IMG/VR virus record: IMGVR_UViG_3300034073_003340 | Span: 310,001-374,000 of that record | Reading direction: 5' to 3' (one strand) | DNA: 64,000 nt | Shown: piece after piece, positions 1-64,000 of the stretch | Numbering within the stretch: the stretch's first letter is position 1 | Layout of the letters: every line of letters begins with the position of its first letter | Made by a program: the position numbers and the translations under genes | The notes under the pieces: generated by a model | Told to the model about the DNA's origin: nothing | Databases searched by the model: none | What the model saw: only the letters and a program-made list of their open reading frames with translations

Positions 1-272
1 CAAATGCTAGACTTGTCTCGATTTGCTTCCATGGCAATTCGTTCAGCTTCGGCCTGCGCTTTGCGCTCTGCCTTTGTTGGAACAGCCGTCATAGCTTTGA
101 TGTAACCGGCCTGTTCCTCGGCACCCATACGAGATAACACATCTTCTCGAATGAATTCAAACCGACTAATTTCTGTGCTTTCTGCGTTATGACCCCGGAG
201 ACTTCGTAGTCGCATATCAATCAACTGGAGATACTTCTGGTTTTCCGTGAGGATGATCTTATCGTCGGCCAT
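1..272 (-). CDS. hypothetical protein, 3' end outside window
   Basis: Open frame from ATG at 272 (MADDKIILTENQKYLQLIDMRLRSL...) runs off the left edge. Confidence 0.65.
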   Translation of the reverse strand, partial: MADDKIILTENQKYLQLIDMRLRSLRGHNAESTEISRFEFIREDVLSRMGAEEQAGYIKAMTAVPTKAERKAQAEAERIAMEANRDKSSI

Positions 273-348
273 GCTTGTTCCTTTTGCTCTAGTGAGAACA
301 CCAGTAGAGCAAGGCAACGCAGGTAACAATATCTTTTTTGCTCAAAAG

Positions 349-379
349 AAAACCCCCGGCCTTTGAGACCGGGGGTTTT
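349..379 (-). terminator. intrinsic terminator at the end of the tRNA array
   Basis: aaaacccccgg/ccgggggtttt inverted repeat directly after the last tRNA. Confidence 0.75.
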
Positions 380-464
380 GGCGGAAAGCTAGAGACTCGA
401 ACTCTACCCCTTGCGGAGCACATTCCTTAGCAGGGAAGTCCAGACCCTGTCTGGTTAACTTTCC
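379..464 (-). tRNA. tRNA-Ser(GCT)
   Basis: Cloverleaf, loop CT-GCT-AA, long variable arm, G73, CCA encoded. Confidence 0.9.
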
Positions 465-483
465 GTAATGCTGACTAACAGCT

Positions 484-569
484 TGGCGGATAGCGAGGGA
501 CTCGAACTCTACCCCTTGCGGAGCCAATCGCTTTCCAGGCGATGCCACACCCTGTGTGGTTCACTATCC
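484..569 (-). tRNA. tRNA-Ser(GGA)
   Basis: ATCGC-CTGGAAA-GCGAT arm, long variable arm, CCA. Confidence 0.9.
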
Positions 570-570
570 G

Positions 571-659
571 TGGAGGAAGACTAGGGACTTGAACCCTACA
601 CCCATAAGGGTGCCCACTGGTTTCGAATCAGGTCCGGGGCCCTCCCCGGTTAATCTTCC
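571..659 (-). tRNA. tRNA-Ser(CGA)
   Basis: Loop TT-CGA-AA, long variable arm, CCA, imperfect anticodon stem. Confidence 0.8.
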
Positions 660-668
660 ATGGTATTT

Positions 669-816
669 AGTTGAGGGCAAGTATCCGTATGGCATCTTTC
701 CGTTGCGTTTGCCAATTCCGCCACTTCCCGTCACAGAGTCGGGAAGCCAGGACTCGAACCTGGAAGACTAAAAGTCCACAGTTTTCTTTGATAAGCCAAA
801 CAATCGGCCCTCAACT
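669..816 (-). ncRNA. Y-RNA-like element A enclosing a permuted class II tRNA-like module
   Basis: AGTTGAGGGC-CGA...TTATC / CTTGCCCTCAACT; inside, T-arm plus CTTCCCG precede CGGGAAG plus D-arm. Confidence 0.75.
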
Positions 817-819
817 TTG

Positions 820-892
820 CGACCTATAGGGGAATCGAACCCCTCAAATTCCGCTAGACAGGCGGTTCTCTTTCCCAGCTGAGTCATAGGCC
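820..892 (-). tRNA. tRNA-Asp(GTC)
   Basis: Loop CT-GTC-TA, G73, CAA instead of CCA. Confidence 0.85.
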
Positions 893-1135
893 ATATGACA
901 CATTTTATGATGTGTAGCTATCAACAATCTTAGCAATTGCTCGATGTCTTTGTCTATATTCTTTTGCCGAAGCATTGGCTTCAAAATCCGTTGAATGGTA
1001 GGTTCCCATAACCAAGGTCCTACAATCCTCGCTGATCATAAACCATCGGAAGCGCCCACAAGGCTGAAGCAACACTTCGATCATTTTTCACCAATAATAT
1101 GAGTGGATTATGCTCATATTTACCTGGTGTTAGTT

Positions 1136-1274
1136 TCAACGGGCAAGTTGCGAAAAGGATGTTTTTCGGTGTCCTAACCACTAGACGAACCCCGCATAAT
1201 ATAGAGCGGGGTATGGGATTCGAACCCATGTAACCGGCGTGATAAGCGATAACCCTTATCAGTCGGCCCGTTGA
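1136..1274 (-). ncRNA. Y-RNA-like element B enclosing a permuted tRNA-Asp-like module (ATC)
   Basis: TCAACGGGC-CGA...GGGTTATC / CTTGCCCGTTGA; ACCCCGC and GCGGGGT form a 7-bp acceptor stem in reversed order. Confidence 0.8.
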
Positions 1275-1682
1275 TTATTTTGGATTGCGCATCATATCCA
1301 CTGCGCCGTCAACCTCATCTAAAACCTCGAAGCCATGCTTTTTATACCAAGCCACCAAAGCTTCAGTCGAGGTATCAGCATAACCATCGGCACTGAGTTT
1401 GATAGTCACGCCATGCTTGTCGGCGAGATCGCATATGGCGCGCAAAGCTTGGGTTCCGGAACCGGAGCCTGAGCCCTGTATATCACTTAAACGAATAGAG
1501 CTATTTCCTTGACCTCGGACTTCCACCTTGGCTGATCCAATAAGTCTCTGACGATGATTGAATGGACTCTCTTGTGAGATGCTATCAAGTTCATCAAGCA
1601 ACCTCTGAGTGGGAGAATCAGGATCAGGAGTGGTCTTCCCCAATTTTATGGTTAGCTCATTTGTGATTTCATTCCAGCGCAT
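1275..1682 (-). CDS. late protein with GNAT-like domain
   Basis: Start at MRWNEITNE after TAAATA; GSGTQALRAICDLAD...LVAWYKKHGF resembles a GNAT acetyl-CoA-binding motif. Confidence 0.55.
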   Translation of the reverse strand: MRWNEITNELTIKLGKTTPDPDSPTQRLLDELDSISQESPFNHRQRLIGSAKVEVRGQGNSSIRLSDIQGSGSGSGTQALRAICDLADKHGVTIKLSADGYADTSTEALVAWYKKHGFEVLDEVDGAVDMMRNPK

Positions 1683-1693
1683 GTTGTATTTAT

Positions 1694-1764
1694 TGGCGCT
1701 CCGAGTAGGATTCGAACCTACAATAGCAGTCTTAGGAGGACCGCTCCCATCCATTGGCCGGAGC
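1694..1764 (-). tRNA. tRNA-Arg(CCT), short D-arm
   Basis: Loop CT-CCT-AA, T-arm, CCA; only 71 nt. Confidence 0.8.
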
Positions 1765-2061
1765 ATCTTTCCAAGTCAACTTAAACAACATAGCGTCTTT
1801 GGGATCCACAAAGCTGAAGCCTCGACGATGATCATCTGTGTAAAGCTTATAGGTAAAATACTTGATCTTGCGCTCTTCCAGCCAGTTGATCAATATCATC
1901 CATATGGGAGGATCCGCATATGTGTCCAACACATCTATTTCCAACATAAAGGTGACCTGTAGTTTTTCCGCAAGATCACCTAGATTGGCACGATTGCGAT
2001 TGGCTCGTATTTTCATACGAGTGTGCATATAAGGATTATGTTTGAATGGGCCTTTGAACAT
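1732..2061 (-). CDS. small protein, DAxLFKLxW family
   Basis: ORF track; C-terminal FVDPKDAMLFKLTW; tail overlaps the tRNA-Arg gene. Confidence 0.7.
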   Translation of the reverse strand: MFKGPFKHNPYMHTRMKIRANRNRANLGDLAEKLQVTFMLEIDVLDTYADPPIWMILINWLEERKIKYFTYKLYTDDHRRGFSFVDPKDAMLFKLTWKDAPANGWERSS

Positions 2062-2066
2062 TCCTT

Positions 2067-2094
2067 ATTCTAACATAGAGTAGAGAAATGTCAA
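2067..2094 (-). promoter_or_regulatory. sigma70-like promoter
   Basis: TTGACA-N16-TAGAAT just upstream of ORF 2061. Confidence 0.5.
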
Positions 2095-2096
2095 CC

Positions 2097-2173
2097 TGGC
2101 GTCCTCGAGAGGATTCGAACCTCTGACCTGAAGATTAGAAGTCTCCTGCTCTATCCAGCTGAGCTACGAGGAC
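2097..2173 (-). tRNA. tRNA-Arg(TCT)
   Basis: Canonical cloverleaf, CT-TCT-AA, CCA. Confidence 0.95.
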
Positions 2174-2179
2174 ATCAAG

Positions 2180-2869
2180 TTATTTTCTTACGATGAATTC
2201 CTTGCTATTGCCGGAATTCGTAATCCACACTATTCGGTTACGATCAATTTCGCTAGAAAAAACTTCGGCCTTGTCCAAGATTTTTTGGTTATACTCTAGA
2301 GCCCATTTTCGATCACTCAAGAGATCTTTCTTCAGGTCGTCGCCATCTGTTATAAAGCTCTTTTTGGAATTATAGATATTGTAATATTCAGGGTGTTCCC
2401 GATTTCTCACATAATAGCGACCATCGACCTTTAAAAATCCAGACTCTTCGTATTTGGAAACCAGTTGATCGATTTCTTCTTCTGATTTGACTGGTTTTAA
2501 AAGCTCTCTCCAGTTACCCGACGTTCTCATACCAGCAAAATGTTCCGCTACCCTCTTGTCAGAGCTCCAGGATTCCAAGATACCCTTTTGCCAAGTGGTG
2601 TATGAACCATCCTTGATGATACCTCTGTAGAGTGAAACTTTAGGAGGCAATGATGCTCTCACAGGAGCAAAAGCTGCCTCAATCTCTTGAGCAATCTCAT
2701 CATTGGCCTTGATATGATTTACTAAATCACCTTCGGTCCAATTCACAGTTTCCCATAAATCAATAGCCGATTGAGCTTCACGACTAAGAGTCGAGTAAGC
2801 TTTCTTGGCCAGTCCAAACACATTGCTGATCGGGGCTTTTTCGAAGATTTCTTTGTAACGCATAGCCAT
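2180..2869 (-). CDS. ADP-ribosyltransferase-like late protein (R-S-E type)
   Basis: LYRG...SWSSD..VA..FA...KEFIV motifs; TATAAATA abuts the start; N-terminus MRYKEIFE. Confidence 0.6.
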   Translation of the reverse strand: MAMRYKEIFEKAPISNVFGLAKKAYSTLSREAQSAIDLWETVNWTEGDLVNHIKANDEIAQEIEAAFAPVRASLPPKVSLYRGIIKDGSYTTWQKGILESWSSDKRVAEHFAGMRTSGNWRELLKPVKSEEEIDQLVSKYEESGFLKVDGRYYVRNREHPEYYNIYNSKKSFITDGDDLKKDLLSDRKWALEYNQKILDKAEVFSSEIDRNRIVWITNSGNSKEFIVRK

Positions 2870-2894
2870 ATTTATAGGCTAGAAGCAAACGATA

Positions 2895-3593
2895 TCACGT
2901 ACCGACTACAAAAACATCAACAGTCGTGTTAGCGTTCACCATGTTAAAAGTGGTGAGCAGACCTGAAACGTTCTGAGATTTCACATAACCTCGAATAGAG
3001 GTATTGGATGATTCCTGTCTAGATACGCTTACAAAGCATGAGTCATTGGCATTGATTCCAGATGACGCGTTTGGTCTAGCATTGGCACCAACAAACAATA
3101 CTGTTGTAAAATTGGCAGATGATATATCACAAGTCCAAACACCGTTACTGGAGGCAACTGAACCTGTCCAGAATTTCACATTGGAATCTATTAGACCGCT
3201 TGATCCAAAAGGCGTAGAGTAGCCTTTTGGGCGTCCTATCACATTCCATTGTGAACCATTGTATACTAATGAAACACCGGAATAGTTAACATTGATTACC
3301 AAAGAGGATTCACCATCAATCAGTTTTCCGTTGCCCTGAATTGTGATGTTATGAACGGCCGCATTTCCGTTGCCGTCTTTTATCTTAATCATCTTTCCCG
3401 AAGATGGATCAGAGGGAAGATTGAGCACAGTGGGAGAATTTCTCGTCACCACTACCACTGAGTTGAGCATTGAAATCAAAGTAGGGGAAGTTGTCACGAT
3501 GGCAACATCAGCAAGAACGTTGGACAGATCAGCAAGAGCTTTTTCATCCAGTGTTTCTTCTAAATCTTTGATTTGCTTGATACGGACCTGCAC
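2895..3593 (-). CDS. putative virion structural or tail-fibre-like protein
   Basis: S/T/V/G/N-rich beta sequence; TITIxGNGxxIDG...LVYNGSQW-type module typical of fibre proteins. Confidence 0.5.
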   Translation of the reverse strand: MQVRIKQIKDLEETLDEKALADLSNVLADVAIVTTSPTLISMLNSVVVVTRNSPTVLNLPSDPSSGKMIKIKDGNGNAAVHNITIQGNGKLIDGESSLVINVNYSGVSLVYNGSQWNVIGRPKGYSTPFGSSGLIDSNVKFWTGSVASSNGVWTCDISSANFTTVLFVGANARPNASSGINANDSCFVSVSRQESSNTSIRGYVKSQNVSGLLTTFNMVNANTTVDVFVVGT

Positions 3594-3731
3594 CGTGTTT
3601 CCTCTATACTATAGGTGCGATATTTTGATTATCACACCAAGATAGAGTCAGGCTCCCAATATGTCAATATTAACCCTAGGTTAACCTATCCAAAGCTCGT
3701 CTTTTGACATATTATGTGATTTGAAAAGAAT

Positions 3732-3885
3732 AAGATCCAAGGCCGGATTCCACACCCCGGCTCCAACACGGTTACCGGGTTCTCTGCCCGGACCGTCAGC
3801 CCAACAAAGCAATCACTAGCCTTGGGGGTGAGGGCTCCGGAAACCCAACCTTATCCCAATATTCATTCATGCCTTCAAGGATCTT
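3732..3885 (-). ncRNA. unassigned structured RNA candidate
   Basis: Closed by AAGATCC/GGATCTT; shares GAATATTGGG and AAGGTTGGGT with 4406-4474. Confidence 0.4.
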
Positions 3886-3934
3886 GGTGCTTTCACTGAG
3901 AATCGAACTCAATTTGTAGCCAATCTACAGAAGC
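3885..3934 (-). pseudogene. 50-nt mini-tRNA (acceptor, one arm, T-arm, CCA)
   Basis: GCTTCTGTAG start is identical to tRNA-Ile at 13161; TTCGATT T-loop; ACCA end. Confidence 0.5.
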
Positions 3935-3981
3935 ATAGTCATGAGCAGGTGGGTCAGCTTTTCAACTGACCCACCGCATGA

Positions 3982-4068
3982 TTAGATAATCATGAACAGA
4001 TGGTTGAGGATGATTGAGATCAGATATCCCAGCATCGCTTCAACGATCACGCGAATAATACACGCCAT
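3982..4068 (-). CDS. 28-aa hydrophobic peptide
   Basis: AAGGAGG SD, MACIIRVIVEAMLGYLISIILNHLFMII*. Confidence 0.6.
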   Translation of the reverse strand: MACIIRVIVEAMLGYLISIILNHLFMII

Positions 4069-4115
4069 CTTAGCACCTCCTTGAGGTTGCTACATCCGTT
4101 AAAACCTAACAAGAA

Positions 4116-4148
4116 TCAACGGATGTAAATTGTTTTAACATACATCAT
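4116..4148 (-). CDS. 10-aa leader peptide (uORF)
   Basis: AAGGAG SD, MMYVKTIYIR*; the ORF end forms one arm of a 10-bp hairpin. Confidence 0.4.
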   Translation of the reverse strand: MMYVKTIYIR

Positions 4149-4319
4149 TGTTTTCTCCTTTTTTAGGCTTCGTGATGATCTAGAGGGTAAATTACCCTCT
4201 AAGGCACAACCACGAGTCGTGCTTAGCCTTCGCTATTAATGAGTTGTTAGCCCCAACATAGCTACGATGTTACCATCGATTTCTTATCATACACAACTAA
4301 CTTTGTTGTGTCTATATTC

Positions 4320-4401
4320 TGGTGCTGACGGTGGGACTCGAACCCACGATGTGGTATGAGGCCTTACGAAAGCCTTGGAATCGCCGCTATCCGACATCAG
4401 C
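4320..4401 (-). tRNA. tRNA-Thr(CGT)
   Basis: AGGCT-TTCGTAA-GGCCT arm, extended variable loop, CCA. Confidence 0.8.
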
Positions 4402-4405
4402 AGAT

Positions 4406-4474
4406 TAGGACCCAATATTCATAGCGTCCCCGCTTTAGATGGGAGTGACCCAACCTTGCCCGCTTGGGGCCTTA
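4406..4474 (-). ncRNA. unassigned small structured RNA candidate
   Basis: AGGCCCCAA/TTGGGTCCT closing stem; motifs shared with 3732-3885. Confidence 0.35.
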
Positions 4475-4477
4475 CCT

Positions 4478-4553
4478 TGGTGCCGGCACGAGGGATCGAA
4501 CCCCGGGCCTCAAGATTACAAATCTAGCGCTCTACCAACTGAGCTATACCGGC
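4478..4553 (-). tRNA. tRNA-Thr(TGT)
   Basis: Canonical, TT-TGT-AA, CCA. Confidence 0.92.
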
Positions 4554-4685
4554 ATGTGAGTGGTCCAATGTCTGTTGCCAGCACAGTCCCTTAGGGACTT
4601 CATTGGACCACTGATTTGTGTTTAACAAAAGTGGCCACCTTTGTCAAACTAAAACATTAGCCAGTACATCCGTGGTCTAATGTTT

Positions 4686-4756
4686 TGGAGCCCCAACTAG
4701 GATTCGAACCTAGCCTCCAGCGTTCGAAGCGCCGGGTCCCATCCATGGGCTGGGGC
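4686..4756 (-). tRNA. tRNA-Arg(TCG), short D-arm
   Basis: CGGCG-CTTCGAA-CGCTG arm, CCA, 71 nt. Confidence 0.82.
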
Positions 4757-4757
4757 A

Positions 4758-5054
4758 TTACGCCGGACAGCGATCAAAAACCAACTTGAACGCCATCGCA
4801 TGTCGTTTTTCCATGAACCAGATTTCCATCTGGTCACCTATACCTTCTTCTATTGGGGTATCAACCCAATAGTCGCCGCGTGGGCCAACCATTCTATTGA
4901 GCCATTCTTCAGTTTCTGGTTTCATCCAACGATGCCTAGTCAAGTATTGCTTGAGAGTCATTGTTGGATGATTTTTAAAAGGTTCATAGAATCGATCTGT
5001 TTCAGCTTCGGATAGTTCAAAAACGTATCCGCCTTCATCTTCATAAAGATTCAT
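4758..5054 (-). CDS. small protein, DAxLFKLxW family
   Basis: AGGAGG SD; C-terminal WFMEKRHAMAFKLVF. Confidence 0.75.
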   Translation of the reverse strand: MNLYEDEGGYVFELSEAETDRFYEPFKNHPTMTLKQYLTRHRWMKPETEEWLNRMVGPRGDYWVDTPIEEGIGDQMEIWFMEKRHAMAFKLVFDRCPA

Positions 5055-5105
5055 AAGTCACCTCCTACACCCAGATTATAACCAGGTGTAAGAGATGTCA
5101 ACACC

Positions 5106-5375
5106 TTACTTTTCAGAAAGTGGCTGAGTAGTGGCATATCGCAGCAAAGCGGTAATAATACCAACTACTGTCAGGATAACACCGCTATGCTCACCCATAA
5201 GGGCCTGCATCGAAGGCAAATAAATTTGAAGGGCGCCAAAAATAGTCAGTGCCGTTGAAAACCAAATCGTCTTAGACTTGGCCGCTTTGATTAGCCATGT
5301 CTTAGCGTTAATCCCCATTGCCTGAAGCATATCAAGATATGGGATAACATTTGGTTCTTTGCTTGGTTCAGTCAT
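5106..5375 (-). CDS. two-TM membrane protein, possibly holin-like
   Basis: Two hydrophobic segments, AAGGAG SD, TAAATA upstream. Confidence 0.5.
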   Translation of the reverse strand: MTEPSKEPNVIPYLDMLQAMGINAKTWLIKAAKSKTIWFSTALTIFGALQIYLPSMQALMGEHSGVILTVVGIITALLRYATTQPLSEK

Positions 5376-5418
5376 AGTCGATCTCCTTGTCAGAGTGTCG
5401 ACTATTTACCGCAATGGT

Positions 5419-5491
5419 ATATGGGCAAGTTGGTGGCCAGGGGCTTGGTTCAAAGTTTGAGTTTGATAACCCTGAGCCGTCCGGCCCATAT
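5419..5491 (-). ncRNA. Y-RNA-like element G (no tRNA module)
   Basis: ATATGGGC-CGG...GGGTTATC / CTTGCCCATAT. Confidence 0.7.
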
Positions 5492-5493
5492 TT

Positions 5494-5570
5494 TGGTTGC
5501 GGAGGACGGATTCGAACCGCCGACCTTTAGGTTATGAGCCTAACGAGCTACCAGGCTGCTCCACCCCGCG
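5494..5570 (-). tRNA. tRNA-fMet(CAT)
   Basis: C1:A72 mismatch, CT-CAT-AA, CCA. Confidence 0.92.
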
Positions 5571-5614
5571 TCAATACGATTAGCAAGAACTGTTTCTTGT
5601 GTCAATAATTTTTG

Positions 5615-5803
5615 TGGAGACGACGGGATTCGAACCCGCACGAAAAGCTGACCCAAGCATTACCAAGGGCTGGTGTGTAGGTTCAAAGACTCGTCGCGAG
5701 CCTATAAAAAATATCCCACACCATCTTACGCAACCTTTCAGGTTTTACCCTGAATCGCGGTCTTGTCTTTTGCGATTGCCTGTCCCTCTAGGCGGACGTC
5801 CCC
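5615..5803 (-). ncRNA. tmRNA-like or tRNA-Ala-like RNA with a ~115-nt internal domain
   Basis: Acceptor GGGGACG/CGTCTCC with G3:U70 and A73; T-arm GCGGG-TTCGAAT-CCCGT; no anticodon arm. Confidence 0.55.
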
Positions 5804-5829
5804 ATGTAGTGAATTTTTAGTCTACCAGG

Positions 5830-5902
5830 TACAGGGTGGGAGAATCGAACTCCCTTCTTCCGATTTTCAGCCGGCCGCATTGACCACAGTTGCTTACCCT
5901 GC
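5830..5902 (-). tRNA. tRNA-Phe(GAA)
   Basis: CT-GAA-AA loop; CCA not encoded. Confidence 0.85.
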
Positions 5903-5922
5903 ATGAGGGAGTAGACTCGCGC

Positions 5923-6291
5923 CTACTCCCCTTCGAACTTTGCCTTTAAGGCTTCGTAGAGCTTTCGCTCTTCGTCGTCCTTTTTCAGCTTCTTTGCGAG
6001 GGCGGTTGCTCGTCTCTTTTCAGCGGCAATCGCAGCTTTTGCCTTTTTGGCTTTCAGCTTTTCAATTCGCGTTTCATATTCATCATCCGTCTCCAGACGA
6101 TTACATGACAGACGAATTGTTACCTCACAATCATCATAATACCAGTTGGTTTCGACGTAGAGTTCTAAACCCTCGCCATACTGGGCTATGAGATCCGCCA
6201 GTTTGTAGGTTTCATGCGTGTTGAGGATTTCAACAGTATGTGATACATTCCGACGGGCAAGTTCTTTTTCGTTCAAATCAACCATATTCAC
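5923..6291 (-). CDS. hypothetical protein
   Basis: AGGAGG SD, basic coiled-coil C-terminus. Confidence 0.7.
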   Translation of the reverse strand: MNMVDLNEKELARRNVSHTVEILNTHETYKLADLIAQYGEGLELYVETNWYYDDCEVTIRLSCNRLETDDEYETRIEKLKAKKAKAAIAAEKRRATALAKKLKKDDEERKLYEALKAKFEGE

Positions 6292-6334
6292 CTCCTATTC
6301 CAACACAAAAGGATAGAGGTTTCCAAGGTATCAT

Positions 6335-6410
6335 TGGAGGCCCCAGTGGGAATCGAACCCACATAGATCCGCTTTGCAGGCGGTCACAATTCCCATTCTG
6401 TCATGGGGCC
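6335..6410 (-). tRNA. tRNA-Cys(GCA)
   Basis: CT-GCA-AA, U73, CCA. Confidence 0.88.
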
Positions 6411-6431
6411 ATGTTGCTGTTCAAAACAGCT

Positions 6432-6505
6432 TGGAGCGGGTGAAGGGAATCGAACCCTCGTCTTCAGCTTGGAAGGCTGTAATAATACCATTATACGACA
6501 CCCGC
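6432..6505 (-). tRNA. tRNA-Gly(TCC)
   Basis: CT-TCC-AA, U73, CCA. Confidence 0.92.
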
Positions 6506-6508
6506 GTG

Positions 6509-6670
6509 TCAGGTCTTCTTTGAGATGCCAAAACACCTGAGAAGCTTTGCCAAAAAGGGATGGCGCTCACTGAAGGTCAGCGGTCGAAACCAACAGTAAT
6601 CGTGAGCAATACCCTCACGAGTATCACAGCACCATTCTCCGTTTTCATCATAGTGATGATCTAGGTTCAT
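6509..6670 (-). CDS. small hypothetical protein
   Basis: Start MNLDHHYDENGEWCC after an AGAGG SD, lying between two tRNAs. Confidence 0.45.
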   Translation of the reverse strand: MNLDHHYDENGEWCCDTREGIAHDYCWFRPLTFSERHPFLAKLLRCFGISKKT

Positions 6671-6685
6671 CAAAGCCTCTTTGGT

Positions 6686-6763
6686 TGGAGCGGGTAACGG
6701 GAATCGAACCCGTCTCTTCACCATGGCAAGGTGACATAATCCAGACCAATATACTATACCCGC
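6686..6763 (-). tRNA. tRNA-Gly(GCC)
   Basis: TT-GCC-AT, U73, CCA. Confidence 0.9.
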
Positions 6764-6769
6764 GTGTTC

Positions 6770-6990
6770 AATCTTGAAGATCCGTAGCCGCGATCTTGTT
6801 CTATGCTACAATCTACCTACCTGAATATCACTATTCAAGTGCCTCGCCATTATGCGATGAGACCTTATTGGTCTCCGGCTGCGCCAACCCGACCATATAG
6901 CTGAAGGATTGCCATGGTCTGTTTGGCTTGCTGGCTTAATCACGGTGGTCTCTTCCCTTGTGCTGGTCTATTCGCCCAACTCCCACTCGT
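6770..6990 (-). ncRNA. rnpB: RNase P RNA, 3' piece
   Basis: P15 GCCAA/TTGGC with L15 GGU, P16 GACCAT/ATGGTC, P18 with GUGA loop, and the 3' strands of P2 (TGTAGC), P4 (TCGCGGCT) and P1 (CAAGATT). Confidence 0.8.
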
Positions 6991-7590
6991 TCACTTCTTA
7001 CGGTTTGTTTTTCTGGCCTTAATCAACTGAGAAGCTTTCTCTTTTCCGTGAATTTCTACTAGGGTTTTACCCTTTAGTTTGGCTCTGATATTATCTCCCC
7101 AACCCTCAGGGACCGTTCTCCCTTTAGACCACCCTTGCTTAGTCCAAGTATCAAGCTCATCCGACTTGATCTTTTTATTACCAAGTTCTGGATGAGTGAT
7201 CCATATAGATCCAAATTGGGTATTGTTAGAACCAACACCGACTTGTTTTAGTTGTCGGGTAGATTGTCTCTTCTTCTGAGCTTGTGGCGTTTGAGCAAAC
7301 TTTCGAGCAAATTCATACCCGCCGTCACCGCCCTTTGTCAAATTATAGGTATCAGTGCGGGCTACAAACTCTTCTGTAACGACCTCTTTCTCTTTCAGAT
7401 ACATTTCTGATCTTGAAGAAAAATTTTCTAGAACCTCCTTTTGAAAGTTCTCGATACCATACTTGGCAATAGCTGACTTGATAAGTTCTCCTGAACCCAT
7501 ATAGCCATCGTCTAAATCAGTAGTTGAATGAACCCCGATATAGATCTTGCCATTAATGAGATTGGTGATCTTGTAGAGTATGTAATTCAT
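6991..7590 (-). CDS. GIY-YIG homing endonuclease (Seg-like)
   Basis: YILYKITNLINGKIYIGVH...YMGSG...KYG.ENF.KEVLE...E...YN motifs; own TAAATA box. Confidence 0.9.
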   Translation of the reverse strand: MNYILYKITNLINGKIYIGVHSTTDLDDGYMGSGELIKSAIAKYGIENFQKEVLENFSSRSEMYLKEKEVVTEEFVARTDTYNLTKGGDGGYEFARKFAQTPQAQKKRQSTRQLKQVGVGSNNTQFGSIWITHPELGNKKIKSDELDTWTKQGWSKGRTVPEGWGDNIRAKLKGKTLVEIHGKEKASQLIKARKTNRKK

Positions 7591-7601
7591 ACTCTATTTA
7601 C

Positions 7602-7658
7602 CTCGTCGCGAACTTCCTCAAAAGCTTTCGCTCCTGCTGTAGCTCGACCTGCAAGATT
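7602..7658 (-). ncRNA. rnpB: RNase P RNA, 5' piece
   Basis: P1 AATCTTG, P2 GCTACA, P3 GGAGC-GAAA-GCTTT and CR-I-like GAGGAAGTTCGCGA, each pairing with the 3' piece. Confidence 0.8.
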
Positions 7659-7731
7659 GGTACGCCCACGAAGACTCGAACTCCGATAAACCGGTAATCG
7701 GCCGGTTGCCTTACCATTAGACGATGGGCGC
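7658..7731 (-). tRNA. tRNA-Ile(GAT), atypical C33
   Basis: ACCGG-CCGATTA-CCGGT arm, T-arm, CCA. Confidence 0.65.
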
Positions 7732-7735
7732 AAGC

Positions 7736-7919
7736 TTGATTCAAAAAGCGTGGCTTGGTTCCCCGTTTCAAGCACCACAAGCGACTCTATACCAATACTC
7801 CGCCGGAGCATTCAGTGCGCAACTCTGACTCTACCAGGTTCAAATCCTGGTCATAATATTCAGCAACCATACCCACGAGACCTTTGATGTCTGCGAAGGT
7901 ATCACGCTTTTTGAATCAA
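7736..7919. ncRNA. 184-nt region closed by a 17-bp inverted repeat
   Basis: TTGATTCAAAAAGCGTG/CACGCTTTTTGAATCAA. Confidence 0.4.
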
Positions 7920-7954
7920 TTGAATATAACAAAGGACATGGCCTTTGTCAACAT

Positions 7955-8028
7955 TGGAGCGGATAGGGAGAATCGAACTCCCCTAACTACGTTGGCAACG
8001 TAACGCATTACCACTATGCTATACCCGC
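7955..8028 (-). tRNA. tRNA-Gly(GCC)
   Basis: TT-GCC-AA, U73, CCA. Confidence 0.9.
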
Positions 8029-8195
8029 ATGGTATTTGCTGACCGGAACCTCTCGCCAACAGCGCAAGCTCACCACACTTCCGTGCCCGGCCATCTTGCC
8101 ATTTTTGCTCGACCGCTAGGTAGTCTGTGCCTCTAAAGGTTTCACATCCTACATCAGCAGATTTGTTCTAACAAATCGTAATCAATTTGTCAATC

Positions 8196-8274
8196 TGGGG
8201 TGACCGGCGGGAATTGAACCCAGCACCTTCGGCTTCACAGGCCGCTATCCACAAACCAGTAGACCACGGTCACC
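8196..8274 (-). tRNA. tRNA-His(GTG)
   Basis: G-1:C73, CT-GTG-AA, CCA. Confidence 0.9.
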
Positions 8275-8281
8275 ATACAGA

Positions 8282-8692
8282 TCAGAGGGCTTTGCCCGTC
8301 CTCGCATCAACAATTCTTACTCCTGGAAAAACTGCTAGGCTACCACTTTCTCCACCTTGGAAATAAGCGTCGTATCCTTTTGCTCGGAGTTCTCTAAAAA
8401 ACCCCGGTATCTTTTCCATTTCACCATAATACTCTTCTATTTCATCCTCTGTGGGATAGTAGATATTATGAACATCCAAATAGCAAGCATAGGTTTCGGC
8501 CAAATTGTCCCCGTAGATTTTCTCACCCCAAGTGGGCGAATCAGAGAACCATAAACCAGCATCTGGTATCTTGAACTTGGTAATATTCTTGGTATTACTA
8601 CCATGATACATGACGCTCTTGACCTTGGAGCCAGAGAACGGATTTGGAACAAACTGCTCCGAATCTTCACCAATGATTTGTTTCCATCGCAT
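8282..8692 (-). CDS. ADP-ribosyltransferase-like late protein
   Basis: MYHGS...F...GLWFSDSP..(IY)G motifs; TAAATA-N4-ATG; N-terminus MRWKQIIGE. Confidence 0.55.
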   Translation of the reverse strand: MRWKQIIGEDSEQFVPNPFSGSKVKSVMYHGSNTKNITKFKIPDAGLWFSDSPTWGEKIYGDNLAETYACYLDVHNIYYPTEDEIEEYYGEMEKIPGFFRELRAKGYDAYFQGGESGSLAVFPGVRIVDARTGKAL

Positions 8693-8705
8693 TGAATATT
8701 TATTC

Positions 8706-8793
8706 TGCTGAGCGCGGAGTCGAACCGCCTACCGTTTATGGCATCGCCCATCACTTCTTATTGATTCGTACTGGCCCGGCCAGCTACTCAGCA
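8706..8793 (-). pseudogene. tRNA-like RNA without a recognisable anticodon arm
   Basis: TGCTGAG/CTCAGCA acceptor and GGCGG-TTCGACT-CCGC T-arm. Confidence 0.5.
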
Positions 8794-8870
8794 TGGCCCT
8801 CTGGACGGGACTCGAACCCGCCTCGACCCGGCGTGACAAGCCAGCGGCGTCACCCGACGCCTCCCAGAGG
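8794..8870 (-). tRNA. tRNA-Asp(GTC)
   Basis: CTGGC-TTGTCAC-GCCGG arm, G73, CCA. Confidence 0.9.
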
Positions 8871-8924
8871 ATATGGTTTTCTGCTCTCAGAATGTCACGC
8901 CTAGTTTCAGCGGCGTTCCCTCGG

Positions 8925-8997
8925 TGGAGACTAGGGGGATCGAACCCCTGACCTACGCAATGCCATCGCGTCGCTCTCCCAGCTGAGCTAAGTCCCC
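8925..8997 (-). tRNA. tRNA-Ala(GGC)
   Basis: G3:U70, AT-GGC-AT loop. Confidence 0.9.
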
Positions 8998-9007
8998 ATG
9001 GGAGGGG

Positions 9008-9632
9008 TCACAAGGACCCCTTGGCTAGGATCAGTCTTTCTAGACCAATTGCCCAGCCAACACCTTCGGCGTATCTACCGCCTCCAGCGATTTGTTTTTG
9101 CGCGCCAAGCTGCTCGCATACGCCTTCGAATCCATCCTCTATATAATAGGATAATCCGCGTTTTACAGCGTCATTGAGCTGCCACTCGACCCCTTGAGAG
9201 TCAATACAGCGTCGCAGTAGCTCAACAACTTCGTCGCGGTCCTCAGGGCCCTGTGAGCCCAGATACTCTACGCCAAATTGTATGAACTCCCGATACCGGC
9301 CTGCTTGTGGGCGCTCGTATCGGTAACAACGACTCACATAGAAGATCTTTAGTGTCTTTTCTGTGTGTCGCCATTTTTCTCGCCAGAGCTCTTGGATGAG
9401 CCCGGTGACTTCGGGAATCAAGCAAACATCTCGACCTCCCTTATCCTGGAAGGCCCACATTTGATTGATTATCTCTGGACCGGCTTTGTCGATGAAAGTC
9501 TGTTGTTCCCATATTGCGGGCAGAATAACCTCGTTGAAACCAGCTTCAGTGAACCAACCCCCTCAAGGAGTTGATTACATTGGTCATTTCACGGGCGTCG
9601 TCGCCCATGAGGACCCTTGTTCCCCTTAGCAT
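9008..9632 (-). CDS. hisS: histidyl-tRNA synthetase catalytic core only, frameshifted at a G5 run (9558-9562)
   Basis: MLRGTRVL, then after the shift GFNEVILP (motif 1), CYRYERPQAGRYREF (motif 2) and GGGRY...AIGLERL (motif 3); no anticodon-binding domain. Confidence 0.75.
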
Positions 9633-9668
9633 AAATCACCTCTTGTTTTCAGCGACCCTAATGGTCGT

Positions 9669-9742
9669 TGGATGCCCCTCTAGGGATCGAACCTAGGTTA
9701 CAACATTCAAAGTGTCGTGTCTTACCATTAGACGAAGGGGCA
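9669..9742 (-). tRNA. tRNA-Gln(TTG)
   Basis: CT-TTG-AA, CCA. Confidence 0.9.
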
Positions 9743-9753
9743 ATGTAGAGACC

Positions 9754-9813
9754 TGAGCAAGTTGATGCGGCGAGGGGTTCATCACCAAAAGATAACCCTC
9801 ATGCTTCGGCTCA
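9754..9813 (-). ncRNA. Y-RNA-like element C (no tRNA module)
   Basis: TGAGC-CGA-AGCATGAGGG-TTATC...CCCTCG...CAACTTGCTCA. Confidence 0.7.
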
Positions 9814-9819
9814 AATCTA

Positions 9820-9895
9820 TGGCTCCGGAGGAGGGACTCGAACCCCCAACATCCTCGTTAACAGCGAGGCGCATCTACCATTGAGCTACTCCGGA
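9820..9895 (-). tRNA. tRNA-Asn(GTT)
   Basis: CT-GTT-AA, G73, CCA. Confidence 0.92.
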
Positions 9896-9899
9896 ATGA

Positions 9900-10015
9900 A
9901 TATGAGCAAGTTTTGTAAAGGACTTTCCCAGTTGCCTGGGGTGATGGATTTGAACCATCTAGTTTTGATTTGAAGTCAAAAGTTTTTCCGATAACCCTTT
10001 ACTATCGGCTCATAT
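9900..10015 (-). ncRNA. Y-RNA-like element D with a TCA anticodon arm, T-arm and loop-closed acceptor
   Basis: ATATGAGC-CGA...GGGTTATC / CTTGCTCATAT; TTTTGA-CTTCAAA-TCAAAA arm. Confidence 0.75.
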
Positions 10016-10088
10016 GGCGCCCTCGGGAGGATTCGAACCTACCTCATCTTCCCTTCGCAGGGGAAGTGCATGATCCACATGCGAGGGC
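10015..10088 (-). tRNA. tRNA-Arg(GCG), short D-arm
   Basis: TTCCC-CTGCGAA-GGGAA arm, CCA. Confidence 0.8.
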
Positions 10089-10093
10089 ATTAG

Positions 10094-10165
10094 TAGTCCC
10101 GTGGTGACTCGAACACCAATCCGCCCTTTATGAGAGGGTGGCACTAACCTTTGTGCTACAGGACC
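10094..10165 (-). tRNA. tRNA with CAT anticodon (Met or Ile2)
   Basis: CT-CAT-AA loop with paired position 1. Confidence 0.8.
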
Positions 10166-10168
10166 ATA

Positions 10169-10244
10169 TGGTGAACCGGGCGGGACTCGAACCCGCGACC
10201 AGCTGATTAAAAGTCAGCTGCTCTACCGACTGAGCTACCGGTCC
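10169..10244 (-). tRNA. tRNA-Lys(TTT)
   Basis: Canonical, CT-TTT-AA, CCA. Confidence 0.95.
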
Positions 10245-10300
10245 ACTCCAGCTCTCTTTAGCTAAAGATTTCCGTTAGTCAAAGATTTTTCTTACACCAA

Positions 10301-10753
10301 CTACTTTAAAATCACCGGTATGTTCATTTTCTTAGCCAGATCTTCAACCTGGTCTCGAAAATATTCATCATCGTCCTGTCCACCTTCGTCTCTTATCCAT
10401 ATCTCCTTGACTGTAGAGGAGTTTATTGGATAAAGAGGTGATGGTTCTATCACCGTTTCATCTTCGGGACGGGTCCCCAAAATGATTCGGACTTCATCCC
10501 AACGATCAACCACTTGCGTTTCAAAACCCTTGGGGGCTTTTAGCACAAATGTCACATTGGCTGAATTCTTTACACCACCAGAGAACCAAAGATTGGGATC
10601 AGTAGTGGTTGAAACAAAATATTCAACATTGCGATCATGGTCGATGTCGTCATAGCTGGTATGGATGCCACCGTCTCTTAATATTGAAAGGGCAGGCCTC
10701 ATATCAGTAGCATGATACAAAACACCGCCAGTCAAGACTTCATATAACCGCAT
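10301..10753 (-). CDS. ART-fold-like late protein
   Basis: LYHAT...SIL..GG...FVSTTTDP...DEVRI; TAAATA-N5-ATG; N-terminus MRLYEVL. Confidence 0.5.
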   Translation of the reverse strand: MRLYEVLTGGVLYHATDMRPALSILRDGGIHTSYDDIDHDRNVEYFVSTTTDPNLWFSGGVKNSANVTFVLKAPKGFETQVVDRWDEVRIILGTRPEDETVIEPSPLYPINSSTVKEIWIRDEGGQDDDEYFRDQVEDLAKKMNIPVILK

Positions 10754-10765
10754 ATCTGTATTTAT

Positions 10766-10841
10766 TGGTGGGAGCCGTGGGGATTGAACCCACCTCGTTC
10801 TGCTTGTAAAACAGATGTCATCACCAGATGGCTAGACTCCC
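10766..10841 (-). tRNA. tRNA-Val(TAC)
   Basis: TT-TAC-AA, CCA. Confidence 0.88.
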
Positions 10842-10842
10842 A

Positions 10843-10917
10843 TGGTAGTCGGTGAGGGTTTCGAACCCCCGACCCTCTCGGTGTAAACGAGATGCTCTAC
10901 CACTGAGCTAACCGACC
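10843..10917 (-). tRNA. tRNA-Val(TAC)
   Basis: TT-TAC-AC, CCA. Confidence 0.92.
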
Positions 10918-10957
10918 ATGTTATCAACATAAACAATCCTATTTGGAATGTCAATAT

Positions 10958-11040
10958 TGGTGGGAAGCAATGGAGTCGAACCATTCCCCGAAAGCGCGGT
11001 TTTACAGACCGCTTGCTAGAACCGCTAGCTTTTACTTCCC
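10958..11040 (-). tRNA. tRNA-Tyr(GTA)
   Basis: GCGGT-CTGTAAA-ACCGC, CCA. Confidence 0.88.
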
Positions 11041-11054
11041 ATATTTGTAATCAG

Positions 11055-11126
11055 TAGCGCGGACGGGAATCGAACCCGCTTACACCTGGGTGAAAACCAA
11101 GCCGCCTGCCATTAGCGTTCCGCGCC
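11055..11126 (-). tRNA. tRNA-Glu(TTC)
   Basis: TT-TTC-AC loop; CCA not encoded. Confidence 0.8.
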
Positions 11127-11137
11127 ATGAAGTATTG

Positions 11138-11209
11138 TGACCCATAGGGGGATCGAACCCCTGTTCTCGCCTTGAAAGGGCGCGCTCTTAACCATTAGAG
11201 GAATGGGCC
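11138..11209 (-). tRNA. tRNA-Glu(TTC)
   Basis: CT-TTC-AA loop; ends CAA. Confidence 0.88.
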
Positions 11210-11240
11210 GTGTGGGCAAATACCCTGCTGACTTACAGCT

Positions 11241-11315
11241 TGGTGGACGATACAGGGATTGAACCTGTGACCTTTCCCATGTCAAGGGAACGCGCTACCG
11301 CTGCGCCAATCGTCC
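11241..11315 (-). tRNA. tRNA-Val(GAC)
   Basis: TTCCC-TTGACAT-GGGAA, CCA. Confidence 0.92.
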
Positions 11316-11318
11316 ATA

Positions 11319-11984
11319 TCAAGCAAACAAGGAATTTTTTGCTTGAATCTTATTACCATTTGAATCAATACCTGGATACCCGTGATTCTGTAAAATCACA
11401 TGGGCCGCTGCCTTGAGACGCAACCTCGGGAAATCTTTGGTATAGAGGATCAAAGAGTAGGTTAGCTTTTCTTCACAACCGCCACCTGATCCAGTATTGA
11501 TTCCGATCCTTTTTAGGTGGTCAGAATGAATTAAATGCTTTCGGTAAACATTTCCTTTGGGGCGAATTATAATCTTGCCCTCCCAACCCGCTTCCGGAAC
11601 GTGGGGTGACTCACTACTCCAACCAGTTTCTTTCTGACCAATAGGAGAAGTGTGGGTCGTTGGACAAAGTGGGTTGAAGTTCAAATTTGAGATTTCAAAT
11701 TCAACATAATCACTAGCGGTTGGATAATAGGGATTTTTAGCTTCCCAACGTGGTCCAAAGTGTATGGCGATCTTCATGTAATTGGCTGTCAGCCACTCCG
11801 CAATTGCGTTAGTGGTATCCAGACAATACAAAGACTTCAAAAACTCATCGAACTCAAGAGCCAACTTGGACTGTTCGCGCTTGAAGCGCAAATCAAAACG
11901 AGTTCGCTTCAAGTGCTCAGCATATTCACTGGAGCACTCAAAAAGCTTACCGGTCCAAGGGCACTTGTTAACAATTACCTTCAT
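11319..11984 (-). CDS. hypothetical protein
   Basis: 221-aa ORF filling the gap between tRNAs. Confidence 0.75.
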   Translation of the reverse strand: MKVIVNKCPWTGKLFECSSEYAEHLKRTRFDLRFKREQSKLALEFDEFLKSLYCLDTTNAIAEWLTANYMKIAIHFGPRWEAKNPYYPTASDYVEFEISNLNFNPLCPTTHTSPIGQKETGWSSESPHVPEAGWEGKIIIRPKGNVYRKHLIHSDHLKRIGINTGSGGGCEEKLTYSLILYTKDFPRLRLKAAAHVILQNHGYPGIDSNGNKIQAKNSLFA

Positions 11985-12020
11985 GCCAACTGAGTAGCAT
12001 AAAAAGACCAGTTGTCAACA

Positions 12021-12107
12021 TGGTTGCAGAGGTGGGATTTGAACCCACGTAGCCTTTCGGCAGCCTCGGTTATGAGCCGAGCGAGATAACCACTCCTCTA
12101 CCCTGCG
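12021..12107 (-). tRNA. initiator-like tRNA(CAT) with a long variable arm
   Basis: C1:A72, CT-CAT-AA, GCC-GAAA-GGC variable stem, CCA. Confidence 0.8.
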
Positions 12108-12109
12108 AG

Positions 12110-12182
12110 TGCAACCAGTTGGAATCGAACCAACGACACGCGCATTTTCAGTGCGCTGCTCTACCTGCTGAGCTATGGTTAC
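12110..12182 (-). tRNA. tRNA-Phe(GAA)
   Basis: GCGCA-CTGAAAA-TGCGC. Confidence 0.9.
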
Positions 12183-12183
12183 A

Positions 12184-12259
12184 TGGACCTAACAGGGGCA
12201 TTTCAGCCCTCACTTTCTGACCAGCGTGGCGGTCAGCCGTGCCTCTTACACTAGTTAGG
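12184..12259 (-). pseudogene. tRNA-like RNA, 8-nt anticodon loop, non-canonical T-loop
   Basis: CCTAAC/GTTAGG acceptor, CTGACC-GCCACGCT-GGTCAG, CCA. Confidence 0.5.
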
Positions 12260-12262
12260 ATT

Positions 12263-12339
12263 TGGTGCCGACACCTGGAATCGAACCAGGAAAATCACCC
12301 TTATGAGAGGTAATAGGAGACCGCCTCCTTCCTACCGGC
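12263..12339 (-). tRNA. tRNA with CAT anticodon (Met or Ile2)
   Basis: CT-CAT-AA, CCA. Confidence 0.78.
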
Positions 12340-12345
12340 AAAGTT

Positions 12346-12420
12346 TGGCACGGGTGGAGGGATTCGAACCCTCTCTGCATGGTTTTGGAGACCAGCCGAC
12401 TACCAGTATCATACACCCAT
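12346..12420 (-). tRNA. tRNA-Trp(CCA)
   Basis: CT-CCA-AA, G73, CCA. Confidence 0.88.
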
Positions 12421-12435
12421 ATGAAAGATTTTTAG

Positions 12436-12506
12436 CAGGGCCAGTAGGAATCGAACCCACAAGAGCTGGTTTGGAGCCAACCATGATACCATTTCATCAT
12501 AACCCT
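12436..12506 (-). tRNA. tRNA-Trp(CCA)
   Basis: CT-CCA-AA, G73. Confidence 0.85.
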
Positions 12507-12529
12507 ATAGGTCAGAAAAGCTGACACAG

Positions 12530-12598
12530 TGGAAGCCTGGGATTTGAACCCACCAAACGGCTTTTATTCACCGTCATGCACCAAAACATCTGGCCCCC
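12530..12598 (-). pseudogene. tRNA-like RNA, Ala-type acceptor, 8-nt loop
   Basis: GGGGGCC/GGCTTCC-A, ACGGT-GAATAAAA-GCCGT, TTCAAAT T-loop. Confidence 0.5.
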
Positions 12599-12626
12599 AT
12601 GGAGGACGGATAGTAATCCGTCTTTG

Positions 12627-12697
12627 CGCAGCATGGGGGAATCGAACCCACCACCTCCAGGATTCCGCCTGGTATGCTAAACCTACAACATAGCCGC
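12627..12697 (-). pseudogene. tRNA-like RNA, 6-nt anticodon loop (Pro-like)
   Basis: CCAGG-CGGAAT-CCTGG, TTCGATT T-loop, imperfect acceptor. Confidence 0.45.
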
Positions 12698-12698
12698 A

Positions 12699-12783
12699 TG
12701 GTGGGTAGGTGCGGAATCGAACCACTCCCCGAAGGATCTGATTTACAGTCAGACTGCCGTATCCAAGACGACTTTACCTACCC
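12699..12783 (-). tRNA. tRNA-Tyr(GTA)
   Basis: TCTGA-CTGTAAA-TCAGA, variable arm, CCA. Confidence 0.88.
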
Positions 12784-12787
12784 ATAG

Positions 12788-12867
12788 AGGACCAGGTGGG
12801 ACTCGAACCCACGATGTATAATAGCCGGTTAAAAGCCGACGCCGATCGCCGCTACGGTGACTGGTCC
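12788..12867 (-). tRNA. tRNA-Lys(TTT)
   Basis: CT-TTT-AA, extended variable loop. Confidence 0.8.
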
Positions 12868-12873
12868 AAAGAT

Positions 12874-12951
12874 TGGTCAGGGTGAGAGGACTCGAACCTC
12901 CACGATGTCCTCCTTCCAAAGGAGACGACTTACCAATTAGTCCACACCCTG
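12874..12951 (-). tRNA. tRNA-Pro(TGG)
   Basis: TT-TGG-AA, C1-G72, CCA. Confidence 0.9.
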
Positions 12952-13087
12952 ATGTGGTCAAGACTTGCTAGATATATTGCTGTCCCGCATGGGACACCTG
13001 CCCGTCGGGGAGTCGAACCCTTCCGGTTGGGGACTTGAACCCCGCTTCACCCTAGCACCTACCCACTCGGTAGCTTTCGCTAAGTCT

Positions 13088-13161
13088 TGGTGCTTCAGCA
13101 AGGAATCGAACCTTGGTCGTGCCATTATCAGTGGCGTGCTCTACCATTGAGCTACAGAAGC
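13088..13161 (-). tRNA. tRNA-Ile(GAT)
   Basis: CT-GAT-AA, CCA. Confidence 0.92.
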
Positions 13162-13166
13162 ATGAT

Positions 13167-13294
13167 CGATGAGCAAGGAGGTGTGCTAGGAGATTGACTA
13201 GGTCCTACCCCGGCCCTCATTGTGGACCGGCCGAGACTCGAACTCGGATCGTTTGTTTCACAGACAAAGATAACCTAACGCTATCGGCTCATCG
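13167..13294 (-). ncRNA. Y-RNA-like element E enclosing a permuted tRNA-His-like module (GTG)
   Basis: CGATGAGC-CGA...GGTTATC / CTTGCTCATCG; TTTGT-CTGTGAA-ACAAA arm, T-arm, CCGGTCC then GGGCCGG. Confidence 0.8.
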
Positions 13295-13295
13295 G

Positions 13296-13378
13296 TGCGG
13301 ATGACTGGACTCGAACCAGCACGCCACTAGGGCACCGCCTTCTGAGGACGGCAAGTCTACCAATTTCATCACATCCGC
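13296..13378 (-). tRNA. tRNA-Leu(CAG)
   Basis: CT-CAG-AA, long variable arm. Confidence 0.9.
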
Positions 13379-13400
13379 ATGTAAAAGGCTTGTGAACCTT

Positions 13401-13477
13401 TGGTGCTCCCCGTGGGACTCGAACCCACACTGAACGGAGTTTGAACCCGCTGACTCTACCAATTGGCCTAGAGGAGC
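13401..13477 (-). tRNA. tRNA-Leu(CAA), short variable arm
   Basis: TT-CAA-AC, CCA. Confidence 0.85.
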
Positions 13478-13496
13478 ATGACACTGGCTAACAGCT

Positions 13497-13581
13497 TGGT
13501 GCGGATAGTGGGACTCGAACCCACACGCCCTAAGGCACAGGCCTCTCATGCCTGCAAGTCTACCAGTTTCATCATATCCGC
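13497..13581 (-). tRNA. tRNA-Leu(GAG)
   Basis: AT-GAG-AG, long variable arm, CCA. Confidence 0.88.
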
Positions 13582-13652
13582 ATAGTCAACAAAGTGTCAA
13601 TATTAACGACCTTTACTCTTACCTCCCGGAACGGTCAAGCGGGCGACTTTGT

Positions 13653-13727
13653 TGGTGCCCCATCCAAGAATCGAACTTGGATCTACGCCTTACCAAGGCG
13701 TTATAATAACCATTATAATAATGGGGC
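13653..13727 (-). tRNA. tRNA-Thr(GGT)
   Basis: ACGCC-TTGGTAA-GGCGT, CCA. Confidence 0.92.
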
Positions 13728-13728
13728 A

Positions 13729-13803
13729 TGGAGCAGGTAGAGGGGATCGAACCCTCTTCTACGGTTTGGAAGACCATCATAATAACCAATATACTATACC
13801 TGC
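13729..13803 (-). tRNA. tRNA-Gly(TCC)
   Basis: CT-TCC-AA, U73, CCA. Confidence 0.9.
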
Positions 13804-13804
13804 A

Positions 13805-13881
13805 TGGTGTCCATGGAGAGATTCGAACTCTCACTGTCTGCATTCTAAGCGCAGTGCCTCTTCCGATTGGGCTACATGGAC
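13805..13881 (-). tRNA. tRNA-Leu(TAG), short variable arm
   Basis: CT-TAG-AA, CCA. Confidence 0.88.
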
Positions 13882-13882
13882 A

Positions 13883-13980
13883 TGGCAGAGAGCAGAGGAC
13901 TTGAACCTCAAGCGCATGTAGGGGTAAATGGCGCTCACATGATTTTCATCAGCCCAGCGACCTCGCTGGTTTTACTCTCT
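13883..13980 (-). tRNA. Ser-like tRNA (TGA uncertain), degenerate anticodon arm
   Basis: G73, CCA, very long variable arm, 7-bp D-stem; anticodon loop does not fit 7 nt. Confidence 0.5.
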
Positions 13981-13981
13981 A

Positions 13982-14058
13982 TGGTAGATGATCAGGGGTT
14001 CGAACCCTGGACCTACGGTTTAAGAGACCGTCGCTACTACCAACTGAGCTAATCATCC
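13982..14058 (-). tRNA. tRNA-Lys(CTT)
   Basis: ACGGT-CTCTTAA-ACCGT, CCA. Confidence 0.92.
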
Positions 14059-14180
14059 ATAAGGGGCGCCACTAGCTTGTTCGTTTCCCTGGCGTGCCAT
14101 GGCGCCCAGCCAACAGCACTAGGGAGAAACCTTGCTTAAGGGTTTCGTAAGCATTGCCCCGTCCGACAATACTTGGAACT

Positions 14181-14254
14181 TGGATGCCCATCGAGGATTC
14201 GAACCTCGGTTGACCGGTTCAGAGCCGGGTCTCTTACCGTTAGAGGAATGGGCA
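14181..14254 (-). tRNA. tRNA-Gln(CTG)
   Basis: CT-CTG-AA, CCA. Confidence 0.9.
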
Positions 14255-14268
14255 ATAAGAGATAAAGT

Positions 14269-14342
14269 TGGTAGCCCCAACGGGGATCGAACCCGTTTCG
14301 CCGCCTTGAGAGGGCAGCAGCTTACCAATAGAAGATGGGGCC
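14269..14342 (-). tRNA. tRNA-Glu(CTC)
   Basis: CT-CTC-AA, CCA. Confidence 0.88.
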
Positions 14343-14343
14343 A

Positions 14344-14431
14344 TGGAGGACCAGGTGGGGTTCGAACCCACAAGGGACTTTCATCCGTCGCATTAAGAGT
14401 GCGGTGAGCCAACCAACTGCTCAACTGGTCC
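14344..14431 (-). tRNA. tRNA-Lys(CTT) with a long variable arm
   Basis: CT-CTT-AA, GGA-TGAAAG-TCC variable stem, CCA. Confidence 0.8.
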
Positions 14432-14436
14432 ATGAT

Positions 14437-14573
14437 CAACGGGCAAGTGGTGAAAAGGATGTTTTTCCCGGCTTTACCAATTTGCCTATCCCCCGTCAAT
14501 GGTCGGGGGAGGAGGACTTGAACCTCCAAACAGGGTCTCCTAATGACGATAACCCTTATCAATCGGCCCGTTG
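14437..14573 (-). ncRNA. Y-RNA-like element F enclosing a permuted tRNA-Leu-like module (TAG)
   Basis: CAACGGGC-CGA...GGGTTATC / CTTGCCCGTTG; TCCCCCG-A-CCA-TTGA-CGGGGGA. Confidence 0.8.
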
Positions 14574-14648
14574 GTCTAGGTGAGAGGATTCGAACCTCCA
14601 ATCCCTTGCTCCCGAAGCAAGTGCCTTACCAGATTAGGCCACACCTAG
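14572..14648 (-). tRNA. tRNA-Pro(CGG)
   Basis: CTTGC-TTCGGGA-GCAAG, CCA. Confidence 0.92.
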
Positions 14649-14679
14649 ATGATAGTTTACCGACATTTCGGTCAATATC

Positions 14680-14756
14680 TGGCTCCCAATGTAGGACTCG
14701 AACCTACAGCATCGACGTTAACAGCGTCGCTCCCCTACCGACAGGGACCATTGGGA
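14680..14756 (-). tRNA. tRNA-Asn(GTT)
   Basis: CGACG-CTGTTAA-CGTCG, CCA. Confidence 0.9.
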
Positions 14757-14780
14757 ATGGAATAAACCACTTTGGTTTAT

Positions 14781-14852
14781 TGGTGGAGCATAAGAGAATC
14801 GAACTCTTCCTACCGCGGTGCAAGCGCAGCGACTAGACCCACTAGATGCCCC
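14781..14852 (-). tRNA. tRNA-Ala(TGC), short D-arm
   Basis: G3:U70, CT-TGC-AC, CCA, 72 nt. Confidence 0.8.
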
Positions 14853-14920
14853 AAAAGGGATTGCCCGCCCCATCGGGTTTGTCCGCATTAGGCTAACTTT
14901 CAGGACTTGTTAGCTAACAG

Positions 14921-14989
14921 TGGATATCTTGGACTCGAACCATTTTCTCCAGCTAGACGCTGGCGCATTACCATATATGCTACCAATCC
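14921..14989 (-). pseudogene. degenerate tRNA with a 5-nt loop containing CTA
   Basis: CCAGC-GTCTA-GCTGG, D-arm and T-loop present, weak acceptor. Confidence 0.45.
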
Positions 14990-14992
14990 ATT

Positions 14993-15069
14993 TGGTCGGG
15001 ATAGCAGGACTCGAACCTGCGACCTCTTGTCCCCCAGACAAACGCGCTACCAGGCTGCGCTATACCCCG
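14993..15069 (-). tRNA. tRNA-Pro(GGG)
   Basis: CT-GGG-GG, C1-G72, CCA. Confidence 0.92.
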
Positions 15070-15506
15070 ATGATTTGGCCTTTTGTTTGTGATATGCGAA
15101 ATATATTCCCTGGCACTTCAGGGTGATCCGCATGAGGAAGGATTACTCCTTTCCCCTGTGCCTAAAGAACGGCGCATCACTACACCGTCCAATTTTTACT
15201 CCCACGTTCTCTCCGTGGTTTCATCCTTGGCCCGCCCATATGGGTTTATTTTAAGTGGCTATCCCGCAGTCTCGTTCCGCATATACCACTTGACAATTCA
15301 GGGAACCTGCACTAGGCATTTTCCTTGAAAGGTCGATCTATATCACACTAAGAAACTTTCGTTCCTTGGTGCTACGTCGTTGTGCCTTGTGGACATCAAC
15401 TCCGTTTTTGAGTTTAGCAGCTTCTTTTTGCTGTGTCAACAACTTTTTTGTTGCTGCTAAACTTTTTTGTTTGTGCCTTCTGCGCTAGCATCGGGCGGTT
15501 AAAAGG

Positions 15507-15533
15507 AAAGCCCCGGTAGTTTCCTACCGGGGC
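15507..15533 (-). terminator. intrinsic terminator
   Basis: GCCCCGGTAG/CTACCGGGGC followed by a T-rich tract on the minus strand. Confidence 0.65.
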
Positions 15534-15566
15534 CTTGTTTCCTTTTATGGGATGGACTTTTTGGAG

Positions 15567-15770
15567 TTATCCTCCGTGTCCCTCCTGGAAACTGGCCCCG
15601 GTCGTATCAAGATTCGCAGGCTTATTATAACCGACGAGTGTCCCGACTGGGCGGGTAATTTGTTCGCTACGCTGCCATTCGGCGCCCATAGCGGAGGCGG
15701 TAAACAACACGGCTTTCAGGCCGGCCTTTCCGCATTCCATATGGGTTCCAATATGCGACATAGAAATCAA
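15567..15770 (-). CDS. possible small late protein
   Basis: TATAAATA upstream, GAGG SD and a downstream terminator; no recognisable motif. Confidence 0.35.
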   Translation of the reverse strand: MISMSHIGTHMECGKAGLKAVLFTASAMGAEWQRSEQITRPVGTLVGYNKPANLDTTGASFQEGHGG

Positions 15771-15958
15771 TTACCTCAAATTCTGTGATGCCCGAATTGG
15801 CATCTGTGTTTCTATTTATACTGAACGATTCATTCGTCAAGCACAAAATGACCACAAAGCAAAAAAGTTTTCTACTTTGCTTCCAAGGGGCTTAATGTAC
15901 TCCTTGGACTTTAGTTGCAAGCCCTTAGAAAAATAAATTTCAAAGCCTACAACCTTTG

Positions 15959-16031
15959 TGGAGAATATCGGACTCGAACCGATCACCTACGCCTTGCAAA
16001 AGCGTCGCTCTCCCAGATGAGCTAATCCCCC
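15959..16031 (-). tRNA. tRNA-Ala(TGC)
   Basis: G3:U70, TT-TGC-AA; ends CAA. Confidence 0.9.
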
Positions 16032-16195
16032 TTGGTTGCTATAGTCTCCCCGACCCTCCGGGTATAACCTCGCTTCTCGCTTGGTGCCTATAGCTAGAGC
16101 ATCTAGTAAGCTAATGCTGTTCTGCTGCTCTATGTTCCCAATATACTGAAGTCCGTAGCCTAGGGCAATAACTTTTTCAGCTTCTACAAATCTAT

Positions 16196-17254
16196 TTATA
16201 CCTGGTTAATTTCTATAAGCTCAAAAGCTAGCAAAACCCTATTTCTATCAACCAGTGCCTTTATGAACTGCTGAGTGGCATTTTCCCATGTAAACTTTTC
16301 GCTATGAGCCACAACGTCCCAGCGAGGAATAACAGAGCAAACATTGATAGCCATGGCCAAGTCGTCATGGGTATATCCATTGAAGCATCCTTCAATTATA
16401 TCCTTGGGACCAGTAACCGGATAGGCAGCAACCGGCGTTCCACAACGCATTGCTTCAATCATGACTAATCCAAAGGTATCTGACTTACTGGGGAAAACAA
16501 ACACATCAGCATAACTGTACCAACGCGCCAGATCTTCACCTTGTTTAGATCCCAAAAATATCACATCAGGATATTTGGCCTTATAGGTTTCCAACATTGG
16601 CCCATCGCCGATTTGGATTTTTGTTCCAGGCATCTTGAGTTCATAAAAAGCTTCAAGATTCTTTTCAACGCTAACACGACCAACATTGAGATAAAATGGG
16701 CGTGGCATATCCTCAGATTTCATAGGTGATCTTTCCCGAGGATAAAACAATTTGGTATCGACACCTCGCCCCCAAACAATGAGCTTGTGCTCAGGGAAAC
16801 CATGAGAGATCATTTCTTCTTTCATGGATTTGGTTGTGACTAGAATATAGGAATCATTGCGGTAAACATGACGAAGCCACTTCCATGCGAGATTTTTACC
16901 AAATCCAACGCGGGCTTCAATATACTCAGCAAATTTGGTATGGAAACTTGATGACCATTTTTCCCCTCGACGCTTTAAGATTTTACGCATGGAGAGACCA
17001 AGCGGGCCTTCGGTGGCAATATGAACCATAGCGGGGTTTTCAGCAGCAAGAAAACTCTCGAGCACTGCTGATGGAAAAAGGGCAAGACGTATCTCGGAAT
17101 AACCAGGGCACGGGATATTTCTGAATAGTCCAGGATGGACTACCTTGACACGATATCCCTGATTCTTCAATTCTTTTATTGTATTCTTAAGGGTAGTAAC
17201 CACCCCATTGACTTGAGGCTCCCAAGCATCGGTTACGATCAGGATTTTCTTCAT
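16196..17254 (-). CDS. GT4 (GT-B) glycosyltransferase, Agt-like glycolipid synthase
   Basis: VTDAWEPQVNGVV, HIATEGPLG, VGRVSVEKNL and SDTFGLVMIEAM..G.PV motifs. Confidence 0.85.
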   Translation of the reverse strand: MKKILIVTDAWEPQVNGVVTTLKNTIKELKNQGYRVKVVHPGLFRNIPCPGYSEIRLALFPSAVLESFLAAENPAMVHIATEGPLGLSMRKILKRRGEKWSSSFHTKFAEYIEARVGFGKNLAWKWLRHVYRNDSYILVTTKSMKEEMISHGFPEHKLIVWGRGVDTKLFYPRERSPMKSEDMPRPFYLNVGRVSVEKNLEAFYELKMPGTKIQIGDGPMLETYKAKYPDVIFLGSKQGEDLARWYSYADVFVFPSKSDTFGLVMIEAMRCGTPVAAYPVTGPKDIIEGCFNGYTHDDLAMAINVCSVIPRWDVVAHSEKFTWENATQQFIKALVDRNRVLLAFELIEINQV

Positions 17255-18078
17255 TGCTTATCCTCCAAGAGCACAATAGGTTGCTCGTATGTATGAGCTT
17301 CCAAGAGCCCAGCGTTCCAAGTTGCTAGTTCCAGCAGCTTGCCTTCGCGCCATTCAAGAAGGACGAATCGACCATCATGATGTTCCGCAAGGGCTGTTTT
17401 GCTTTCTACAAAATCGCCATCATTCATATAGAGAATGCCGTCGATCATTCTAATCTCAGCATGATGAATATGACCAGCAATGATACCATCATAATTTCTA
17501 ATCTTACATGCTTCTGCCAAACCTTCTTCAAACTTGCCAATAAAACTAGCCGCGTTCTTGACTTTGGTCTTCACGTATTTGCTGAGACTCCAGTAACCCA
17601 TTTTGAACCTACGACGAAACCAATTTAGATAACGATTGATTTCAATAAGAGTAACATAGCCCCAGTCACCCAACTTTGCCAACCATTTGTGATAAGTGGT
17701 GATAATATCGTATAGGTCACCGTGCGTTACTAACATGCGCTTACCAGAAACCGTGGTATAATCGTATTCCTGGACTATCTCAACATCACCGAGCATCAAA
17801 GGTAGGTAATCTCTTACAGTCTCATCGTGATTTCCAGGTATATAGACTACGCGAGTGCCTTTGCGGCTTTTACGTAGGATCTTTTGAACAACTTCGTTGT
17901 GGGCTTTTGGCCAATACCATTTCTTACTCAACTGCCACATATCAATTATGTCGCCGACTAAGAAGAGATTATCGGATTCAGTGTTGCGGAGAAACGCCAA
18001 CAACTCCTGAGCGCTCGCGCCCTTGGTTCCAAGGTGTAGATCAGAGATCCAGATACTTTTGTAAATTTTCGGTTCCAT
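17251..18078 (-). CDS. plcP: metallophosphoesterase, PlcP/LpxH-like
   Basis: ISDLHLG, LVGDIIDMW, WYWP..HNEVVQK, PGNHDE, THGD and GHIH motifs; coupled to the GT4 gene. Confidence 0.7.
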   Translation of the reverse strand: MEPKIYKSIWISDLHLGTKGASAQELLAFLRNTESDNLFLVGDIIDMWQLSKKWYWPKAHNEVVQKILRKSRKGTRVVYIPGNHDETVRDYLPLMLGDVEIVQEYDYTTVSGKRMLVTHGDLYDIITTYHKWLAKLGDWGYVTLIEINRYLNWFRRRFKMGYWSLSKYVKTKVKNAASFIGKFEEGLAEACKIRNYDGIIAGHIHHAEIRMIDGILYMNDGDFVESKTALAEHHDGRFVLLEWREGKLLELATWNAGLLEAHTYEQPIVLLEDKQ

Positions 18079-18162
18079 GCTTCCTAATTAGCTAATTAGG
18101 AAACACAAAATCTATTTTAATGGAATCGTAACAAAGACCCAGTTGCTGATTGAGCATTCAGC

Positions 18163-18408
18163 TCATGAAGTGGTAAACCCTTTTTCATGAAATTTGGCAG
18201 CAATCGTGAGACGCTGGGCAAAGGGAACCTGGATGGTTGCTCGTCCACCATCTTTACAATGTTGGATGATTTTCTTGGCTTCCCTTATGTCACAATTCGT
18301 GATATCACGAATCAACATAGCTAGACCTTTGGTATCAGTCTTTCCATCATGCTTGTGAATCGTCAATTCTGCCATATAACTCATTCCTATGATAGAGACA
18401 GTAGGCAA
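18163..18408 (-). CDS. small protein, possible ribosomal bL12 C-terminal-like domain
   Basis: LIRDITNCDIREAKKII resembles the bL12 helix pattern. Confidence 0.4.
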   Translation of the reverse strand: MPTVSIIGMSYMAELTIHKHDGKTDTKGLAMLIRDITNCDIREAKKIIQHCKDGGRATIQVPFAQRLTIAAKFHEKGFTTS

Positions 18409-18480
18409 GCACTAGCACTAGGACGGAAACAATGTCAGTAATTAATTCCCACATATAGTTCTCCATATACTAAATACTCA

Positions 18481-18648
18481 ATGCGTATTCGAGAATTCCT
18501 ACCGGAGAATTGGTGGAAAGACCTCGATCCTGGTTTTCTTGGGATGATGGGTTATACAGAAGAAACCCAGAAACCCAAAGAAGATCCAGCCGATCTTGTG
18601 TCCAGTGTAGCCAGTGACGTTAAGCAGATTCGCCGTCGTCCCCGCTAA
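18481..18648 (+). CDS. 55-aa late protein absent from the ORF track
   Basis: TAAATA-N4-ATG; MRIREFLPE matches the shared N-terminal motif. Confidence 0.65.
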   Translation: MRIREFLPENWWKDLDPGFLGMMGYTEETQKPKEDPADLVSSVASDVKQIRRRPR

Positions 18649-19060
18649 GCTTTGCTATCCGCCTTGCTTCTGCCCTAGCTGTCGCTTCAGCACCCGTCTT
18701 TTTGAAATGACAAGGCTGACATAACGTCTGAAGGTTGGGCAATTTCCAGTATTCAAGGTCACCATTGCTTTCAATCAATGGCTTCTTATGATCTAAGTGC
18801 CAGACATCTTTGCCCTTACGAGCACATTGATGTCCACACTCCCTACAGATGCCCTTATCTCTTCTATAAACGACCTTACGGGTTACTGCTGGCCAGTGGA
18901 GTATTTTGTATTCCTTGACGCATGATGGGTGCCAATTGGCCCTTTTATTCAGCGTTTGGCCGTCTTTCTTAAAAATCAATTGACCACACCAACGACATTG
19001 TCCCGGTAGTGGGTTATGATAATGCGGAGGCTTTGGTGGTTCTCTATGTGAGCTCATCAC
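18620..19060 (-). CDS. HNH endonuclease
   Basis: CRECG...WHLDHKKPL...NLQTLCQPCHFKKT. Confidence 0.85.
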   Translation of the reverse strand: MMSSHREPPKPPHYHNPLPGQCRWCGQLIFKKDGQTLNKRANWHPSCVKEYKILHWPAVTRKVVYRRDKGICRECGHQCARKGKDVWHLDHKKPLIESNGDLEYWKLPNLQTLCQPCHFKKTGAEATARAEARRIAKLSGDDGESA

Positions 19061-19073
19061 ATATTTATGACAT

Positions 19074-19502
19074 TCAAGCTTTACCTAGGAGCCGTCGAGT
19101 ATCTTCTTTGCTAGGATATTTCTTTAGACTTGTCATTTTCAAAGCCAACTGATACTGTTTCCAAGCTGCGATCACCTGTTCACTTTGAGTTTCTTCACCA
19201 GTCAAAGTGGGCATAAGATCCATCCACACCGCTTCCTCAGACACAAACCTAGGAAACTTTCCTTGAAGTCTTGGCTGAATCAGTTTTCCACTAAGATAGA
19301 GTTCAGTTGCCACATCATAACATCGTCCCTGATCTAGACCCATCAGGTAATCAGGTCGATGAAGATATTCGTCAACCACGTCTTCTATCTGACTGGAGTC
19401 GTAGATAGCCGTTTGGGCAATGACTAGATAGACATCGTCATAATCCACCGTGCCTTTTACAATGTCACGGACACAACGTCCAAAAGAGAATCCTATTTTC
19501 AT
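19074..19502 (-). CDS. hypothetical phage protein
   Basis: Probable start MKIGFSFGRCVRDIVKG. Confidence 0.7.
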   Translation of the reverse strand: MKIGFSFGRCVRDIVKGTVDYDDVYLVIAQTAIYDSSQIEDVVDEYLHRPDYLMGLDQGRCYDVATELYLSGKLIQPRLQGKFPRFVSEEAVWMDLMPTLTGEETQSEQVIAAWKQYQLALKMTSLKKYPSKEDTRRLLGKA

Positions 19503-19509
19503 GCTGATA

Positions 19510-19758
19510 CTATGATGCGACCAGCACCTTTGCGTCAAGATTCTTCTCGAGTTTATCAATAGATTGTAAGATGTTTCTGGTTTGGTTGATCCGCTCACGA
19601 GTCAGCCTATCCCCCAGATCCTGCGCCGCGGCTAAATCATCATCGGTTAATCTGTTCCCAAGACCTTTGAGAACTAAAAGCAATTCCTTTTGTGTAACAT
19701 GGAAATTCCACATGATACTGGCCGTCAGATGACCGTGGTGGATTTTGGTGTCAGACAT
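19510..19758 (-). CDS. hypothetical protein
   Basis: ORF with an SD, in operon context. Confidence 0.65.
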   Translation of the reverse strand: MSDTKIHHGHLTASIMWNFHVTQKELLLVLKGLGNRLTDDDLAAAQDLGDRLTRERINQTRNILQSIDKLEKNLDAKVLVAS

Positions 19759-19868
19759 TTTTCTTCCTCACTATAAAAACTTCTCAGGCTCTTATAATGA
19801 AGTGTGTGAGAATGACGGTTCGTAACACTTTAGATGAATAATATCGATGTGTTGTGCTAAACAAACGA

Positions 19869-20312
19869 TCAGTCGTAATCTATGTCCAATGACAAAACGA
19901 TGACATGGCGTTCAATCCCTGGGGCTGGATTGATCACAACTTCGTGACCCTCACGGCCGCAGGAGATGATATTTCCCTCATAGACAGAACCATCTGATAA
20001 CATCATTCCACCAGGATGAATTTCGCGATCAAGGCAGAGGGACTTTACGACTTTTGTGATCTTGAAAATATGATCCGTGTTATCATCCAAGGTGAAATCG
20101 CAACCCAAAGTGGTAGCTACCTTTCGACGATTGGAGTGATCGGCAATATCGATCAATCTTTCCAAAGCACCATTCACCGGTTTGGCCGGACAAATGTAGG
20201 TTCCGTGCGAAATATTGATATCCATACCAGGAGACATCTCTTCAGCATATGAGATAGGAAGTGTCTGCGAACTCAGAGCAAGAGCAACCAAACCGATCAT
20301 CATATTGGCCAT
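19869..20312 (-). CDS. exported hypothetical protein
   Basis: AGGAGG SD, signal-peptide-like MANMMIGLVALALSS. Confidence 0.6.
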   Translation of the reverse strand: MANMMIGLVALALSSQTLPISYAEEMSPGMDINISHGTYICPAKPVNGALERLIDIADHSNRRKVATTLGCDFTLDDNTDHIFKITKVVKSLCLDREIHPGGMMLSDGSVYEGNIISCGREGHEVVINPAPGIERHVIVLSLDIDYD

Positions 20313-20368
20313 CGATACCTCCTGTATTATCCGTATGCTATGCTCTTCTTGATTTGGGTCAAGAAGTC

Positions 20369-21271
20369 TTAGGCGCAGCTCGTCGCAGCCATCTTGCGAG
20401 ACCAAGAGCGAGCAGTTTTAGTAATACTACTCTTGGCATTAGCAATCTTCTTTTTGGACTGGGCAATCTCCAACTGTCTGAGCTCCTCAGAAAGAGCAGG
20501 GCTTTGACCAATGATGTCTCGAACTTCTTGGCTATAAGCATACAGCAGGCTCAGCTTACAGCGACAAAGCGAACCATCTTTCTTTTTTACCATATAGCCA
20601 TAAAGTTTGGCATTCCGAGGATTGAGACCAGCGATCTCCAAAACTTCCCCCTTGAAGAGAAACTTTATGCCGACCAGAGGATGCTCACCCGTCTTAGTCT
20701 TCATACGGGTTTCAAAAAGATCACCTTCAACAAATTCCTTTTTGGGATTGTTGAATGCCGACAGCGGAACTCGGTGGTTGATAAAGTGTCGACGGAATCG
20801 CTTATAGATTTGACGGAAAAACGCGCCGTGACCCGACTCATATTGGCCAAGCCCTTCAAAAAACAAAGATTTGCCGCATTTTTCAATGAACAACGGATGA
20901 CGACTACCAGCATCCTTCAACATAAACTGAGCAATATGTGAAAGCTCGTGAGCAATGATACCATCCACCGCAATCCGCCAGTCGTTGGTTTCAAAACCTC
21001 CGATCTCACGCGAATCATTATAGCTGGAATATTCAACAAAGGCTCTGATATCTTCCCGAAGATAGTGATAGGACTGAATGAGAATCCTGAAACCTGCGAA
21101 TTGGTTGGACTTTACCAGTCGACGAGCTTGGCCAACCGGACCAGTGGGAACGTCTGCGATTTTGATGAAAAGAGGAACGCAGGGGAACTGGAACTCGTTC
21201 TTCATCCACTCTACCTGTTCAGCTGTGGTCTTTTCCACATGAGCTTTGAACTGGTCCATAGTGGGAAGCAT
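20369..21271 (-). CDS. putative zinc metalloprotease-like protein
   Basis: IIAHELSH (HExxH) and a downstream GHG..F motif as in SprT-like proteins. Confidence 0.5.
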   Translation of the reverse strand: MLPTMDQFKAHVEKTTAEQVEWMKNEFQFPCVPLFIKIADVPTGPVGQARRLVKSNQFAGFRILIQSYHYLREDIRAFVEYSSYNDSREIGGFETNDWRIAVDGIIAHELSHIAQFMLKDAGSRHPLFIEKCGKSLFFEGLGQYESGHGAFFRQIYKRFRRHFINHRVPLSAFNNPKKEFVEGDLFETRMKTKTGEHPLVGIKFLFKGEVLEIAGLNPRNAKLYGYMVKKKDGSLCRCKLSLLYAYSQEVRDIIGQSPALSEELRQLEIAQSKKKIANAKSSITKTARSWSRKMAATSCA

Positions 21272-21335
21272 ATTCGATCTCCTGTTTCTACCTAAGCTTC
21301 CTATTAGCAGAAACAGGTGAGTAGTCAACCTGTTT

Positions 21336-22004
21336 TTAGAATTTTCTTTCTTTTATATAGGCCTTAACCTGTTCGTGAATATGAGAACTTTCCAAGGAGA
21401 TTTGTTCAATCTCTTTGGTCAAACCTTTGACCAGTCGTTCTATTTCATGAATTGATTCAGTATTCATATGGCAGATCTTATCAAACTGACTTTCATCAGA
21501 GCCTAGTCTACCATTAAGCGTTCTTAACGAATAGGCATGGGAATTCAAAGTTCCAATTCTAGATTGCGCAATTGCTCGTTTGGTTTTCAAAATTTGATAG
21601 TCTTGTATATGGGTCTCGAGGGCAACTGGATCTAGATCTCGCCAGGAACCAATATACTTGGTTACGTTTTTGCCGACACGATCATAATTCAGTTTAAACC
21701 ATACAGCATTACTGGCTTCCTCAATCTGGATAATGTGACCATAAAATTCTTCTTGGAGATCCAGCTTTAGAAGAGCTTTTTGGAAGTCATGCTCACCATG
21801 TGGTAGAATTTTATATCGACCCCTGATACCTCTTTTGAGCAATTCTAGATCAAAGTCACCTCGAATGGTACCCTGCTTGTATCGACTCCTGTTATTACGA
21901 TATGAATAGGAATACGGACTTGTATTCGTGGGCGAGTGCCGACTGGCTTGATAAAGAAATAGATGCATGACTCTCTTGTGCAGAATCACCACATGGAAAA
22001 TCAA
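21336..22004 (-). CDS. hypothetical protein with an internal DAxLFKLxW-like motif and coiled coil
   Basis: ASNAVWFKLNYD; start uncertain. Confidence 0.6.
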   Translation of the reverse strand: MIFHVVILHKRVMHLFLYQASRHSPTNTSPYSYSYRNNRSRYKQGTIRGDFDLELLKRGIRGRYKILPHGEHDFQKALLKLDLQEEFYGHIIQIEEASNAVWFKLNYDRVGKNVTKYIGSWRDLDPVALETHIQDYQILKTKRAIAQSRIGTLNSHAYSLRTLNGRLGSDESQFDKICHMNTESIHEIERLVKGLTKEIEQISLESSHIHEQVKAYIKERKF

Positions 22005-22034
22005 TAAATAGGTGAAAATATCTAGGAGGCTCCT

Positions 22035-23378
22035 ATGACTGACGCAAATAACATGCGCCGCTACCTCAAACTTTTTGAAGCTGCCGCGCCGGACTACGTA
22101 GGCCCCAAAGCCTCCGATACCGTTACCTATGCCGCTGAGCAGACCAAGGGACAGGTTACCAAGATTACCGCTACTCTGAAATCCTATAATTCAGCTCGCT
22201 ATACCAAGCTAGGTCGTAACCTACTTCGCATTGAAGCTCTCACGGAAGAGATCAAGACCCTACAAACCGAAACCAAGGCAGAAGCCCGTGAATTGGTTGC
22301 TGACTTATTCAATGCTGAAGATGCTGCCTGCACCCGTGTTGTAGATACAGTTGGATTCATGTTCCACATGAGCAAAGATCCAGTAGCTTCTGGATCGGTT
22401 AGCTACAGCAAGGTTCTAGACGAGCTCCAGGCTCACTTGACTCCTGAACTAATCAGCATTCTTGAAACCCTGAAGGCGAAGCATACTAGCGCCCCAGTTC
22501 AGAGAGCTGCTAGTCTCAAGGCAACTGACAAGGCGGCTCAGACGGAAGAATCCATTGTTGAAGGCATTGGCGACAAGCTTGTTGGATTTTTCAAGAAGCT
22601 TTATCAGAGCATTAAGGCATGGGGTGTTAGCTACGATAGCAAACTAGATGCCCTCAAGGCTGAAGTTGGTATCATGGAAGAGTTAGAAGAGGGATGGGCA
22701 GAAGAACGCCAGAAATTCTTTAATCAAATTGCCAATAGAATGAATCAGAAATTGGATAGTTCTCTTATCAGAGCCATTGAAGCTACCGATATTACCCCAG
22801 ACGAATGGCAGATGAATCCTATCAACTGTATAATGAGAATTCGAGGGGCTCAAGAGGAACTCAATAGTTTTGAGTCCATTCAAGAAGACCAGGACGATGG
22901 CTGGTATACTCATCATGAAATGTATGGTAAGATTTCCAAGGAAGATTGGAAAAAGGGCTGGAGATATAATCATCTAAAGAAGCAGCCATTTTTCAATTCA
23001 AACACCAAGACCTGGCACGATAATATTTCCGAAGAGACAACTGAGTTCAATGTTGGCGACGTCGTCCGTATTAACGCTGGGCGCTCACAAGCTCATGGTG
23101 AATACGGTATGATTGATGCGATAGATGAGGCCCCTGAAGATCAGGGTGGCAACATCTATAAAGTGGTCTTGATCGGCACTGGATATTGGGCCGAATACGA
23201 GGAACATGAGCTTGAAATGAGCTCAGAAGCAGAGGCCAGAGCAGCCTCTCGTTTGTATACTCCGGTAAAAGAAAGCGACGATTGTGATCACGAGTGGGTC
23301 GAGGGCGTGGATGACGATGGTAATCTAGAAGAGCCGGCTTACGACGTCTGTGTCAATTGCGGAGAAATCCGAGATTAA
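22035..23378 (+). CDS. late protein, probably virion-internal
   Basis: TAAATA and GGAGG upstream; MRRYLKLFE motif; E-rich linkers between short domains. Confidence 0.75.
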   Translation: MTDANNMRRYLKLFEAAAPDYVGPKASDTVTYAAEQTKGQVTKITATLKSYNSARYTKLGRNLLRIEALTEEIKTLQTETKAEARELVADLFNAEDAACTRVVDTVGFMFHMSKDPVASGSVSYSKVLDELQAHLTPELISILETLKAKHTSAPVQRAASLKATDKAAQTEESIVEGIGDKLVGFFKKLYQSIKAWGVSYDSKLDALKAEVGIMEELEEGWAEERQKFFNQIANRMNQKLDSSLIRAIEATDITPDEWQMNPINCIMRIRGAQEELNSFESIQEDQDDGWYTHHEMYGKISKEDWKKGWRYNHLKKQPFFNSNTKTWHDNISEETTEFNVGDVVRINAGRSQAHGEYGMIDAIDEAPEDQGGNIYKVVLIGTGYWAEYEEHELEMSSEAEARAASRLYTPVKESDDCDHEWVEGVDDDGNLEEPAYDVCVNCGEIRD

Positions 23379-23848
23379 CAAGGAATCCTTCGCAAGAGGG
23401 GATTAGATAAATCGGACAACTTACGAAGCATTTCATATTTCTTGAAAGCTTCGTCTCTAGAGACCTTGAGGTGCTTTAAATCATCCTCAAGGTCTCTTAT
23501 CACGTTCTTGAAAATCCAACGGGTCAAAAAGAACTTTTCGCGCTCACTCGAGAGCTTTTGCTGCTGTATAGCAACCTGTATATTTGCCTCAAGAAAGGCC
23601 CGTAGCAGGGATCTCAGATGATCATTGGTCTTGATAATGTCAAACGATGGCTTGTTGATAACATGATCGTATATGGTGCTGGAACTGTAGGTGTTGGCTC
23701 CTCTTGGAGGGCTGTTATGAAACCAGCCCTCCGTTTCACCTTCAACTAACCGTATTGCCCTGAGCAACGTATAGTCGTCAACAACAATCATATCATGTTT
23801 GTGTAAAATCATATCGTCACTTGAGCCGCCGATGATTTCCTTGACCAT
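23375..23848 (-). CDS. hypothetical protein
   Basis: ORF coupled to the upstream gene. Confidence 0.65.
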   Translation of the reverse strand: MVKEIIGGSSDDMILHKHDMIVVDDYTLLRAIRLVEGETEGWFHNSPPRGANTYSSSTIYDHVINKPSFDIIKTNDHLRSLLRAFLEANIQVAIQQQKLSSEREKFFLTRWIFKNVIRDLEDDLKHLKVSRDEAFKKYEMLRKLSDLSNPLLRRIPC

Positions 23849-25383
23849 TATGAGGCTCGGAGACGCACCAGCCACACATCAATAGATGGCCCAGCCTCCT
23901 CTGACTTGGAAGCTTTGCGCTGAACGTAGATGCCGTATCCATCATCCGATGGATTCTCACGACTTACCACCATGGCTCCGGGGCCGCTCATCGTCATAGT
24001 GCCTTCAATAGTCAGATTATGACCGCCGACCATTCGCATACCATTTGGATTCAGGCTATCGAATGGGAGAATTGCTCGTCCGGCCAGTTCACTGTTGAAG
24101 GGATAGTTTTTGACCAGGATCTCATCCTTTTCTAGACCATTTTCCTCGAGCAGTTTCTGCAGATCCTCGGGCAGTTCTGAGAACGGAGTGGGGTCATCGT
24201 CGTGAACGAGGTCGGCACCCTTGAAGATACCGCGATCGCGCTCGCCGCGCGCCTTAACGTCGGCTTCCTTCTCGGCCTGCTGACGACGACGCTTCATTTC
24301 CTTGCGCTCATTTTCCTGATGCTCAGCCCTGGCCGCTTCTGCTTCATCGCTCAACTTGGGGCGGGCCATACCTTCACCGCGCCGAATACGATCATCGCCC
24401 TTGACATTGACCACACTGTCAGCCGAACCATCGCCGCGCAATACCGCAGCGAAATCCTCAGGACTAAAGGAACGACGTCCCTGCTTCTTAGCCGTGACAT
24501 TTTCCTCATGGGCAGCGAGACGAGCCGCACGGGTAACCTCGTCGATTTCCCCTCCGACCTTGTGAGCGTGGACGCTGGAAATACTATCGAGGTCGATGCT
24601 ACCGTCTGCGTTGGTATCGGCCTGGATATCATTGATGAAAATCTCGCCAGGATCGGCCTTGGCCTTTTGAGGAACCGAATCGTCGTCATAAACGCCCTGA
24701 ATATCCGGGACGCCCATGTCCTTGAGAGCCTGCGCCAATTCTTCGTTGGTCTTGGACTCATAATCCGTATTGGGATCAAACTCCTTGAGTGCTTCCTGGG
24801 CCTGAGTTCGACCATACGCGCCAGGAACATTGTTGGCACCCGGTCGTTCGCGAGACTTACGCTGATCATCAGCGCCGCCGAAGGAATCACCGGACATTTC
24901 GCCCGACTTGGCCATTTCCTTCATTTTCTTTTTCATTTCGTTATCGGCCGCAACTTCCTCTTCCGTGCGGCGATCCCAAGGGTCATGTTTGTCCAGACCA
25001 AAACGTTCTTCAATCGTCTTGTTTCGGTCTTCCTCGGTTTCAGTTTCCTGACGAATCTTTTCCTTGGCGTCATGTAGCATATCGGCCTGACGATCTCGGC
25101 CAACCATGCTCTGAACCTCTGTGAGCATAGGCCATTCAGTCCAGAACGCATCTCGCTGGGCTTCGTCATCATGATAAATGGCAAGAACGCTATGCTTATA
25201 GCCCTTGAAGGCATCAGATCGCATAGCATCCAGGAAAGTGGAGGCGTATGTTTCGTTCCAGTTACGATTCTCTTCCTGGCCTGGGATAGCTTCGATAAAA
25301 GCAACGAACTCTTCAACGGTGTCGCCAGCTACCGCAAGGGTAGCTACTCGCCCGTCAATCATTTCCTTATAGCCGTAAATCAT
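23848..25383 (-). CDS. acidic low-complexity hypothetical protein
   Basis: CAGGAG SD, D/E-rich ORF of about 511 aa. Confidence 0.75.
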   Translation of the reverse strand: MIYGYKEMIDGRVATLAVAGDTVEEFVAFIEAIPGQEENRNWNETYASTFLDAMRSDAFKGYKHSVLAIYHDDEAQRDAFWTEWPMLTEVQSMVGRDRQADMLHDAKEKIRQETETEEDRNKTIEERFGLDKHDPWDRRTEEEVAADNEMKKKMKEMAKSGEMSGDSFGGADDQRKSRERPGANNVPGAYGRTQAQEALKEFDPNTDYESKTNEELAQALKDMGVPDIQGVYDDDSVPQKAKADPGEIFINDIQADTNADGSIDLDSISSVHAHKVGGEIDEVTRAARLAAHEENVTAKKQGRRSFSPEDFAAVLRGDGSADSVVNVKGDDRIRRGEGMARPKLSDEAEAARAEHQENERKEMKRRRQQAEKEADVKARGERDRGIFKGADLVHDDDPTPFSELPEDLQKLLEENGLEKDEILVKNYPFNSELAGRAILPFDSLNPNGMRMVGGHNLTIEGTMTMSGPGAMVVSRENPSDDGYGIYVQRKASKSEEAGPSIDVWLVRLRAS

Positions 25384-25444
25384 ATTCGCTCCTGGAGAAA
25401 TTGTTCTTGCTGTTGTAGCAGGAAACACCAGGGCGTCAATACTA

Positions 25445-25855
25445 TTATGGTGTGATCGGATTGGCTGTTATAGAAAAATCTAACTCAAAGGCGTTGTATT
25501 TGTTTTGTAGATTCTTTGCGTTCAGATAATAAGTTCGCATAGAATCAAGGAACAGGCGATCATCTTCCTCATTCGCCTTCAAGTAAGAGTCGTATATTAC
25601 AAACTTATCAGCGCGCCTATGCGCTTTATGATGACCAAAGCCTCTATTCAACAACAGACCATCTAGCGGCTTCTCTGATATCCAAAAGTCAATGGAGAAA
25701 TCCTGACTGTTTGGAAGAATATGGGCTATTTTGATTTCCAGTGATCCAAACATCGGAATACTGAATTCAAAGACCTGAATGTGGCCCGGAAGGATTCGAT
25801 ATTGACCATATGTGTCACGCTGGTCGGGTTTTAAAATCGTGACAACAGAGCTCAT
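25445..25855 (-). CDS. hypothetical protein
   Basis: Probable start MSSVVTILKP downstream of the tRNA-like gene. Confidence 0.65.
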   Translation of the reverse strand: MSSVVTILKPDQRDTYGQYRILPGHIQVFEFSIPMFGSLEIKIAHILPNSQDFSIDFWISEKPLDGLLLNRGFGHHKAHRRADKFVIYDSYLKANEEDDRLFLDSMRTYYLNAKNLQNKYNAFELDFSITANPITP

Positions 25856-25869
25856 ACAACACCTAGAAA

Positions 25870-25955
25870 TGGAGACCCCTGGAGGAATCGAACCTCGCAC
25901 CGTCCTTCCTACGTTTAACGGACCGGCTTAGAAGACCAGGGTAGGGACAGGGGCC
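25870..25955 (-). tRNA. D-armless tRNA-Arg(TCT)-like RNA
   Basis: GGCCCCT/AGGGGTC acceptor, CT-TCT-AA, long variable region, T-loop, CCA. Confidence 0.6.
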
Positions 25956-26072
25956 AATTGCCAGACTTGCTGGCTAGAATGCAGACAGTCTATTTACCGT
26001 CTAAAATGAGGTCTACTCGTTGTCATAAGGCAACCATAAGACAAAATTGAGTGTTTGTCAATAAATATAGAT

Positions 26073-26777
26073 ATGAGACTTTGGGAACTAAATTCGAGCA
26101 CTAGATCTTGGCCACTTGAGGATCGTCGTGATCCCGAGGACAAGCCATGTCAGATAAATGAACTGTTTGATCAACCGTATGAATGGGAATGGATAAAGAC
26201 CCCCATGGGCCAGCCTGCTGCTGAATTTCAGACAGACTCAGAAACCTATTTTGTTGAGTTTACTACTTTTCAAAATGGACAGACCATGTTCTATTTTGAA
26301 AGCGATGAATACGGTGATGATATTTCAGGGGTAGGAGATCAGTTTAGGGTATTCGCTACCGTATACCAAATTCTAGATGAATATCTTAGAAAGAATAATG
26401 TGAAATGGCTACATTTCACAGGGGATGAACCAAGTCGTGTAAAGCTTTATAAGCGTTTTGCTGAGAAAATATCAAAAAAATATGACATGAAGCTTGAGAT
26501 TGGAACTCATTCTGGTCAAACAACTTTTGATTTATTTTCCGAGTCGATCAACGAAGAAGGTAAAATCGTCCCTAACGTCAACACAACTATTGACGTTCAG
26601 CCTGGCGAGACCCAAAGACTGGCCGCCAAGTTTGGAAATAAACTGGATGATAAAAGCCGTCCACCGCTGCTACGTGGTAGCTACGGGGACGACTCGGCGC
26701 GCTTTTCAGCTAATCAGGGCGATCCATTCTACGGCCCAGATGGAACTCGCTTGCCCAAAAACAAAAAGTGGTCTTAA
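26073..26777 (+). CDS. late protein, probably virion-internal
   Basis: TAAATA-N5-ATG; MRLWELN start. Confidence 0.7.
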   Translation: MRLWELNSSTRSWPLEDRRDPEDKPCQINELFDQPYEWEWIKTPMGQPAAEFQTDSETYFVEFTTFQNGQTMFYFESDEYGDDISGVGDQFRVFATVYQILDEYLRKNNVKWLHFTGDEPSRVKLYKRFAEKISKKYDMKLEIGTHSGQTTFDLFSESINEEGKIVPNVNTTIDVQPGETQRLAAKFGNKLDDKSRPPLLRGSYGDDSARFSANQGDPFYGPDGTRLPKNKKWS

Positions 26778-27259
26778 GGGCGAACGTAGGTAATCTTCGT
26801 GAATCCCTCTTCCACCGTGGGTGCCTGATATCGCGCGTTCATAGCCAGTAGAGCGACGTGCGGAACACTCTTTCCAGTTGCTTCAAAACGCGCCTTCATA
26901 CGACGCTCAAGCTCAGGCTGCGGAACTACGAATACCACTGCTTCAACTTCATAACCCTCAGGGAGATTCTTAAAATACTCCTTGCGATTCTTGGCGCTCA
27001 TCGACGTGCGATCAATGATGATATTCTTGCCCGCATTCAAAGCATTGCGAATAGCATACTTGAACGTCTTATTGAATTGACCCCAAGGAGCCAGTCCATG
27101 AGCTTCATTGTAGGTTAGACCGCGCTCAGCGGCCCACTCCTCAACGAGGTCATCAGTGGAACAAACAACCCATTCGTCAGTCTGTGATGAGAGAAACTTT
27201 TCTCTCCAAGTTGACTTGCCACTAGCGGGCGGTCCGATAAGAATGATTAGCTTTGACAT
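26774..27259 (-). CDS. P-loop kinase, polynucleotide-kinase-like (AAA_33 type)
   Basis: LIGPPASGKSTW...STDD...IIIDRT...R. Confidence 0.8.
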   Translation of the reverse strand: MSKLIILIGPPASGKSTWREKFLSSQTDEWVVCSTDDLVEEWAAERGLTYNEAHGLAPWGQFNKTFKYAIRNALNAGKNIIIDRTSMSAKNRKEYFKNLPEGYEVEAVVFVVPQPELERRMKARFEATGKSVPHVALLAMNARYQAPTVEEGFTKITYVRP

Positions 27260-27265
27260 ATGCTG

Positions 27266-27294
27266 TCTATAGACTAGATTACACCAAGTGTCAA
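27266..27294 (-). promoter_or_regulatory. sigma70-like promoter
   Basis: TTGACA-N17-TATAGA upstream of the kinase. Confidence 0.55.
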
Positions 27295-27295
27295 C

Positions 27296-28201
27296 CTATT
27301 GATGAATGCGACGAACTTCAGCTTCCAGAGAGTTCAGAAATCCTACCCCAAACCCTACATTGGCAGCGTCCATGCCATCAATCAGATGTTGCGGAAGATC
27401 ATTAGTGATTTCGTCGGTACATGACGCAACCGCGATGGCCACTGCGGCAGCACTATCAGTATCTCCGCCCCGATCAATAGCATCGTGGATGATCTGGGTC
27501 ATACTATCAAAGGCCGTGAGCGCATAAACCATATAACTGGAAATACTGCTAGCTTTGATGCTGGTTCCAAGACCTCTGTCATGTGAATCAACGAGATAAG
27601 ACCAACGGTAGGACTCATCGGTTCCATCAACCCAGTCAACGTGATTCATTAGCCAACCTTGTAGACTGTCTTTGGATCCTTGCTCGTGAGTAAAGTAATG
27701 AACTGCGAGAGCAACAATTTGAGCGTGAACTGCGGTAGACGGATGATGGGTGGAAATAGCCTGGATGGTAGAAGCAAGCTTTACCATAGAGATATCAGGC
27801 AATAGACCTAGCGGAGCGACACCCATGACACTACCGTTGCTTTGCTTGGTGCGACTGATATTCATAAGAAAATCGTCGGCATCACCAACACTCTTGAGAA
27901 ACGCCTGATAACCGCGACTATACCCTTCACGAGGATCTTGACGGTAGGCCGTTAGGTAGGCTTCCACATATGCCCAGGGATTGAATAGATCAGATGGTAG
28001 ATCACCGATCATGACCATACAGTTAGCAATGGCCCGCTGGGTATCATCGGTATACTGACCAGGTGATAGCTCTAAGTAGGTTGGATGTTGGACAAACGTC
28101 GAGAAGTCAATTGGCGCCTTCTGTTGCTTGCGCGCAAACTCCCATGCGATAGCATAGGCATCAGCTACAGCCATTTCAACTAGCATGGGAGATTTCCTCA
28201 A
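27296..28201 (-). CDS. ADP-ribosylglycohydrolase (DraG/ARH family)
   Basis: GQYTDDTQ, SNGSVM...P, TH and GGDTDS motifs. Confidence 0.85.
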   Translation of the reverse strand: MRKSPMLVEMAVADAYAIAWEFARKQQKAPIDFSTFVQHPTYLELSPGQYTDDTQRAIANCMVMIGDLPSDLFNPWAYVEAYLTAYRQDPREGYSRGYQAFLKSVGDADDFLMNISRTKQSNGSVMGVAPLGLLPDISMVKLASTIQAISTHHPSTAVHAQIVALAVHYFTHEQGSKDSLQGWLMNHVDWVDGTDESYRWSYLVDSHDRGLGTSIKASSISSYMVYALTAFDSMTQIIHDAIDRGGDTDSAAAVAIAVASCTDEITNDLPQHLIDGMDAANVGFGVGFLNSLEAEVRRIHQ

Positions 28202-28464
28202 TTATGAAAGGGAAAGTGACCAAAAGAATTTCCTATGACCTTGCGAATAGTCATCGCCTCTTCTTTGGAAATCTCTTCGACAGTGAAGTCATCTTCATCA
28301 AACTCACCTTCGTCCCAACCTTCGTTGGTTCCAAACATATATGAATGTTCGGAAAGATCACCTTTGGTTCTAAGCCAGTCAGCCTCACTATTGAAGATTT
28401 TGAATCCGTCAACATCGAACTCGTCACCCCAATCCTTGCTGAACTTTACTAGAACCGGCATCAA
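28198..28464 (-). CDS. hypothetical protein
   Basis: Translationally coupled ORF. Confidence 0.65.
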   Translation of the reverse strand: MMPVLVKFSKDWGDEFDVDGFKIFNSEADWLRTKGDLSEHSYMFGTNEGWDEGEFDEDDFTVEEISKEEAMTIRKVIGNSFGHFPFHN

Positions 28465-29219
28465 AGTTCTCCCTTAAATTTTACAAGGTTGGAGGGTCCA
28501 GGATCGAATCCTCTGGCTTCCTGAAAAAGTTGACGAGTAGACGTTTCGATATCGTTTTCCAAGCGAGCCATGAACTCCTCCTTATTAAGGCCAGGCTCTA
28601 TAGGAGGTAGATATTCCACTACCGCATTACCAGGAGTCTTGCGAAAATTGGCCTGCTCCCAGAAACAGCCCAGATTTGTTCCTGCTGGGACCACTGGGAC
28701 ATTGTGAGTGTTATACATGGACCAAATGCCCAGTCGATAGCGATGATGCTCACCGGGCTTGGACAGGTGTCCCTCGGGATAGATGAGGATTCGCTTACCT
28801 GCCCGAAACGCTCGGTCCGCGCCCTTCATCAAGTCTTCTTTGGATTGGCCTCCGCCACAAGAATCAACCACAATGGCGCCGATTTTACGCAAGAGTCCCT
28901 TGAGCAGAGGGATCTTTTCAAGATGGTTACCAGTGACAAAAACAAGGTCCTTGACCACACTAAAGCTGGCGAAGCCGTCACCCCACGACTGGTGCTTGGG
29001 AGCAAGAATGAATGGACCGCTAGGTAGATTTTCCAGTCCTCGATGCTCGACCCGGATACCAGCAAACCAACGCATAGCAGTCAACATCCGCTGAGCATAG
29101 CGTCGCACGATCCAACGGGTAATGAATTTGCCTGGGAAGATGACACTCAGTGTCGCCATAAACACATACGCTATGCTGATGACGTAATAGGCCAGCGTGA
29201 AGATGGTGCTGCGGATCAT
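28461..29219 (-). CDS. plsC: 1-acyl-sn-glycerol-3-phosphate acyltransferase
   Basis: KHQSWGD (HxxxxD), IYPEG and VPVVP motifs, N-terminal TM segment. Confidence 0.85.
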   Translation of the reverse strand: MIRSTIFTLAYYVISIAYVFMATLSVIFPGKFITRWIVRRYAQRMLTAMRWFAGIRVEHRGLENLPSGPFILAPKHQSWGDGFASFSVVKDLVFVTGNHLEKIPLLKGLLRKIGAIVVDSCGGGQSKEDLMKGADRAFRAGKRILIYPEGHLSKPGEHHRYRLGIWSMYNTHNVPVVPAGTNLGCFWEQANFRKTPGNAVVEYLPPIEPGLNKEEFMARLENDIETSTRQLFQEARGFDPGPSNLVKFKGEL

Positions 29220-29716
29220 GCTTCTGGTTCACCTAGATTGGCGCGGCGATAAGCTTCCCCGCGAGCAGCTTTAGCCAGTTTGGCTCGCTTTTGCTCCTCG
29301 ACCTTTTCTGCGACTTTTTTGTCAATCAGTCGCTTGCCCTGATCTGACATGAGGAACTCTTCGACCGCCTCTGCCTTTTCCGCCGGTGAAAGTACTGATA
29401 CGGGAGCAGGAGTATAGGAGTGCTTGAAGTAAGCCTCATCATATACCTTGTAGTCGTTGGTATCCTCGTCCCAGTGTCGGGAATCGTAGAATCGCCCCTC
29501 TACCTGGTATCCGAAAAGACCCAGCTTGAGTGACACGCCAGCGTGGTCACACTTTCGAGTCCATGTGAATTCAAAGGTGAATAAGTCACCCCAACCGAAG
29601 TTTTGTCCTTCGATTTCCCAGGCCTTGTTAGGCCAACGGGTCTTACCGTGCTTCGAGAAGAGATGCTCCCACTTATTGTGGTCCTCGAAGATTGCGAGAT
29701 TGAGTCCTATACGCAT
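29216..29716 (-). CDS. hypothetical protein
   Basis: Coupled ORF. Confidence 0.7.
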   Translation of the reverse strand: MRIGLNLAIFEDHNKWEHLFSKHGKTRWPNKAWEIEGQNFGWGDLFTFEFTWTRKCDHAGVSLKLGLFGYQVEGRFYDSRHWDEDTNDYKVYDEAYFKHSYTPAPVSVLSPAEKAEAVEEFLMSDQGKRLIDKKVAEKVEEQKRAKLAKAARGEAYRRANLGEPEA

Positions 29717-29797
29717 CCAGCTTGCCTATAGGCAATTGGATCATATGTCAAGCAAATGGTGCCGAAAATCAGCACCATTTGCCCTTGAATATCAGAT

Positions 29798-30208
29798 TCA
29801 GATAGAGGCTGAAGCCATTGGGCTCCCAACGGGAACCGGCAGATCTTTGCCTACACCGGTGGCAGCAAAGATATTATCCCATTTTGAGATATCACCGGCA
29901 CGGTCAGGATGATTTTCCATATGCTCCCCGTTGAGTTCTACCTTCTTGACTCGTCGCATGTCGTATCGTCGGATACCTGGGTCGCCTCCGCTGACTTGAT
30001 ATCCGTAGAGACTTTCCTTGCCATTTTTGGAACCATAAATCCAAGGCTCGACCACACGATCAGTCGGTTCTTCCACGGAAGAGTTCTCGCTATGATAACG
30101 AAAACATACCTGTAGACGATTTTGAATCGCGTCCACGAGGGTAGGATGATTTGGTTCCATCATTTCAGGGTCTCCACTAAAGGTTGCGTGGTAACATAAG
30201 GCTAGCAT
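29798..30208 (-). CDS. WYL-domain protein
   Basis: FRY...RVVEPWIYG...LYGYQ...RRYDMRRV. Confidence 0.7.
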   Translation of the reverse strand: MLALCYHATFSGDPEMMEPNHPTLVDAIQNRLQVCFRYHSENSSVEEPTDRVVEPWIYGSKNGKESLYGYQVSGGDPGIRRYDMRRVKKVELNGEHMENHPDRAGDISKWDNIFAATGVGKDLPVPVGSPMASASI

Positions 30209-30245
30209 TGATCTTTAGTGCTAGCAAGCGTGATCAACGTATGAT

Positions 30246-30665
30246 TCAAACAATGCGCAGCGGTTTTTGTTTGAAGCCAGGTTTGCTAAAACGCTCTTCA
30301 CACTTTGTTGTTGGGTTTCCAAACATTGTTATATCAAAGTAATCTCTTGGTATTATTTCGCTTCGCTTGTCAGAGACCTTGATTTCGACGAAGGTCCATG
30401 ACAGTTTGAGCAAGGCATACTGAGCCTTGGTGAGACCATAGGCACAGAAATGTCTATCGGTCCATCCATAAGTCCCATCGGTATACCACTGAACGGGAAC
30501 TTCTCTGAATTCATTTCTGACTTCTGGAAATACCTTACGGATATGATTGATGATAGTTTTGTTAGAGTCTCGTTGTTTCTTATATGCTGGAGAATATATA
30601 TAACTGGGATGACGAATATAGAGGTTTATTAATCCATCTGTGCGGGTGAAAATTCGAACTCTCAT
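30246..30665 (-). CDS. divergent DAxLFKLxW family protein
   Basis: YGLTKAQYALLKLSW; paralogous to the neighbouring ORF. Confidence 0.65.
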   Translation of the reverse strand: MRVRIFTRTDGLINLYIRHPSYIYSPAYKKQRDSNKTIINHIRKVFPEVRNEFREVPVQWYTDGTYGWTDRHFCAYGLTKAQYALLKLSWTFVEIKVSDKRSEIIPRDYFDITMFGNPTTKCEERFSKPGFKQKPLRIV

Positions 30666-31129
30666 TACACCCTCACTGGCTTGGCTTTGGTATTTTTCTC
30701 AAGACGTGCCAAGAGGGCATTGCTTGGTCCGAAGATACCAGGTGAGTCAATTGTGAAGGCAAGAGGATCCGCCGGATCATTTTGTAAACGAACCGGTTGA
30801 GTAGAGAATTGCCAGGAAAGCTTGATCAGCATCAATTCTGTTTTAGACAGATTGTATGCTATAAAATGTTTGTCACATTTGACTGTTTTGAAACGGCGTA
30901 TAGACCAAGACTTTGATCCTGGTATGCGAACCTGTTTGGTGTTCACATATCTGAATTCCGTAGGAATATGACTAAATTGGCGACGGATCCAATTACAAAA
31001 TTCTCTGGTTTTGTTTCTATTGGTTTTGCCTTCAGTGTCCCTCCACTGGGAAAGACTGTCATGTGGCACCAGTATAGAGAATTTGGAATCCTGTTCCAAA
31101 ATACGGATGGGATAGGCGAGTGTCTGCAT
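30665..31129 (-). CDS. divergent DAxLFKLxW family protein
   Basis: YNLSKTELMLIKLSW. Confidence 0.65.
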   Translation of the reverse strand: MQTLAYPIRILEQDSKFSILVPHDSLSQWRDTEGKTNRNKTREFCNWIRRQFSHIPTEFRYVNTKQVRIPGSKSWSIRRFKTVKCDKHFIAYNLSKTELMLIKLSWQFSTQPVRLQNDPADPLAFTIDSPGIFGPSNALLARLEKNTKAKPVRV

Positions 31130-31182
31130 AACCTACACTGTAGATAGGTGTAGGTCTGGTTGTCATTATTTAGATGAGAGTT

Positions 31183-31488
31183 TTAGAGCCTGCTCAGCTT
31201 ATCCATCATAAAGCTGCTCACTGTGGCATTACTTAAACGATAGGAAGTGTTGGCACTTTTGATTTCGATCTCACGAACCTCATCTCTGGGGTGGAGTTTC
31301 ACAGCCTCAACATGGACCTTGCCAGTCTTACCTATACGAATCACTTTACCCAAAGCAGCCATTGGATAGGTAGACCAGTTGACAAACATTAGGTAATCAC
31401 CGACGTCAATTTCGTCACCATGGCGATCTTTGGGCCAGCGAGAGCCCCTCATGAGCTTGATGCGCTCAACTGAACTCTCGCTGGTCAT
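31183..31488 (-). CDS. SH3/KOW-like small protein
   Basis: DRHGDEIDVGDYL...GKVIRI..TG.V; paralogous to the C-termini of 31825 and 32529. Confidence 0.6.
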   Translation of the reverse strand: MTSESSVERIKLMRGSRWPKDRHGDEIDVGDYLMFVNWSTYPMAALGKVIRIGKTGKVHVEAVKLHPRDEVREIEIKSANTSYRLSNATVSSFMMDKLSRL

Positions 31489-31489
31489 A

Positions 31490-31771
31490 TTAATTGGTCA
31501 CCTTGCGTTCATCTACCTTATAGGTCACGGAGTCATTACCCTTGAGGTAGCAAATCTGTCCAGTGACCGGCTTGTTGGCCTTGGTAGCAATGAAAATTCG
31601 TCCCTTGCCGGCGCGACCACAATCCAAGGGCTGGCATATGATGATCTTGCTATAGCCTTGACTCTCCAGATGATCGATTAGATCACCGGTCTTCATGACC
31701 GGCTGGGTCATCGACCCACAAGCGGAAAGCATGAGCGAGGTCAGGGCTATCAGCCCAGGGGTATTCATCAT
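31490..31771 (-). CDS. putative lipoprotein
   Basis: Lipobox LSAC. Confidence 0.65.
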   Translation of the reverse strand: MMNTPGLIALTSLMLSACGSMTQPVMKTGDLIDHLESQGYSKIIICQPLDCGRAGKGRIFIATKANKPVTGQICYLKGNDSVTYKVDERKVTN

Positions 31772-31824
31772 GTCAATCTCCTTTGATTTAAGACTCTAGC
31801 ATAAGACTGGAGGTAGTCAACTAC

Positions 31825-32529
31825 TCAAAGGATAGAGAGCCTAGCCATCATAAGTTTATCCATGAGATCCTTTGTCATGATTACGATGAGACTGTTGTCT
31901 TTGATTCGCTTTTCTGCCACAATATCATCCTCTTTGAGCTTGATGTTCTTGGCATAAACCGTTCCATCCTTGTCAATCTTAGTGACCTTACCGTAGTAGA
32001 TTCCCGCGGCATTGCGATCATTGTTGAAGTGATAGAGAATATAGGAAATAAAATCACCAACCTTGATCTCACGATCCAGCTTGTCATAAGCCAAAGCCTG
32101 TGGCTTATCTTCAGGCTTTTCATAAGCCCAAACCGTTCCTATCTCAGGCTTATGATCTTTTTCCCAAAACGCAATATAGGGATGAAACTGAATTCGGTTT
32201 TTACGGCCTTCCCACACCACGTGACCAGTAATTTGGACTTTGGTAAAATGGTCCTCTTTGACATTTTCAGGAAGTTCCGGTATAGGTTTTCTTGGGTTGA
32301 AAATCCCTCTATAATTGAATTCATAACTGCCATGTAGGAGATCCTGGACATTATTGATTACAAGTCGCCCAATAGATCCCTTCCTTTTTGGCTCATATCC
32401 TTCGTCAAAGGAAACATAGATAGGTTCATCCTGTAGATATTTGCGCAGTAGTTCTGCCATCAAAGATGGCCACGGACCAGGGCCGGGCGATGATTTATTA
32501 TAGAAGGAAGAAAATGAAATTCTTGTCAT
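31825..32529 (-). CDS. two-domain SH3-like protein
   Basis: RKGSIGRL N-domain; DKLDREIKVGD...KLMMARL C-domain. Confidence 0.7.
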   Translation of the reverse strand: MTRISFSSFYNKSSPGPGPWPSLMAELLRKYLQDEPIYVSFDEGYEPKRKGSIGRLVINNVQDLLHGSYEFNYRGIFNPRKPIPELPENVKEDHFTKVQITGHVVWEGRKNRIQFHPYIAFWEKDHKPEIGTVWAYEKPEDKPQALAYDKLDREIKVGDFISYILYHFNNDRNAAGIYYGKVTKIDKDGTVYAKNIKLKEDDIVAEKRIKDNSLIVIMTKDLMDKLMMARLSIL

Positions 32530-33239
32530 CAGTCTGCTGCCAGTCTAGCCATCATGAGACGGCTCATAAGTTTATCGTTTACAATCAGGAGTTCACTGGC
32601 ACCAAAGGCTTTGACTTCTTCGCCTGCCTTTTCACCATCGCGAAGTTTTAATGTCTTTACAAAGACGCCGCCCCGATCAGTCATTCGAGTAACGGTACCA
32701 AACTTCATGGAGATATGACCATACCGGCGATGAACAAAACAAACAAATTGACCAGTCTCGATTTCCTGACCAAGAGAATCATATGGAATTACCCTAGGTG
32801 CTTTGGGCTTTGCGTCGCCTGGAGTCCACTCCCACTGAGTGCCACCGGACCAGTTGGGGAGATATTCTACTTCCCCAGCAGATGGAGAACATTTGTTCTT
32901 TCTTCCATCCCAAACGACTTCAATATCTCTTATACCTAGATAATGGTCGGAACGATTATAATAGCTGCTATTAGGAGAATTGGGCGGACGGTAATCAAAA
33001 GTAATAGAATTGAGCCTACCCACACTTCCTTTGCGTCGCTCGTCTAAAACTTGAACATAAACTGGCTCACCAGCTATCAGCTTTCCTTCAATTTCATTCT
33101 TCAACGCAAGATATGTATTAACATCATTGTCAACACGAGTATATCGTGCCCCCCACCGGGTTGAACAGAGTAGAATACCATCATCATGGAATTCAAGCTT
33201 TTTTGGAATTTCGTTATTAGAGTTCTGATTTTCTGTCAT
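32529..33239 (-). CDS. two-domain SH3-like protein, paralogue of 31825
   Basis: RKGSVGRL; DSLGQEIETGQ...RLMMARL. Confidence 0.7.
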   Translation of the reverse strand: MTENQNSNNEIPKKLEFHDDGILLCSTRWGARYTRVDNDVNTYLALKNEIEGKLIAGEPVYVQVLDERRKGSVGRLNSITFDYRPPNSPNSSYYNRSDHYLGIRDIEVVWDGRKNKCSPSAGEVEYLPNWSGGTQWEWTPGDAKPKAPRVIPYDSLGQEIETGQFVCFVHRRYGHISMKFGTVTRMTDRGGVFVKTLKLRDGEKAGEEVKAFGASELLIVNDKLMSRLMMARLAAD

Positions 33240-33332
33240 TGTGTCTCACCAGTTTATTCGATCTGGCCGACACAGAAGTGGGGCGTAGTCCTATAGTAAG
33301 ACTACGCCCGGTGTCCTGTCTATATTATTTGG

Positions 33333-33545
33333 TTAGGCTTCGGTAGCCTTGTGGACAGCTTCGATCAGTTGGATCTGACTCTCCAGAATGTGCTTGATGT
33401 TCTCGTATGCGTTGACCTGGTGCAGAAACAACCGGCGGGCCTTCTTCAGCATGGGGAAGAAAAGTTCATACACCTCGCGGATGTATTCCTTTAGCTTTTC
33501 CAGCTTGAATACACCGACCATGGACTGTAGGTTGTGCTCAGACCG
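33333..33545 (-). pseudogene. C-terminal remnant of an HD-hydrolase paralogue
   Basis: HNLQSMVGVF...KKARRLFLHQVNAYENIK nearly matches the C-terminus of 34076-34708. Confidence 0.6.
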
Positions 33546-33864
33546 CAAGCAGAGTCTTCGCCAATGTGATATCCTCCTCATTGGAGAAGAATAAGCGGTC
33601 ATCAGAGATGAAGGTAATCCCAGCAGGTAGCCCCTCTGAAATGCTGTCAAAGCACCAATTTGAAAGTGAGAGTGAGCTCGAAATTAGCTTGAGAACCAAC
33701 TGTCCTGCCGACTCGACACCTGCATCAAGCGTATATGGATACACAGATTGGTCCGGCCGGAAACAATCGTCCATGTTGAAGCCCGTACAAATTACCTTTT
33801 GCCGATCAGCAGGATCCTCTCCATAGTAGAGTTCGAGAACCTTTTCCCATGCGCTTTCTTTCAT
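33538..33864 (-). CDS. hypothetical protein
   Basis: ORF track; GAGG SD. Confidence 0.55.
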   Translation of the reverse strand: MKESAWEKVLELYYGEDPADRQKVICTGFNMDDCFRPDQSVYPYTLDAGVESAGQLVLKLISSSLSLSNWCFDSISEGLPAGITFISDDRLFFSNEEDITLAKTLLAV

Positions 33865-34075
33865 TTTAGCCTCTGTTTAACGTTTCTTCACCTAAACTAC
33901 GCGAATTCAGGAAAGAATCAACCACTTTTCCATGACTGAAGATTATGGATTCTTGCTAAAAGAGGAACCTGTCACCAGATCTGTTTCAAACTAACAGGTT
34001 CTCGAACTGTTACGCCTTTCTGATTGCGAGAACCCGGGGTCAGAACGTGCCGCTGGAACAAGCCTTACAAAGGCT

Positions 34076-34708
34076 TTAGGGTTTCGAAGGTTCTACCCAC
34101 GTGAACTTAATAAGGTCCATCTGAGTCTGAAGCACGAACTTGATGTTCTCATACGCATTGACCTGATGTGGGAAGAGGCGACGGGCTCGCTTCAACATAG
34201 GCAAGAACAGATCAACCACTTCTTGAATGTAGATCTTCTGCTTCTCGACAGTGAACACCCCAAGCATTGAGCTGACGTTATGAATCCGGTCGCAACCCTT
34301 TGCGATACTTGCGATGGGATCTTTGCTCATTGCTTCGAAAAGAGCAACTTCGTCTTTTTTGACGCCGCGAAATTCCTTGGTCATGTTCTCAACCGCACAG
34401 TCGACTCGCTCTGCGAATTCAGGATCCTCAAAGAATAGTTCGCGAATCTCGGCGGCCGTTACTCCATAGTCCTCGCGGACATCGTGAAGCATAATGGTGG
34501 CAATAACTTCCTGACGATACATGAGATCGGGAAGGGTCAGTGCGAACAGCGCAATTTCGATTTGGTGTTGGAACTCGGGGGTTACGCCGTCCTTACGGAG
34601 GCCGGTATGATACCTGTGGGCAAATTCCAATGCAGCTAGGGCATGATGATAGCGGGCGCCGACCAGTTGCTGACGAAGCGTAAGAAGCTTTTTCTGATAC
34701 TCTGTCAC
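34076..34708 (-). CDS. HD-domain hydrolase, RelA/SpoT hydrolase (Mesh1/SAH)-like
   Basis: H.G.RKDG.TP...H...LHDVRED...K..DRIHN motifs. Confidence 0.8.
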   Translation of the reverse strand: MTEYQKKLLTLRQQLVGARYHHALAALEFAHRYHTGLRKDGVTPEFQHQIEIALFALTLPDLMYRQEVIATIMLHDVREDYGVTAAEIRELFFEDPEFAERVDCAVENMTKEFRGVKKDEVALFEAMSKDPIASIAKGCDRIHNVSSMLGVFTVEKQKIYIQEVVDLFLPMLKRARRLFPHQVNAYENIKFVLQTQMDLIKFTWVEPSKP

Positions 34709-34766
34709 CTGCGTCTCCTTTGTCTATGCTCATAAGAGAACATAGATTAAACCAGGTGTCAACTAA

Positions 34767-35213
34767 TCAGATGTATGAGATAGAGAACATATAGCCGAGA
34801 CCTTCAATCATCTGACTCTGGACTTGGCGCGCACCAGGGCAAGCCTGCATCAACTCACTTATATATTCCTGTTTGGTCTTGCCCATGAAGGGCGGTGGGA
34901 CCATGATACGAATTGAGCCTTGTCGCAAAAACTGAATGTCGTTGGGAGGGGGATTTAGAGAGCAAAGACCATCGTATAATTGCCCCAAATTCAGCCCTAT
35001 GAGGAAGTCACGATCTAGGTCTTCCTCGGTTACATTCGTGGATACAACGATGCGCTGCGGGGCTTCTATGGGGCACTCACTAGCCATGAGCAGCTCAAGC
35101 CGACCTTGAGCTACACTGCGAACAGTTTCTTCAGTCGATGGATGATCGATCAGCGCCTTGAGCTTTTCGATTTTTGATCGACCATCTTCGAATAGGAATT
35201 CTCGAGCTCGCAC
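34767..35213 (-). CDS. late protein with the shared N-terminal motif
   Basis: MRAREFLFE; TAAATA upstream. Confidence 0.7.
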   Translation of the reverse strand: MRAREFLFEDGRSKIEKLKALIDHPSTEETVRSVAQGRLELLMASECPIEAPQRIVVSTNVTEEDLDRDFLIGLNLGQLYDGLCSLNPPPNDIQFLRQGSIRIMVPPPFMGKTKQEYISELMQACPGARQVQSQMIEGLGYMFSISYI

Positions 35214-35249
35214 GATGACCTCTGGGTAGGATTAACTACCCATATTTAG

Positions 35250-35660
35250 TCACGGAGCGAATTGGGTATTGGGTCCAATCTCTCGGTTTGTTCGCGCCAA
35301 TTGTTCTGCTGGCGTGAGGATCTTGTTGATCAAGGTGCGAGCCTGCTTGCTGGCCAGACGCAGTTTTTCACCAGGTATGAGGTCAAAGTCAACCCCTTCT
35401 CTAGGCTGATGCGGCTCAAACAAGATCCCAGTCCAAATGCGATTACCCTGGCCTGGCTTCACCAATTCCAAGCGCCCATTACAGACATGGCGCAGATAGA
35501 CCTTGGTATTGATTTTGGCCTTGGCTCCCTGGGTCCCATCGAAATCGCGAAGGGACCGCACGGCGATCACCTCGCTATTCTCAAGCTGGATACCGTTTGA
35601 TAGCTCAACGTATGGCCACCGCCAGTCACACGTTGAGGAACGACGACAGATCACGCTCAT
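35250..35660 (-). CDS. hypothetical protein
   Basis: Coupled ORF. Confidence 0.6.
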   Translation of the reverse strand: MSVICRRSSTCDWRWPYVELSNGIQLENSEVIAVRSLRDFDGTQGAKAKINTKVYLRHVCNGRLELVKPGQGNRIWTGILFEPHQPREGVDFDLIPGEKLRLASKQARTLINKILTPAEQLARTNREIGPNTQFAP

Positions 35661-36094
35661 TCCTCGGAGATCTTTTCGTAGTTCTCGTCAATTTCGCCAT
35701 TTTCAATGGCTTGATGGAGACCCTCGCCAATTATGTCCAAATCGCAATTGCTGAAACCGTGAATTTTGTGGAAAGCAATGATTTCTTCATGATCTGTAAT
35801 CTCTTCCAGATCAACATTGCTCCAGAACTCCACGTTGGTTTGGCTATGCTTGCCTGCGAAATCACAAAAGAAGGCAGTGGTTCCTTCAAGAGCCGCTTTT
35901 ATCTTAGCCCACTCGTCGCGGTCGTAGATTACCTGATCTTCGATTTCAGATACCCGACCGTAACGAAAGCCCACCTTGACCAAAACACTGTTGGCAAAGC
36001 GGAAAACATTCCGCTCCTTGTCAATCTCTTCCCATGTTGCTACGAGCTGGCCAGCAATATGCAGGCCCTTTTCAGAAAATCCGTAATCAGCCAT
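35657..36094 (-). CDS. hypothetical protein
   Basis: Coupled ORF. Confidence 0.65.
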   Translation of the reverse strand: MADYGFSEKGLHIAGQLVATWEEIDKERNVFRFANSVLVKVGFRYGRVSEIEDQVIYDRDEWAKIKAALEGTTAFFCDFAGKHSQTNVEFWSNVDLEEITDHEEIIAFHKIHGFSNCDLDIIGEGLHQAIENGEIDENYEKISEE

Positions 36095-37859
36095 CGACGG
36101 CCTCCGTAAGTGTTTCGAGATCGAGAATCGTGGTCTTGAGCTTGCCGTTATAGGCCAGCTTGAACATCATTGCCGCACCCTTGTTAGGGAAAGTTACCGC
36201 GACACTCTTGATGTCAACGGCCTTCTTGAAGGTGCCCTTTTTCATTTGGGTACTCGCGATAGCAGCATCAATCAGTGCCTTTTCCTCGTCACTGATTGCG
36301 GTCTTATCGCCATGGTAGCCAGCATTATCCAGCTTTTCTTCGTCGGTCTCCGTGAAAACCACCATACCCTTCTGACTGTCTAGAAGGTTAGCCTTCTCGA
36401 GTGCCTGGTAGGCAGTACGCACAGACGATCCATATTTGACGGTAAGTTCTCGCAATTCCCAGGAACGCTTGAACCATTTGTGAAAGTCAGCAACCGGACC
36501 TATCTCCTGCCGTCCTAGCTTGTCGAACTGGACTAATTCCCAATCTTCAGTCATGTGGAATGTCTTTCCGCCGCTTCCCCATTCGGGCAGAGACTCGCCG
36601 GCACCTGGGAGACCGTCATAGTAGCCAGTCATCATCAGGATACTAGTCTTGGCCCTGCCAAGATTGTCCCATTTCTTGCCTTTCATGAAAGTGTCGACCA
36701 TCTCCTGATAATCAACACTTTTATCATCGTTGGCATCATCTTCGTAGTGATTCTTCCAGCGAAAGTTTCCTTTGCGGTAATCGGGAGCCTTGTAATAGGC
36801 CCCCGATGGCTTATATCGCAGAACCCAGACATCCACAGTGGGTATGCTTTCTAACTCGATGAAATCCTTGATCATACTGTATTCCAATCCAAGGATCTCA
36901 CTTTCACCATCGAACTGGACTACAGCAGTGTTAGTATACTTCTGACCATGCCAGCCGTGAGGATGAAAGTAGGTATTGAACTTGCCTTGAACTGTGAACA
37001 CTTCACCGGCCTTGATGCTGCGATAAAGAACCGGGGTATACTCACCCAAACTCTTTTCCGCTGCCTGTCGCATTGCCTGGCGATCTTCCCCATGCTTCTG
37101 CCATGCCGCACTAAAGGCCGCCTCTTTGATTTCCCAATCCTGGTAAGCTGCCTCCGAAGCGTTGTGTGGAATATTCGGCGGGCGTTCAGGTCGAGGATTG
37201 GCTTTGTCCCATGCGGCAATATGGCGATTGAAGACTGGATTGGGAGCACCATAATAGATGTCTACATCATGCGTGAATTTCCAGCGACTCTTGTCGACCA
37301 TCTGCTGGCGAATGTTGACCTTGGGCTGCTTCTTGCGAGACTCGGGTTTCTCTGCAATCTCAAGATTCTTGGCTTCTGCCCATTTATTGTTACTGGACCA
37401 ACCGACCAAAACATCATCGGGAGAAAAGCGGGACTCGCCCAGCTTCTTGTATTCGTCGATTACCTCATTATCGGCTTCACTCATGGCTTTCCAGAGTTTC
37501 TGGTAAGCGGCTTCGTTCTCAGGACGGATTTCACTACGGGTATAGGCCGGTCGTGTGTAGGCGTGAGGCGTTCCTGGGTTGATGGTCTGCGAGGGATACT
37601 CTACATCGTGGCTCAGAGCTTGGCGCTTGTCGTCGAAATCACGCGCAATCTCAGATAGACGACGAGTCCTCTCTGCCTTCTCTTCCTCAGACAACATAGT
37701 GTCTGGGGCAGGGAGAGCAACATCGCTGATTTCCACTACTACTTCACGGTTAGTGGTTTCAGTCTTATCGCGCTGGTGTCCCCAGCGGCTGACGAGTGGC
37801 GTGCCCTTAGGCACCCGAGCATATAAACCTTTTTGGAAAGGACTGTCGGCGAGTTTCAT
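36087..37859 (-). CDS. large hypothetical protein with a C-terminal DAxLFKLxW-like motif
   Basis: AAGGAG SD; FPNKGAAMMFKLAY near the C-terminus. Confidence 0.75.
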   Translation of the reverse strand: MKLADSPFQKGLYARVPKGTPLVSRWGHQRDKTETTNREVVVEISDVALPAPDTMLSEEEKAERTRRLSEIARDFDDKRQALSHDVEYPSQTINPGTPHAYTRPAYTRSEIRPENEAAYQKLWKAMSEADNEVIDEYKKLGESRFSPDDVLVGWSSNNKWAEAKNLEIAEKPESRKKQPKVNIRQQMVDKSRWKFTHDVDIYYGAPNPVFNRHIAAWDKANPRPERPPNIPHNASEAAYQDWEIKEAAFSAAWQKHGEDRQAMRQAAEKSLGEYTPVLYRSIKAGEVFTVQGKFNTYFHPHGWHGQKYTNTAVVQFDGESEILGLEYSMIKDFIELESIPTVDVWVLRYKPSGAYYKAPDYRKGNFRWKNHYEDDANDDKSVDYQEMVDTFMKGKKWDNLGRAKTSILMMTGYYDGLPGAGESLPEWGSGGKTFHMTEDWELVQFDKLGRQEIGPVADFHKWFKRSWELRELTVKYGSSVRTAYQALEKANLLDSQKGMVVFTETDEEKLDNAGYHGDKTAISDEEKALIDAAIASTQMKKGTFKKAVDIKSVAVTFPNKGAAMMFKLAYNGKLKTTILDLETLTEAVDG

Positions 37860-38161
37860 AGGATCTCCTTTGAAACAACCTAACATCAAGGCTTAGAATA
37901 TCAAGACAAAAAAGGCTCTGGGTCACCCCAGAGCCTTAGTATTGGTAGTGCGTGGTTCTACCAGAAGTTGGCGCAAAACGGGTAGCTAATCCCGCCAAGA
38001 TAAAAATCTCTGTCCAACAGAAACTCGGTGCAAGATTATTGTTGAGCCCTATTGTCGGGCTGGAGTGGACGGCTTTTCCAGACCAGTAAGTCCCTATCGT
38101 TGGGCTCTATCGTCATCTTGCTCTGGTGTCTATAGCGACATCTATATTAGCTGTCAACCGC

Positions 38162-38353
38162 TCAGGTGAAAGAATGTCGAGAAATATTTCCTAGGTGAAT
38201 GAGAACTCTATTAGTTCCTTCGTCTGTGGAACTCAGAGCTCTTGGCGTGCCACCCAGTGTCGCACTAGTATGATCAATCCAGTCTGTTGCTCTTTCTTCC
38301 GAGCCAAGGATATCAACAGCTTTATCGTAAATCTTTTGTAAGTTAGGTGTCAT
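38162..38353 (-). CDS. orphan antitoxin-like protein (Xre/MbcA/ParS C-terminal, DUF2384-like)
   Basis: AVDILGSEERATDWI...LGGTPRAL..T.EG..RV...LGNI. Confidence 0.6.
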   Translation of the reverse strand: MTPNLQKIYDKAVDILGSEERATDWIDHTSATLGGTPRALSSTDEGTNRVLIHLGNISRHSFT

Positions 38354-38356
38354 AAT

Positions 38357-38851
38357 TCACTCCACGCGGAGATCAACATTTCTTACTGTCTTTGCGAAGT
38401 CTTCCACATTGCCGCATTTAAAGATAGCCAAACGACTGAGCGTATAATCACCAGCCGGTAACTTGTCTGGAATTTGAACTGCCTGTGCTAGGGATTCAGT
38501 ACGGTCGCCTGAATAAAACTCACCATCCGTAGTGTTCCAAAGAACACTATTACCCGTAGGTAAATGTAAAACCCAAAGCCAGCTGGTCCTTACAAAACAA
38601 GGTTTACCGGGCTGTCGCTCGATCTGCATATTGTAGAAGATTTGCGTTCCGCGCTTTACCACATGAGTGGATTCACCAAACGGTTCATTGCTTATATAGC
38701 TAGTTACAATATAGGCACTAGCATCATTATCTCTTGCGGTCTGGATATTAGCCTTTGTTTGCGCAATGAGTTCATCTAACCCAATATAGATAACAATCAG
38801 GCCCAAAGAAAGCAAGATTATCTTCAAAAAGTTAAGAATCCATTCAGGCAT
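38357..38851 (-). CDS. membrane-anchored late protein
   Basis: N-terminal TM segment, GGAGG SD, TAAATA upstream. Confidence 0.65.
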   Translation of the reverse strand: MPEWILNFLKIILLSLGLIVIYIGLDELIAQTKANIQTARDNDASAYIVTSYISNEPFGESTHVVKRGTQIFYNMQIERQPGKPCFVRTSWLWVLHLPTGNSVLWNTTDGEFYSGDRTESLAQAVQIPDKLPAGDYTLSRLAIFKCGNVEDFAKTVRNVDLRVE

Positions 38852-38932
38852 AAGGCCTCCAGAAACTAAAAGGGCTCACTGTATTTACCAGTGAGCCCCA
38901 AAGTCCTAGATTTTTATTTAGCCAAGGACTGA

Positions 38933-39364
38933 TTACGGCACCATACAAGCTGCCTGCAGAATGCCGATGCCGAAACCGATGCCGCCGATAAAGGTGCCAC
39001 TGGCCACGCAATTGTCTTCAATTCGCTTTTCGATTGCCGGGAAAAGCTTGCTGATCACGAAAAACACCGCGAGCTGAATGATGCCACTGACCGCACCCCA
39101 CATCGCCATGTCGAGCATGTTGACTGAGTGACCAATGACCACGGCCATTGGAACCGCAAAGCCCAGGAACGTTCCAACCAGCTGAACGGCGGCCGCATTG
39201 TTGCCTGCCTTGATCAGGGCAAATTCCTTGTGCGGGGTGATCATCACGTAAAGCGCGAGAAAGACCACAGCCAGGACCATACTGGCGCCGAAATATGCGA
39301 GGAAGTGAGGGATAGCGTCACTAAAATAGGCAACGGTTTCCTTGGCAACTGCTGACTTACTCAT
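38933..39364 (-). CDS. DUF350-family membrane protein
   Basis: Four TM segments; Y..ITPHKEF.LIK.GN.AAA motif. Confidence 0.8.
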   Translation of the reverse strand: MSKSAVAKETVAYFSDAIPHFLAYFGASMVLAVVFLALYVMITPHKEFALIKAGNNAAAVQLVGTFLGFAVPMAVVIGHSVNMLDMAMWGAVSGIIQLAVFFVISKLFPAIEKRIEDNCVASGTFIGGIGFGIGILQAACMVP

Positions 39365-39376
39365 AAAGGTGTCTCC

Positions 39377-40552
39377 TTATTCTTCGGGCACAAAGTAATG
39401 TGGGATGAAACGCGAGGCATTTCCCGTGACCTCGCTCACGTCTTCACGGATGCCCATGCCCGAAGGACGACCGCCAACAATCCAGCTGCCAATGATGGGA
39501 GTCATTCCATCAAACTTGGGCAGTGGAAGGTATTCCTGGAAGATTGATTCAGCAAGTTGATCATAGCCGCGAGAAACTCCCTGAATCGCAACCTTACCAT
39601 CCTTGATGATCTTTACATCAGCGCCTTCACGCGCCAGCATAGGCTTTTGGACATAGTTGCCCTTAAGAGGGGTCGAAGACCAATAAGCCGGGAGAAGGTT
39701 TTCATGACCGGGGTAGAGTTCCCACAGGATGGGAAGAATACCCTTGTTGCTCAGGACCAGCTTCCACGCTGGTTCAATGACGTCCCAGGGTTCGTTGAGC
39801 ATGAAACGTCCAAAATCCTCACGGATCAGCCATTCCCAGGGATAGAGCTTGAAGATTGTGTTAATTGACTTCTCATTGAGATCAGTGAATGTCGAGCCGT
39901 TCCAGCCGATATTCTCAATGTCAATGTAGTCAGTGTTGAGACCGGCCTGTACCGCACAATCCCGGAGGTATTCAGCGGTGCCCTTGTCTTCGAGGTTTTC
40001 AGCGACCGCAGCAAAGTAAAAAGTTTCGTTGGGTCCGAGAACCTTGCCACCAATATCCTTGAGAACCTCGATCAAACGTTCGTGGATGCTGTTGAACTGA
40101 TCAATAGTTTGACCCGTACGCTGAGCATACTGCTCCATCCAAAACCACTGGACTACCGAGGCTTCCAGTAGACTGGTCGGAGTATCCGCGTTGAACTCCA
40201 GCATCTTTGGAGTGCCTTGCGCATCAAAGGCAAAGTCAAAACGACCATAGAGGTCAACGTCCTGGCGCTCCCAGGACTTCTTGATCAATCCATGAAAGTC
40301 TGCCGGGATCGCGAGCTGACTGAGCATGTCGCGTTCGATCGCATAATCAACAGCCGAGAGGCACATACGATAAAGAATCGTGCTAGCGTCTTCGACCTTA
40401 TCGATTTCAGCAGAGGTGAATTCGTATGCCTTACTTTCATCCCAATAGGCGGGATCCACACCAGGCTCCGTCACAAGAGTGTGCCAGTTGAAGCCAACCT
40501 TCTCACATTCTTCCTGCCAATTAGGCCGGACTTCGATCTCAAGACGCTTCAA
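39377..40552 (-). CDS. glutathionylspermidine synthase-like ATP-grasp protein (YgiC/YjfC family)
   Basis: YGRFDF, KMLEFNADTPTSLLE, IFKLYPWEW, EPAWK..LSNK and KP...REG motifs. Confidence 0.9.
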   Translation of the reverse strand: MKRLEIEVRPNWQEECEKVGFNWHTLVTEPGVDPAYWDESKAYEFTSAEIDKVEDASTILYRMCLSAVDYAIERDMLSQLAIPADFHGLIKKSWERQDVDLYGRFDFAFDAQGTPKMLEFNADTPTSLLEASVVQWFWMEQYAQRTGQTIDQFNSIHERLIEVLKDIGGKVLGPNETFYFAAVAENLEDKGTAEYLRDCAVQAGLNTDYIDIENIGWNGSTFTDLNEKSINTIFKLYPWEWLIREDFGRFMLNEPWDVIEPAWKLVLSNKGILPILWELYPGHENLLPAYWSSTPLKGNYVQKPMLAREGADVKIIKDGKVAIQGVSRGYDQLAESIFQEYLPLPKFDGMTPIIGSWIVGGRPSGMGIREDVSEVTGNASRFIPHYFVPEE

Positions 40553-40612
40553 TTTATTCTCCTGTAACTACTGCTCAATATCTACACTGGACATTGAACA
40601 AGTCAACCGCTT

Positions 40613-41092
40613 TTAACTATTTTCGCCGTTTGCCGGCAACTGAACTATTGATCCACGCTTATAAAAGTCGGCAAAATGACCTGGAATCCTACAAGTGATC
40701 TGAACCTTTGATCCAGGAACATGCCCAAGTATCCAAGTGGTAACCTCTTTGTCTTTGCCATTAGTAGTAACTTGGTCCATGATCAAAGCTACTCCGCCCT
40801 GACAAGCGGACTTTGTGTCTATTGGTTCCAAATCACGGCCTGGAATTCTATAAACAATCTTGTCACGATAAACCACTGATGGCGGCTTCTTGTATTTGAG
40901 TACTACTACCTTTTCCACTTTTTCCTTGCGGGTCACCGGGATAGATTTTGCGATTATTATTGCCGCACCAATCAGGCTACCAAGTACCAACCCGGTGAAT
41001 AATACCGTTACAAGGCTTCGCTGATCTTTTGGCCAAAAGTAAAAGCTTATGAGCAGGACAACAGCAAATACAATGAGGCAAAAGATCAGCAT
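40613..41092 (-). CDS. membrane protein
   Basis: Two N-terminal TM segments. Confidence 0.65.
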   Translation of the reverse strand: MLIFCLIVFAVVLLISFYFWPKDQRSLVTVLFTGLVLGSLIGAAIIIAKSIPVTRKEKVEKVVVLKYKKPPSVVYRDKIVYRIPGRDLEPIDTKSACQGGVALIMDQVTTNGKDKEVTTWILGHVPGSKVQITCRIPGHFADFYKRGSIVQLPANGENS

Positions 41093-41100
41093 TCTATACC

Positions 41101-41544
41101 TTACTTGGCTACTGGGGCTTCAGAAACCTTCGTGGTATCAGGTAGATAAAAAGGAGAAATACCCAGTGGATTCAGACCGGCTCGCTGAACCAGTTCCTGA
41201 ATCGTAAGACTTTCGGCCCAGAGGATACAATCGGAAGTCTCATTGGTATAGTAAACCGTGGTGCTTCCATAACTGGTAATTTCAGTTCCAGAAACAAAAA
41301 CTCGAACCCGTGCCAGAGAAGCCTCCGGTGTGAGAAATCGAGTTCTGATTTCCCCTACCAGCTCTTTTGATGGGGCAGAAAGACCCATCTTGGATGCTGG
41401 AATACAGAGACTTTCCTTATCGGCAAGAGTCGTTACCTTGGTTCCGCCGCTTGCGTTACGCGCTTCAGCGGCTGTTTCAGCTGGAGGGGCGCAAGCCGCA
41501 AGGCCAGCACAAAGAATCAATGTCGCTAGAGATTTGCGAATCAT
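41101..41544 (-). CDS. putative lipoprotein
   Basis: Lipobox LAAC. Confidence 0.7.
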   Translation of the reverse strand: MIRKSLATLILCAGLAACAPPAETAAEARNASGGTKVTTLADKESLCIPASKMGLSAPSKELVGEIRTRFLTPEASLARVRVFVSGTEITSYGSTTVYYTNETSDCILWAESLTIQELVQRAGLNPLGISPFYLPDTTKVSEAPVAK

Positions 41545-42314
41545 CCGCCGAAACCTCCGCCAAAGGAACGTCCCATGCCTCCGAAACCGCCACGTGAACT
41601 AACACTGGGGCTGGACTTGAAACTACTGCCGCTGCCGCTGCTGATAGAGCTACGGCTACCACTTCCTGACGAAATGGTGCTGCGACTTCCAGCTGCCGAA
41701 AGAGGATCCACAGTCGATTTGAACGTGTTGGTCGGCTTGAACGAGTTTCCAAAGCCACCACGGATACTGGACGGTGGCGTCATCGCAGTGCTGGACTTCA
41801 GGGAACCCTTGGTAGAAACCCCAGATCCAGAAGCACGAACATTGTAGGGCGCGGTCCCAATGGGAGCCGAACGGCTATAGCCTCGTCCCGACGTATAGAT
41901 AGGCGCCTGGTAACCATTACCGCGACGCTCACGCTCACGATAGCTTCCAGGTCCATAATAAAGAGGAGCCGGCGTCGACATCGCCGAACCCATCATGTAT
42001 CCCAGCATCATTGGCATGAACACGTCGCCAGAACCACCATACATGCTGGCAGGGCGACACATATCTGCGCCAAACTGCTCAATACACGCCTGGCGGTCGT
42101 TGAACTTGGGCGCGTTCTGAAGATGCTCACGCTGCGCTAGCTTGTCAGCTGCTTCACAGGTTGCTTCATCATATACGGCAACACATTCCGCCTTGTTGGC
42201 AAAGGTTCCGCCGTTGTCTGCTGGAGTCTGGGGAGCCGGTTCGCATCCCGAGAGAGCAGCAGCGGCACTTACACTGGTCAACAGAACCAGCGATACTCGG
42301 GTGCTACGCTTCAT
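41541..42314 (-). CDS. DUF1190-family (YgiB/YjfM-like) lipoprotein
   Basis: LSGC lipobox; C...APKF.....C..QFG...C, FMPMMLGYMMG, RGGFGG tail. Confidence 0.8.
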   Translation of the reverse strand: MKRSTRVSLVLLTSVSAAAALSGCEPAPQTPADNGGTFANKAECVAVYDEATCEAADKLAQREHLQNAPKFNDRQACIEQFGADMCRPASMYGGSGDVFMPMMLGYMMGSAMSTPAPLYYGPGSYRERERRGNGYQAPIYTSGRGYSRSAPIGTAPYNVRASGSGVSTKGSLKSSTAMTPPSSIRGGFGNSFKPTNTFKSTVDPLSAAGSRSTISSGSGSRSSISSGSGSSFKSSPSVSSRGGFGGMGRSFGGGFGG

Positions 42315-42382
42315 GGTATTCCTTTCATCCCGTGGCCGATTGCCATTAGATGCTATCCATCTGCTAGATATTGGTCTACCTG

Positions 42383-42613
42383 TCAATTACTTTTTGATCC
42401 AAAGTCCACCACCAGTAAATTATCGCTCTTTTCTATAAGATGGTTTGAGGACTCAACAGCTTCAGCGGCTTCTGCTACTGAATCCAAATGGATTAGTAGA
42501 TTTTCTAAGACATTGGGATCGATATTGCCATTTTCAAAATTACAAAGAAAATAGTCAACCGCGACGGCTATGATGCTGAGTTCTTGAGAAGAAAGGTCTT
42601 CAATTTTATACAT
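42383..42613 (-). CDS. hypothetical protein
   Basis: ORF track. Confidence 0.55.
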   Translation of the reverse strand: MYKIEDLSSQELSIIAVAVDYFLCNFENGNIDPNVLENLLIHLDSVAEAAEAVESSNHLIEKSDNLLVVDFGSKSN

Positions 42614-42681
42614 CGTCTATTCACCATAAAGGGAGAAGTTTCCTTCTCCCTTTATAGCAAAAACTGGTGATAAAATCTAAA

Positions 42682-43539
42682 TTATCCTGCCCAGCCTGGA
42701 GGCGGAGTACAACCAGTTCCAATGAACGCAGGCGGCAACTCATTGAGATAACGCTGATCTTTCTTTGCTACCTGGATACCTCTTTTTTCGAGGTTCTTTC
42801 GACTATCATAATAGAGAATCATCGTACAAAGGATACTGCCGCGCTGGAATGCCACGCTGGTCGTCTTAAAGCTTGTCTGTGGACCAAAACCAGCACCCAT
42901 GTCAAAAGATGTGTCAGAAGCCGTATCGGTTGGTTCCGCGCTGTTGGAACAGCTAGCAGACAAAGTGGCTGAGGTGTTGGCACCTCGGAACACAGACTTC
43001 GTCATTTCACTAGAGCAGGTAACATCACCAGATGACCACATTGGACCACTATAGGGCCAATTGGTCGGACTACGCGGGAAGCTGGTTGGTGATGGATAGA
43101 CGGGATACGGGTGATGGTGATGAATTACCGTGGTAGTGTTTGGCTTTTCCTTTTCTTCAAAAACGATTACGCCAATTACACCACTCACCACTGCCTGACC
43201 CTCTTGTGTCATAGCAGCACTGTAGCTTTTGTCTTTATCCTCAAATGTGAACTTGGCTACCGCATTATTATCTAGTGTCCAACCTGGAATGCGAATGCTG
43301 CCATAGGGGCTAATAATATACCCCTGGCTACTTGGAGTGGCAGGCTTGCCATCGAAGACACTTTTGCCATCAACGCTAGGGACAATCAGGACTTGTTTGC
43401 TGGATCTATTTTTGAATTCAACTTCGAATTCAGAACCCTTGCGACCTTCTACGAATACGTTGCTCTCATGGGAGTACTCCGTAATGGGTCTGCCACCAAT
43501 CAGAATATTGAGCTCAAAAGGGTTTGACTGATCTTTCAT
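42682..43539 (-). CDS. hypothetical protein
   Basis: AAGGAG SD, TAAATA upstream, 285 aa. Confidence 0.75.
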   Translation of the reverse strand: MKDQSNPFELNILIGGRPITEYSHESNVFVEGRKGSEFEVEFKNRSSKQVLIVPSVDGKSVFDGKPATPSSQGYIISPYGSIRIPGWTLDNNAVAKFTFEDKDKSYSAAMTQEGQAVVSGVIGVIVFEEKEKPNTTTVIHHHHPYPVYPSPTSFPRSPTNWPYSGPMWSSGDVTCSSEMTKSVFRGANTSATLSASCSNSAEPTDTASDTSFDMGAGFGPQTSFKTTSVAFQRGSILCTMILYYDSRKNLEKRGIQVAKKDQRYLNELPPAFIGTGCTPPPGWAG

Positions 43540-43631
43540 ATATTTCTCCTTACAGGACTTCTGCTCACCTGCGCGTGAGACTTCTGCCTGTTCTATGGTC
43601 CACTCCGAGTGGGACCGTTACTCAGCAGTAT

Positions 43632-44006
43632 TTATGCCTTAATAGACACACTTAATGCCAAATAAACTAATAGCACATAAGTGAGCCCATGCGCAAGATG
43701 GTCTATACCATGGGCATACACGGTTGCCTGGTCAATGTTTGACCCAAACCATTTATTGGCTTTATATCTTAGATAATCAATATGATAGTGGATCAGTACA
43801 TCAAAGAATGCCAAAACAACGGCCACTTCATGGAAGCCAAATGCCATGAAAACGACCATGGTTCCTGCTCCATGGACACAAGCATGGAGGACGCCCCAGA
43901 GCTGTAAATAGGAACTCTTTTCATCAAGCATTTGCTTGGTCTGAAAAGGATAGTCACATAGAAAGTCTTTGATCAGTAGACTGGATATCAACCATAATGA
44001 AATCAT
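43632..44006 (-). CDS. DUF3307-like membrane protein
   Basis: D...QT..M..K, HACVHG, HYHID and D...H motifs. Confidence 0.7.
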   Translation of the reverse strand: MISLWLISSLLIKDFLCDYPFQTKQMLDEKSSYLQLWGVLHACVHGAGTMVVFMAFGFHEVAVVLAFFDVLIHYHIDYLRYKANKWFGSNIDQATVYAHGIDHLAHGLTYVLLVYLALSVSIKA

Positions 44007-44009
44007 AAT

Positions 44010-44474
44010 TCAATCTACAACAGAAGAGTACTGCTCGTCATTAATCACTTCATCCTGCTTGCTTAAAAGCAGCGGGAGGATAGCGAGTATGATAACGATA
44101 GCGACCGCTATCTTGTAAGGTTGACCTTTGGCACTGGTTGCCGCAGCACTGATAACAAAGAATGCCAAGATACTAGTGGAGACAGGGCGTAGTCGAAAAT
44201 AGGATTCAACTTTATCAAGAAGATTTTTATCCCGTTCAATGCTACGGGCTAACGCCTGCTCTTCTTGAGTCTGATAACCTTCTGGGTTGGTTGAGGTGCG
44301 ATTTTGTGGGTTGACCGGATCATATTGGACCCGGTTGAGTCTACGATGAAGATACGCCACTAGTCGTCTAAATGGCCCAAAGCGCAAAAGCCAACCTTCA
44401 TATCGTTTTAGCAAGGAATTCTTAGTAACAATCGCTTGCTTGGTCATGTCTTCAAAGAAATCCAGCTGTTTCAT
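44010..44474 (-). CDS. membrane protein
   Basis: Two C-terminal TM segments. Confidence 0.6.
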   Translation of the reverse strand: MKQLDFFEDMTKQAIVTKNSLLKRYEGWLLRFGPFRRLVAYLHRRLNRVQYDPVNPQNRTSTNPEGYQTQEEQALARSIERDKNLLDKVESYFRLRPVSTSILAFFVISAAATSAKGQPYKIAVAIVIILAILPLLLSKQDEVINDEQYSSVVD

Positions 44475-45043
44475 CTTCCTACCATACTGATAATCTTAGC
44501 AACGGATCTCTTTACTCTTTCATCAGGCAAACGCTCTGCCTCATCAAGAGGAATCCATTTAGCTGCTGATACTTCGTCAACTTGTGGAGTCAAAGCTACA
44601 AGATCTCTTGCCAGTCCAAGATACAAGAAGTCATGATGCCAATGCTCGTCTTCATTCTTATGAGGGCGAGCCGGAATATAATGTGAATCGACATCAAGCG
44701 CAATGTGATGGCTATAATGAAGGTAATCAACCAATTCAATTGGGAAACCAGTTTCTTCAGCAAGTTCCCTTAACGCGGAATCTCGAGGGGCAACATCGCC
44801 TTCATAATGCCCACCAGGAAAAAGCCATTTGTCAAAACCCAAATGATGAATCATCAAAAGATGTGTCTTATCAGGGTTCAAAAGAGCAAAGCTGGAAGTC
44901 ACGTGACCATCAAAATTTCGACGGTCCTGCAGATCTTGATCTTCCGCAAGTTGTCGTGATAGATGAGAGAACATTTGTCTATCATAGCCATTGAATAGCA
45001 GATAGTTGTCCAAATGTAGGTTAATCAAAACATTGATGTTCAC
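44471..45043 (-). CDS. NUDIX hydrolase
   Basis: FPGGHYE...ALRELAEETG Nudix box. Confidence 0.88.
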   Translation of the reverse strand: MNINVLINLHLDNYLLFNGYDRQMFSHLSRQLAEDQDLQDRRNFDGHVTSSFALLNPDKTHLLMIHHLGFDKWLFPGGHYEGDVAPRDSALRELAEETGFPIELVDYLHYSHHIALDVDSHYIPARPHKNEDEHWHHDFLYLGLARDLVALTPQVDEVSAAKWIPLDEAERLPDERVKRSVAKIISMVGR

Positions 45044-45197
45044 GGGTTGATTCCGAGGATCTTGAGATAATTTCTAGCCACTTGAAGTTCTAACTCATAA
45101 TCCTCAGGAGTATGATTTCCATTGAAACGAGCCAAAGCTGAATCAACTATCAACTTGAGCTTTTGCTCATAGCGAGTTTGAGGAATGGAGCCGTCCT

Positions 45198-45491
45198 TCA
45201 CGCAAGTTCAACAATCGCTTTGAGAGGATGCTTATAGCTTTTGGCAACCTGATTACACTCGAAAACCTTTTGCTCGGCAATTTCCTTGGTGTAAACACCA
45301 GCAACTCCACGACCTTTTTCGTGAACATCCATAGTGAGCTGATGAGCTTCTGTGGCTGACTTGTTGAAAATTTCAACCAACACCTGGATGACAAAATCCA
45401 TTGGGGTATAGTCATCATTCAAAAGCAAAACCTTATAAAGGCTAGGAACTTTCAACTTGGTAACAGTCTGGGTGTCGAGTGCGGTGCTCAT
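45198..45491 (-). CDS. clpS: ATP-dependent Clp protease adaptor ClpS
   Basis: YKVLLLNDDYTPMDFV...VHEKG..VAGVY..EIAEQK...HPL. Confidence 0.93.
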   Translation of the reverse strand: MSTALDTQTVTKLKVPSLYKVLLLNDDYTPMDFVIQVLVEIFNKSATEAHQLTMDVHEKGRGVAGVYTKEIAEQKVFECNQVAKSYKHPLKAIVELA

Positions 45492-45565
45492 ATAGTCTCC
45501 TTTAATGATCTCCACATAACGTTAAAAACGTGTGTAATCAATATCTGTTTGAAATCAGATAACCA

Positions 45566-46369
45566 TCATCCAAAGTCGGCATCGGTTAACTTCAGACTTT
45601 CAATCCATTCTAAATATGCCGGAAAAGCATCATAACCAAAAGACCGCAAATATCTAATAAATGAGTCATAGTTGGTTTCGTTTTTCAACGCCCAAGGTAG
45701 CTGATCCACATTGTAGTTTGTGATATCGCTGTTGTTCCAGCGATTGTGGACAATCTTATGAGCCGTTGGACTCAAGAAGTTTGTTCTCATCATGTCTTCA
45801 ATGGCCATGCGACTGCGAGGAGAAGGAGCACGAAAATCAGTTGATCGCAAAATCTCACCGGGATCACTTCCCTCTTTTTGTATGGATGATCGATTCACCA
45901 CCTTGTAATGATGTTGCTCCCAAATGTTGAAAACAGGCTCACCTTCAAATTCCAAGCTGTCAATCTGATGCTTAGTCCAAGGACATATGATAGGTAGTGA
46001 TTCGTCTCCCATCATATACATTCTGAGAATTGGTAGATTGTTGGCTTTAAAAACTAGAGCCTTTTCCACGTTGATCAAATTGAGCTTAGTCCGCAGACTG
46101 GAGGTGAACTTTCCGTTCTTAATCTCAAAATCACCCAAAGGATAGAAAACAGCTTGCTCGCCACGCTTGGTTGAAGCTGAGCAACGCTGATAGATTTGAA
46201 TATACTCCAAAGATCTTGGATTCTTAACCAGATGCCTAAGAGTTTCCTTTAGATCATCTCTCCACTCGGGACTGTCCATGTCCACATAGAAATCAGCATC
46301 ACCGTTTGCCTTGATTCCAGCGGGCAAAAGCCCGCTGGATTCTAAGTCTTCCCATAGATAACCTGACAT
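45566..46369 (-). CDS. hypothetical protein
   Basis: 267-aa ORF in an operon. Confidence 0.7.
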   Translation of the reverse strand: MSGYLWEDLESSGLLPAGIKANGDADFYVDMDSPEWRDDLKETLRHLVKNPRSLEYIQIYQRCSASTKRGEQAVFYPLGDFEIKNGKFTSSLRTKLNLINVEKALVFKANNLPILRMYMMGDESLPIICPWTKHQIDSLEFEGEPVFNIWEQHHYKVVNRSSIQKEGSDPGEILRSTDFRAPSPRSRMAIEDMMRTNFLSPTAHKIVHNRWNNSDITNYNVDQLPWALKNETNYDSFIRYLRSFGYDAFPAYLEWIESLKLTDADFG

Positions 46370-47313
46370 TAGATGAATGCCTTCAATGCGCGTGGATCAG
46401 AAGGACCACCAACATACTGGTTGAAGATATAACGAATAGTCTTTGCTACCCAAACATCCAATGTAGTTTTGGTATTCTTGCTTGTGTTAGAACTTTCATC
46501 ATCAACGTAATTGCTGACTTCAGCCATTGTGGTAAGAGAGCCGGACATTGTCAAAGCGTCAAATAAAGTATCCAGATCATACTGACTTCCGGGAAGGTTT
46601 CGTGCCTTCGGACCAGCAAATTTCTGAATAAATCGAGCAAGACCATAAAACAGACGAGCATCGATTGGACAATTGGGGAAACGCTTGCGAAGATACGTCA
46701 AAGCTTCCTCAGTTGGACCATGTCCAACCTGCTTCCAAGCATTGGTTAAATTACTGATGTGACTCATAGCACCAGGACGCTTTTTATCTGCTAGTGAATT
46801 TCCACAAGGCGTTACACCCGCACGGGCACAGGCCGAAGCCAAAGCCAAGGTATCAGGATCCTGCTGGATTAGCAGATTACGGTACATGTCATACTTGCTA
46901 ACCGGTTTCTGATTGGAGTTGATCGCAATAAACTGCTGACTCTGAAGTGCTACTGCCTGGGTGGCAGAGAGGCCAGCCGGCATTTCCATGACATAAACTT
47001 TGATTTTAGGAATCTTGGCCAAATATGCGCCAACACAAGTATGTTGCCCGTCAGTAATCAAAATCTTACCGTTGGAGTCAATGAAGCCGCTGGGGATTTT
47101 CATCTTCATAAAGCTGAATGCCTGGCCAATCTTAGTGGCGTGTGGTACATTCAAATTGCGCTGATAGCTATGATCCAGATGGAGTTCTGCAGGATCAACA
47201 TCCATGATGATCCCAGCGTTACCTGGATTTACATAGTTCAGATTGATAACGAGTTTGTGCTGTGCGGCAAGATCCGCGATAGAAATGGTATTCTGGTTGG
47301 TTACAGCGTTCAT
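46369..47313 (-). CDS. ParB-N/DGQHR-like domain protein
   Basis: LDHSYQR...ITDGQHT...F..IN motif. Confidence 0.6.
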   Translation of the reverse strand: MNAVTNQNTISIADLAAQHKLVINLNYVNPGNAGIIMDVDPAELHLDHSYQRNLNVPHATKIGQAFSFMKMKIPSGFIDSNGKILITDGQHTCVGAYLAKIPKIKVYVMEMPAGLSATQAVALQSQQFIAINSNQKPVSKYDMYRNLLIQQDPDTLALASACARAGVTPCGNSLADKKRPGAMSHISNLTNAWKQVGHGPTEEALTYLRKRFPNCPIDARLFYGLARFIQKFAGPKARNLPGSQYDLDTLFDALTMSGSLTTMAEVSNYVDDESSNTSKNTKTTLDVWVAKTIRYIFNQYVGGPSDPRALKAFI

Positions 47314-47699
47314 GGCTGGTCCTCCCTTTCTTTAAGCGAGAATGTTTTTGTTTTTCAAAAGCGCCGTCTAATTCGGATCAGGACCGCTCCCTCGGGCTGT
47401 CCTCACTTTCTTATCACCAGTTATACTATTTCTGGTTAGGGGAGTCAAAATAGAAAAGGCGACCCAAGGGTCGCCTTTTCGAGAGTCCTAAATATGCGCC
47501 ATGCTAACTCTTCTGCATGTCTGGTTGTTGCGCCGCAGTTACACCCTCTCGAGGAGTCGCAGAACAATTCCGAAGCCATACACCGGAAAGGGGAACCAGA
47601 ACCCAACGCTGACTACAGCGTTCTTTTATATTTCATATTGGTAGAAGTCTATAATTCAAAAATTGGAGAAAGGTAGAAGGCACCTTTCTCCAATTTCAA

Positions 47700-48512
47700 T
47701 TAAGCAGTGACTTCGTAAGTGAAGACAATCTGGTCAGCCGCATCTAGCGTATAGCCCAACACACCAGTGTTGAAGGTAACAACTTTGGTTGTTCCATTAT
47801 AAGCATAAAGTTCTGATTTGACCGTCAATCCGTTTAAATGGACGATGATAGATGCTGGAATTGTTTTGTCAGCAAGAACAAAAGTCTGAGAGCCATTAAA
47901 CTCACTGCGAGTCTGAGTTACTTTTGCTGCTTCAGTGGCAGCAGTAACCGCGCCAACTGTGGCAATTTCAAGATCTGGATCTGTGGCATCACTAGCATAG
48001 TAGATTTTACCAGTGCCACCACCATTGAGGAAAAGGTTTCCTGAACCAGCGCCACCAAGGAGAGCAAGGTCTTCGTCATCGTCAGCTTGGATGATACCGC
48101 CGCCAGCATTACCGATGATGACTTCACCGTTACCCTGTGGGGCAATTACGATATCAATGTCAGCTTCGGTTCCCTTGGCCGCCACAGTTAGTCGACCGGT
48201 TTCGCCACTGAATTCAAAATTTTCATCGGTAGTGACGCCGCTCTTGAAAGTAGCAAAGTCCACAGCCTCAGTACCGTCAACATTTTCAACTGCGATCTTT
48301 ACACCAGTTTCATCAGCGGCAGTGATTTTGTTGAAGGTGTTGATGCTATTGAGATGATCGTTAACCGACCATACAGGTGATCCACTAACCACACGAAGGA
48401 CCTGATCGTCCTTACCAGAAGCACTGATGGTAGTGCCAGTTCCGCCTACGCCACCAATAAGCAGCGCGCCTGCTTCTGGTAGCTTTAGCTGTTTTGCTTT
48501 TAGCTGAGACAT
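47700..48512 (-). CDS. putative virion structural protein
   Basis: TAAATA and AGGAGG upstream; G/T/A/D-rich beta sequence. Confidence 0.6.
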   Translation of the reverse strand: MSQLKAKQLKLPEAGALLIGGVGGTGTTISASGKDDQVLRVVSGSPVWSVNDHLNSINTFNKITAADETGVKIAVENVDGTEAVDFATFKSGVTTDENFEFSGETGRLTVAAKGTEADIDIVIAPQGNGEVIIGNAGGGIIQADDDEDLALLGGAGSGNLFLNGGGTGKIYYASDATDPDLEIATVGAVTAATEAAKVTQTRSEFNGSQTFVLADKTIPASIIVHLNGLTVKSELYAYNGTTKVVTFNTGVLGYTLDAADQIVFTYEVTA

Positions 48513-48597
48513 AAATTTCCTCCTACAGGATCAGTAATCGTATTTATTCTAACTGAGTTGAGGAAATTTATGAAAGAGCTGGATTTGGTCCAAAATA

Positions 48598-48954
48598 TCA
48601 AAAAGGCTTTGCTAGCTTGAACAAGCTGTTGAACTGTAGAATTGCCTGACAAATAGCATGGGGCAAAGTGGTTCCTTTTGAACCAAAGTTGATTCCAGGA
48701 ACCTGAGGATGTGTAATGGTCACGGACCAAGAAAGATCATCTTCGGCCTTGATCGCAAACGCGCATCCGGCAGCTTTATACCGTGATACCAATGAATGCG
48801 CTGTGGAGGTATCGGTACTATAAGGAGGAACAGAAACAAACTTTCTGTTTTCCATGTCACGAAGCTGAAAGGAGCCAGTCTCGGTGTCATGTATTACCAC
48901 AACACCGAGAATTTTTCTGGCCACTTCAGCATCTAGTTCAGGACCAGGTAGCAT
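48598..48954 (-). CDS. phage ABA-sandwich-like protein
   Basis: ELDAEVA..I.G...PPYSTD..A...AICQA pattern. Confidence 0.55.
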   Translation of the reverse strand: MLPGPELDAEVARKILGVVVIHDTETGSFQLRDMENRKFVSVPPYSTDTSTAHSLVSRYKAAGCAFAIKAEDDLSWSVTITHPQVPGINFGSKGTTLPHAICQAILQFNSLFKLAKPF

Positions 48955-49217
48955 CAGCTTTCCTGAAGACGATTCTTTTTCTTCTGACGGCGGACCGCTT
49001 CCTGACGCTTTTTACGAGCCACCTGACCCTTGGTCTCAGCATACTCCTTGCGGCGCATGTCCCTGATAAGACCTTCCTGGACTACTCGACGCTTGAGGGT
49101 CCTCATAGCAGAATCCAAATTCTTCAGAGCCTGCTCAGGGGTAAAAGCCGGCTTGACCTCGACCGCTAGTCCACGCTTGTGAATATCGCGACCGTTACCA
49201 TTATAGTGTTGTCCCAC
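48954..49217 (-). CDS. rpsU: ribosomal protein bS21
   Basis: V.V...LDSAMRTLKRRV..EG...DMRRKEYAETK...RKK..EA.RR. Confidence 0.85.
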   Translation of the reverse strand: MGQHYNGNGRDIHKRGLAVEVKPAFTPEQALKNLDSAMRTLKRRVVQEGLIRDMRRKEYAETKGQVARKKRQEAVRRQKKKNRLQES

Positions 49218-49335
49218 GCTGGGATCTCCTGTTTGTAGTTAACTTAGATACTTTACTTATATCTAGCCAATTCTTCAATATTCAGGTTGACTTTGTGGAC
49301 ACAAAGTTTTACGGAAAACCCGCAGAGGAGATCTT

Positions 49336-49737
49336 ATGAATAAAATTGCCATGATTGCTGCCGTTAGTTTGGCTCTTACCGCTTGCGGTCCTGAACATAT
49401 TCGTGACGAAGTTCGTGAAGTGGAAACCGGCGATACTATCGTCTCCGATGGTTGGACGGACGTCGTTTTCCAAGGAGAAACGGATCCCAAGGTATCAGAT
49501 CCAAACGCCCTGGCACTTCTCGATGAAAATAGCGATCCCGAACTGTATGTGAAAATCAAGGATATCAGCACGGGAGAGGAATTCAAAGTCTGGCTGGGGT
49601 ATGAATGTAATAGATTCCCAATCCCCAAGGGTGCGAGATTCTTGGCGAAATTTGATATCATGGCGTATGAAAAATCCCCCAAGGAACTCTATATTCGCCC
49701 ATACAGTGAACCAATCAACAAATATCTTTGCTCCTGA
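49336..49737 (+). CDS. putative lipoprotein
   Basis: GAGGAG SD, lipobox LTAC. Confidence 0.7.
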   Translation: MNKIAMIAAVSLALTACGPEHIRDEVREVETGDTIVSDGWTDVVFQGETDPKVSDPNALALLDENSDPELYVKIKDISTGEEFKVWLGYECNRFPIPKGARFLAKFDIMAYEKSPKELYIRPYSEPINKYLCS

Positions 49738-50339
49738 TCCTCTTTGAAAATTCGTCACGAATCAAGGTAGTTGATTCGAGTTCATTGATTTGAACGGAAT
49801 GAACGAACTAGTGAGTGAATGTTGATCTTGCAGTAGGCGTGAAAGCCACACCTTTATCCCCCATTACGATACTGACATAAAAGTGTCATTGTTTCGTAAT
49901 GAGGGATTCAGTGTCTTGCAGTTAGAGGCTGTCAGAGCACACCTTGAAACTGACGCTGAATAAATTCAGCACCGGGGTCACATTGTCGGTCTTACGGTCA
50001 GGAATCCTGGGGTAGTGGCGGCGTCCCAGTCACACGTTTCAAGTCGCATGAGCTGGGCAAAGAGGTGGTCGGAGTGGACCAGAACTCTTATCCAGGGGGT
50101 TCCTTGCGTTGTTTATACTGGCGCCAGACATAACCTTTTCAACTCCTTGCGGAGGAGGCTGTCACCCCATGCTATGGCTCCTCACCATAGCTGATCTTCC
50201 AGTTTGCGCCTAGCCGCTCCCATCCCGTCTTCTTCCGGGCAAGGTATGGATGATGCTAGGTTGTTGGTGTCCTATTTACGGACGTTGAGTATAGGAATAA
50301 CGTACTGGGTAATCCAGAGTCAGTATTATTCTAAACCAG

Positions 50340-51029
50340 TTAGCTGATTTTTCCGAGCATGAATTGACCAAAAGTCTTCATGTCGGGAAGCTGGTGTTCC
50401 AGCCAGTCATTGAATCGTTGTATCTGTTCCTGGCGACGAATATCAGAAGTCTGTTTGATATGTTCAACGCAGCCCACGACTACAGCATAACATTGCGAGA
50501 TGTCCTCAATACGCGCCCTATGAACGCCAGTGAGAACCATGTCCACTGTCACTATATCAAGAGCTTGCTCTTCGCGGACTTCGTTAGCAAGGGCGTCTAA
50601 ACGCTCCTCAAAGGTAGTGCCGTCGAGAAACTCGATCGGCCAAGGATAGTGAGCAATCAGCTCAAACGTTTCTTCCTTGTATCCCAGCTTGGTTCCAATG
50701 CCTATACGCTCTTCAAGCCGAGCCATACGTGCCTCGGTCTTTTCATTGGCGTCGAATTCAATTTGATGATAATTCAACAACAGCTGAAAAGCGTAAACCT
50801 GTAAATCGGGATGAAGCCCTCCCAACCAAAGCGCGAAATTGTTGACCTTTAGATCAACCTCGGCAAAATCCATACCGGTGGTAAAATCTTCTAGAAGTAT
50901 CTTACCAATCTTGTTGATAACCCGAACTTGATCGTCCAGAGACATAGCCTTTTCAGGGAACTTGCCTTTGAGGATTTTCTTAGCTTTTCCCATAAGATCT
51001 CCTATGTCAACGTGAGTTATGTCTAACAT
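50340..51029 (-). CDS. hypothetical protein
   Basis: 229-aa ORF. Confidence 0.65.
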   Translation of the reverse strand: MLDITHVDIGDLMGKAKKILKGKFPEKAMSLDDQVRVINKIGKILLEDFTTGMDFAEVDLKVNNFALWLGGLHPDLQVYAFQLLLNYHQIEFDANEKTEARMARLEERIGIGTKLGYKEETFELIAHYPWPIEFLDGTTFEERLDALANEVREEQALDIVTVDMVLTGVHRARIEDISQCYAVVVGCVEHIKQTSDIRRQEQIQRFNDWLEHQLPDMKTFGQFMLGKIS

Positions 51030-51043
51030 AGGAGATCATGACG

Positions 51044-51229
51044 TCAACCATTTAATCCTTCTTCAAAGCCTAGGTTCCAATAGATATATTCTTCAGAACC
51101 TCTTGAATAGGGATTGTGAGCAAGGGAATCACATCCTAGTCTGACAGCGGTTCCTGCTAGCCAGCCAGCATGTTTAGCCTGTGATAATGTCTTGGAGTCA
51201 GATGCGTCTTTTTTATGCCTCTCGGTCAA
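51044..51229 (-). CDS. small protein, ribosome-modulation-factor-like
   Basis: A..AGW.AG...NPY......W..GF.EG resembles the RMF pattern; TTG start inferred. Confidence 0.4.
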   Translation of the reverse strand: MTERHKKDASDSKTLSQAKHAGWLAGTAVRLGCDSLAHNPYSRGSEEYIYWNLGFEEGLNG

Positions 51230-51551
51230 GCCTACCGAGCAACTCCCCAAATAGCTCTTCTGTATCACTTGGCACCTCATAGGCCAGCGCAAGACGTAAT
51301 GTGTCAAGCAAAATACACCGATCTGAAATTATGCCACTAGTTCTATCAAGCATACCTTGGAGAAGAAACGATACTACTTTGAAATCGCTAGCCGTTTTAT
51401 CTTCCAACATATCTACGCCGTTGGCTATCAGAAGAGCTTCCAATTGCCGATATATTGGGGTAGCCGGAACTCCTTTTGCTATTTTCTTGTTTGTTACCAG
51501 TTTGATAACATTATCTTCATTATGATTAGCGGGTTCGATTTTTGACGACAC
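51213..51551 (-). CDS. hypothetical protein
   Basis: ORF track; GTG start inferred. Confidence 0.5.
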   Translation of the reverse strand: MSSKIEPANHNEDNVIKLVTNKKIAKGVPATPIYRQLEALLIANGVDMLEDKTASDFKVVSFLLQGMLDRTSGIISDRCILLDTLRLALAYEVPSDTEELFGELLGRLDREA

Positions 51552-51967
51552 ATTTTCCCGCTCGGAGCTCAATTGAACCCCGAACAAATTTACTACTTTG
51601 GTGTTCACAAGGGCTCCTGTAATAACGCAATTGGATAAAGGATATTTGGATAGCGACCCCCAATCATCCATATAACACAACGTGGCCCCTCCGCCGTTGC
51701 GCTATTAAGCAAAGCTATAGAAAACGGTTTTTCCTTTCAAGCAAAAAGTTACGCAGAGGTTAAATTTGTCAGTGGATAACTCCAGTAAATCGCAAGTCCT
51801 TTTGTAGAGCCAAGGAAATAGCGTTACTTACATGGAGATAGGTTATGAAGTCTAATAACAAATGTTATTAGACTTCATAGAATACAGAATTTAGGATATG
51901 TTTTATACAAGCTTTGCTTGCTTGAAAAGCATATAAACAAAGCTTTATATCTGCTTAGTTCTGCAGA

Positions 51968-52543
51968 TTACTTCTTAGGTAGTGGAGCAATGATAGCAAA
52001 AAGCTGGCGCTCGCTTCGAACCACCGGACGTTCAAACTTGTAATCCGTGAGAGCATCGCAGAATTCCCGCATCACGTTTGCTCCCACATCCAAATGGGTA
52101 ATCTCACGCCCTTTGAACTTCATGACAATTTTGACCTTGTCGCCATCTTCAAGAAAGCTTTGGGCGCGGCGTGCTTTGACCTTGAGATCATTGCTGTCAG
52201 TTGTAGGACGAAGTTGAATTTCTTTGAGCTCAACTCTGGCCTCTCGGGCTTTTGCTTTGTTTTCCTTCTCTTTACGGCTCTGCTCATATTTGAACCGCCC
52301 GTAATCGAGAATCTTACATACTGGAACTCCATCGGCAATATTAATTGCCACTAGATCCAGACCTGCTGCGCTCGCTCGACGTCTTGCTTCGATGGTGGGT
52401 ATAATGCCTACCTGCTCGCCAGAGTCAGCAATGAGACGAACCTCCCTTGCTCGGATTTGATCGTTCACCGCATATTGAAAATTCAAAGTCGTTATTCCTT
52501 TCTGTTGCCAAGCTATCCTATGATAGAAATTTCTTGGTGTCAA
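51968..52543 (-). CDS. infC: translation initiation factor IF3
   Basis: NDQIRAREVRLI...GLDLVAI...PVCKILDYGRFKYE...KEIQLRP...GDKVK..FKGRE; true start probably near 52486. Confidence 0.93.
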   Translation of the reverse strand: MTPRNFYHRIAWQQKGITTLNFQYAVNDQIRAREVRLIADSGEQVGIIPTIEARRRASAAGLDLVAINIADGVPVCKILDYGRFKYEQSRKEKENKAKAREARVELKEIQLRPTTDSNDLKVKARRAQSFLEDGDKVKIVMKFKGREITHLDVGANVMREFCDALTDYKFERPVVRSERQLFAIIAPLPKK

Positions 52544-53797
52544 TTACTCGTTAGCTGCCTTGGTATCAAATACTACCAAGGGCTCACACTTTCCTTCAAT
52601 TACATCGGCGGTTACCCTGACCGTATGTGCGCCCTGTTCCTTTAGATCCGGAAGATCATATTGTACTCGAATAAGGCGTTTCTCAATAACAGACCTAAGA
52701 CCTCTGGCTCCTGTCTTACGAGAAATAGCATCTTTTGCTACTGCGCGAAGAGCCTCCTCGTCGAACTCCAGAGATACTTCTTCGAGACTAAACATCTTCT
52801 GAAATTGCTTTACCAAGGAATTCTTGGGTTCAGTTAGAACCTGAACCAGTTGATCCTGATCCAACTCTTCAAGACTGGTGATAACGGGAAGTCGTCCCAC
52901 GAGTTCAGGAATCAAACCAAATTTTGTTAGGTCCTCTGGTTCAACAGCTGATAGAACTTTGTTTGATTCGCTCTTTTCCTGTTCAGTCTGAACGTTGGCT
53001 CCAAAACCAATTGATCCCTTGTTTTTATTCTGTCGCTTGTTGATGATTTCGTCCAGACCCACAAATGCCCCACCAACAATGAACAGAATATTCTTGGTAT
53101 TCACAATGGCCATTTCCGCATTAGGGTGTTTGCGATTGCCTGTGACTGGAACTCGAACTTCGCTTCCTTCGATGATCTTCAAAAGAGCTTGCTGAACTCC
53201 TTCACCCGAGACATCACGGGAGATGCTCGCACTGTCGCCCCTCTTGGCTTTTTTATCAACTTCGTCGAGATAAACGATGCCTCTTTCGGCCTTTGCTATA
53301 TCATTGTCACAGACCTGGAGAAGGCGAGAAATGATAGTTTCCACATCATCGCCCACATATCCAGATTCAGTCAAAGACGTGGCATCAGCAATAGTAAATG
53401 GAACGTCCAACAGCTTGGCGATGCTACGAGCCATCAAAGTCTTACCAGAGCCAGTAGGACCAAGGAGTAGAATGTTGGATTTCTCCAGTTCCACGTCGTC
53501 AACCACAGGATTAGCAAGTCGCTTATAATGATTATGGACCGCGACTGCCATCACCATTTTGGCATCATTTTGACCAATAACATACTGGTCAAGGAACTCT
53601 CGGATCTGTCGAGGGCTTGGAATGCTGCCATCTTTTAGAAGCTTGGCTTCAGCGTTGCTATCCTCTTTTAGAATATCTGCGCAAAGTTGAACACAGTCAT
53701 TACAGATGAAAACATCTGGACCCGCGATCAACTTGGTTACCTGTTCTTGACGCTTACCGCAAAAAGAGCAGCTTAGATTTTTCTTATTCTCGCTCAT
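52544..53797 (-). CDS. clpX: ClpX ATPase subunit
   Basis: CSFCGK zinc finger, GPTGSGKT, RDVSGEGVQQALLK, IGF loop, TGARGLRS. Confidence 0.97.
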   Translation of the reverse strand: MSENKKNLSCSFCGKRQEQVTKLIAGPDVFICNDCVQLCADILKEDSNAEAKLLKDGSIPSPRQIREFLDQYVIGQNDAKMVMAVAVHNHYKRLANPVVDDVELEKSNILLLGPTGSGKTLMARSIAKLLDVPFTIADATSLTESGYVGDDVETIISRLLQVCDNDIAKAERGIVYLDEVDKKAKRGDSASISRDVSGEGVQQALLKIIEGSEVRVPVTGNRKHPNAEMAIVNTKNILFIVGGAFVGLDEIINKRQNKNKGSIGFGANVQTEQEKSESNKVLSAVEPEDLTKFGLIPELVGRLPVITSLEELDQDQLVQVLTEPKNSLVKQFQKMFSLEEVSLEFDEEALRAVAKDAISRKTGARGLRSVIEKRLIRVQYDLPDLKEQGAHTVRVTADVIEGKCEPLVVFDTKAANE

Positions 53798-53887
53798 TCT
53801 GACCTCAGAGTAAACAGGGGATGTCTGATATTTAGTAGGTGTCTATCCATGCTCTGATACTAAGTCCTTGATGTTGAAATCGCATTA

Positions 53888-55168
53888 TTAAAGTCCAGGT
53901 CTAGGATTCTGCATAGCAATCGCTACCTGGACAATATCATTCACGATGTCTGGATTCATTTCTAGAACCTCTATGATAAGATCCTTGGGATCCTTGCCGT
54001 CATCCTGATCATGCCTTTCAGGCTTCCATTCGTTTATTGCCTGTTGTTGAGCAATGAGATCTTTTTCCCAGTCACTCAAAAGCTGACGGTCGTCGTTTAG
54101 TCTAGCTTCCATTTCCAATAATTGCTTATGGGCAATTCCAAGTGCTTCTTGATCCGCCATAATCTGAGATTTTGCTTTTTCCAGGTTTGAATTCTCTTCA
54201 GCAATGACGTTTGACATTTCTAAAATAGAAGCTTCCAGCTCTTCTTTTTCTTGGAGTATTTTACGCTTGGCATCCTCCAAAGCAAATTCATCCAATCCGT
54301 CTGATTCAAGAACAGTCTCTTCAGTTATTGGACTATTCTCAATGGTTTCATTTGGTAGTATACCATTTGAGTCAAAAGAATTCTTTGGTGATTCTTCACC
54401 ACTTTCTTCAGCAAGGATCACATGATCCTTGGATCGCCTTTCCTGATAATCCTTGAGAGAGATACTTCCGGCAATGAAGAGCGAAAGGGCCAACGGATCA
54501 AAAGCTATCATGATGATTACGATAATGATACGAACTGCTGCCTCTGGGTCCCAACCAAACAGCTCTGCTACATATTTTACTGGACCTAGCTTTGCTTCAA
54601 CTTCAGCACCTTGTGTTTTCAAAGGAACTAGTTTGGTGTTGAGGTCATTTATGGCAGAATTATTGGCATCAATTTTCTCTTGGATCTTGGCCGACTCTTG
54701 TCTTTGGGAATTTGCCGCACGGAGACCTGCGCGTCCACTGGATTCAAGACTTCTATCGGTAATTCGGCTGATTTGATCCAAACGTGATTGAAGCTGGTCG
54801 TTTTCTGTTTGTTTCTGCTTCAGCTGGGTTTCAAGCTGAGCTACTTGGATATTGATACCAGCCACCGGGGCATTTTGTTCTAGGTGCCCCTTGCTCAGAT
54901 ATCCATATATGCCAAGACTGGTTATAGCCATTAGAGCGGCAATGAAGACGCAAAACAGACCACGAAAATACCACGGAGCTCTAGGGTTTCTCCAATTAGC
55001 ATGAACCCACTTCGTTGCTACGATCTTTCCGACCTCTAATGTACCAGTCATAACAACCACTCCCCAGAAGGTGGCAGCAAACAATGCGCCCATGCCGACC
55101 AAGGAGAAATAAGCGGCAACGCTAGAAATTGCGGCCGCGATGAAGAAGATTAGAAAAATGAATGCCAT
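53888..55168 (-). CDS. membrane-anchored coiled-coil protein
   Basis: N-terminal TM segments, FDPLA motif, long coiled coil. Confidence 0.75.
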   Translation of the reverse strand: MAFIFLIFFIAAAISSVAAYFSLVGMGALFAATFWGVVVMTGTLEVGKIVATKWVHANWRNPRAPWYFRGLFCVFIAALMAITSLGIYGYLSKGHLEQNAPVAGINIQVAQLETQLKQKQTENDQLQSRLDQISRITDRSLESSGRAGLRAANSQRQESAKIQEKIDANNSAINDLNTKLVPLKTQGAEVEAKLGPVKYVAELFGWDPEAAVRIIIVIIMIAFDPLALSLFIAGSISLKDYQERRSKDHVILAEESGEESPKNSFDSNGILPNETIENSPITEETVLESDGLDEFALEDAKRKILQEKEELEASILEMSNVIAEENSNLEKAKSQIMADQEALGIAHKQLLEMEARLNDDRQLLSDWEKDLIAQQQAINEWKPERHDQDDGKDPKDLIIEVLEMNPDIVNDIVQVAIAMQNPRPGL

Positions 55169-55252
55169 GTTTTGCCTCTGAGATATCTGATAGTGATACG
55201 GACCGCAACCGCGGACTGTCTACTTATCACTATCAGATATTATCAGGGTAGT

Positions 55253-55717
55253 TTATACACGCTTGCTCAAGAGACGCTTGAACAAACCAATGAAGCGATT
55301 ACCTAAACATTCAAGTTGAGTTTTGATAGAAGGATCTCGCTGAGGCGTGATATCAGTCAGGCCGTTATAACGATCCAAGAATTTCCAAGAAATATCCTTG
55401 GCTCCGAAAACCTCAAGAGCCTTGAATGCCATTTCTGGATCTAGGTCGCTACAGGTGTAGATGTCAAATTCAATAAAAGGCTGCTCGCACTCATCCCAAG
55501 TATGTAGGACCATATGAGATGTTGTGATGAGAACCATCGCGGTCATTCCGCGATTTCCAACCTGTTCACAATATTCAGCAGAAGCCTCTTTGAGAACTTC
55601 CATATTCATTGCGTGAACGATGTCAGTAAGCCACTGTTCGACCATTCGCTCATCCTTTTTCAAGGGCGGACGATCAACAGCGGCGTGAACAATCAGGTGC
55701 TTGTGAAGCTTTGCCAT
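55253..55717 (-). CDS. speD: S-adenosylmethionine decarboxylase proenzyme-like protein
   Basis: GMTAMVLITTSHMVLHTW.E...DIYTC; TSH in place of the usual ESH. Confidence 0.75.
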   Translation of the reverse strand: MAKLHKHLIVHAAVDRPPLKKDERMVEQWLTDIVHAMNMEVLKEASAEYCEQVGNRGMTAMVLITTSHMVLHTWDECEQPFIEFDIYTCSDLDPEMAFKALEVFGAKDISWKFLDRYNGLTDITPQRDPSIKTQLECLGNRFIGLFKRLLSKRV

Positions 55718-55802
55718 TTTATCTCCTAATCAAAAGATCGCGCTCTGCGATAAGCGTGTCTCGGGAAGATTAGGAAATCCGCTTCTTCCTCCGTAGCACT
55801 GT

Positions 55803-56216
55803 TTAGAAAAACTTTGCCGTAGCGGTGATATTTATCGGACTAGAGATCTTCTCATATCCTCGACTGGCTATGAGGTCATTGGACTTTACTGGCTTGAATC
55901 CAGCGTCACGATCCAACGACCAAGTGATATGAAAAGTCTTACCGTCTGGTCGAACGGTTGTTCCGTCCACCTCTACAACCAGGGCTTCAATACCCAAGGG
56001 ATCACAAGCATAACCAACCACCTTAAAAGTAGAAGCCTCGGGTAATGGCTGATCGCTCTTGACTCCCATCTTATACGTGATGTGATGACCAATGAACTCA
56101 GGGAACTTGGGAGGGAAAATGCTGGCAAGGTGTGAGCGACTTTGGTCACTGACTTCGAACGCCTGGTAGCCCCCGCGAGGCTTAGGCGCACTTTCCAAGA
56201 TGTCTTTTGCTCTCAT
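55803..56216 (-). CDS. 2H phosphoesterase-like protein
   Basis: Two HxT motifs (HHITY, FHITW); start MRAKDILES. Confidence 0.65.
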   Translation of the reverse strand: MRAKDILESAPKPRGGYQAFEVSDQSRSHLASIFPPKFPEFIGHHITYKMGVKSDQPLPEASTFKVVGYACDPLGIEALVVEVDGTTVRPDGKTFHITWSLDRDAGFKPVKSNDLIASRGYEKISSPINITATAKFF

Positions 56217-56356
56217 TTTTCCTCCACAAGAAAACTTCTTATTGCGCACCTAATGATAGACGTCAACCTTGATTTGATAAATCGTTCTGTATCCTGGTAG
56301 AAATAGACTTCTAGGGTTCTATACCTGTAAAAAGAATTCATAAGCAGAGGCAAGAG

Positions 56357-58228
56357 ATGTCCAATAACATTAAGAAACTAACAGATTATCAGCACGCTAG
56401 ACTCAGAACAGAGATGTATCTGGGCTCAAGAGCGCTTCATACCCAAAGCGTCCTACAGTTTGTAGATGGTGTTCCTAAGCCAGTTGAAACAAGTTGGGTT
56501 CCGGCAACCTATACGGCTTTCAGAGAAGTTCTAGACAATGCCTTAGATGAGGTGGTAGGCCATGGACACGGATCCAGGATTGACGTAAACTACGACGTCA
56601 AGACTAGGGAAATCAGTATTTCTGATGACGGGCGTGGTATCCCCTTTACCTATGATGAATCACATAAGATGCATCTTGCTACCTTGGTTATGACCGAAGC
56701 GCGAGCTGGTCGAAACTTTGAGGAGCGTGGCGAAGTAGCAGGCACCAATGGTATTGGTGCGTCGGTTGTAAACTTTTGTTCAGAATATTTCCGAATGGAA
56801 ATCAACAAGGACGGTGAACGTTTTCAACAAGAGTTCACGCAGGGCAATGCGGTTTTCGGTGATGAGCTTCAAGTTGGTAAAGCTAAAATCACCAAGAAGC
56901 AAGGTAAGAACGGAACCAAGATTACATTCAAACTTTCAGACGAAGTATTTCCTGACCTAACACTACCTGAGGAATTTATCAGGACCAGAGTAACAGAGGT
57001 CGCGATCTGTAATCCTCTTATCAAAGTCTATTACAATGGTGAACAGATCAAGGTAAAGCCCCGTCCAGAGCAAAGTTTGTTTCCTGGTTTGAAGCCTATT
57101 GCTCTTGAGGTAAAGGAAGACACGTTCCGTTCGCGCTTTTGGATTGTGCCTAACTGGATTGATGGCGGTGAACACGTTCACACGATTGTAAACAACATTC
57201 CCGCGTTCAACGGCGGGGTTCATATCGACACATTCCGTCGTTTGTTCTATGGAAATCTTCTGACCGCGCTGGAGCGTGAAAGCAAGCGTCGCAAATTGAG
57301 TCCCAACCGCAGTGACGTCACTGAGGGTGTTCTGATCTACAATATTACGAACATGCGAGCTCCTAACTTTGACAGCCAGAGCAAGACTCGACTGATCAAC
57401 GAAGAGGTAGGTAAGATCCTCAAGGATCACCTCGACAACCCAGAACTCTACAAGGACTTCATCAAGAAGAACAAAGAGTGGATTGAAGAGATCTACAAGC
57501 GTTGCGCAGAGCGTACGATGAAAAAGGATCTTGGGGACTTAGCAAAGGCTGCTAAGAAGAACCTTCGTAATAAGGTTCCTCGTCTCATGGACGCTGCGGG
57601 TCAAGATAGATCCAAATGTATCCTATTTCTAGCAGAGGGTGAATCAGCCATCTCAGGAATGGGTGCCGCCCGCGATCCTGATCTACATGGCGGTCTCGGC
57701 ATGAAAGGCAAGGTTCTCAACGTTAACGGTGAAATGCCCAAGAGGGTTATCGAGAACAAAGAGCTCGCTGACATCATGAATTGCTTGGGGCTGATTATTG
57801 GCCAAAAGGCGCACCGTGGTGCTTTGCGTTATGGTAAGGTTTACATTGCGCACGACATGGATCCTGACGGTTTGAACATTGGCGCTTTGATGATCAATTT
57901 TTTCCACACTTATTGGCCTGAGCTGTTTGATCCCAATCAGGAACCCTTTGTTCATATTTTTCGAACTCCCTTTATTATTGCGGAAAAGGGTAAGACTCGC
58001 AAATATTGGTATGCCCACAATTATCATGAGTTCAAACCTGAAGAATATAGTGGTTGGACCATCACGCGGGCCAAGGGGCTTGGAACGCTAACTAGGGAAG
58101 ATTGGGAATATAGCTTAAAGAACCCAGAAGTATATCCGGTCTTGGATGATGGCAAAATTGGTGAAACTCTAGATTTGATTTTCAATAGCAAACGTTCAGA
58201 CGATCGCAAGGCGTGGATTGGACTCTAA
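56357..58228 (+). CDS. DNA topoisomerase II large subunit (gp39/GyrB-like; GHKL ATPase plus TOPRIM)
   Basis: EVLDNALDE, DDGRGIP, GTNGIG, AEGESA and DMDPDG...KGLG motifs. Confidence 0.95.
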   Translation: MSNNIKKLTDYQHARLRTEMYLGSRALHTQSVLQFVDGVPKPVETSWVPATYTAFREVLDNALDEVVGHGHGSRIDVNYDVKTREISISDDGRGIPFTYDESHKMHLATLVMTEARAGRNFEERGEVAGTNGIGASVVNFCSEYFRMEINKDGERFQQEFTQGNAVFGDELQVGKAKITKKQGKNGTKITFKLSDEVFPDLTLPEEFIRTRVTEVAICNPLIKVYYNGEQIKVKPRPEQSLFPGLKPIALEVKEDTFRSRFWIVPNWIDGGEHVHTIVNNIPAFNGGVHIDTFRRLFYGNLLTALERESKRRKLSPNRSDVTEGVLIYNITNMRAPNFDSQSKTRLINEEVGKILKDHLDNPELYKDFIKKNKEWIEEIYKRCAERTMKKDLGDLAKAAKKNLRNKVPRLMDAAGQDRSKCILFLAEGESAISGMGAARDPDLHGGLGMKGKVLNVNGEMPKRVIENKELADIMNCLGLIIGQKAHRGALRYGKVYIAHDMDPDGLNIGALMINFFHTYWPELFDPNQEPFVHIFRTPFIIAEKGKTRKYWYAHNYHEFKPEEYSGWTITRAKGLGTLTREDWEYSLKNPEVYPVLDDGKIGETLDLIFNSKRSDDRKAWIGL

Positions 58229-58241
58229 ATCTTGGTGACCA

Positions 58242-58526
58242 ATGAGCTATCATGACTGGCTTTCAATATGGTATTCCCCTAGTGAAGATGACATAATTGC
58301 CTTTATAACACTAGAGCGAATTGCGGAAATTGGGGGTGTTGATCTTTCCAACACCCCCAATGGGGTTGACGCCCACCAGATAAACTATGGTCTTTCTGTC
58401 ATACAGAGATGGTGTCGACACCACTGCTCTTCGGTTCCAAGACCGGTCAATATTAGGGGTAAATCAGGCTTCGCCTTTACAAACCAGTCTGACGCAGTTC
58501 TGTTTAAACTTACCTGGGGTGGATAA
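58242..58526 (+). CDS. DAxLFKLxW family protein
   Basis: FTNQSDAVLFKLTWGG. Confidence 0.75.
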   Translation: MSYHDWLSIWYSPSEDDIIAFITLERIAEIGGVDLSNTPNGVDAHQINYGLSVIQRWCRHHCSSVPRPVNIRGKSGFAFTNQSDAVLFKLTWGG

Positions 58527-58816
58527 TGGAATCAGATTACGACTACATAACAATTTGGATGACAACCAGGAATCCATCAAACGAAGACTACACTACATCA
58601 AAGTTGAGCAATGAGTGTGTTGAATGGCTGGAGACCAATGTTGGCAAAGGTCTCTACAATTTTCACGCTTGGCTTCTATCCCATGACGACGACGATGTTC
58701 AATGGTGTTATTTAGGGTTTGAATGGCAGGACGGCAGATTATCAGATTATAGAAAATTCATGTTCAAAGATAGAAGAAAAGCTTTTCTTTTCAAATTGAT
58801 TTGGGGAGGAAAGTGA
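58526..58816 (+). CDS. DAxLFKLxW family protein
   Basis: FKDRRKAFLFKLIWGG. Confidence 0.75.
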   Translation: MESDYDYITIWMTTRNPSNEDYTTSKLSNECVEWLETNVGKGLYNFHAWLLSHDDDDVQWCYLGFEWQDGRLSDYRKFMFKDRRKAFLFKLIWGGK

Positions 58817-59091
58817 AACAGTTTGTTTTCACTAGAAGTCGCCAGACTCCAGGAAATTCTATTAATGCCTGGCGATTGGGCGAACTCATGGGAGTGAAAT
58901 TTGAAATCCTAGAAACCTATGAAAAATCGTGGAACCAATTTGCTACCAGAATTATTGACGAGCTAAGTCTCTGGTGTAAGAATAGTGGGATAAGGCATTT
59001 TGGTCTTGGCTATACTCAGATCGCTATTCAAATAACATTTGCGGAACCAGCAGATGCTATGCTTTTTAAGTTGAGATGGCACAATGCCTAG
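58801..59091 (+). CDS. DAxLFKLxW family protein
   Basis: FAEPADAMLFKLRW. Confidence 0.75.
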   Translation: MGRKVKQFVFTRSRQTPGNSINAWRLGELMGVKFEILETYEKSWNQFATRIIDELSLWCKNSGIRHFGLGYTQIAIQITFAEPADAMLFKLRWHNA

Positions 59092-59287
59092 ACCACCTGA
59101 ACCTGGATACCTACGATTCAATCCTCCTATAGCTCTGGGATCTGATCGATATTTTCGAGCCTGGGCCCTACTGGAAGATATGGGCATCAAAAACAAGGTG
59201 GCCTTTATCTACAGAGGAAGACAAGATCTCCACGGTCTGGCCTTTCCTTCAAAAGAACAAGCAATGATTTTTAAGTTGAGGTTGTGA
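59084..59287 (+). CDS. DAxLFKLxW family protein
   Basis: FPSKEQAMIFKLRL. Confidence 0.7.
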   Translation: MPRPPEPGYLRFNPPIALGSDRYFRAWALLEDMGIKNKVAFIYRGRQDLHGLAFPSKEQAMIFKLRL

Positions 59288-59538
59288 TGGGAACGGTTCA
59301 CCGAAATGGCACTCCGCCAAAAAAGCTACTATTCAAAAAAGTAATCACGTTCTCTGACATGAAGTTCAATGAGGAAATCATTTGTAAATGGGCTCGAGAA
59401 CACTTGGTTCATCATATGCAATATGATTTTGTCTTATTCAATGGTTCCAAGGGTAAGCTGAATAGATCAGTTGAATTCACTGCTTGGTTTCAAACCAAAA
59501 CAGACTCTGAACGTTTTGAGTTAGCGTGGTTTCAATGA
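59284..59538 (+). CDS. divergent DAxLFKLxW family protein
   Basis: FQTKTDSERFELAW. Confidence 0.6.
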   Translation: MMGTVHRNGTPPKKLLFKKVITFSDMKFNEEIICKWAREHLVHHMQYDFVLFNGSKGKLNRSVEFTAWFQTKTDSERFELAWFQ

Positions 59539-59831
59539 ATCAAAAAATCTACATAGTGGATAGAGAAGACCAGGTGGGTTGGTATCTAGATCCTGAATCC
59601 ATAAGCTTTTGCCTCAACCTAAAGGATAAAAAGCGAGAGGTGAGAGAATGGCTAGAAGAAATGACCAATAGTATTGTCGTCATAAGCGGCCAGGGCAAGA
59701 TGCCAAGATGTGGCACCGAGGATCATCCCACGAATATGTTTAGTTCTATTCAAAGACATCAGTTCAGAGTATATTTTGCCGATGAGCAAGATGCTATGAT
59801 CTTCAAGCTTAGGTGGGGAGGTTCTCCTTGA
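59526..59831 (+). CDS. DAxLFKLxW family protein
   Basis: FADEQDAMIFKLRWGG. Confidence 0.75.
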   Translation: MVSMNQKIYIVDREDQVGWYLDPESISFCLNLKDKKREVREWLEEMTNSIVVISGQGKMPRCGTEDHPTNMFSSIQRHQFRVYFADEQDAMIFKLRWGGSP

Positions 59832-60109
59832 GCAGTAATGTCTTTGAATGTGATGTTGATAACAAACATTACTGGATTATTTCTGTAGGTCTTGGTTCGT
59901 CTATAGCAATGCGTTTGTTAGACGTAGCCAGGTCTGAGGGTCGATGCCCTATGAGTCTGAGCAATCTAGCTGATGAAATACTCGATGCTTGTGGTCAATG
60001 GTGCTTTGAAAATTGTTCAGGAAATTATCAGCTTGACCCAACCTATAGATTAGAGATTTGGTTTGATGATCCAAGTGACGCAATGCTTTTTAAGTTAACT
60101 CATGGGTAA
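59813..60109 (+). CDS. DAxLFKLxW family protein
   Basis: FDDPSDAMLFKLTHG. Confidence 0.75.
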   Translation: MGRFSLSSNVFECDVDNKHYWIISVGLGSSIAMRLLDVARSEGRCPMSLSNLADEILDACGQWCFENCSGNYQLDPTYRLEIWFDDPSDAMLFKLTHG

Positions 60110-60302
60110 CAATATGTTTAGTTGTAGATTATGGAAAATTACGATTTCGTCATTGTTTCCAAACGGTAACAACGTCAGAAACGTCTTTTGGGCTTACAAC
60201 TTTGATGAGATCAGAGCGAGAGCAGCAGCAAAGCGATGGATCAAAAATGAAAACAACGGCGAGTCCGTTGACACCATCGTATCGGTTGACGTTATCAAGT
60301 AA
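60102..60302 (+). CDS. hypothetical protein
   Basis: Coupled ORF lacking the family motif. Confidence 0.55.
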   Translation: MGNNMFSCRLWKITISSLFPNGNNVRNVFWAYNFDEIRARAAAKRWIKNENNGESVDTIVSVDVIK

Positions 60303-60385
60303 GAGCTTAGAAGAGGGCATATGAGAAAACGATCAGCCCTTTTCAGCGAACACTAGGAAGCAATCCCGCTTCCTGGAGTATTGTT

Positions 60386-60655
60386 ATGTCTTGGAGCCCT
60401 CCCCGTAAGTATAAGGGGAAGAGAAGTCAGTGGCCGCAGGCTGCTGAAGTCACGATTCATTATCCCGAAACCCTGTCGGGCCGTTCTCTGAATGCCATCA
60501 GCTCACGCGAAGCCGTCCGCCAGATGCTTTATGAAATGGAAGAATGGTGTGAAACCCATTGCTCGCATGAATGGTATTCTGCCGGATATTCTCGGTGGTC
60601 TTTTGCTAAGACTTCTGAGGCGGTATGGTTTAAGATGGTCTTTGGAGGCAAATAA
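60386..60655 (+). CDS. DAxLFKLxW family protein
   Basis: FAKTSEAVWFKMVFGG. Confidence 0.72.
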   Translation: MSWSPPRKYKGKRSQWPQAAEVTIHYPETLSGRSLNAISSREAVRQMLYEMEEWCETHCSHEWYSAGYSRWSFAKTSEAVWFKMVFGGK

Positions 60656-61020
60656 TGTCAGAAATGAAAATCACCAGGGTTTGGTGGCGAATCTTGAGAC
60701 CTTACAAGGTCGAGTGGCAGGAAGCCTATTCCAAGCATCAAACTCAGGCCGGGGGTGGTCCGTTGAGGGGCGAAGAACTTCAAGGACCCTTTTATGTGAT
60801 GCGATCTAAGGTTCAAAATTTTCTAGTAAATTTGCCGGAAGCATCATTCTTTGGAATCTCATATAAGGCATGCTGCTATGTCTACCAGACCAGACGGGTC
60901 GACTTTGGAACTGCTCCGGGACCATACGGTGGAAAAATCATAGCAAGTCCTCCGCCGCCATTCTATATGGCTAGGAAAGCAGATGCCCTGATGCTAAAGC
61001 TAGCGTGTGGAGGAGATTGA
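60655..61020 (+). CDS. DAxLFKLxW family protein
   Basis: MARKADALMLKLACGG. Confidence 0.68.
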   Translation: MSEMKITRVWWRILRPYKVEWQEAYSKHQTQAGGGPLRGEELQGPFYVMRSKVQNFLVNLPEASFFGISYKACCYVYQTRRVDFGTAPGPYGGKIIASPPPPFYMARKADALMLKLACGGD

Positions 61021-61366
61021 GCCTGGTCCAGCGCATGGAAGCGCAGAGAACGCATCCGTTAGGGTAGTCTCTGGAATACGTCTGAGGATTGGATTCACCG
61101 ATCAAAAATTCAAGTATAGATTTGATTCACGTAATTTCTATTGGAAACATGGTATCTCCCATGAAGTTCATCGATGGCTTAAAAGAACCTTTGGTCCCCA
61201 ATGTCAAAATCGTGCGCTTTGGGATAACGAAAACCCCGAGGATGGTCAGTGGATTTATTTAGGAAGTCAGAACCGCAAGAATCGCTCACAAAATACAGTG
61301 ACGCTCCAGTTCAGATCTGTGAGTCAGGCATTGTTATTCAAGCTGACTTGGACGGGGCGTCTCTAG
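61007..61366 (+). CDS. DAxLFKLxW family protein
   Basis: FRSVSQALLFKLTW. Confidence 0.72.
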   Translation: MEEIEPGPAHGSAENASVRVVSGIRLRIGFTDQKFKYRFDSRNFYWKHGISHEVHRWLKRTFGPQCQNRALWDNENPEDGQWIYLGSQNRKNRSQNTVTLQFRSVSQALLFKLTWTGRL

Positions 61367-61713
61367 AGTCTACCGGGCGCATTATACCGGATCATATAGG
61401 CAAAAGCATCAGACTAACTCAAGGATACAAAGTAAGTATACGTGGCCCCTCTCAGGGCCCATATAGTGGCAAAATTAATGGGTTTCATCGACACGGCTTC
61501 CCTTTGGATCTCAAGGATTGGTTAGACCGAAATGTTGGTGATACTGCCCCTCATCATTTCTGGGAGGAGGGCCAAGGTGACTGGCTTTATCAAGGAAGTA
61601 GGTGGGCAAAAGGATATTCTAGTTTCAAAGGCGGAAGTCTTTATCTGGATTTCCGCATCAGGGATCGTCACAAAGCCTTACTCTTCAAGCTAACCTGGTA
61701 TGATACTCTGTAG
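61249..61713 (+). CDS. DAxLFKLxW family protein (start probably near 61350)
   Basis: IRDRHKALLFKLTW. Confidence 0.7.
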   Translation: MDLFRKSEPQESLTKYSDAPVQICESGIVIQADLDGASLESTGRIIPDHIGKSIRLTQGYKVSIRGPSQGPYSGKINGFHRHGFPLDLKDWLDRNVGDTAPHHFWEEGQGDWLYQGSRWAKGYSSFKGGSLYLDFRIRDRHKALLFKLTWYDTL

Positions 61714-61984
61714 ACTCCCATATGATCGCTGCTCGCAGCGATTTCACTATCATAACGACTGGGGTCGGCCAACAGTCAGTGTAGGCCTTAGAACTGATAT
61801 GGACGAATGGTTTGTTGAGTATATGGGCAAGCGTCCACGTTATGATATAAACACTTGTCCTGGTTATATTGAATTCTATATGCCCAACCGTGGACTAGCA
61901 GCGTTATTCATACTAAGTTGGATCGGTGAGGAATCTGTGATGAAGAACAAGCCTGTGCCCCGACCAGGTGGGGATCTCTGCTAA
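61700..61984 (+). CDS. divergent DAxLFKLxW family protein
   Basis: MPNRGLAALFILSW. Confidence 0.65.
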   Translation: MILCRLPYDRCSQRFHYHNDWGRPTVSVGLRTDMDEWFVEYMGKRPRYDINTCPGYIEFYMPNRGLAALFILSWIGEESVMKNKPVPRPGGDLC

Positions 61985-62045
61985 CCTAGATATAGACGTG
62001 GCCCTGGTGTAATAAGTAAAATACACATATAAACAGAGGCCACTA

Positions 62046-63398
62046 ATGAATCAAAATAGCTCATCAGATTATATCCTAGACACCAGTCGCGAATACTCAA
62101 TTTACGTTTGCGAAAGCCGAGCAATTCCAAAAGTTGCTGACGGTCTCAAAGACGCCCAACGCAAGGCGTTATGGTTGGTTCGCAATAGATCAGATAAAAC
62201 AAAAACCGTTTCGCTAGCTGGTGAAATGATTTCCAGCGGCCTTTATCTACATGGTGACCAAAGTGCGGCCGGGGCTATCAGCATGTTGGCTGCTCCATAT
62301 GTTAACAATGTTCCACTTTTGGAAGGTATTGGTTCGTTTGGAACCCGAGTGGCACCGGTAGACGGTATCGGCGCTCCGCGTTATACCTATGTCAAACGTG
62401 GAAAAGCGGCCCAAGATCTTATGTTTATGGATCTTGATATCGTACCGGTCAAAGAAAATTATGACGGTTCCACTATCGAACCCCAAAACTTCCTTCCCCT
62501 CATCCCAACAGTGCTCTTAAATGGAGTCTCAGGCATTGCTGTTGGTTGGTCTACCGAGATCTTACCCAGATCCTTTAAGAGCCTCGTAGACGCCACATTG
62601 GCCATTTTAGACGGAAAAAAGATCAAGCGTATTCCACCTTCCTATGATCTCTACGACGTGGGGGTCAAACACTTGGAGGATAATTCTTGGGAGTTCACTG
62701 GTAAGTTGGAGATTGTTGATACCAGCACGATCAAAGTTACCGAACTGCCTCCAGAACTCACGTTGGAGAAATTCAAAGAACGTCTCAACACCTATGAAGA
62801 CGAAAATAAGATCTCTTCATATACTGATCGTTCAACTGATACCATTGATATCACGATCAAAATGGCTAGAGGGTCTTGTAAGGGTTGGTCTTCTACTAGA
62901 GCTATTGAATATTTCAAACTCAAGCAGAAGAAGTCAGAACGTATTGTGGTTATCGACTGGAATGGATCCTCTATTCGTCAGTATGAAAGCGCCGAAAAGC
63001 TTGTTGAGGATTTTGTTGAATGGCGACTGGGATGGTATAAGACCCGCTATGAAAACAAAGTGGCCAAGGACGAATATGAACTAGGATTTTGGAAGGGGGT
63101 CAAGCTTTGCTTTGATGATAAACTTCCTGCTCGACTAGGTGCTATCAAGAGTCGATCTGAACTAGATCAGGACGTCAACAACGTTACATCAAAGCTTGCC
63201 CTTGATAACAAGCGTATTGACCGCATCGTCAATCTCCCAGCTCATCGTTGGACCAAGGATGCGTATGGTGATGTTTTGGCCAAAATCAAAGAGCTAGAAG
63301 CTAACATTAAGGAATACAAGCGTATTCTAAAGGATCCTGAGGAGCGAAAGTCCATCTACCGATCAGAAGTAGAGGCTCTAAAAAAGACCAAGTTCTAA
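62046..63398 (+). CDS. DNA topoisomerase II medium subunit (gp52/GyrA-like)
   Basis: DGLK..QRK, Y.HGD, GAPRYT catalytic Tyr, NG.SGIAVGWST. Confidence 0.95.
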   Translation: MNQNSSSDYILDTSREYSIYVCESRAIPKVADGLKDAQRKALWLVRNRSDKTKTVSLAGEMISSGLYLHGDQSAAGAISMLAAPYVNNVPLLEGIGSFGTRVAPVDGIGAPRYTYVKRGKAAQDLMFMDLDIVPVKENYDGSTIEPQNFLPLIPTVLLNGVSGIAVGWSTEILPRSFKSLVDATLAILDGKKIKRIPPSYDLYDVGVKHLEDNSWEFTGKLEIVDTSTIKVTELPPELTLEKFKERLNTYEDENKISSYTDRSTDTIDITIKMARGSCKGWSSTRAIEYFKLKQKKSERIVVIDWNGSSIRQYESAEKLVEDFVEWRLGWYKTRYENKVAKDEYELGFWKGVKLCFDDKLPARLGAIKSRSELDQDVNNVTSKLALDNKRIDRIVNLPAHRWTKDAYGDVLAKIKELEANIKEYKRILKDPEERKSIYRSEVEALKKTKF

Positions 63399-63400
63399 GC

Positions 63401-63427
63401 AAATGGGGAGGCTCAGCCTCCCCATTT
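63401..63427. terminator. bidirectional terminator between convergent genes
   Basis: AAATGGGGAGGC/GCCTCCCCATTT. Confidence 0.7.
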
Positions 63428-63432
63428 CTTTA

Positions 63433-63993
63433 TCAGTAATCAAAGTTATCATCCACCAACACGATATCTCCACTATGGGTGGTCTTGATCTTGATAGTAT
63501 ACTTGGTCACCTCATCAGGCATGTGGGTATGTGGTTGACGTTCAGGCTCGTGTAGACTTCGGTTATATCCATAACTAAGGGTTCTTGCCGGTTGGGTGCT
63601 GACAAACTCACAATCGTTATCGATTTTGTCCTTGTCCCATGAATAGATCCAAACTTTATCAAAACCGTTGCGATTTCGAGCACAAGTTTCATGATACTGA
63701 TTCATCGAGAAAGAGCACCAGCGATCTTTCTGTCCAGGCATGAAGCCAAAGAATGTCCCCTTTTTATATTTGCTGGCTTCCACAAACGGCAGAGTCTCCG
63801 GTATAATGATCAGATCACTTTTTTTTGGCGGCTGGGTTGTTACAGCTGAAATTCGACCCCGGTAGCTGGGGCTAGTTTCGCTTACAGCTGAATGATAATG
63901 GTTGGTCTTAATAGTCTTGATACAAGCCGCATTGATCTCTTTCTCGGCGGCTTCCTGCGTCAGAGAGCCGTCTCCGGGAATGATTTCAGCCAA
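63433..63993 (-). CDS. hypothetical protein
   Basis: 186-aa ORF; start may lie outside the window. Confidence 0.65.
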   Translation of the reverse strand: MAEIIPGDGSLTQEAAEKEINAACIKTIKTNHYHSAVSETSPSYRGRISAVTTQPPKKSDLIIIPETLPFVEASKYKKGTFFGFMPGQKDRWCSFSMNQYHETCARNRNGFDKVWIYSWDKDKIDNDCEFVSTQPARTLSYGYNRSLHEPERQPHTHMPDEVTKYTIKIKTTHSGDIVLVDDNFDY

Positions 63994-64000
63994 CTTGGGC

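What the first reader, a model, noticed from the sequence alone, without database searches (positions are those of the whole stretch)
13167..13294. Element E keeps an intact His (GTG) anticodon arm
Seen: TTTGT-CTGTGAA-ACAAA, a canonical T-arm and a 7-bp permuted acceptor. The D-arm is reduced to TAG-GAC-CTA and the scaffold joins at about 26/27. Established: YrlA-type RNAs replace the anticodon arm with the Ro-binding stem. Inference: this is a second topology in which the anticodon stays exposed. The window also has a normal tRNA-His and a HisRS core lacking its anticodon domain.
Basis: partly seen in the sequence, partly recalled or inferred. Interest (0 to 1): 0.62.

Follow-up and report, generated by a model that had tools for sequence, protein, structure and literature searches.

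The report
Phage Y RNA keeping an anticodon-like arm
Element E is not a tRNA-His gene but one of at least six Ro60-type "Y RNA" genes hidden in the tRNA array of a 436-kb phage. Its tRNA-like half keeps a conserved anticodon-like hairpin, but the three "anticodon" letters differ in every related phage, so the His reading carries no meaning.

Summary
On the minus strand of 13167-13294 there is a 5-bp/7-nt anticodon-like hairpin, a canonical T-arm, and a 7-bp acceptor helix closed by a loop. An outer helix carries the Ro60-binding motif (GCCGA with a bulged C, opposite CUUG).

Three syntenic orthologues in other huge phages keep every helix through compensatory changes, scoring 134-150 bits with a model built from the four copies. 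A wider alignment of 46 phage YrlA-like RNAs supports all helices (97% paired, 0/500 shuffles).

The loop is always C-U-NNN-A-A, but the triplet is GUG, GCA, UUG or UGA in the four orthologues. The "His" identity is therefore nominal, and ARAGORN's tRNA-His call is a forced fit.

E is not unique:
- Element G (9900-10015) has the same whole-hairpin layout.
- Elements B and D carry the same 7-nt U33/A37 loop, on a stem that is split by the scaffold.

The phage and all five complete relatives encode Ro60. A cultured relative, Sinorhizobium phage Phosso, has other types of these RNAs.

Most likely E is a Ro60-bound tRNA mimic released by tRNA-processing enzymes. It is a new variant of the known YrlA kind. 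Function was not tested, and I found no link to HisRS.

The parts
13284..13294 (-). P1 5' strand with the Ro60-binding motif (GAGC-C-GA, bulged C)
   Evidence: Pairs with 13167-13176. Across 46 family members the helix is 97.5% paired, and 6 of 10 pairs change on both sides. The same motif occurs in an RNA next to the Ro60 gene.
13274..13279 (-). P2 5' strand (GUUAGG), extending the scaffold
   Evidence: Pairs with 13185-13190. It covaries in the orthologues, for example UAGCG/CGCUA in L020. In A3 all 5 pairs change on both sides.
13269..13273 (-). UUAUC junction motif (the YUAY motif of YrlA RNAs)
   Evidence: Present in nearly all of the 46 aligned elements. YUAY is described as the start of the V region in PMC4201824.
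13252..13268 (-). Anticodon-like arm UUUGU-CUGUGAA-ACAAA
   Evidence: 100% paired in the 4 orthologues, with one U-A to A-U swap. Loop positions 1, 2, 6 and 7 are invariant and the triplet varies.
13248..13251 (-). CGAU, a 4-nt variable-loop equivalent
   Evidence: Invariant in the 4 orthologues. The spacer is 4 nt in 26 and 5 nt in 8 of the 36 elements with a 7-nt loop.
13231..13247 (-). T-arm CCGAG-UUCGAGU-CUCGG
   Evidence: 3 of 5 pairs change on both sides among the orthologues. It aligns to the T-arm of Rfam tRNA and YrlA.
13210..13230 (-). Acceptor-like 7-bp helix closed by the loop ACAAUGA
   Evidence: 3 of 7 pairs change on both sides. A strain variant differs only at the last loop base, 13217.
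13191..13209 (-). Degenerate D-arm region (GG UAGGACCUAG UCAAUCU)
   Evidence: No conserved helix. The orthologues read GUCGYGGUGGCUAGUAAA here.
13185..13190 (-). P2 3' strand (CCUAGC)
   Evidence: See the P2 5' strand.
13167..13176 (-). P1 3' strand (UU GCUCAUCG, holding the CUUG half of the Ro site)
   Evidence: See the P1 5' strand. tRNA-Ile starts 5 nt downstream at 13161.
9900..10015 (-). Element G: a second YrlA-like RNA with a whole anticodon-like hairpin (6 bp, loop CUUCAAA), a short acceptor helix and no D-arm
   Evidence: R1 scores 44 bits; fold. Orthologues in L038 and L041 have loops CUUAUAA and CUCAUAC with covarying stems.
14437..14573 (-). Element D: YrlA-like RNA with a canonical D-arm and a 7-nt loop AUUAGGA on a split stem
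   Evidence: Rfam YrlA gives 23.2 bits full length and R1 gives 47.9 bits. GG after the D-arm completes the stem.
1137..1273 (-). Element B: YrlA-like RNA resembling a permuted tRNA-Glu, loop UUAUCAC, stem split at 29/30
   Evidence: R1 scores 45.5 bits. CCG after the D-arm pairs with CGG after the hairpin. It resembles tRNA-Ser|tRNA-Glu gene junctions and the phage tRNA-Glu.
671..814 (-). Element A: YrlA-like RNA of class-II tRNA type, with no 7-nt-loop hairpin found after UUAUC
   Evidence: R1 scores 28.8 bits; fold; row in the table.

Best explanation
Element E is a gene for a YrlA-like Y RNA of a 436-kb phage. It is a small non-coding RNA in two halves.

1. The outer helix P1, extended by P2, carries the Ro60 recognition site: GCCGA with a bulged C, opposite CUUG. 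I infer that it binds the phage's own Ro60 protein.

2. The inner half is a circularly permuted tRNA look-alike. It has an anticodon-like arm, a 4-nt variable loop, a T-arm, a 7-bp acceptor helix closed by a loop, and a decayed D-arm. The scaffold enters between tRNA positions 26 and 27.

E is transcribed within the tRNA array. I infer that it is released by the enzymes that trim its neighbours: 3' processing of tRNA-Leu one or two bases upstream, and RNase P at tRNA-Ile five bases downstream.

The likeliest role is a Ro60-tethered tRNA mimic that engages host or phage tRNA-binding proteins, including ones that read the shape of an anticodon loop. That would serve RNA surveillance or repair, or act as a decoy.

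Shown here: the structure, its conservation, the family relationship, and the co-occurrence with Ro60. Inferred: Ro60 binding, processing and role. The GUG triplet is not a conserved identity.
For: Structure:
- All helices are present and fold better than any of 200 shuffles.
- The four syntenic orthologues, always between tRNA-Leu and tRNA-Ile, keep them through compensatory changes. 95% of cells are paired, and covariation exceeds all 500 shuffles and every slid register.

Family:
- A model built from the four copies also finds elements D, B, G and A in the window and 46 elements in 27 sources.
- Across those 46, 97% of cells are paired and 27 of 32 pairs change on both sides.
- Rfam YrlA aligns element D full length, with the extra hairpin as an insertion after the YUAY position.

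Anticodon-likeness:
- 36 aligned rows have exactly a 7-nt loop (three are tRNA or T-loop segments the model swept in), with U at loop position 2 in all 36 and A at position 6 in 31.
- The spacer to the T-arm is 4 nt in 26 and 5 nt in 8.
- In B- and D-type elements, the 3' nucleotides left unpaired by the short hairpin pair with the nucleotides right after the D-arm in 16 of 21 testable cases (only 11 have a remainder of 2-3 nt; one-base remainders are trivial). One of these is a CCG/CGG to GAG/CUC swap.

Ro60 link:
- The genome encodes a 600-aa TROVE + Ro60-vWA protein.
- All 4 complete metagenomic relatives and the cultured phage Phosso do too.
- An RNA with the same P1/P2/UUAUC scaffold lies just upstream of the Ro60 gene in three genomes.

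Precedent:
- YrlA RNAs are known in phages. M. smegmatis YrlA, which has a 7-bp acceptor stem, is cut by RNase P and receives CCA in vivo (PMC4201824).
- A phage Ro60 binds phage Y-like RNAs and host PNPase (PMC12135203).
Against: - No expression or binding data. The only RNA-labelled runs hold small shares as contigs and show nothing about RNA ends.
- E scores only 18.4 bits against Rfam YrlA, whose gathering score is 69.
- E lacks the conserved D-arm that Wang et al. consider part of the effector site.
- E lies about 308 kb from the Ro60 gene, whereas classical Y RNAs are adjacent to it.
- P1 is invariant among the four E-type copies, so its covariation comes only from the wider family.
- RNAalifold prefers an alternative local hairpin (GAUAG/UUAUC) to P2 in the four-sequence alignment.
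- The varying triplet may mean the loop is simply unconstrained there.
Confidence: 0.68

Rival explanations
1. The same secondary structure holds, but the hairpin is the YrlA 'V' (variable) stem-loop. In three dimensions P2 would play the anticodon stem, as in the Salmonella YrlA crystal structure, and the hairpin would project sideways like the long variable arm of a class II tRNA. No anticodon would be displayed.
For: - The hairpin starts right after the YUAY motif, where Chen et al. place the V stem-loop of 'many' YrlA RNAs.
- AUC before and GAU after the hairpin could lengthen it to 8 bp with a bulged C.
- The D-arm that would stack on an anticodon stem is degenerate in E.
Against: - The loop is exactly 7 nt with U at position 2 and A at position 6 throughout the family, and a 4-5-nt spacer precedes the T-arm. 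These are anticodon-arm and class I variable-loop dimensions. Class II variable arms have 3-5-nt loops (my own knowledge).
- In B- and D-type elements the hairpin's 3' strand continues into a helix with the nucleotides after the D-arm, which is what an anticodon stem does.
- Element A has a separate triloop hairpin abutting the T-arm that looks like a true variable arm.
Confidence: 0.2
2. E is a real but degenerate tRNA-His gene or pseudogene, as ARAGORN calls it (13222-13298).
For: ARAGORN calls tRNA-His(gtg). The Rfam tRNA model gives 27.9 bits, just under its gathering score of 29.
Against: - The call borrows 5 nt of the upstream tRNA-Leu.
- It has 2 mismatches in 7 acceptor pairs and no proper D-arm.
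- The acceptor 3' strand pairs perfectly with a downstream segment instead, and that pairing covaries in the orthologues.
- The orthologue in L041 is 'called' tRNA-Ser, and two others are not called at all.
- The phage already has a good tRNA-His.
Confidence: 0.04
3. E is a circularly permuted tRNA gene. Its transcript would be circularised at the outer helix and reopened at the acceptor loop to give a working tRNA, as in Cyanidioschyzon.
For: - Re-permuting E in silico gives a stable ARAGORN tRNA-His call at 7 of 22 cut lengths.
- Wang et al. raise this possibility for YrlA RNAs.
- The phage encodes Rnl1- and Rnl2-type RNA ligases.
Against: - The outer helix carries the conserved Ro60 site, not a bulge-helix-bulge motif.
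- No splicing endonuclease is known in bacteria.
- The D-arm is degenerate.
- The discriminator is A, the base before position 1 is A (C in a strain variant), and there is no G-1:C73, the main HisRS identity mark (my own knowledge).
- The triplet differs among syntenic orthologues, which is unlike a decoding tRNA kept at one locus.
Confidence: 0.05

Closest known systems
YrlA (Y RNA-like A; Rfam RF02553) of bacteria and mycobacteriophages
   Same: - A Ro60-site helix formed by the 5' and 3' ends.
- The YUAY motif.
- T-arm placed 5' of the D region.
- An acceptor-like helix closed by a loop.
- Co-occurrence with a Ro60/TROVE gene.
- Location among tRNA genes.
   Different: - Canonical YrlA has no anticodon loop, and its anticodon stem continues into the scaffold. 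E has a complete 5-bp/7-nt hairpin, and the scaffold branches off at 26/27.
- E's D-arm is degenerate.
- Both strands of the Ro site (GCCGA and CUUG) are recognisable, as in Deinococcus and animal Y RNAs.
- E is far from the Ro60 gene.
- E falls well below the Rfam threshold.
Deinococcus radiodurans Yrn1
   Same: A Y RNA that Chen et al. model with a T-arm and a potential 'anticodon arm' with a 5-bp stem. Both strands of the Ro site are kept.
   Different: - Yrn1's loop is 6 nt.
- The stem-loop between its T and D arms takes the anticodon position rather than the acceptor position, so the orientation is opposite.
- It has no 7-bp acceptor helix.
Circularly permuted tRNA genes (Cyanidioschyzon merolae and some archaea)
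   Same: The 3' half of the tRNA is encoded before the 5' half, the acceptor stem is initially closed by a loop, and the ends of the precursor pair with each other.
   Different: Those precursors carry a bulge-helix-bulge motif and mature into decoding tRNAs. E carries a Ro60 site, has a decayed D-arm, and has no conserved anticodon.
Yrl1/Yrl2 of Thermus phage phiLo
   Same: Phage-encoded Y-like RNAs shown to bind a phage Ro60 and, with it, host PNPase.
   Different: They are encoded next to the Ro60 gene, are described as stem-bulge-stem RNAs, and the paper nowhere mentions 'tRNA-like'.

Membership tests
Y RNA (Ro60-binding ncRNA) | Helix formed by the 5' and 3' ends that carries the conserved Ro60 site (GNCGA-type 5' strand with a bulged C) | tested here: met
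   GAGC-C-GA pairs with CUUGCUC. The helix covaries across 46 elements (GGGC/GCCC, GAGC/GCUC, AAGC/GCUU). The sixth base of the GNCGAA motif is U in E.
Y RNA (Ro60-binding ncRNA) | A Ro60/TROVE protein encoded by the same genome | tested here: met
   A 600-aa TROVE + vWA_Ro60 ORF. It is also present in all 5 complete relatives tested.
Y RNA (Ro60-binding ncRNA) | Gene adjacent to the Ro60 gene | tested here: not met
   E lies about 308 kb away, in the tRNA array. A different RNA with the same scaffold sits next to Ro60, at G000:C1:15732-15885.
Y RNA (Ro60-binding ncRNA) | Physical binding to Ro60 | not testable with these tools
   Needs EMSA or co-immunoprecipitation.
YrlA (RF02553) | Score at or above the Rfam gathering threshold (69 bits) | tested here: not met
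   18.4 bits, partial. Even the better element D reaches only 23.2 bits.
YrlA (RF02553) | Conserved T-arm followed by a closed acceptor-like stem-loop | tested here: met
YrlA (RF02553) | Conserved D-arm with the GG that forms the tRNA elbow | tested here: not met
   Only a 19-nt remnant without a conserved helix. Elements B, D and A in the same window do have it.
YrlA (RF02553) | Anticodon stem formed by the scaffold strands, with no anticodon loop | tested here: not met
   E has a cis hairpin with a 7-nt loop at that position.
tRNA (RF00005), as tRNA-His | Colinear cloverleaf at or above 29 bits, with a paired acceptor stem and the His identity pair G-1:C73 | tested here: not met
   27.9 bits, 2 acceptor mismatches, no D-arm, discriminator A.
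Circularly permuted tRNA gene | Bulge-helix-bulge motif at the paired precursor ends, and an anticodon conserved at the locus | tested here: not met
   The ends form the Ro-site helix, with internal loops of 4 and 7 nt. The triplet differs in all four syntenic copies.

The most novel reading that the evidence does not exclude
Huge phages carry batteries of Ro60-tethered, nearly complete tRNA look-alikes. [quoted passage not shown] Their real anticodon loops, with fast-changing triplets, would serve as sacrificial decoys or sensors for host anticodon nucleases, or as guides for repair by the phage Rnl1/Rnl2 ligases. The triplet turnover among orthologues would then reflect an arms race rather than neutral drift.
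Probability: 0.1. Interest if true: 0.85.

Novelty: new variant of a known kind. Interest (0 to 1): 0.55.

Why it matters
- Y RNAs are thought to descend from tRNAs, but canonical YrlA lacks the anticodon loop. These phage RNAs keep it, with the Ro-binding scaffold branching from different points of the anticodon stem (26/27, 27/28 or 29/30). One of them (B) still looks like a permuted tRNA-Glu. That gives a graded series for testing how a tRNA became a Y RNA.
- The unknown effector of the tRNA-like domain may read anticodon-loop shape.
- Gene finders mislabel these elements as tRNAs with arbitrary identities (His here, Ser in a relative). This inflates and distorts the tRNA repertoires reported for huge phages.
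- A cultured relative, Sinorhizobium phage Phosso, carries members of the family together with Ro60, so the biology can be tested at the bench.

Tried and rejected
- Megablast of 4 kb of the array against cultured phages found only short tRNA matches. Blastn of E alone found nothing.
- A broad pattern (GGTTATCTTT ...
The E-type proper therefore rests on four genomes.
- MAFFT misaligned the more distant L030 copy, so I left it out of the seed.
- RtcB is absent from the phage.
- The review PMC10870794 is not held.
- Laid contigs show presence and strain variants but say nothing about RNA ends or expression.
- The promoter and terminator scan was no better than shuffles.
- I considered and rejected a 'first-tRNA D-arm' (GAUAG/UUAUC, which RNAalifold prefers). 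It is invariant in the E-type, absent from most other family members, and competes with P2, which does covary.
- The idea that E derives from tRNA-His found no support: other tRNAs align better.
- The re-permutation test with ARAGORN is soft, because ARAGORN is permissive and I ran no shuffled control.

Full report
**Setting**

The window is bases 310001-374000 of a 435,856-bp virus record with direct terminal repeats and 46% G+C. The DNA occurs in subsurface and soil metagenome runs. ARAGORN finds 59 tRNA genes in the genome. Fifty of them lie on the minus strand of window 484-16031.

**What is at 13167-13294**

On the minus strand the element reads, 5' to 3':
- An 8-bp outer helix P1, followed by a bulged C and G.U and A-U pairs.
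- A 6-bp helix P2.
- The motif UUAUC.
- A hairpin with a 5-bp stem and the loop CUGUGAA.
- CGAU.
- A canonical T-arm.
- A 7-bp acceptor-like helix closed by a 7-nt loop.
- A 19-nt stretch where a D-arm would be.
- The 3' strands of P2 and P1.

The minimum-energy fold is better than all 200 shuffles (z = -2.79).

ARAGORN calls a tRNA-His at 13222-13298. That call overlaps the upstream tRNA-Leu by 5 nt, has two mismatches in the acceptor stem, and has no proper D-arm. The Rfam tRNA model gives 27.9 bits, below its gathering score of 29. The acceptor 3' strand instead pairs perfectly with a segment downstream.

**Family**

The same permuted module (T-arm plus closed 7-bp acceptor helix) occurs four more times nearby, all on the minus strand: window 671-814 (A), 1137-1273 (B), 14437-14573 (D), and one copy about 2 kb upstream of the window.

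All have ends that pair through GGGC-C-GA / CUUGCCC, or GAGC-C-GA / CUUGCUC in E. This is the bulged helix through which Ro60 recognises Y RNAs. The motif is described as GNCGAA(N)G in PMC4201824.

Rfam YrlA aligns element D over its full length at 23.2 bits, well under its threshold of 69. E aligns only in part, at 18.4 bits.

The genome encodes a complete Ro60 orthologue of 600 aa with TROVE and Ro60-vWA domains, at genome 13338-15140.

**Orthologues and covariation**

A degenerate pattern scan of IMG/VR returned 43 loci, and more than 30 related elements passed my structural filter. Most lie in tRNA arrays of phage contigs of 277-480 kb.

Three are clear orthologues of E: L020:2741-2869, L028:2619-2747 and L041:6453-6583. 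In all four phages the element sits between tRNA-Leu and tRNA-Ile(gat), within the same run of tRNA genes.

On the four-sequence alignment:
- 95% of cells pair.
- 10 of 32 pairs change on both sides.
- The covariation score exceeds all 500 shuffles and every slid register.
- The anticodon-like stem is 100% paired, with one U-A to A-U swap.
- RNAalifold independently predicts that hairpin, the T-arm and the acceptor helix.

A covariance model built from the four copies (R1) scores them at 134-150 bits. It also finds D, B, A and a sixth element, G (9900-10015), in the window.

Aligned to the model, 46 elements from 27 sources pair in 97% of cells, and 27 of 32 pairs change on both sides (0 of 500 shuffles reach this). 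That alignment is fitted to the model and therefore leans towards it.

**The 'anticodon'**

In the four orthologues the loop is C-U-NNN-A-A. The four flanking positions are invariant. The triplet is GUG (here), GCA, UUG or UGA.

In the closest relative, whose B, A and D elements are nearly identical to ours, the triplet is GCA. A strain variant present in the source study differs within E only at 13217 (acceptor loop) and 13283 (next to GCCGA).

E's 3' two-thirds aligns no better to the phage tRNA-His than to several other tRNAs. ARAGORN labels the L041 copy tRNA-Ser and does not call two of the others.

So the His reading has no conserved meaning. The nearby HisRS-like ORF is a 150-184 aa fragment covering profile positions 23-144 of 308, and I found nothing that ties it to E.

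**E is not alone in keeping such a loop**

Of the 46 aligned rows, 36 have a loop of exactly 7 nt right after UUAUC. About three of these are tRNA or T-loop segments that the model swept in. Among the 36:
- Loop position 2 is U in all.
- Position 6 is A in 31.
- The spacer between the 5-nt 3' strand and the T-arm is 4 nt in 26 and 5 nt in 8.

These are the dimensions of an anticodon arm followed by a class I variable loop.

In E, G and a few others, the whole 5-bp stem is formed by the hairpin. In the B and D types the hairpin has only 2-3 pairs. The next 2-3 nucleotides then pair with those immediately after the D-arm, in 16 of 21 testable cases. One case is a CCG/CGG to GAG/CUC swap; cases with a one-base remainder are trivial.

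I read this as one anticodon-like stem whose 5' strand is interrupted by the Ro scaffold at 29/30 (B, D), at 27/28 (the L017, L018 and L028 type), or at 26/27 (E and G). Element A has no 7-nt-loop hairpin after UUAUC, and I read it and the upstream copy as closer to the canonical layout without such a loop.

**Relation to the literature**

- YrlA RNAs are known in phages. [quoted passage not shown]
- The Salmonella crystal structure 'lacks the anticodon loop' (10.1101/312249).
- The same authors favour an origin from dimeric tRNA transcripts and note the likeness to permuted tRNA genes.

The hairpin in E therefore sits where V sits. What is new is that in these phages it has anticodon-arm dimensions and conserved U33- and A37-like positions.

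Fitting a tRNA origin, the T-arm/acceptor/D-arm stretch of B matches the junction of adjacent tRNA-Ser and tRNA-Glu genes in T4-like phages at 76-80% identity. Re-permuted B aligns best, though modestly, to the phage tRNA-Glu.

I found no paper in the held library that describes anticodon-like loops in phage Y RNAs.

**Link to Ro60, and likely mechanism**

- All four complete metagenomic relatives and the cultured Sinorhizobium phage Phosso encode TROVE proteins. The 60%-complete record does not show one.
- Phosso has at least three unannotated elements of this family, but no E-type.
- An RNA with the same P1/P2/UUAUC scaffold but no T-arm lies just upstream of the Ro60 gene here (genome 15732-15885). 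Weak model matches lie at the same place in two relatives.
- E begins one or two bases after the discriminator of tRNA-Leu and ends five bases before tRNA-Ile, so tRNA processing would release it.
- No minus-strand terminator-like site lies between tRNA-Leu(gag) at 13581 and position 12607.
- M. smegmatis YrlA, the one studied YrlA with a 7-bp acceptor stem, is cut by RNase P and receives CCA in vivo. A phage Ro60 binds phage Y-like RNAs and host PNPase.
- The phage also encodes Rnl1- and Rnl2-type RNA ligases but no RtcB.

I therefore commit to this: E is a Ro60-bound tRNA mimic whose tRNA-like half presents an anticodon-loop shape to tRNA-binding proteins. Binding, processing and role are inferences.

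**Verdict**

- The topological reading is partly supported. E differs from canonical YrlA, but it is shared with other elements in the same window, and in three dimensions it could still be a variable-arm-like branch.
- The His and HisRS reading is not supported.
- E is a new variant of a known kind.

Noticed in passing
window 12952-13087 (minus strand): A 136-nt element between tRNA-Pro and tRNA-Ile with two T-arm-like hairpins (loops UUCAAGU and UUCGACU) and pairing ends. The three relatives have only 8-23 nt between these two tRNAs, so it looks like an insertion specific to this phage.
   Followed up: partly
G000:C1:15732-15885 (minus strand), outside the window: A Y-RNA-like element just upstream of the Ro60 gene. 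It has the same GAGCCGA...GGGUUAUC / UCC...CUUGCUC scaffold but no T-arm. Weak model matches lie at the same place in two relatives.
   Followed up: partly
G000:C1:99130-99204 and 293258-293333 (minus strand), outside the window: ARAGORN calls two tRNAs with anticodon CUA (amber suppressor type). I did not test whether the phage reads TAG as a residue, and I used no alternative genetic code.
   Followed up: no
window T-loops at 394, 586, 1709, 8717, 10030, 10973, 12541 and 13898 (minus strand): Good T-arms with a matching acceptor 5' strand upstream at unusual distances (47-74 nt). They may be tRNA-like genes that ARAGORN and Rfam do not call.
   Followed up: no
window 9008-9460 (open frame to about 9556), minus strand: A HisRS-like ORF of 150-184 aa matching only profile positions 23-144 of 308 (PF13393). 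It may be a truncated catalytic-core fragment. A GIY-YIG endonuclease-like ORF (6991-7590) and an ADP-ribosyltransferase-like ORF (8282-8692) also lie within the array.
   Followed up: partly
window 1137-1273 (element B); PV764938.1 24187-24322: B's T-arm/acceptor/D-arm stretch is 76-80% identical to tRNA-Ser|tRNA-Glu gene junctions in T4-like Proteus and Shigella phages. B has a 77%-identical unannotated counterpart in the cultured 469-kb Sinorhizobium phage Phosso.
   Followed up: partly
G000:C1:34802-35281 (+) and 104443-104898 (-), outside the window: The phage encodes Rnl2-type and T4 Rnl1-type RNA ligase domains, which suggests a tRNA repair capacity. RtcB is absent.
   Followed up: no
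window 13224-13298, in runs X3 and X4: Contigs from the same study carry the E orthologue of the 465-kb relative (the L041 type), so two related huge phages co-occur in those samples.
   Followed up: no

What the first reader, a model, noticed from the sequence alone, without database searches (positions are those of the whole stretch)
14437..14573. Element F rejoins into tRNA-Leu(TAG) and encodes an internal CCA
Seen: the 5' half ends GCC-G-GG and the 3' half starts GTC-ATTAGGA-GACCC, giving a GGGTC/GACCC stem. The acceptor reads TCCCCCG-A-CCA, a 4-nt spacer, then CGGGGGA. The scaffold is almost identical to element B, but the junction lies one base earlier (28/29 versus 29/30). Inference: the same module was fused independently to different tRNAs, and opening the 4-nt spacer would expose a chargeable CCA end.
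Basis: partly seen in the sequence, partly recalled or inferred. Interest (0 to 1): 0.68.

Follow-up and report, generated by a model that had tools for sequence, protein, structure and literature searches.

The report
Phage Y RNA with tRNA-shaped core
The "split tRNA" is real in the sequence, but the shared scaffold is the Ro60-binding stem of a Y RNA, so this is most likely a giant phage's tRNA-mimicking Y RNA, an unusually complete one, and not a broken tRNA gene that gets rejoined.

Summary
On the minus strand of 14437-14573, the 3' part of a tRNA (from position 29, ending A-CCA) is followed by a 4-nt spacer and then the 5' part (positions 1-28). Joined in silico, they give a perfect cloverleaf.

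The "scaffold" is the bulged helix and GNCGA/GGGUUAUC motif of Y RNAs, the partners of the Ro60 protein. The 436-kb phage genome encodes a Ro60 (TROVE plus Ro60 vWA domains) with one such RNA just upstream, and eight more in and beside the tRNA array, two or three of them with no tRNA part.

A covariance model finds 47 full-length relatives in other viral contigs, with strong covariation. All five near-complete genomes tested that carry them encode Ro60.

Element F is therefore a YrlA-class Y RNA, which is a known kind. It is an unusual variant, with a full anticodon-arm mimic and an encoded CCA.

Its tRNA body is tRNA-Pro-like. One orthologue type (L040 and a matching marine contig) reads UGG instead of UAG, so the "anticodon" is probably not used for decoding.

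All three F-type sequences keep A-CCA while the spacer changes (4, 5 and 18 nt). This fits opening by RNase P, as shown for Mycobacterium smegmatis YrlA. No expression data were obtainable.

The parts
14563..14573 (-). 5' strand of the terminal helix P1 with the Ro60-site motif (CAACGGGC, bulged C at 14565, then GA). The first two bases overlap the CCA end of the upstream tRNA-Pro.
   Evidence: Sequence. It pairs with 14437-14446. In 47 relatives the pairs covary, the G.U next to the bulge is kept in 43/47 and C-G in 42/47. [quoted passage not shown]
14548..14561 (-). 5' strand of the upper Y stem P2 (UGAUAAGGGU), ending in the invariant GGGUUAUC (14548-14555).
   Evidence: Invariant in alignment A1. 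P2 pairs with 14451-14460. Six of six upper pairs show double changes and 90% of cells are paired. The UUAUC corresponds to the conserved YUAY of YrlA RNAs (PMC4201824).
14535..14547 (-). Anticodon-arm mimic: GUC / AUUAGGA / GAC, a 7-nt loop with U33, triplet UAG and G37.
   Evidence: Orthologue L040 has GCU/AUUGGAA/AGC, a compensated stem with triplet UGG. At least 20 of 47 relatives have a hairpin of 3 bp or more with a 7-nt loop, U at position 2 and a purine at position 6, against 5% of shuffles.
14528..14534 (-). C42 and C43 (paired with G27 and G28 at 14467-14468) plus the 5-nt variable loop UGUUU.
   Evidence: U48 can form a Levitt pair with A15.
14511..14527 (-). T arm: GGAGG-UUCAAGU-CCUCC.
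   Evidence: The helix is 99% paired in 47 relatives.
14500..14510 (-). Acceptor 3' strand UCCCCCG, discriminator A (14503) and encoded CCA (14500-14502).
   Evidence: A-CCA is identical in L040, in the marine contig of run X7 and in L131. N73-CCA occurs in 14 of 47 family members.
14496..14499 (-). 4-nt spacer UUGA closing the acceptor stem. The predicted RNase P cut lies between 14496 and 14495.
   Evidence: The spacer is ACUGA in L040 and X7 and 18 nt in L131. Its size is typical of spacers between neighbouring tRNA genes in this array, 1-24 nt. Cleavage is inferred from M. smegmatis YrlA (PMC4201824).
14467..14495 (-). tRNA 5' part: acceptor 5' strand CGGGGGA, U8 A9, D arm (GGC / AAAUUGGUAAA / GCC, with G18 and G19), G26, G27 and G28.
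14437..14466 (-). Trailer: junction AAAAAC, 3' strand of P2 (AUCCUUUUCA), internal loop CCAC, and 3' strand of P1 (UU-GCCCGUUG).
   Evidence: The CUUGC(C/U)C sequence is invariant or nearly so.
1136..1274 (-). Paralogue B: near-identical Y stem and an Asp-like tRNA module, with junction 29/30. CCA has decayed to CUA.
   Evidence: (138.7 bits).
670..815 (-). Paralogue A: Y stem plus a class II tRNA-like module without an anticodon loop. CCA has decayed to CUC.
   Evidence: (61.7 bits). Orthologue L031:6021-6167 keeps A-CCA.
13166..13295 (-). Paralogue with a His-like loop (CUGUGAA) and a degenerate D arm. It has CAA in place of CCA.
   Evidence: (67.1 bits). ARAGORN mis-called part of it as tRNA-His 13222-13298.
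9899..10016 (-). Paralogue with a 5-bp acceptor stem closed by a GCAA tetraloop, no D arm, and loop CUUCAAA.
   Evidence: 43.7 bits.
9750..9817 (-). Y RNA stem-loop without any tRNA module (scaffold only).
   Evidence: 23.6 bits. It carries a perfect GCCGAAG motif.
5418..5492 (-). Second scaffold-only Y RNA.
   Evidence: (33.4 bits). Rfam's nematode stem-bulge (Y RNA homologue) family ceN72-3_ceN74-2 hits it at 31 bits, below the gathering score of 38 (PMC4726728).

Best explanation
Element F is a phage-encoded Y RNA of the YrlA class.

Structure. Its two ends pair into the conserved bulged helix that Ro60 proteins bind. Its middle is a circularly permuted, almost complete tRNA-Pro-derived cloverleaf. 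The cloverleaf has a T arm, a 7-bp acceptor stem closed by A-CCA-UUGA, a D arm, and a 5-bp anticodon arm from which the Y stem branches at position 28/29.

Most likely life cycle (inferred):
1. It is transcribed with the neighbouring tRNAs. Its ends are set by 3' maturation of the upstream tRNA-Pro and by RNase P cutting in front of the downstream tRNA-Lys.
2. The stem is bound by the phage's own Ro60.
3. With roughly even odds, host RNase P also cuts in front of C1 inside the acceptor loop and the 4-nt spacer is trimmed back to the encoded CCA. This would leave a nicked, two-piece RNA of about 74 and 59 nt, held together by the Y stem and the tRNA fold, as shown for M. smegmatis YrlA.

It is not spliced into a decoding tRNA. 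The tRNA-shaped module serves as the effector or tether end of a Ro60 particle acting on RNA decay, RNA repair or tRNA-directed conflicts.

Its layout (3' part, CCA, short spacer, 5' part) is what the junction of a head-to-tail tRNA dimer in this array looks like. This fits the published idea that YrlA RNAs arose from tRNA dimers.
For: 1. Rfam YrlA matches 14437-14569(-) over the whole model (1-114) at E 0.0065 in the local search. The anticodon hairpin appears as a 14-nt insertion.

2. A covariance model built from 12 such elements finds 47 full-length members at E<=1e-7 in the window and 26 viral-contig loci. 89.1% of cells are paired against 42-44% when partners are slid. 32 of 34 pairs show double changes, and 0 of 500 shuffles reach the observed values. 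In P1 the bulged C and the adjacent G.U (43/47) are conserved, as at the Ro60 site.

3. The genome encodes a 600-aa Ro60. It has TROVE (2e-40) and vWA_Ro60 (1.2e-52) domains. It matches D. radiodurans Rsr (2nvo, 3e-118) and Xenopus Ro60 (1yvp, 1.4e-106).

4. All nine full-length model hits in the 436-kb genome lie either in the tRNA array (8) or about 600 nt upstream of Ro60 on its strand (1).

5. TROVE is present in 5 of 5 genomes at least 90% complete that carry these elements, and in 7 of 10 overall. The three misses are 9-60% fragments. In G009, three tRNA-like members sit directly upstream of Ro60.

6. Scaffold-only copies exist.

7. One orthologue type differs in the 'anticodon' (UAG against UGG) with a compensated stem. 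A73-CCA is invariant across spacers of 4, 5 and 18 nt.

8. Published precedent. YrlA RNAs are permuted tRNA mimics bound by Ro60, and M. smegmatis YrlA, which has a 7-bp acceptor stem, is cut by RNase P in vivo and in vitro and carries CCA (PMC4201824; bioRxiv 10.1101/312249).

9. The cultured Sinorhizobium phage Phosso shares the sheath-Ro60-tube gene order. It carries unannotated members, two of them with A-CCA plus a spacer.
Against: - The Rfam YrlA score (23.2 bits) is far below the gathering score (69). The same Rfam model also hits a plain tRNA-tRNA junction at 31 bits, so that hit alone proves little.
- F lies about 309 kb from the Ro60 gene along the record. Published YrlA genes are nearly all within 4 kb.
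- There is no RNA evidence. The RNA runs found were contigs holding only short matches. Ro60 binding, RNase P cleavage and co-transcription are all inferred.
- The covariation counts come from an alignment fitted to the model.
- CCA is lost in three of the window's four other tRNA-bearing paralogues and absent from the fourth. An exposed CCA end is therefore not a general requirement of the family.
Confidence: 0.8

Rival explanations
1. F is a permuted tRNA gene. The flanking module is removed, positions 28 and 29 are ligated, the acceptor loop is opened, and a working tRNA-Leu(UAG) results.
For: The rejoined sequence is a flawless cloverleaf with all tertiary-contact bases and CCA. The genome has an Rnl2-family RNA ligase and a CCA-adding-family enzyme. 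Wang et al. [quoted passage not shown]
Against: - The module is a conserved Ro60-binding stem that also exists without a tRNA and next to Ro60.
- There is no bulge-helix-bulge at the junction (inspection).
- The genome has no splicing endonuclease domain and no RtcB. No such enzyme is known in bacteria.
- The body is class I and Pro-like, and orthologues switch between UAG and UGG without other changes.
- Normal tRNA-Leu(tag) and tRNA-Pro(tgg) genes lie in the same arrays.
- Many paralogues lack CCA or a D arm, or have tetraloop-closed acceptors.
Confidence: 0.05
2. F is a Ro60-bound Y RNA whose tRNA module is functionally tRNA-like after opening. It would be charged, or recognised through its anticodon arm. 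It would then act as a bait or decoy for host tRNA-cutting defence nucleases, or tether Ro60 to synthetases, EF-Tu or ribosomes. This refines the best explanation rather than replacing it.
For: - The anticodon-loop shape (7 nt, U33, purine 37) is kept across the family while the triplet varies freely.
- The stem halves always sum to a 5-bp anticodon stem, although the branch point moves between 26/27 and 29/30.
- Canonical NGGUC variable loops are common.
- CCA is preferentially retained next to fast-changing spacers, in 13 of 16 sequences in the four orthologue groups.
- The L040-type orthologue keeps all four bases I recall as E. coli ProRS identity elements (G35, G36, A73, G72). That list is from my own knowledge.
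Against: There is no experimental evidence at all. CCA has decayed in several members. A bulky stem branching from the anticodon stem may block ribosome or synthetase binding.
Confidence: 0.2
3. F is a decaying by-product of tandem tRNA duplication and rearrangement in a fast-evolving array, with no function of its own.
For: The layout equals a tRNA-dimer junction. CCA-encoding tRNAs (38 of 49) with 1-24 nt spacers are the rule in this array. Some paralogues are degenerate.
Against: - Conservation with compensatory changes across many divergent viral contigs.
- An identical copy in contigs from two other studies, one of them wastewater, and a 96%-identical copy in a marine contig.
- An invariant Ro60 motif, and strict co-occurrence with Ro60.
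Confidence: 0.03

Closest known systems
[quoted passage not shown] 2014 (PMC4201824); structure in Wang et al. 2018 (bioRxiv 10.1101/312249)
   Same: - The 5' and 3' ends pair into a stem carrying the GNCGA Ro60 motif.
- The conserved YUAY (here UUAUC) is present.
- The T arm lies 5' of the D arm and the acceptor stem is closed by a loop, making a circularly permuted tRNA mimic with tRNA tertiary-contact bases.
- The genome encodes Ro60.
- Phage examples are already known (mycobacteriophages, CcrColossus, phage G, Thermus phiLo; PMC12135203).
   Different: - Published YrlA is described as lacking an anticodon loop and a free CCA end. F has a 5-bp anticodon arm with a 7-nt U33/R37 loop and an encoded A73-CCA.
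- It is one of eight copies inside or beside a run of about 50 tRNA genes, about 309 kb from Ro60 instead of within 4 kb.
- The stem keeps both strands of the metazoan-type bulged helix.
- It scores far below Rfam's gathering score.
Mycobacterium smegmatis YrlA
   Same: It has a 7-bp acceptor stem. RNase P cuts the closed acceptor loop in vivo and in vitro, and the 5' piece ends in CCA. Both halves stay with Ro60 (PMC4201824).
   Different: There the CA is added after cleavage. In F the whole CCA is in the gene, followed by a 4-nt spacer. No processing data exist for F.
Permuted tRNA genes of Cyanidioschyzon merolae, other algae and Thermofilum pendens (Soma 2007, Maruyama 2010 and Chan 2011, as cited in bioRxiv 10.1101/312249)
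   Same: The 3' half lies upstream of the 5' half, the acceptor stem is closed in the precursor, and leader and trailer pair with each other.
   Different: Those have a bulge-helix-bulge cut by the splicing endonuclease, are ligated through a circular intermediate, and are the cell's only gene for that tRNA. F has a Ro60-binding stem instead, sits in a phage of bacteria that lacks that endonuclease, and is redundant with normal tRNA genes.
Metazoan Y RNAs and nematode stem-bulge RNAs
   Same: They share the terminal bulged helix (GGUCCGA-like 5' strand, UUG-containing 3' strand). From my memory of human Y1, Y4 and Y5, they also share a GGGUUAUC-like upper-stem sequence. The scaffold-only copy 5418-5492 gives a sub-threshold Rfam hit to the nematode family.
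   Different: They have no tRNA-like module, and they are eukaryotic RNA polymerase III genes.

Membership tests
YrlA-class Y RNA | Ro60-site motif GNCGAAN0-1G near the 5' end, within a helix formed by the two RNA ends with a bulged C | tested here: met
   F reads GCCGAUUG, one mismatch to the motif, and the scaffold-only copy reads GCCGAAG. The helix is CAACGGGC-C-GA / UU-GCCCGUUG. In 47 relatives P1 is 92% paired and nine of its ten pairs show double changes. The tenth, the G.U beside the bulged C, is kept in 43/47.
YrlA-class Y RNA | Permuted tRNA-like module: T arm, then a loop-closed acceptor stem, then the D arm, with tRNA tertiary-contact bases | tested here: met
   U8, A14, A15:U48, G18 G19, A21, U54 U55 C56 and A58 are all present.
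YrlA-class Y RNA | A Ro60/TROVE protein encoded by the same genome | tested here: met
   A 600-aa ORF has TROVE and vWA_Ro60 domains and strong matches to solved Ro60 structures. Five of five near-complete related genomes also have it.
YrlA-class Y RNA | Gene within about 4 kb of Ro60 on the same strand (search criterion of Chen et al. 2014) | tested here: not met
   F lies at genome position 324,436-324,574 and Ro60 at about 13,338-15,140. Another family member is about 600 nt upstream of Ro60 on the same strand (L128:9732-9887). In G009, three tRNA-like members are adjacent to Ro60.
YrlA-class Y RNA | Score at or above Rfam RF02553 gathering threshold | tested here: not met
   23.2 bits against 69. 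The hit is full-length, E 0.0065 in a 241-nt search, and was not listed in the 17-kb search.
YrlA-class Y RNA | Physical binding by Ro60, plus tRNA-type modifications or RNase P cleavage | not testable with these tools
   This needs RIP/EMSA, primer extension and RNase P assays.
Permuted tRNA gene (processed to a functional tRNA) | 3' half upstream of 5' half, and the rejoined product is a canonical cloverleaf | tested here: met
   ARAGORN calls the rejoined sequence a tRNA.
Permuted tRNA gene (processed to a functional tRNA) | Bulge-helix-bulge motif at the leader/trailer junction, and a splicing endonuclease plus ligase to use it | tested here: not met
   The junction reads UUAUC|G29 and G28|AAAAAC, with no 3-nt bulge / 4-bp helix / 3-nt bulge. 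The tRNA_int_endo and RtcB domains are absent from the complete genome. Only an Rnl2-family ligase is present.
Permuted tRNA gene (processed to a functional tRNA) | Anticodon and identity elements conserved as for a decoding tRNA, with the gene needed for the tRNA set | tested here: not met
   The triplet is UAG in F and L131 but UGG in L040 and X7, on an otherwise near-identical Pro-like body. Ordinary Leu(tag) and Pro(tgg) genes are present.

The most novel reading that the evidence does not exclude
In these giant phages, Y RNAs have kept or regained a whole tRNA. After RNase P opens the acceptor loop, they would be two-piece molecules with a CCA end, an anticodon arm and a Ro60-binding handle. 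As such they could be aminoacylated or recognised by anticodon-directed enzymes. They might act as decoys or sensors for host tRNA-cutting defences, or bring Ro60 to the translation or tRNA-repair machinery. They would also be living intermediates showing that Y RNAs arise from head-to-tail tRNA dimers.
Probability: 0.2. Interest if true: 0.8.

Novelty: new variant of a known kind. Interest (0 to 1): 0.5.

Why it matters
Y RNAs and Ro60 are conserved from bacteria to humans, where Ro60 is a lupus and Sjogren autoantigen. What the tRNA-like end of bacterial Y RNAs does is still unknown.

This phage family offers the most tRNA-like Y RNAs seen so far. They have a full anticodon arm and a gene-encoded CCA. 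They occur in up to nine copies per genome with different "anticodons", embedded in tRNA arrays.

That has three consequences:
- It gives direct sequence support to the tRNA-dimer origin of Y RNAs.
- It shows that gene finders miss or mis-call these elements. One was called tRNA-His here, and the members found in phage Phosso carry no annotation in its GenBank record.
- Because relatives sit in a cultured Sinorhizobium phage, several questions become testable. Are such RNAs opened, charged or targeted by tRNA nucleases? What is Ro60 for in phage infection?

Tried and rejected
- **Self-cleaving ribozyme in the scaffold.** By inspection, the hammerhead core (CUGANGA...GAAA) is not present in the right order. 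No ribozyme family appeared in the Rfam E-value searches.
- **Bulge-helix-bulge splice motif.** Not present.
- **Phage-encoded RtcB or splicing endonuclease.** Both absent.
- **Rfam match for the Ro60-adjacent RNA.** None.
- **Single-sequence MFE fold of F.** It recovers P1, the T arm, the acceptor and the D stem (z = -3.3). It mispairs the P2 and anticodon region, so comparative analysis was used instead.
- **GenBank phages.** Megablast of 12000-20000 gave only a 39-nt tRNA match. blastn of F gave nothing.
- **Recent copy of an array tRNA.** The best match is tRNA-Pro(tgg) at only 71% identity.
- **Expression.** These confirm the DNA in other samples and one orthologue variant, but say nothing about transcription or RNA ends. 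A metatranscriptome contig shares only 20-25-nt pieces.
- **Promoter and terminator scan.** Not above chance, and nothing specific to F.

Full report
**1. Setting**

The window is positions 310,001-374,000 of a 435,856-bp virus record with direct terminal repeats, rated complete. Its first 16 kb hold 50 ARAGORN tRNA calls, all on the minus strand. Rfam confirms 41 of them at gathering score.

The finding lies on the minus strand between tRNA-Pro(cgg) (14572-14648) and tRNA-Lys(ctt) (14344-14431).

**2.

Read 5' to 3' on the minus strand, the element has three parts:
- a leader: CAACGGGC-C-GA-UUGAUAAGGGUUAUC;
- a tRNA part in permuted order;
- a trailer: AAAAAC-AUCCUUUUCA-CCAC-UU-GCCCGUUG.

The tRNA part runs as follows. 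It starts with positions 29-31, a 7-nt loop AUUAGGA and positions 39-43. Then come the variable loop UGUUU, the T arm, the acceptor 3' strand UCCCCCG, A73, CCA and the spacer UUGA. It ends with the acceptor 5' strand CGGGGGA, U8 A9, the D arm, G26, G27 and G28.

ARAGORN sees nothing in the native order. It calls the in-silico rejoined 77-mer a canonical tRNA with anticodon TAG.

Element B (1136-1274) has the same flanks, 93% and 90% identical. Its tRNA body is different (58% identical) and its junction lies at 29/30.

**3. What the scaffold is**

The leader and trailer pair into a helix with a bulged C followed by G.U and A-U. Above it sits a second helix ending in an invariant GGGUUAUC.

This is the architecture of Y RNAs, the partners of the Ro60 protein. 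Chen et al. (PMC4201824) define bacterial YrlA RNAs by three features. One is a GNCGAAN0-1G motif near the 5' end, related to the GGUCCGA contacted by Xenopus Ro60. Another is a conserved YUAY. The third is a central module with the T arm 5' of the D arm and a loop-closed acceptor stem, which amounts to a circularly permuted tRNA mimic.

Rfam's YrlA model aligns to 14437-14569 over its full length (23.2 bits, E 0.0065 locally). It treats the anticodon hairpin as a 14-nt insertion. That score is well below the gathering score. The model also hits an ordinary tRNA-tRNA junction at 31 bits. The Rfam hit is therefore only a lead.

**4. Independent tests**

(a) *Ro60 gene.* The genome encodes a 600-aa Ro60 with TROVE and Ro60-vWA domains. 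It matches D. radiodurans Rsr at 3e-118 and Xenopus Ro60 at 1.4e-106.

(b) *Family members in viral contigs.* A scan of IMG/VR for GGGTTATC followed by a T loop returned many giant-phage contigs. A descriptor search pulled out elements with the same closing helix.

(c) *Covariation.* A covariance model built from 12 of them finds 47 full-length members at E<=1e-7.
- 89.1% of cells are paired, against 42-44% when partners are slid by 1-3 columns.
- 32 of 34 pairs show changes on both sides.
- No shuffle out of 500 reaches the observed values.
- The caveat is that the alignment is fitted to the model.
- Partial hits (model positions 46-108) are plain tandem tRNA junctions. Only full-length hits were counted as members.

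(d) *Distribution in the window's genome.* The nine full-length hits lie in or just beside the tRNA array (eight) or about 600 nt upstream of Ro60 on its strand (one), and nowhere else.

(e) *Co-occurrence with Ro60.*
- TROVE is found in 5 of 5 related records at least 90% complete, and in 7 of 10 overall. The three misses are 9%, 18% and 60% fragments.
- In G009, three tRNA-like members sit directly upstream of Ro60. In G005 and G006, short members do.

(f) *Scaffold without a tRNA.* The window holds two scaffold-only copies, at 5418-5492 and 9750-9817. The first gives a sub-threshold hit to the nematode stem-bulge RNA family, whose members are Y RNA homologues (PMC4726728).

Together these results place F in the Y RNA / YrlA kind with good confidence.

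**5. Why F is not a tRNA gene waiting to be rejoined**

- There is no bulge-helix-bulge at the junction. The complete genome has no tRNA splicing endonuclease domain and no RtcB. An Rnl2-family ligase and a CCA-adding-family enzyme do exist.
- The body is class I and most like tRNA-Pro (C1-G72, A73; 71% identity to the array's Pro(tgg)).
- The orthologue in L040 reads UGG in the loop, with the hairpin stem compensated (GUC/GAC to GCU/AGC). A 130-kb marine contig from another study carries the same variant. L131 reads UAG like F.
- A decoding tRNA would not be expected to switch between Leu and Pro triplets on an unchanged body.
- All these arrays also carry ordinary tRNA-Leu(tag) and tRNA-Pro(tgg) genes.
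- Paralogues range from nearly perfect cloverleaves to forms without a D arm or with tetraloop-closed acceptors.

**6. What is unusual**

Wang et al. (bioRxiv 10.1101/312249) describe S. Typhimurium YrlA as lacking an anticodon loop, and YrlA generally as lacking a free CCA end. This phage family differs in four ways.

- *Anticodon arm.* Most members carry a hairpin with a 7-nt loop, U at position 2 and a purine at position 6. At least 20 of 47 were found automatically, against 5% of shuffles, and several more by eye.
- *Stem geometry.* The hairpin stem plus the pairs made with the 5' part always sum to a 5-bp anticodon stem, although the branch point moves between 26/27 and 29/30. Many members then have a canonical NGGUC variable loop.
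- *Encoded CCA.*
  - N73-CCA follows the acceptor stem in 14 of 47 members, where about 0.7 would be expected by chance.
  - Within the four orthologue groups, including phage Phosso, it is present in 13 of 16 sequences, although the spacer after it differs in every one.
  - For F itself, A-CCA is invariant across spacers of 4, 5 and 18 nt.
  - CCA has decayed in the window's own A (CUC), B (CUA) and 13166 (CAA) copies.
- *Location and copy number.* The copies lie inside the tRNA array, far from Ro60.

**7. Likely mechanism**

Shown here: the anatomy, the family and its covariation, the Ro60 co-occurrence, CCA retention, and anticodon drift.

Inferred:
- co-transcription with the flanking tRNAs. 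No promoter or terminator specific to F was found. The upstream tRNA's CCA abuts P1, and the downstream tRNA starts 5 nt after it;
- binding of the stem by the phage Ro60;
- cleavage by RNase P in front of C1 and trimming of the spacer to the CCA. This follows M. smegmatis YrlA, whose 7-bp acceptor stem makes it an RNase P substrate in vivo and in vitro. Its halves stay bound to Ro60 (PMC4201824).

The role of the tRNA-shaped end is open. Published ideas are tethering Ro60 to PNPase or to RNA-repair enzymes (PMC4201824; PMC12135203; PMC7824862). The conserved anticodon-loop shape with free triplets also fits a bait for anticodon-directed enzymes.

**8. Origin**

In this array, 38 of 49 tRNA genes encode CCA, and neighbours are often 1-24 nt apart. 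F's centre (3' part, CCA, 4 nt, 5' part) is therefore what a head-to-tail dimer of one tRNA looks like. My model's central part does cross-hit such junctions.

This supports the tRNA-dimer origin proposed by Sim and Wolin (as cited in bioRxiv 10.1101/312249). The difference is that here the acceptor stem is a genuine acceptor stem rather than spacer sequence.

The near-identity of the B and F stems, against their different bodies, points to exchange of modules or gene conversion.

**9. Occurrence and a test system**

- Contigs identical to the window over F occur in runs from two other studies, one a wastewater metagenome (X3) and one labelled only 'metagenome' (X4). A variant 96% identical over the 421 bases laid occurs in a marine contig.
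- The closest cultured relative by Ro60 is Sinorhizobium phage Phosso (49.9% identity, 469 kb). It has the same sheath-Ro60-tail-tube order.
- Phosso carries three high-scoring tRNA-like members and two scaffold-only ones. The three tRNA-like members lie in stretches with no annotated feature, and two of them have A-CCA plus a spacer.

**10. Verdict**

The module and the CCA-opening idea stand. Rejoining into tRNA-Leu does not.
- The object is a new variant of a known kind.
- Interest is moderate. It is not a new class of RNA, but it is the most tRNA-like Y RNA described. It has multiplied inside phage tRNA arrays and can be studied in culture.

Noticed in passing
window 13222-13298 (-): ARAGORN's 'tRNA-His(gtg)', which overlaps tRNA-Leu 13294-13378, is not a tRNA gene. 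It is the 5' part (Y stem, His-like hairpin, T arm) of Y RNA element 13166-13295.
   Followed up: yes
window 5418-5492 (-) and 9750-9817 (-): Two short Y RNA stem-loops carry the Ro60 motif but no tRNA module. The first gives a sub-threshold Rfam hit (31 bits, gathering score 38) to the nematode stem-bulge RNA family ceN72-3_ceN74-2.
   Followed up: partly
G000:C1:307931-308064 (-), just upstream of the window: A further full-length family member (52.1 bits) lies 2 kb before the window starts, so the array of Y RNAs extends beyond it.
   Followed up: no
L128:9732-9887 (-) = G000:C1:15731-15886: A 150-nt Y RNA with the same stem but a non-tRNA-like interior sits about 600 nt upstream of the Ro60 gene on the same strand. 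A 100-aa ORF of unknown function lies between them.
   Followed up: partly
window 13805-13881 (-) and 13401-13477 (-): tRNAs with Leu anticodons (TAG, CAA) are only 77 nt long including CCA, so they have class I bodies without the long variable arm that bacterial tRNA-Leu normally has. Their charging identity is unclear.
   Followed up: no
window 5612-5803 (-): Weak Rfam tmRNA match (22 bits, E 1.6e-5, below gathering score) in a 257-nt gap that ends in a T arm and acceptor-like sequence. It may be a phage tmRNA-like RNA. ARAGORN calls none.
   Followed up: no
window 575-659, 10962-11040, 13888-13979 (-): Rfam's tRNA-Sec model gives sub-threshold hits (33-38 bits) to extra long-arm tRNA-like sequences that ARAGORN did not call. 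More weak tRNA-like hits lie at 1697-1764, 12627-12697 and 14921-14989.
   Followed up: no
L131:1481-1554 (-): A related 462-kb phage contig has a tRNA with anticodon CTA (called tRNA-Pyl by ARAGORN), which would be an amber-suppressor-like tRNA in its array.
   Followed up: no
PV764938.1 (Sinorhizobium phage Phosso) 19153-19291, 24186-24323, 24423-24562, 420435-420501, 420663-420736: A cultured jumbo phage carries family members that are not annotated. This was checked for the first three, which lie in stretches with no listed feature.
   Followed up: partly
window 39377-40552 (-), 52544-53797 (-), 56357-58228 (+), 62046-63398 (+): The window also encodes a glutathionylspermidine synthase homologue, a ClpX-like ATPase, and gyrase/topoisomerase IV B- and A-like subunits.
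   Followed up: no
window 14548-14567, in run X17: A 1,549-nt contig from a wastewater metatranscriptome library carries a 20-nt exact copy of the Y-stem leader (CGAUUGAUAAGGGUUAUCG region) in an otherwise different context. It may be a related element present in an RNA library, but DNA carry-over cannot be excluded.
   Followed up: no

What the first reader, a model, noticed from the sequence alone, without database searches (positions are those of the whole stretch)
16196..18078. Phage-encoded PlcP/Agt-like lipid-remodelling pair, with a plsC gene nearby
Seen: overlapping metallophosphoesterase and GT4 genes, and an acyltransferase at 28461-29219. Established: in phosphate-starved alphaproteobacteria, PlcP releases diacylglycerol from phospholipids and Agt converts it to glycolipids. 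Inference: the phage could mine host membranes for phosphate or change the envelope during infection.
Basis: partly seen in the sequence, partly recalled or inferred. Interest (0 to 1): 0.6.

Follow-up and report, generated by a model that had tools for sequence, protein, structure and literature searches.

The report
Huge phage carries PlcP–Agt lipid-remodelling operon
A 436-kb bacteriophage carries an intact, conserved copy of the two-gene bacterial operon (PlcP phospholipase C plus Agt glycosyltransferase) that swaps membrane phospholipids for phosphorus-free glycolipids, so the phage may draw on its host's membrane phosphorus during infection.

Summary
A 275-aa metallophosphoesterase (17251-18078, minus strand) and a 352-aa GT4 glycosyltransferase (16196-17254, minus strand) overlap by ATGA. 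A PF01553 acyltransferase lies at 28461-29219. The window belongs to a complete 435,856-bp phage genome.

- **Not LpxH:** the esterase scores 41-52 bits on LpxH models whose cut-offs are 134 and 190. Genuine LpxH from five Burkholderiaceae genomes scores 223-243, while their PlcP-like paralogues score 31-37.
- **PlcP-like:** it is 50-59% identical to alpha- and betaproteobacterial proteins. In 52 of 74 such loci these are followed directly by a GT4 that is 41-48% identical to the phage one. This includes a Paraburkholderia esterase-GT4-DagK operon arranged like the characterised B. cenocepacia plcP-agt-dagK.
- **Agt-like:** the GT4 carries the Agt-group signature of the SAR11 enzyme: a His/Asp dyad, GRVxxEKN and FPSxxDTFG.
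- **Conserved in phages:** both genes form monophyletic phage clades under strong purifying selection. The pair recurs in other huge phages of 257-480 kb.

Enzymatic activity, expression and the phosphorus-mining purpose remain inferred. No Pho box was found, and the acyltransferase link is weak. I found no published description of a phage-encoded PlcP-Agt pair; phage homologues are filed as "LpxH".

The parts
17251..18078 (-). PlcP-like metallophosphoesterase (275 aa), the predicted phospholipase C that releases diacylglycerol
   Evidence: - Pfam Metallophos.
- All metal-binding motif residues are invariant in 63 homologues: D13, H15, D43, N83, H84, H119, H203, H205.
- It scores 41-52 bits on LpxH models with cut-offs of 134 and 190.
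- It is 50-59% identical to cellular PlcP-like proteins.
- AF2 model: pLDDT 85.5, LpxH-like fold with a helical insert at residues 125-193.
16196..17254 (-). Agt-like GT4 glycosyltransferase (352 aa), the predicted diacylglycerol glucosyl/glucuronosyl-transferase
   Evidence: - Pfam Glyco_transf_4 plus Glycos_transf_1.
- It has H105, GRVSVEKN (192-199), FPSKSDTFG (254-262, with D259), E267, R163 and W323. These match the GTcp/Agt signature.
- It is 41-48% identical to GT4 genes directly downstream of cellular PlcP-like genes.
- Some homologues are named by JGI as 1,2-diacylglycerol 3-alpha-glucosyltransferase/glucuronosyltransferase.
- Its C-terminus is about 11-17 aa longer than in homologues.
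17251..17254 (-). ATGA stop/start overlap joining the two genes into one translationally coupled unit
   Evidence: Read directly from the sequence. The same abutting arrangement occurs in L004, L096 and L097.
18073..18110 (-). Stable hairpin covering the Shine-Dalgarno sequence and start codon of the esterase gene. It includes a perfect 18-bp palindrome at 18083-18100.
   Evidence: - Fold energy is -16.8 kcal/mol with z -4.5.
- The palindrome is unique in the window.
- Hairpins of different sequence sit at the same place in L004 (z -4.5) and L098 (z -4.1), but not in L096.
- Its function is unknown; translational control is my inference.
28461..29219 (-). LPLAT/PlsC-like acyltransferase (252 aa) with an N-terminal hydrophobic segment. 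It is possibly, but not demonstrably, part of the same lipid theme.
   Evidence: - PF01553 at 67.9 bits.
- HX4D motif (H76-D81) and YPEGH motif are present.
- It is the only PF01553 gene in the genome.
- Homologues of 67-88% identity lie on the same phage contigs that carry the pair.
- It falls below the PlsC and OlsA model cut-offs.

Best explanation
The two overlapping genes are a phage-borne copy of the bacterial plcP-agt lipid-renovation operon.

**Mechanism.**
1. Inferred from homology: the esterase acts as a Mn-type metallophosphoesterase phospholipase C on host glycerophospholipids. It yields diacylglycerol plus a phosphorylated head group.
2. Inferred from homology: the GT4 uses host UDP-glucose or UDP-glucuronate to turn that diacylglycerol into monoglucosyl- or glucuronosyl-diacylglycerol. 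This keeps the bilayer intact.
3. Inferred purpose: during infection this moves membrane phosphorus into the soluble pool for synthesis of a very large genome. Each 436-kb copy needs about 0.87 million P atoms.

**What is shown:** gene integrity, family placement, operon architecture, conservation and purifying selection in a clade of huge phages.

**What is not shown:** enzyme activities, timing of expression, and any benefit to the phage.
For: **Family placement of the esterase**
- It falls far below LpxH model cut-offs.
- In five Burkholderiaceae genomes true LpxH scores 223-243 bits, and a second, PlcP-like paralogue scores 31-37 bits, as the phage protein does.
- In 121 genomes of that family the hits are bimodal: about 47-54% identity for the full-length PlcP-like orthologue against 21-31% for the second, LpxH-like hit.
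- In the tree LpxH sits across a very long branch.

**Operon architecture**
- 52 of 74 cellular loci have a homologous GT4 directly downstream.
- Paraburkholderia nodosa has esterase-GT4-DagK, the arrangement of the characterised B. cenocepacia plcP-agt-dagK (PMC13691135).
- Characterised PlcPs are only 46-47% identical to each other, and Agts 35-41% (PMC8528852). The phage proteins therefore lie within the family's range.

**GT4 signature**
- The Agt/GTcp motifs and dyad are present.

**Conservation**
- The phage clades are monophyletic for both genes (99 and 100 SH-aLRT).
- Window against L101: 92% amino-acid identity, yet 45-49% of conserved codons carry synonymous changes and dS is saturated.

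**Recurrence in phages**
- At least 157 IMG/VR contigs encode PlcP-like proteins.
- 19 of the best 80 have the GT4 adjacent, including contigs of 455, 379, 480, 257 and 348 kb.

**Phosphorus link in other phages**
- The homologue in Pelagibacter phage Mosig sits beside pstS.
- The 379-kb contig L104 has a pstS homologue about 5 kb from its pair.
- The window's phage also carries phoH.
Against: - No enzymatic, lipidomic or expression data exist, and no RNA run holds the sequence.
- No Pho box lies upstream. Pho-box-like matches in the window are at chance level.
- No characterised PlcP or Agt sequence could be fetched for direct comparison, so the link runs through synteny, motifs and published identity ranges.
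- PlcP releases phospho-head groups, not free phosphate. The phage has no PstS, DagK or UDP-sugar enzymes, so it depends on the host for the rest.
- The host is unknown, so it is also unknown whether it lacks its own plcP-agt.
- One relative (L098, 315 kb) and most viral PlcP-like genes lack the GT4. The glycosyltransferase step is therefore dispensable for some phages.
Confidence: 0.62

Rival explanations
1. The enzymes are PlcP/Agt-like as proposed, but the selected benefit is envelope remodelling rather than phosphorus supply. Possible benefits include stabilising or reshaping the membrane during a long infection, changing sensitivity to other phages, predators or cationic peptides, or providing lipid for phage-induced membrane structures.
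For: - There is no Pho box upstream.
- Glycolipids made by Agt change resistance to polymyxin (PMC8528852). The abstract of PMC9457565 (listed) reports a predator-prey trade-off of lipid remodelling; I read only that abstract.
- The phage was found in subsurface/soil and wastewater metagenomes, and wastewater is not obviously P-poor.
- A conserved acyltransferase in the same clade hints at a broader lipid programme.
Against: - In bacteria this operon is a phosphate-starvation response.
- Two other phage lineages place the esterase next to or near pstS.
- These glycolipids are membrane lipids, not known surface receptors.
Confidence: 0.25
2. The pair is an LpxH-type lipid A enzyme plus an LPS or cell-wall glycosyltransferase that modifies the host surface, as current phage annotations imply.
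For: - Database names for homologues are 'UDP-2,3-diacylglucosamine diphosphatase/LpxH' and 'glycosyltransferase involved in cell wall biosynthesis'.
- LpxH is the closest solved fold.
- Published phage papers list lpxH under LPS genes.
Against: - The esterase scores 41-52 bits against cut-offs of 134 and 190.
- It is 17-18% identical to LpxH structures, with phmmer E only about 1e-4.
- Genomes that have the PlcP-like gene also have a separate true LpxH.
- The GT4 has the Asp-type dyad and motifs of the DAG-dependent Agt group.
- Its cellular relatives sit in plcP-agt(-dagK) operons.
Confidence: 0.05
3. The genes are passenger DNA: recently captured host sequence, an assembly chimera, or decaying genes with no role in infection.
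For: - The genes are of cellular origin.
- They sit in an accessory region next to an HNH endonuclease and a tRNA array.
- One relative has lost the GT4.
Against: - The genome is complete, with terminal repeats and a terminase.
- The nearest cellular proteins are only 59% and 48% identical.
- The phage clades are monophyletic and go down to about 60% identity within the clade.
- Synteny is kept across contigs from different samples.
- Purifying selection is strong, and all catalytic residues are intact.
Confidence: 0.04

Closest known systems
Bacterial PlcP-Agt(-DagK) lipid-renovation operon: B. cenocepacia BCAL2364-2366, P. aeruginosa PA3219-PA3218, SAR11 HTCC7211 PB7211_983/960, S. meliloti PlcP with A. 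tumefaciens Agt
   Same: - Same gene order, esterase then GT4, and tight coupling.
- Same protein families and complete catalytic motifs.
- Identity to cellular operon members is 50-59% for the esterase and 41-48% for the GT4. That is at or above the identity between characterised members (46-47% and 35-41%).
   Different: - It is encoded by a 436-kb lytic-type phage genome.
- It has no recognisable Pho box and no dagK.
- An SD-occluding hairpin lies upstream.
- The phage sequences form their own clades outside the sampled cellular diversity.
- The esterase has a clade-specific C-terminal beta extension, and the GT4 a short C-terminal tail.
LpxH (UDP-2,3-diacylglucosamine diphosphatase)
   Same: - Same metallophosphoesterase superfamily and the closest solved fold (TM 0.5-0.6).
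- Both have a helical insert in the core, the region that holds the lipid in LpxH.
   Different: - 17-18% identity.
- Far below the curated model cut-offs.
- It is a separate paralogue in genomes that have both.
- The operon partner differs.
'Putative UDP-2,3-diacylglucosamine hydrolase' of Pelagibacter phage Mosig EXVC030M (Mosig_00120), and the homologue in Synechococcus phage S-SRM01
   Same: - These are phage-encoded PlcP-like esterases, 48% and 35% identical to the window's protein.
- In Mosig the gene lies next to a phosphate-binding protein gene.
   Different: - They have no adjacent Agt-like GT4.
- They lie in T4-like (Kyanoviridae) genomes of 141-241 kb.
- They are annotated as LpxH.
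Phosphate-regulon auxiliary genes of marine phages (pstS, phoA, phoH). This comparison rests on my own knowledge of the field.
   Same: The presumed purpose is the same: easing phosphorus limitation of phage replication.
   Different: Those genes act on external phosphate uptake. This module would draw on the host's own membrane and replace the lipid.

Membership tests
PlcP (metallophosphoesterase-type phospholipase C of lipid renovation) | Calcineurin-like metallophosphoesterase with complete metal-binding motifs | tested here: met
   Pfam Metallophos. D13, H15, D43, N83, H84, H119, H203 and H205 are invariant in 63 homologues including the phage protein.
PlcP (metallophosphoesterase-type phospholipase C of lipid renovation) | Belongs to the PlcP-like paralogue group, distinct from LpxH | tested here: met
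   - It scores 41-52 bits on LpxH models, like the cellular PlcP-like paralogues (31-37). True LpxH scores 223-243.
- The tree separates LpxH by a very long branch.
PlcP (metallophosphoesterase-type phospholipase C of lipid renovation) | Operon with a downstream gene for a phosphorus-free lipid (the agt 'type 2' context) | tested here: met
   ATGA overlap with an Agt-like GT4. The same order occurs in 52 of 74 cellular loci. The context is defined in PMC4796936.
PlcP (metallophosphoesterase-type phospholipase C of lipid renovation) | Direct sequence similarity to an experimentally characterised PlcP | tested here: inconclusive
   No characterised sequence could be fetched with these tools. The proxy is 54% identity to the esterase of a Paraburkholderia esterase-GT4-DagK operon with the layout of B. 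cenocepacia plcP-agt-dagK.
PlcP (metallophosphoesterase-type phospholipase C of lipid renovation) | Pho-box / PhoB-dependent induction | tested here: not met
   No Pho-box-like site lies between 18079 and 18600, and matches across the window are at chance level. The host's own Pho box is unknown, and a phage promoter need not use it.
PlcP (metallophosphoesterase-type phospholipase C of lipid renovation) | Releases diacylglycerol from PE/PG/PC | not testable with these tools
   This needs an enzyme assay or lipidomics.
Agt / GTcp group of GT4 (diacylglycerol glucosyl/glucuronosyl-transferase) | GT-B GT4 architecture | tested here: met
   Glyco_transf_4 (residues 15-168) plus Glycos_transf_1 (182-294).
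Agt / GTcp group of GT4 (diacylglycerol glucosyl/glucuronosyl-transferase) | His-Asp catalytic dyad (Asp rather than the usual Glu), motifs GRVAXEKN and FPSXTDTFG, Gly-rich motif, conserved Arg and Trp of the DAG groove | tested here: met
   - H105, G17, GRVSVEKN, FPSKSDTFG (D259), E267, R163 and W323 are all invariant in the alignment.
- The features come from the GTcp paper.
- Residue correspondence was made by motif, not by alignment to GTcp itself.
Agt / GTcp group of GT4 (diacylglycerol glucosyl/glucuronosyl-transferase) | Clusters with GT4 genes encoded next to PlcP | tested here: met
   - It is 41-48% identical to the downstream neighbours of cellular PlcP-like genes.
- Hits include Methylophaga homologues and JGI entries named DAG glucosyl/glucuronosyl-transferase.
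- The phage clade sits beside these on the tree.
Agt / GTcp group of GT4 (diacylglycerol glucosyl/glucuronosyl-transferase) | Makes MGDG and/or GADG from DAG and UDP-sugar | not testable with these tools
   This needs heterologous expression and lipid mass spectrometry.
LpxH | Score above the curated NCBIfam cut-offs (NF003743 134 bits; TIGR01854 190 bits) | tested here: not met
   It scores 52.2 and 41.3 bits, and 41.1 bits in the genome search.
PlsC / LPLAT acyltransferase (gene at 28461-29219) | HX4D and (F/Y)PEG acyltransferase motifs | tested here: met
   H76-D81 and YPEGH are present. PF01553 scores 67.9 bits.
PlsC / LPLAT acyltransferase (gene at 28461-29219) | Score above the 1-acylglycerol-3-phosphate acyltransferase model cut-off (TIGR00530, 103 bits) | tested here: not met
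   It scores 49.1 bits. The OlsA models give 32 and 16.5 bits against a cut-off of 300. It is therefore a generic LPLAT of unassigned substrate.

The most novel reading that the evidence does not exclude
Several unrelated lineages of huge phages (257-480 kb), and many smaller aquatic phages, carry PlcP-type phospholipases. About a quarter of the best-matching IMG/VR contigs also have the Agt partner. On this reading they form a previously unrecognised class of auxiliary metabolic module. It dismantles the host's own phospholipid membrane for phosphorus and back-fills it with glycolipid, so viral infection itself would drive phospholipid-to-glycolipid shifts seen in nature.
Probability: 0.4. 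Interest if true: 0.75.

Novelty: new member of a known kind. Interest (0 to 1): 0.55.

Why it matters
Phosphorus is thought to limit phage replication more sharply than host growth, and a 436-kb genome is an extreme phosphorus sink. Known phage answers (pstS, phoA) act on external phosphate. A phage-borne PlcP-Agt module would instead tap the cell's largest internal, non-nucleic-acid phosphorus store.

By my own rough estimate from textbook cell composition, an E. coli-sized cell holds about 2 x 10^7 phospholipids. That is the phosphorus of roughly 25 copies of this genome.

Two practical consequences follow.

- Viral "lpxH" auxiliary genes reported under LPS biosynthesis are probably misfiled, at least those of this PlcP-like type.
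- Glycolipid signals used as markers of phosphorus stress in environmental lipidomics could partly reflect infection.

The hypothesis can be tested directly with heterologous expression and lipid mass spectrometry.

Tried and rejected
- **DNA search:** a megablast of the region against 50,697 phage records found nothing.
- **Fetching characterised sequences:** I tried to reach characterised PlcP/Agt sequences (S. meliloti, MED193, HTCC7211, PAO1, K56-2) through genome handles.
- **Pho box:** no site lies upstream, and window-wide matches are at chance. The sigma-70 promoter and terminator scans were uninformative.
- **Companion genes in the whole phage genome:** no PstS, DagK, UDP-glucose dehydrogenase or sugar-nucleotidyl-transferase was found. 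Only PhoH is present.
- **PHROGs:** there is no specific family for any of the three lipid genes.
- **pstS near viral PlcP-like genes:** it was seen only in L104 and L108 and in Mosig. It is not a general feature.
- **dN/dS:** no number could be given because synonymous sites are saturated, so raw synonymous-difference fractions are reported instead.
- **Independent acquisitions:** the IMG/VR tree cannot count these. The cellular sample is biased towards the window's nearest relatives and several rows have long branches.
  - Read laying, because no RNA holder exists.
  - Complex prediction, because no binding claim is made.
  - the large representative protein search, because the word search answered the question.
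  - any alternative genetic code.
Full report
**1. Observation**

On the minus strand, ORF 17251-18078 (275 aa) is a calcineurin-like metallophosphoesterase. ORF 16196-17254 (352 aa) is a GT4 glycosyltransferase, and ORF 28461-29219 (252 aa) is a PF01553 acyltransferase. The esterase stop codon and the GT4 start codon share the letters ATGA at 17251-17254, which is the usual mark of a translationally coupled operon.

The window is bases 310001-374000 of a 435,856-bp IMG/VR virus record with direct terminal repeats, rated complete.

- The record encodes a large terminase that scores 768 bits on phrog_36964.
- The terminase's nearest isolates are RaK2-like jumbo phages of Klebsiella and Escherichia, at 43-46% identity.
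- Fifty tRNA genes fill 484-16031, directly downstream of the pair.

**2. The esterase is PlcP-like, not LpxH**

Databases name its homologues LpxH. The evidence points elsewhere.

- It scores only 52 and 41 bits on the two NCBIfam LpxH models, whose cut-offs are 134 and 190.
- Against solved LpxH chains, phmmer gives E of about 1e-4.
- In five Burkholderiaceae genomes a genuine LpxH scores 223-243 bits on TIGR01854. A second paralogue scores 31-37 bits, much like the phage protein's 41.
- Searching 121 genomes of that family with the phage protein gave a bimodal result. Full-length matches were about 47-54% identical, and weak second matches were 21-31% identical.
- In a tree rooted on those LpxH sequences, LpxH lies across a very long branch. 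The window's protein sits in a clade of 32 metagenomic sequences (SH-aLRT 99) beside the cellular PlcP-like group.
- All metallophosphoesterase metal-binding residues are invariant across 63 homologues.
- An AlphaFold model (pLDDT 85.5) has LpxH as its 25 best PDB matches, at 17-18% identity and TM 0.5-0.6.
- The model carries a two-helix insert (residues 125-193) within the core. This is the region that forms the lipid chamber in LpxH, so a lipid substrate is plausible. That last step is my inference.

**3. The operon matches the bacterial plcP-agt operon**

A scan of one genome per species returned 80 alpha- and betaproteobacterial loci whose esterase is 50-59% identical to the phage protein.

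- In 52 of the 74 loci with enough downstream sequence, the next gene on the same strand is a GT4 that is 41-48% identical to the phage GT4.
- In Paraburkholderia nodosa the order is esterase, GT4, prokaryotic diacylglycerol kinase.
- That is the layout of the experimentally characterised plcP-agt-dagK operon of Burkholderia cenocepacia K56-2 (PMC13691135).
- plcP followed by agt is the commonest context described for marine bacteria (PMC4796936).
- Characterised PlcPs share only 46-47% identity with each other, and characterised Agts 35-41% (PMC8528852). The phage proteins therefore lie within the family's own range.

I could not fetch a characterised sequence for direct alignment. This link therefore rests on synteny, motifs and published ranges.

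**4. The GT4 carries the Agt-group signature**

The biochemical study of the SAR11 HTCC7211 enzyme GTcp defines the group by five features:

- a His104-Asp256 dyad, in which Asp cannot be replaced by Glu;
- the motif GRVAXEKN;
- the motif FPSXTDTFG;
- a Gly-rich motif;
- conserved Arg163 and Trp320 in the diacylglycerol groove.

The phage protein has H105, G17, GRVSVEKN, FPSKSDTFG with D259, E267, R163 and W323. All are invariant in an alignment with phage and cellular homologues. Homologues include Methylophaga proteins, a genus named in the GTcp paper. They also include entries that JGI names 1,2-diacylglycerol 3-alpha-glucosyltransferase/glucuronosyltransferase. Its N-terminus aligns with homologues from the first ATG, and its C-terminus is about 11-17 residues longer.

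**5. Conservation in phages**

The same contigs hold the close homologues of both genes.

- A 480,938-bp scaffold keeps the pair, the upstream HNH gene and a gap in called genes after the pair, where the window has its tRNA array. A 958-kb contig also listed for the same protein may be a doubled copy of this scaffold; I did not check it.
- A 197-kb contig and a 12.6-kb contig keep the pair among small ORFan genes, a radical-SAM gene, adenylosuccinate synthetase and ribonucleotide reductase.
- The GT4 tree gives a monophyletic phage clade of 26 sequences (SH-aLRT 100).
- Between the window and IMG/VR contig L101 the proteins are 92% identical. Even so, 49% and 45% of the conserved codons differ synonymously and dS is saturated. 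This indicates strong purifying selection.
- One 315-kb relative has the esterase but no trace of the GT4.

Across IMG/VR the picture is broader.

- At least 157 contigs encode a PlcP-like protein.
- Of the best 80, 19 have the GT4 adjacent. These include contigs of 455, 379, 480, 257 and 348 kb that fall in several separate branches.
- Cellular sampling in that tree is biased, so I do not count acquisitions.

Among 50,697 deposited phage records:

- only Pelagibacter phage Mosig (48%), Synechococcus phage S-SRM01 (35%) and a few uncultured fragments have the esterase;
- none has an Agt-like GT4 above 34% identity;
- PHROGs has no specific family for any of the three genes.

**6. Link to phosphorus**

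Evidence for a link:

- In Mosig the esterase gene is next to a phosphate-binding protein gene.
- In the 379-kb contig L104 a pstS homologue lies about 5 kb from the pair.
- The window's phage has phoH.

Evidence against a link, or missing:

- There is no Pho box upstream.
- The genome has no pstS, dagK or UDP-sugar genes.
- The phage was found in subsurface/soil metagenomes of one study and wastewater metagenomes of another, and no RNA run holds it.
- The host is unknown.

**7. The acyltransferase**

- It has an N-terminal hydrophobic segment, the HX4D motif and a YPEGH motif.
- It is the only PF01553 gene in the genome.
- It has 67-88% identical homologues on the same phage contigs that carry the pair.
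- Cellular homologues are 53-57% identical. The one whose context I examined is stand-alone, beside an enoyl-CoA hydratase gene and the suf operon.
- It falls below the PlsC and OlsA model cut-offs.

It is an intact lysolipid-type acyltransferase conserved in the clade. Nothing ties it mechanistically to the pair.

**8. Mechanism proposed**

1. The esterase cleaves host PE, PG or PC to diacylglycerol plus a phospho-head group.
2. The GT4 glycosylates the diacylglycerol with host UDP-glucose or UDP-glucuronate.
3. Host phosphatases or central metabolism recover the phosphorus, which supports replication of a genome needing about 0.87 million P atoms per copy.

Steps 1 and 2 are inferred from family membership, and step 3 is inferred from ecology. 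The main rival keeps steps 1 and 2 but attributes the benefit to envelope properties. The LpxH/LPS reading and the passenger-DNA reading are poorly supported.

**9. Novelty**

- No paper in the searched library combines plcP with viral auxiliary genes.
- Phage papers that mention lpxH file it under LPS or receptor modification.
- The enzymes and the operon are well known in bacteria.
- What appears new is their presence as a conserved, selected module in huge phages, and the reassignment of viral "LpxH".

I rate this as a new member of a known kind, of moderate interest.

Noticed in passing
window 484-16031 (minus strand): An array of 50 tRNA genes covers all 20 amino acids, with several duplicates (for example four Met-CAT and four Gly). 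It lies immediately downstream of the lipid pair.
   Followed up: partly
window 18073-18110 (minus strand); L004 about 7969-8006; L098 about 6972-7008: A strong hairpin (-17 to -21 kcal/mol, z about -4.1 to -4.5) buries the Shine-Dalgarno sequence and start codon of the esterase gene. It appears in three relatives with different sequences but is absent in L096. In the window it contains a perfect 18-bp palindrome at 18083-18100. This suggests translational control or an RNA-processing site.
   Followed up: partly
window 18620-19060 (minus strand): An HNH endonuclease gene lies just upstream of the pair. It is also present at the same relative position in L004 and L098, so it may be a mobile-element neighbour of the accessory region.
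   Followed up: no
window 39377-40552 and 41541-42386 (minus strand): A full-length glutathionylspermidine-synthase-like preATP-grasp protein (PF03738, 457 bits) lies near a DUF1190 protein. From memory, this pairing resembles the YgiC/YgiB-type gene pairs of Gammaproteobacteria.
   Followed up: no
window 26774-27259 and 27296-28201 (minus strand): An AAA_33/zeta-toxin-like kinase and an ADP-ribosylglycohydrolase lie next to each other, just downstream of the acyltransferase (a small 88-aa ORF, 28198-28464, lies between).
   Followed up: no
window 52544-53797 (minus); 56357-58228 and 62046-63398 (plus): The phage encodes a ClpX-type unfoldase with a zinc finger. It also encodes a split type II topoisomerase (GyrB-like and ParC/GyrA-like) whose two parts are about 3.8 kb apart.
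   Followed up: no
L098 7001-8838 (315-kb relative): This relative has the esterase but no GT4, and no remnant in the about 1-kb gap that follows. A T5orf172 (GIY-YIG-like) gene lies just beyond, so the GT4 may have been displaced by a mobile endonuclease.
   Followed up: partly
L104 4120-4917 and 10001-11801 (IMG/VR contig of 378,912 bp): An unrelated huge phage carries a PlcP-like gene, a more divergent GT4 (34.5% identical to the window's) and a pstS homologue within about 6 kb.
   Followed up: partly
L001 (Pelagibacter phage Mosig, MT647606.1 94129-94866): The gene annotated 'putative UDP-2,3-diacylglucosamine hydrolase' is 48% identical to the window's esterase and sits beside the phage pstS. 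It is most likely a PlcP-type phospholipase rather than LpxH.
   Followed up: partly
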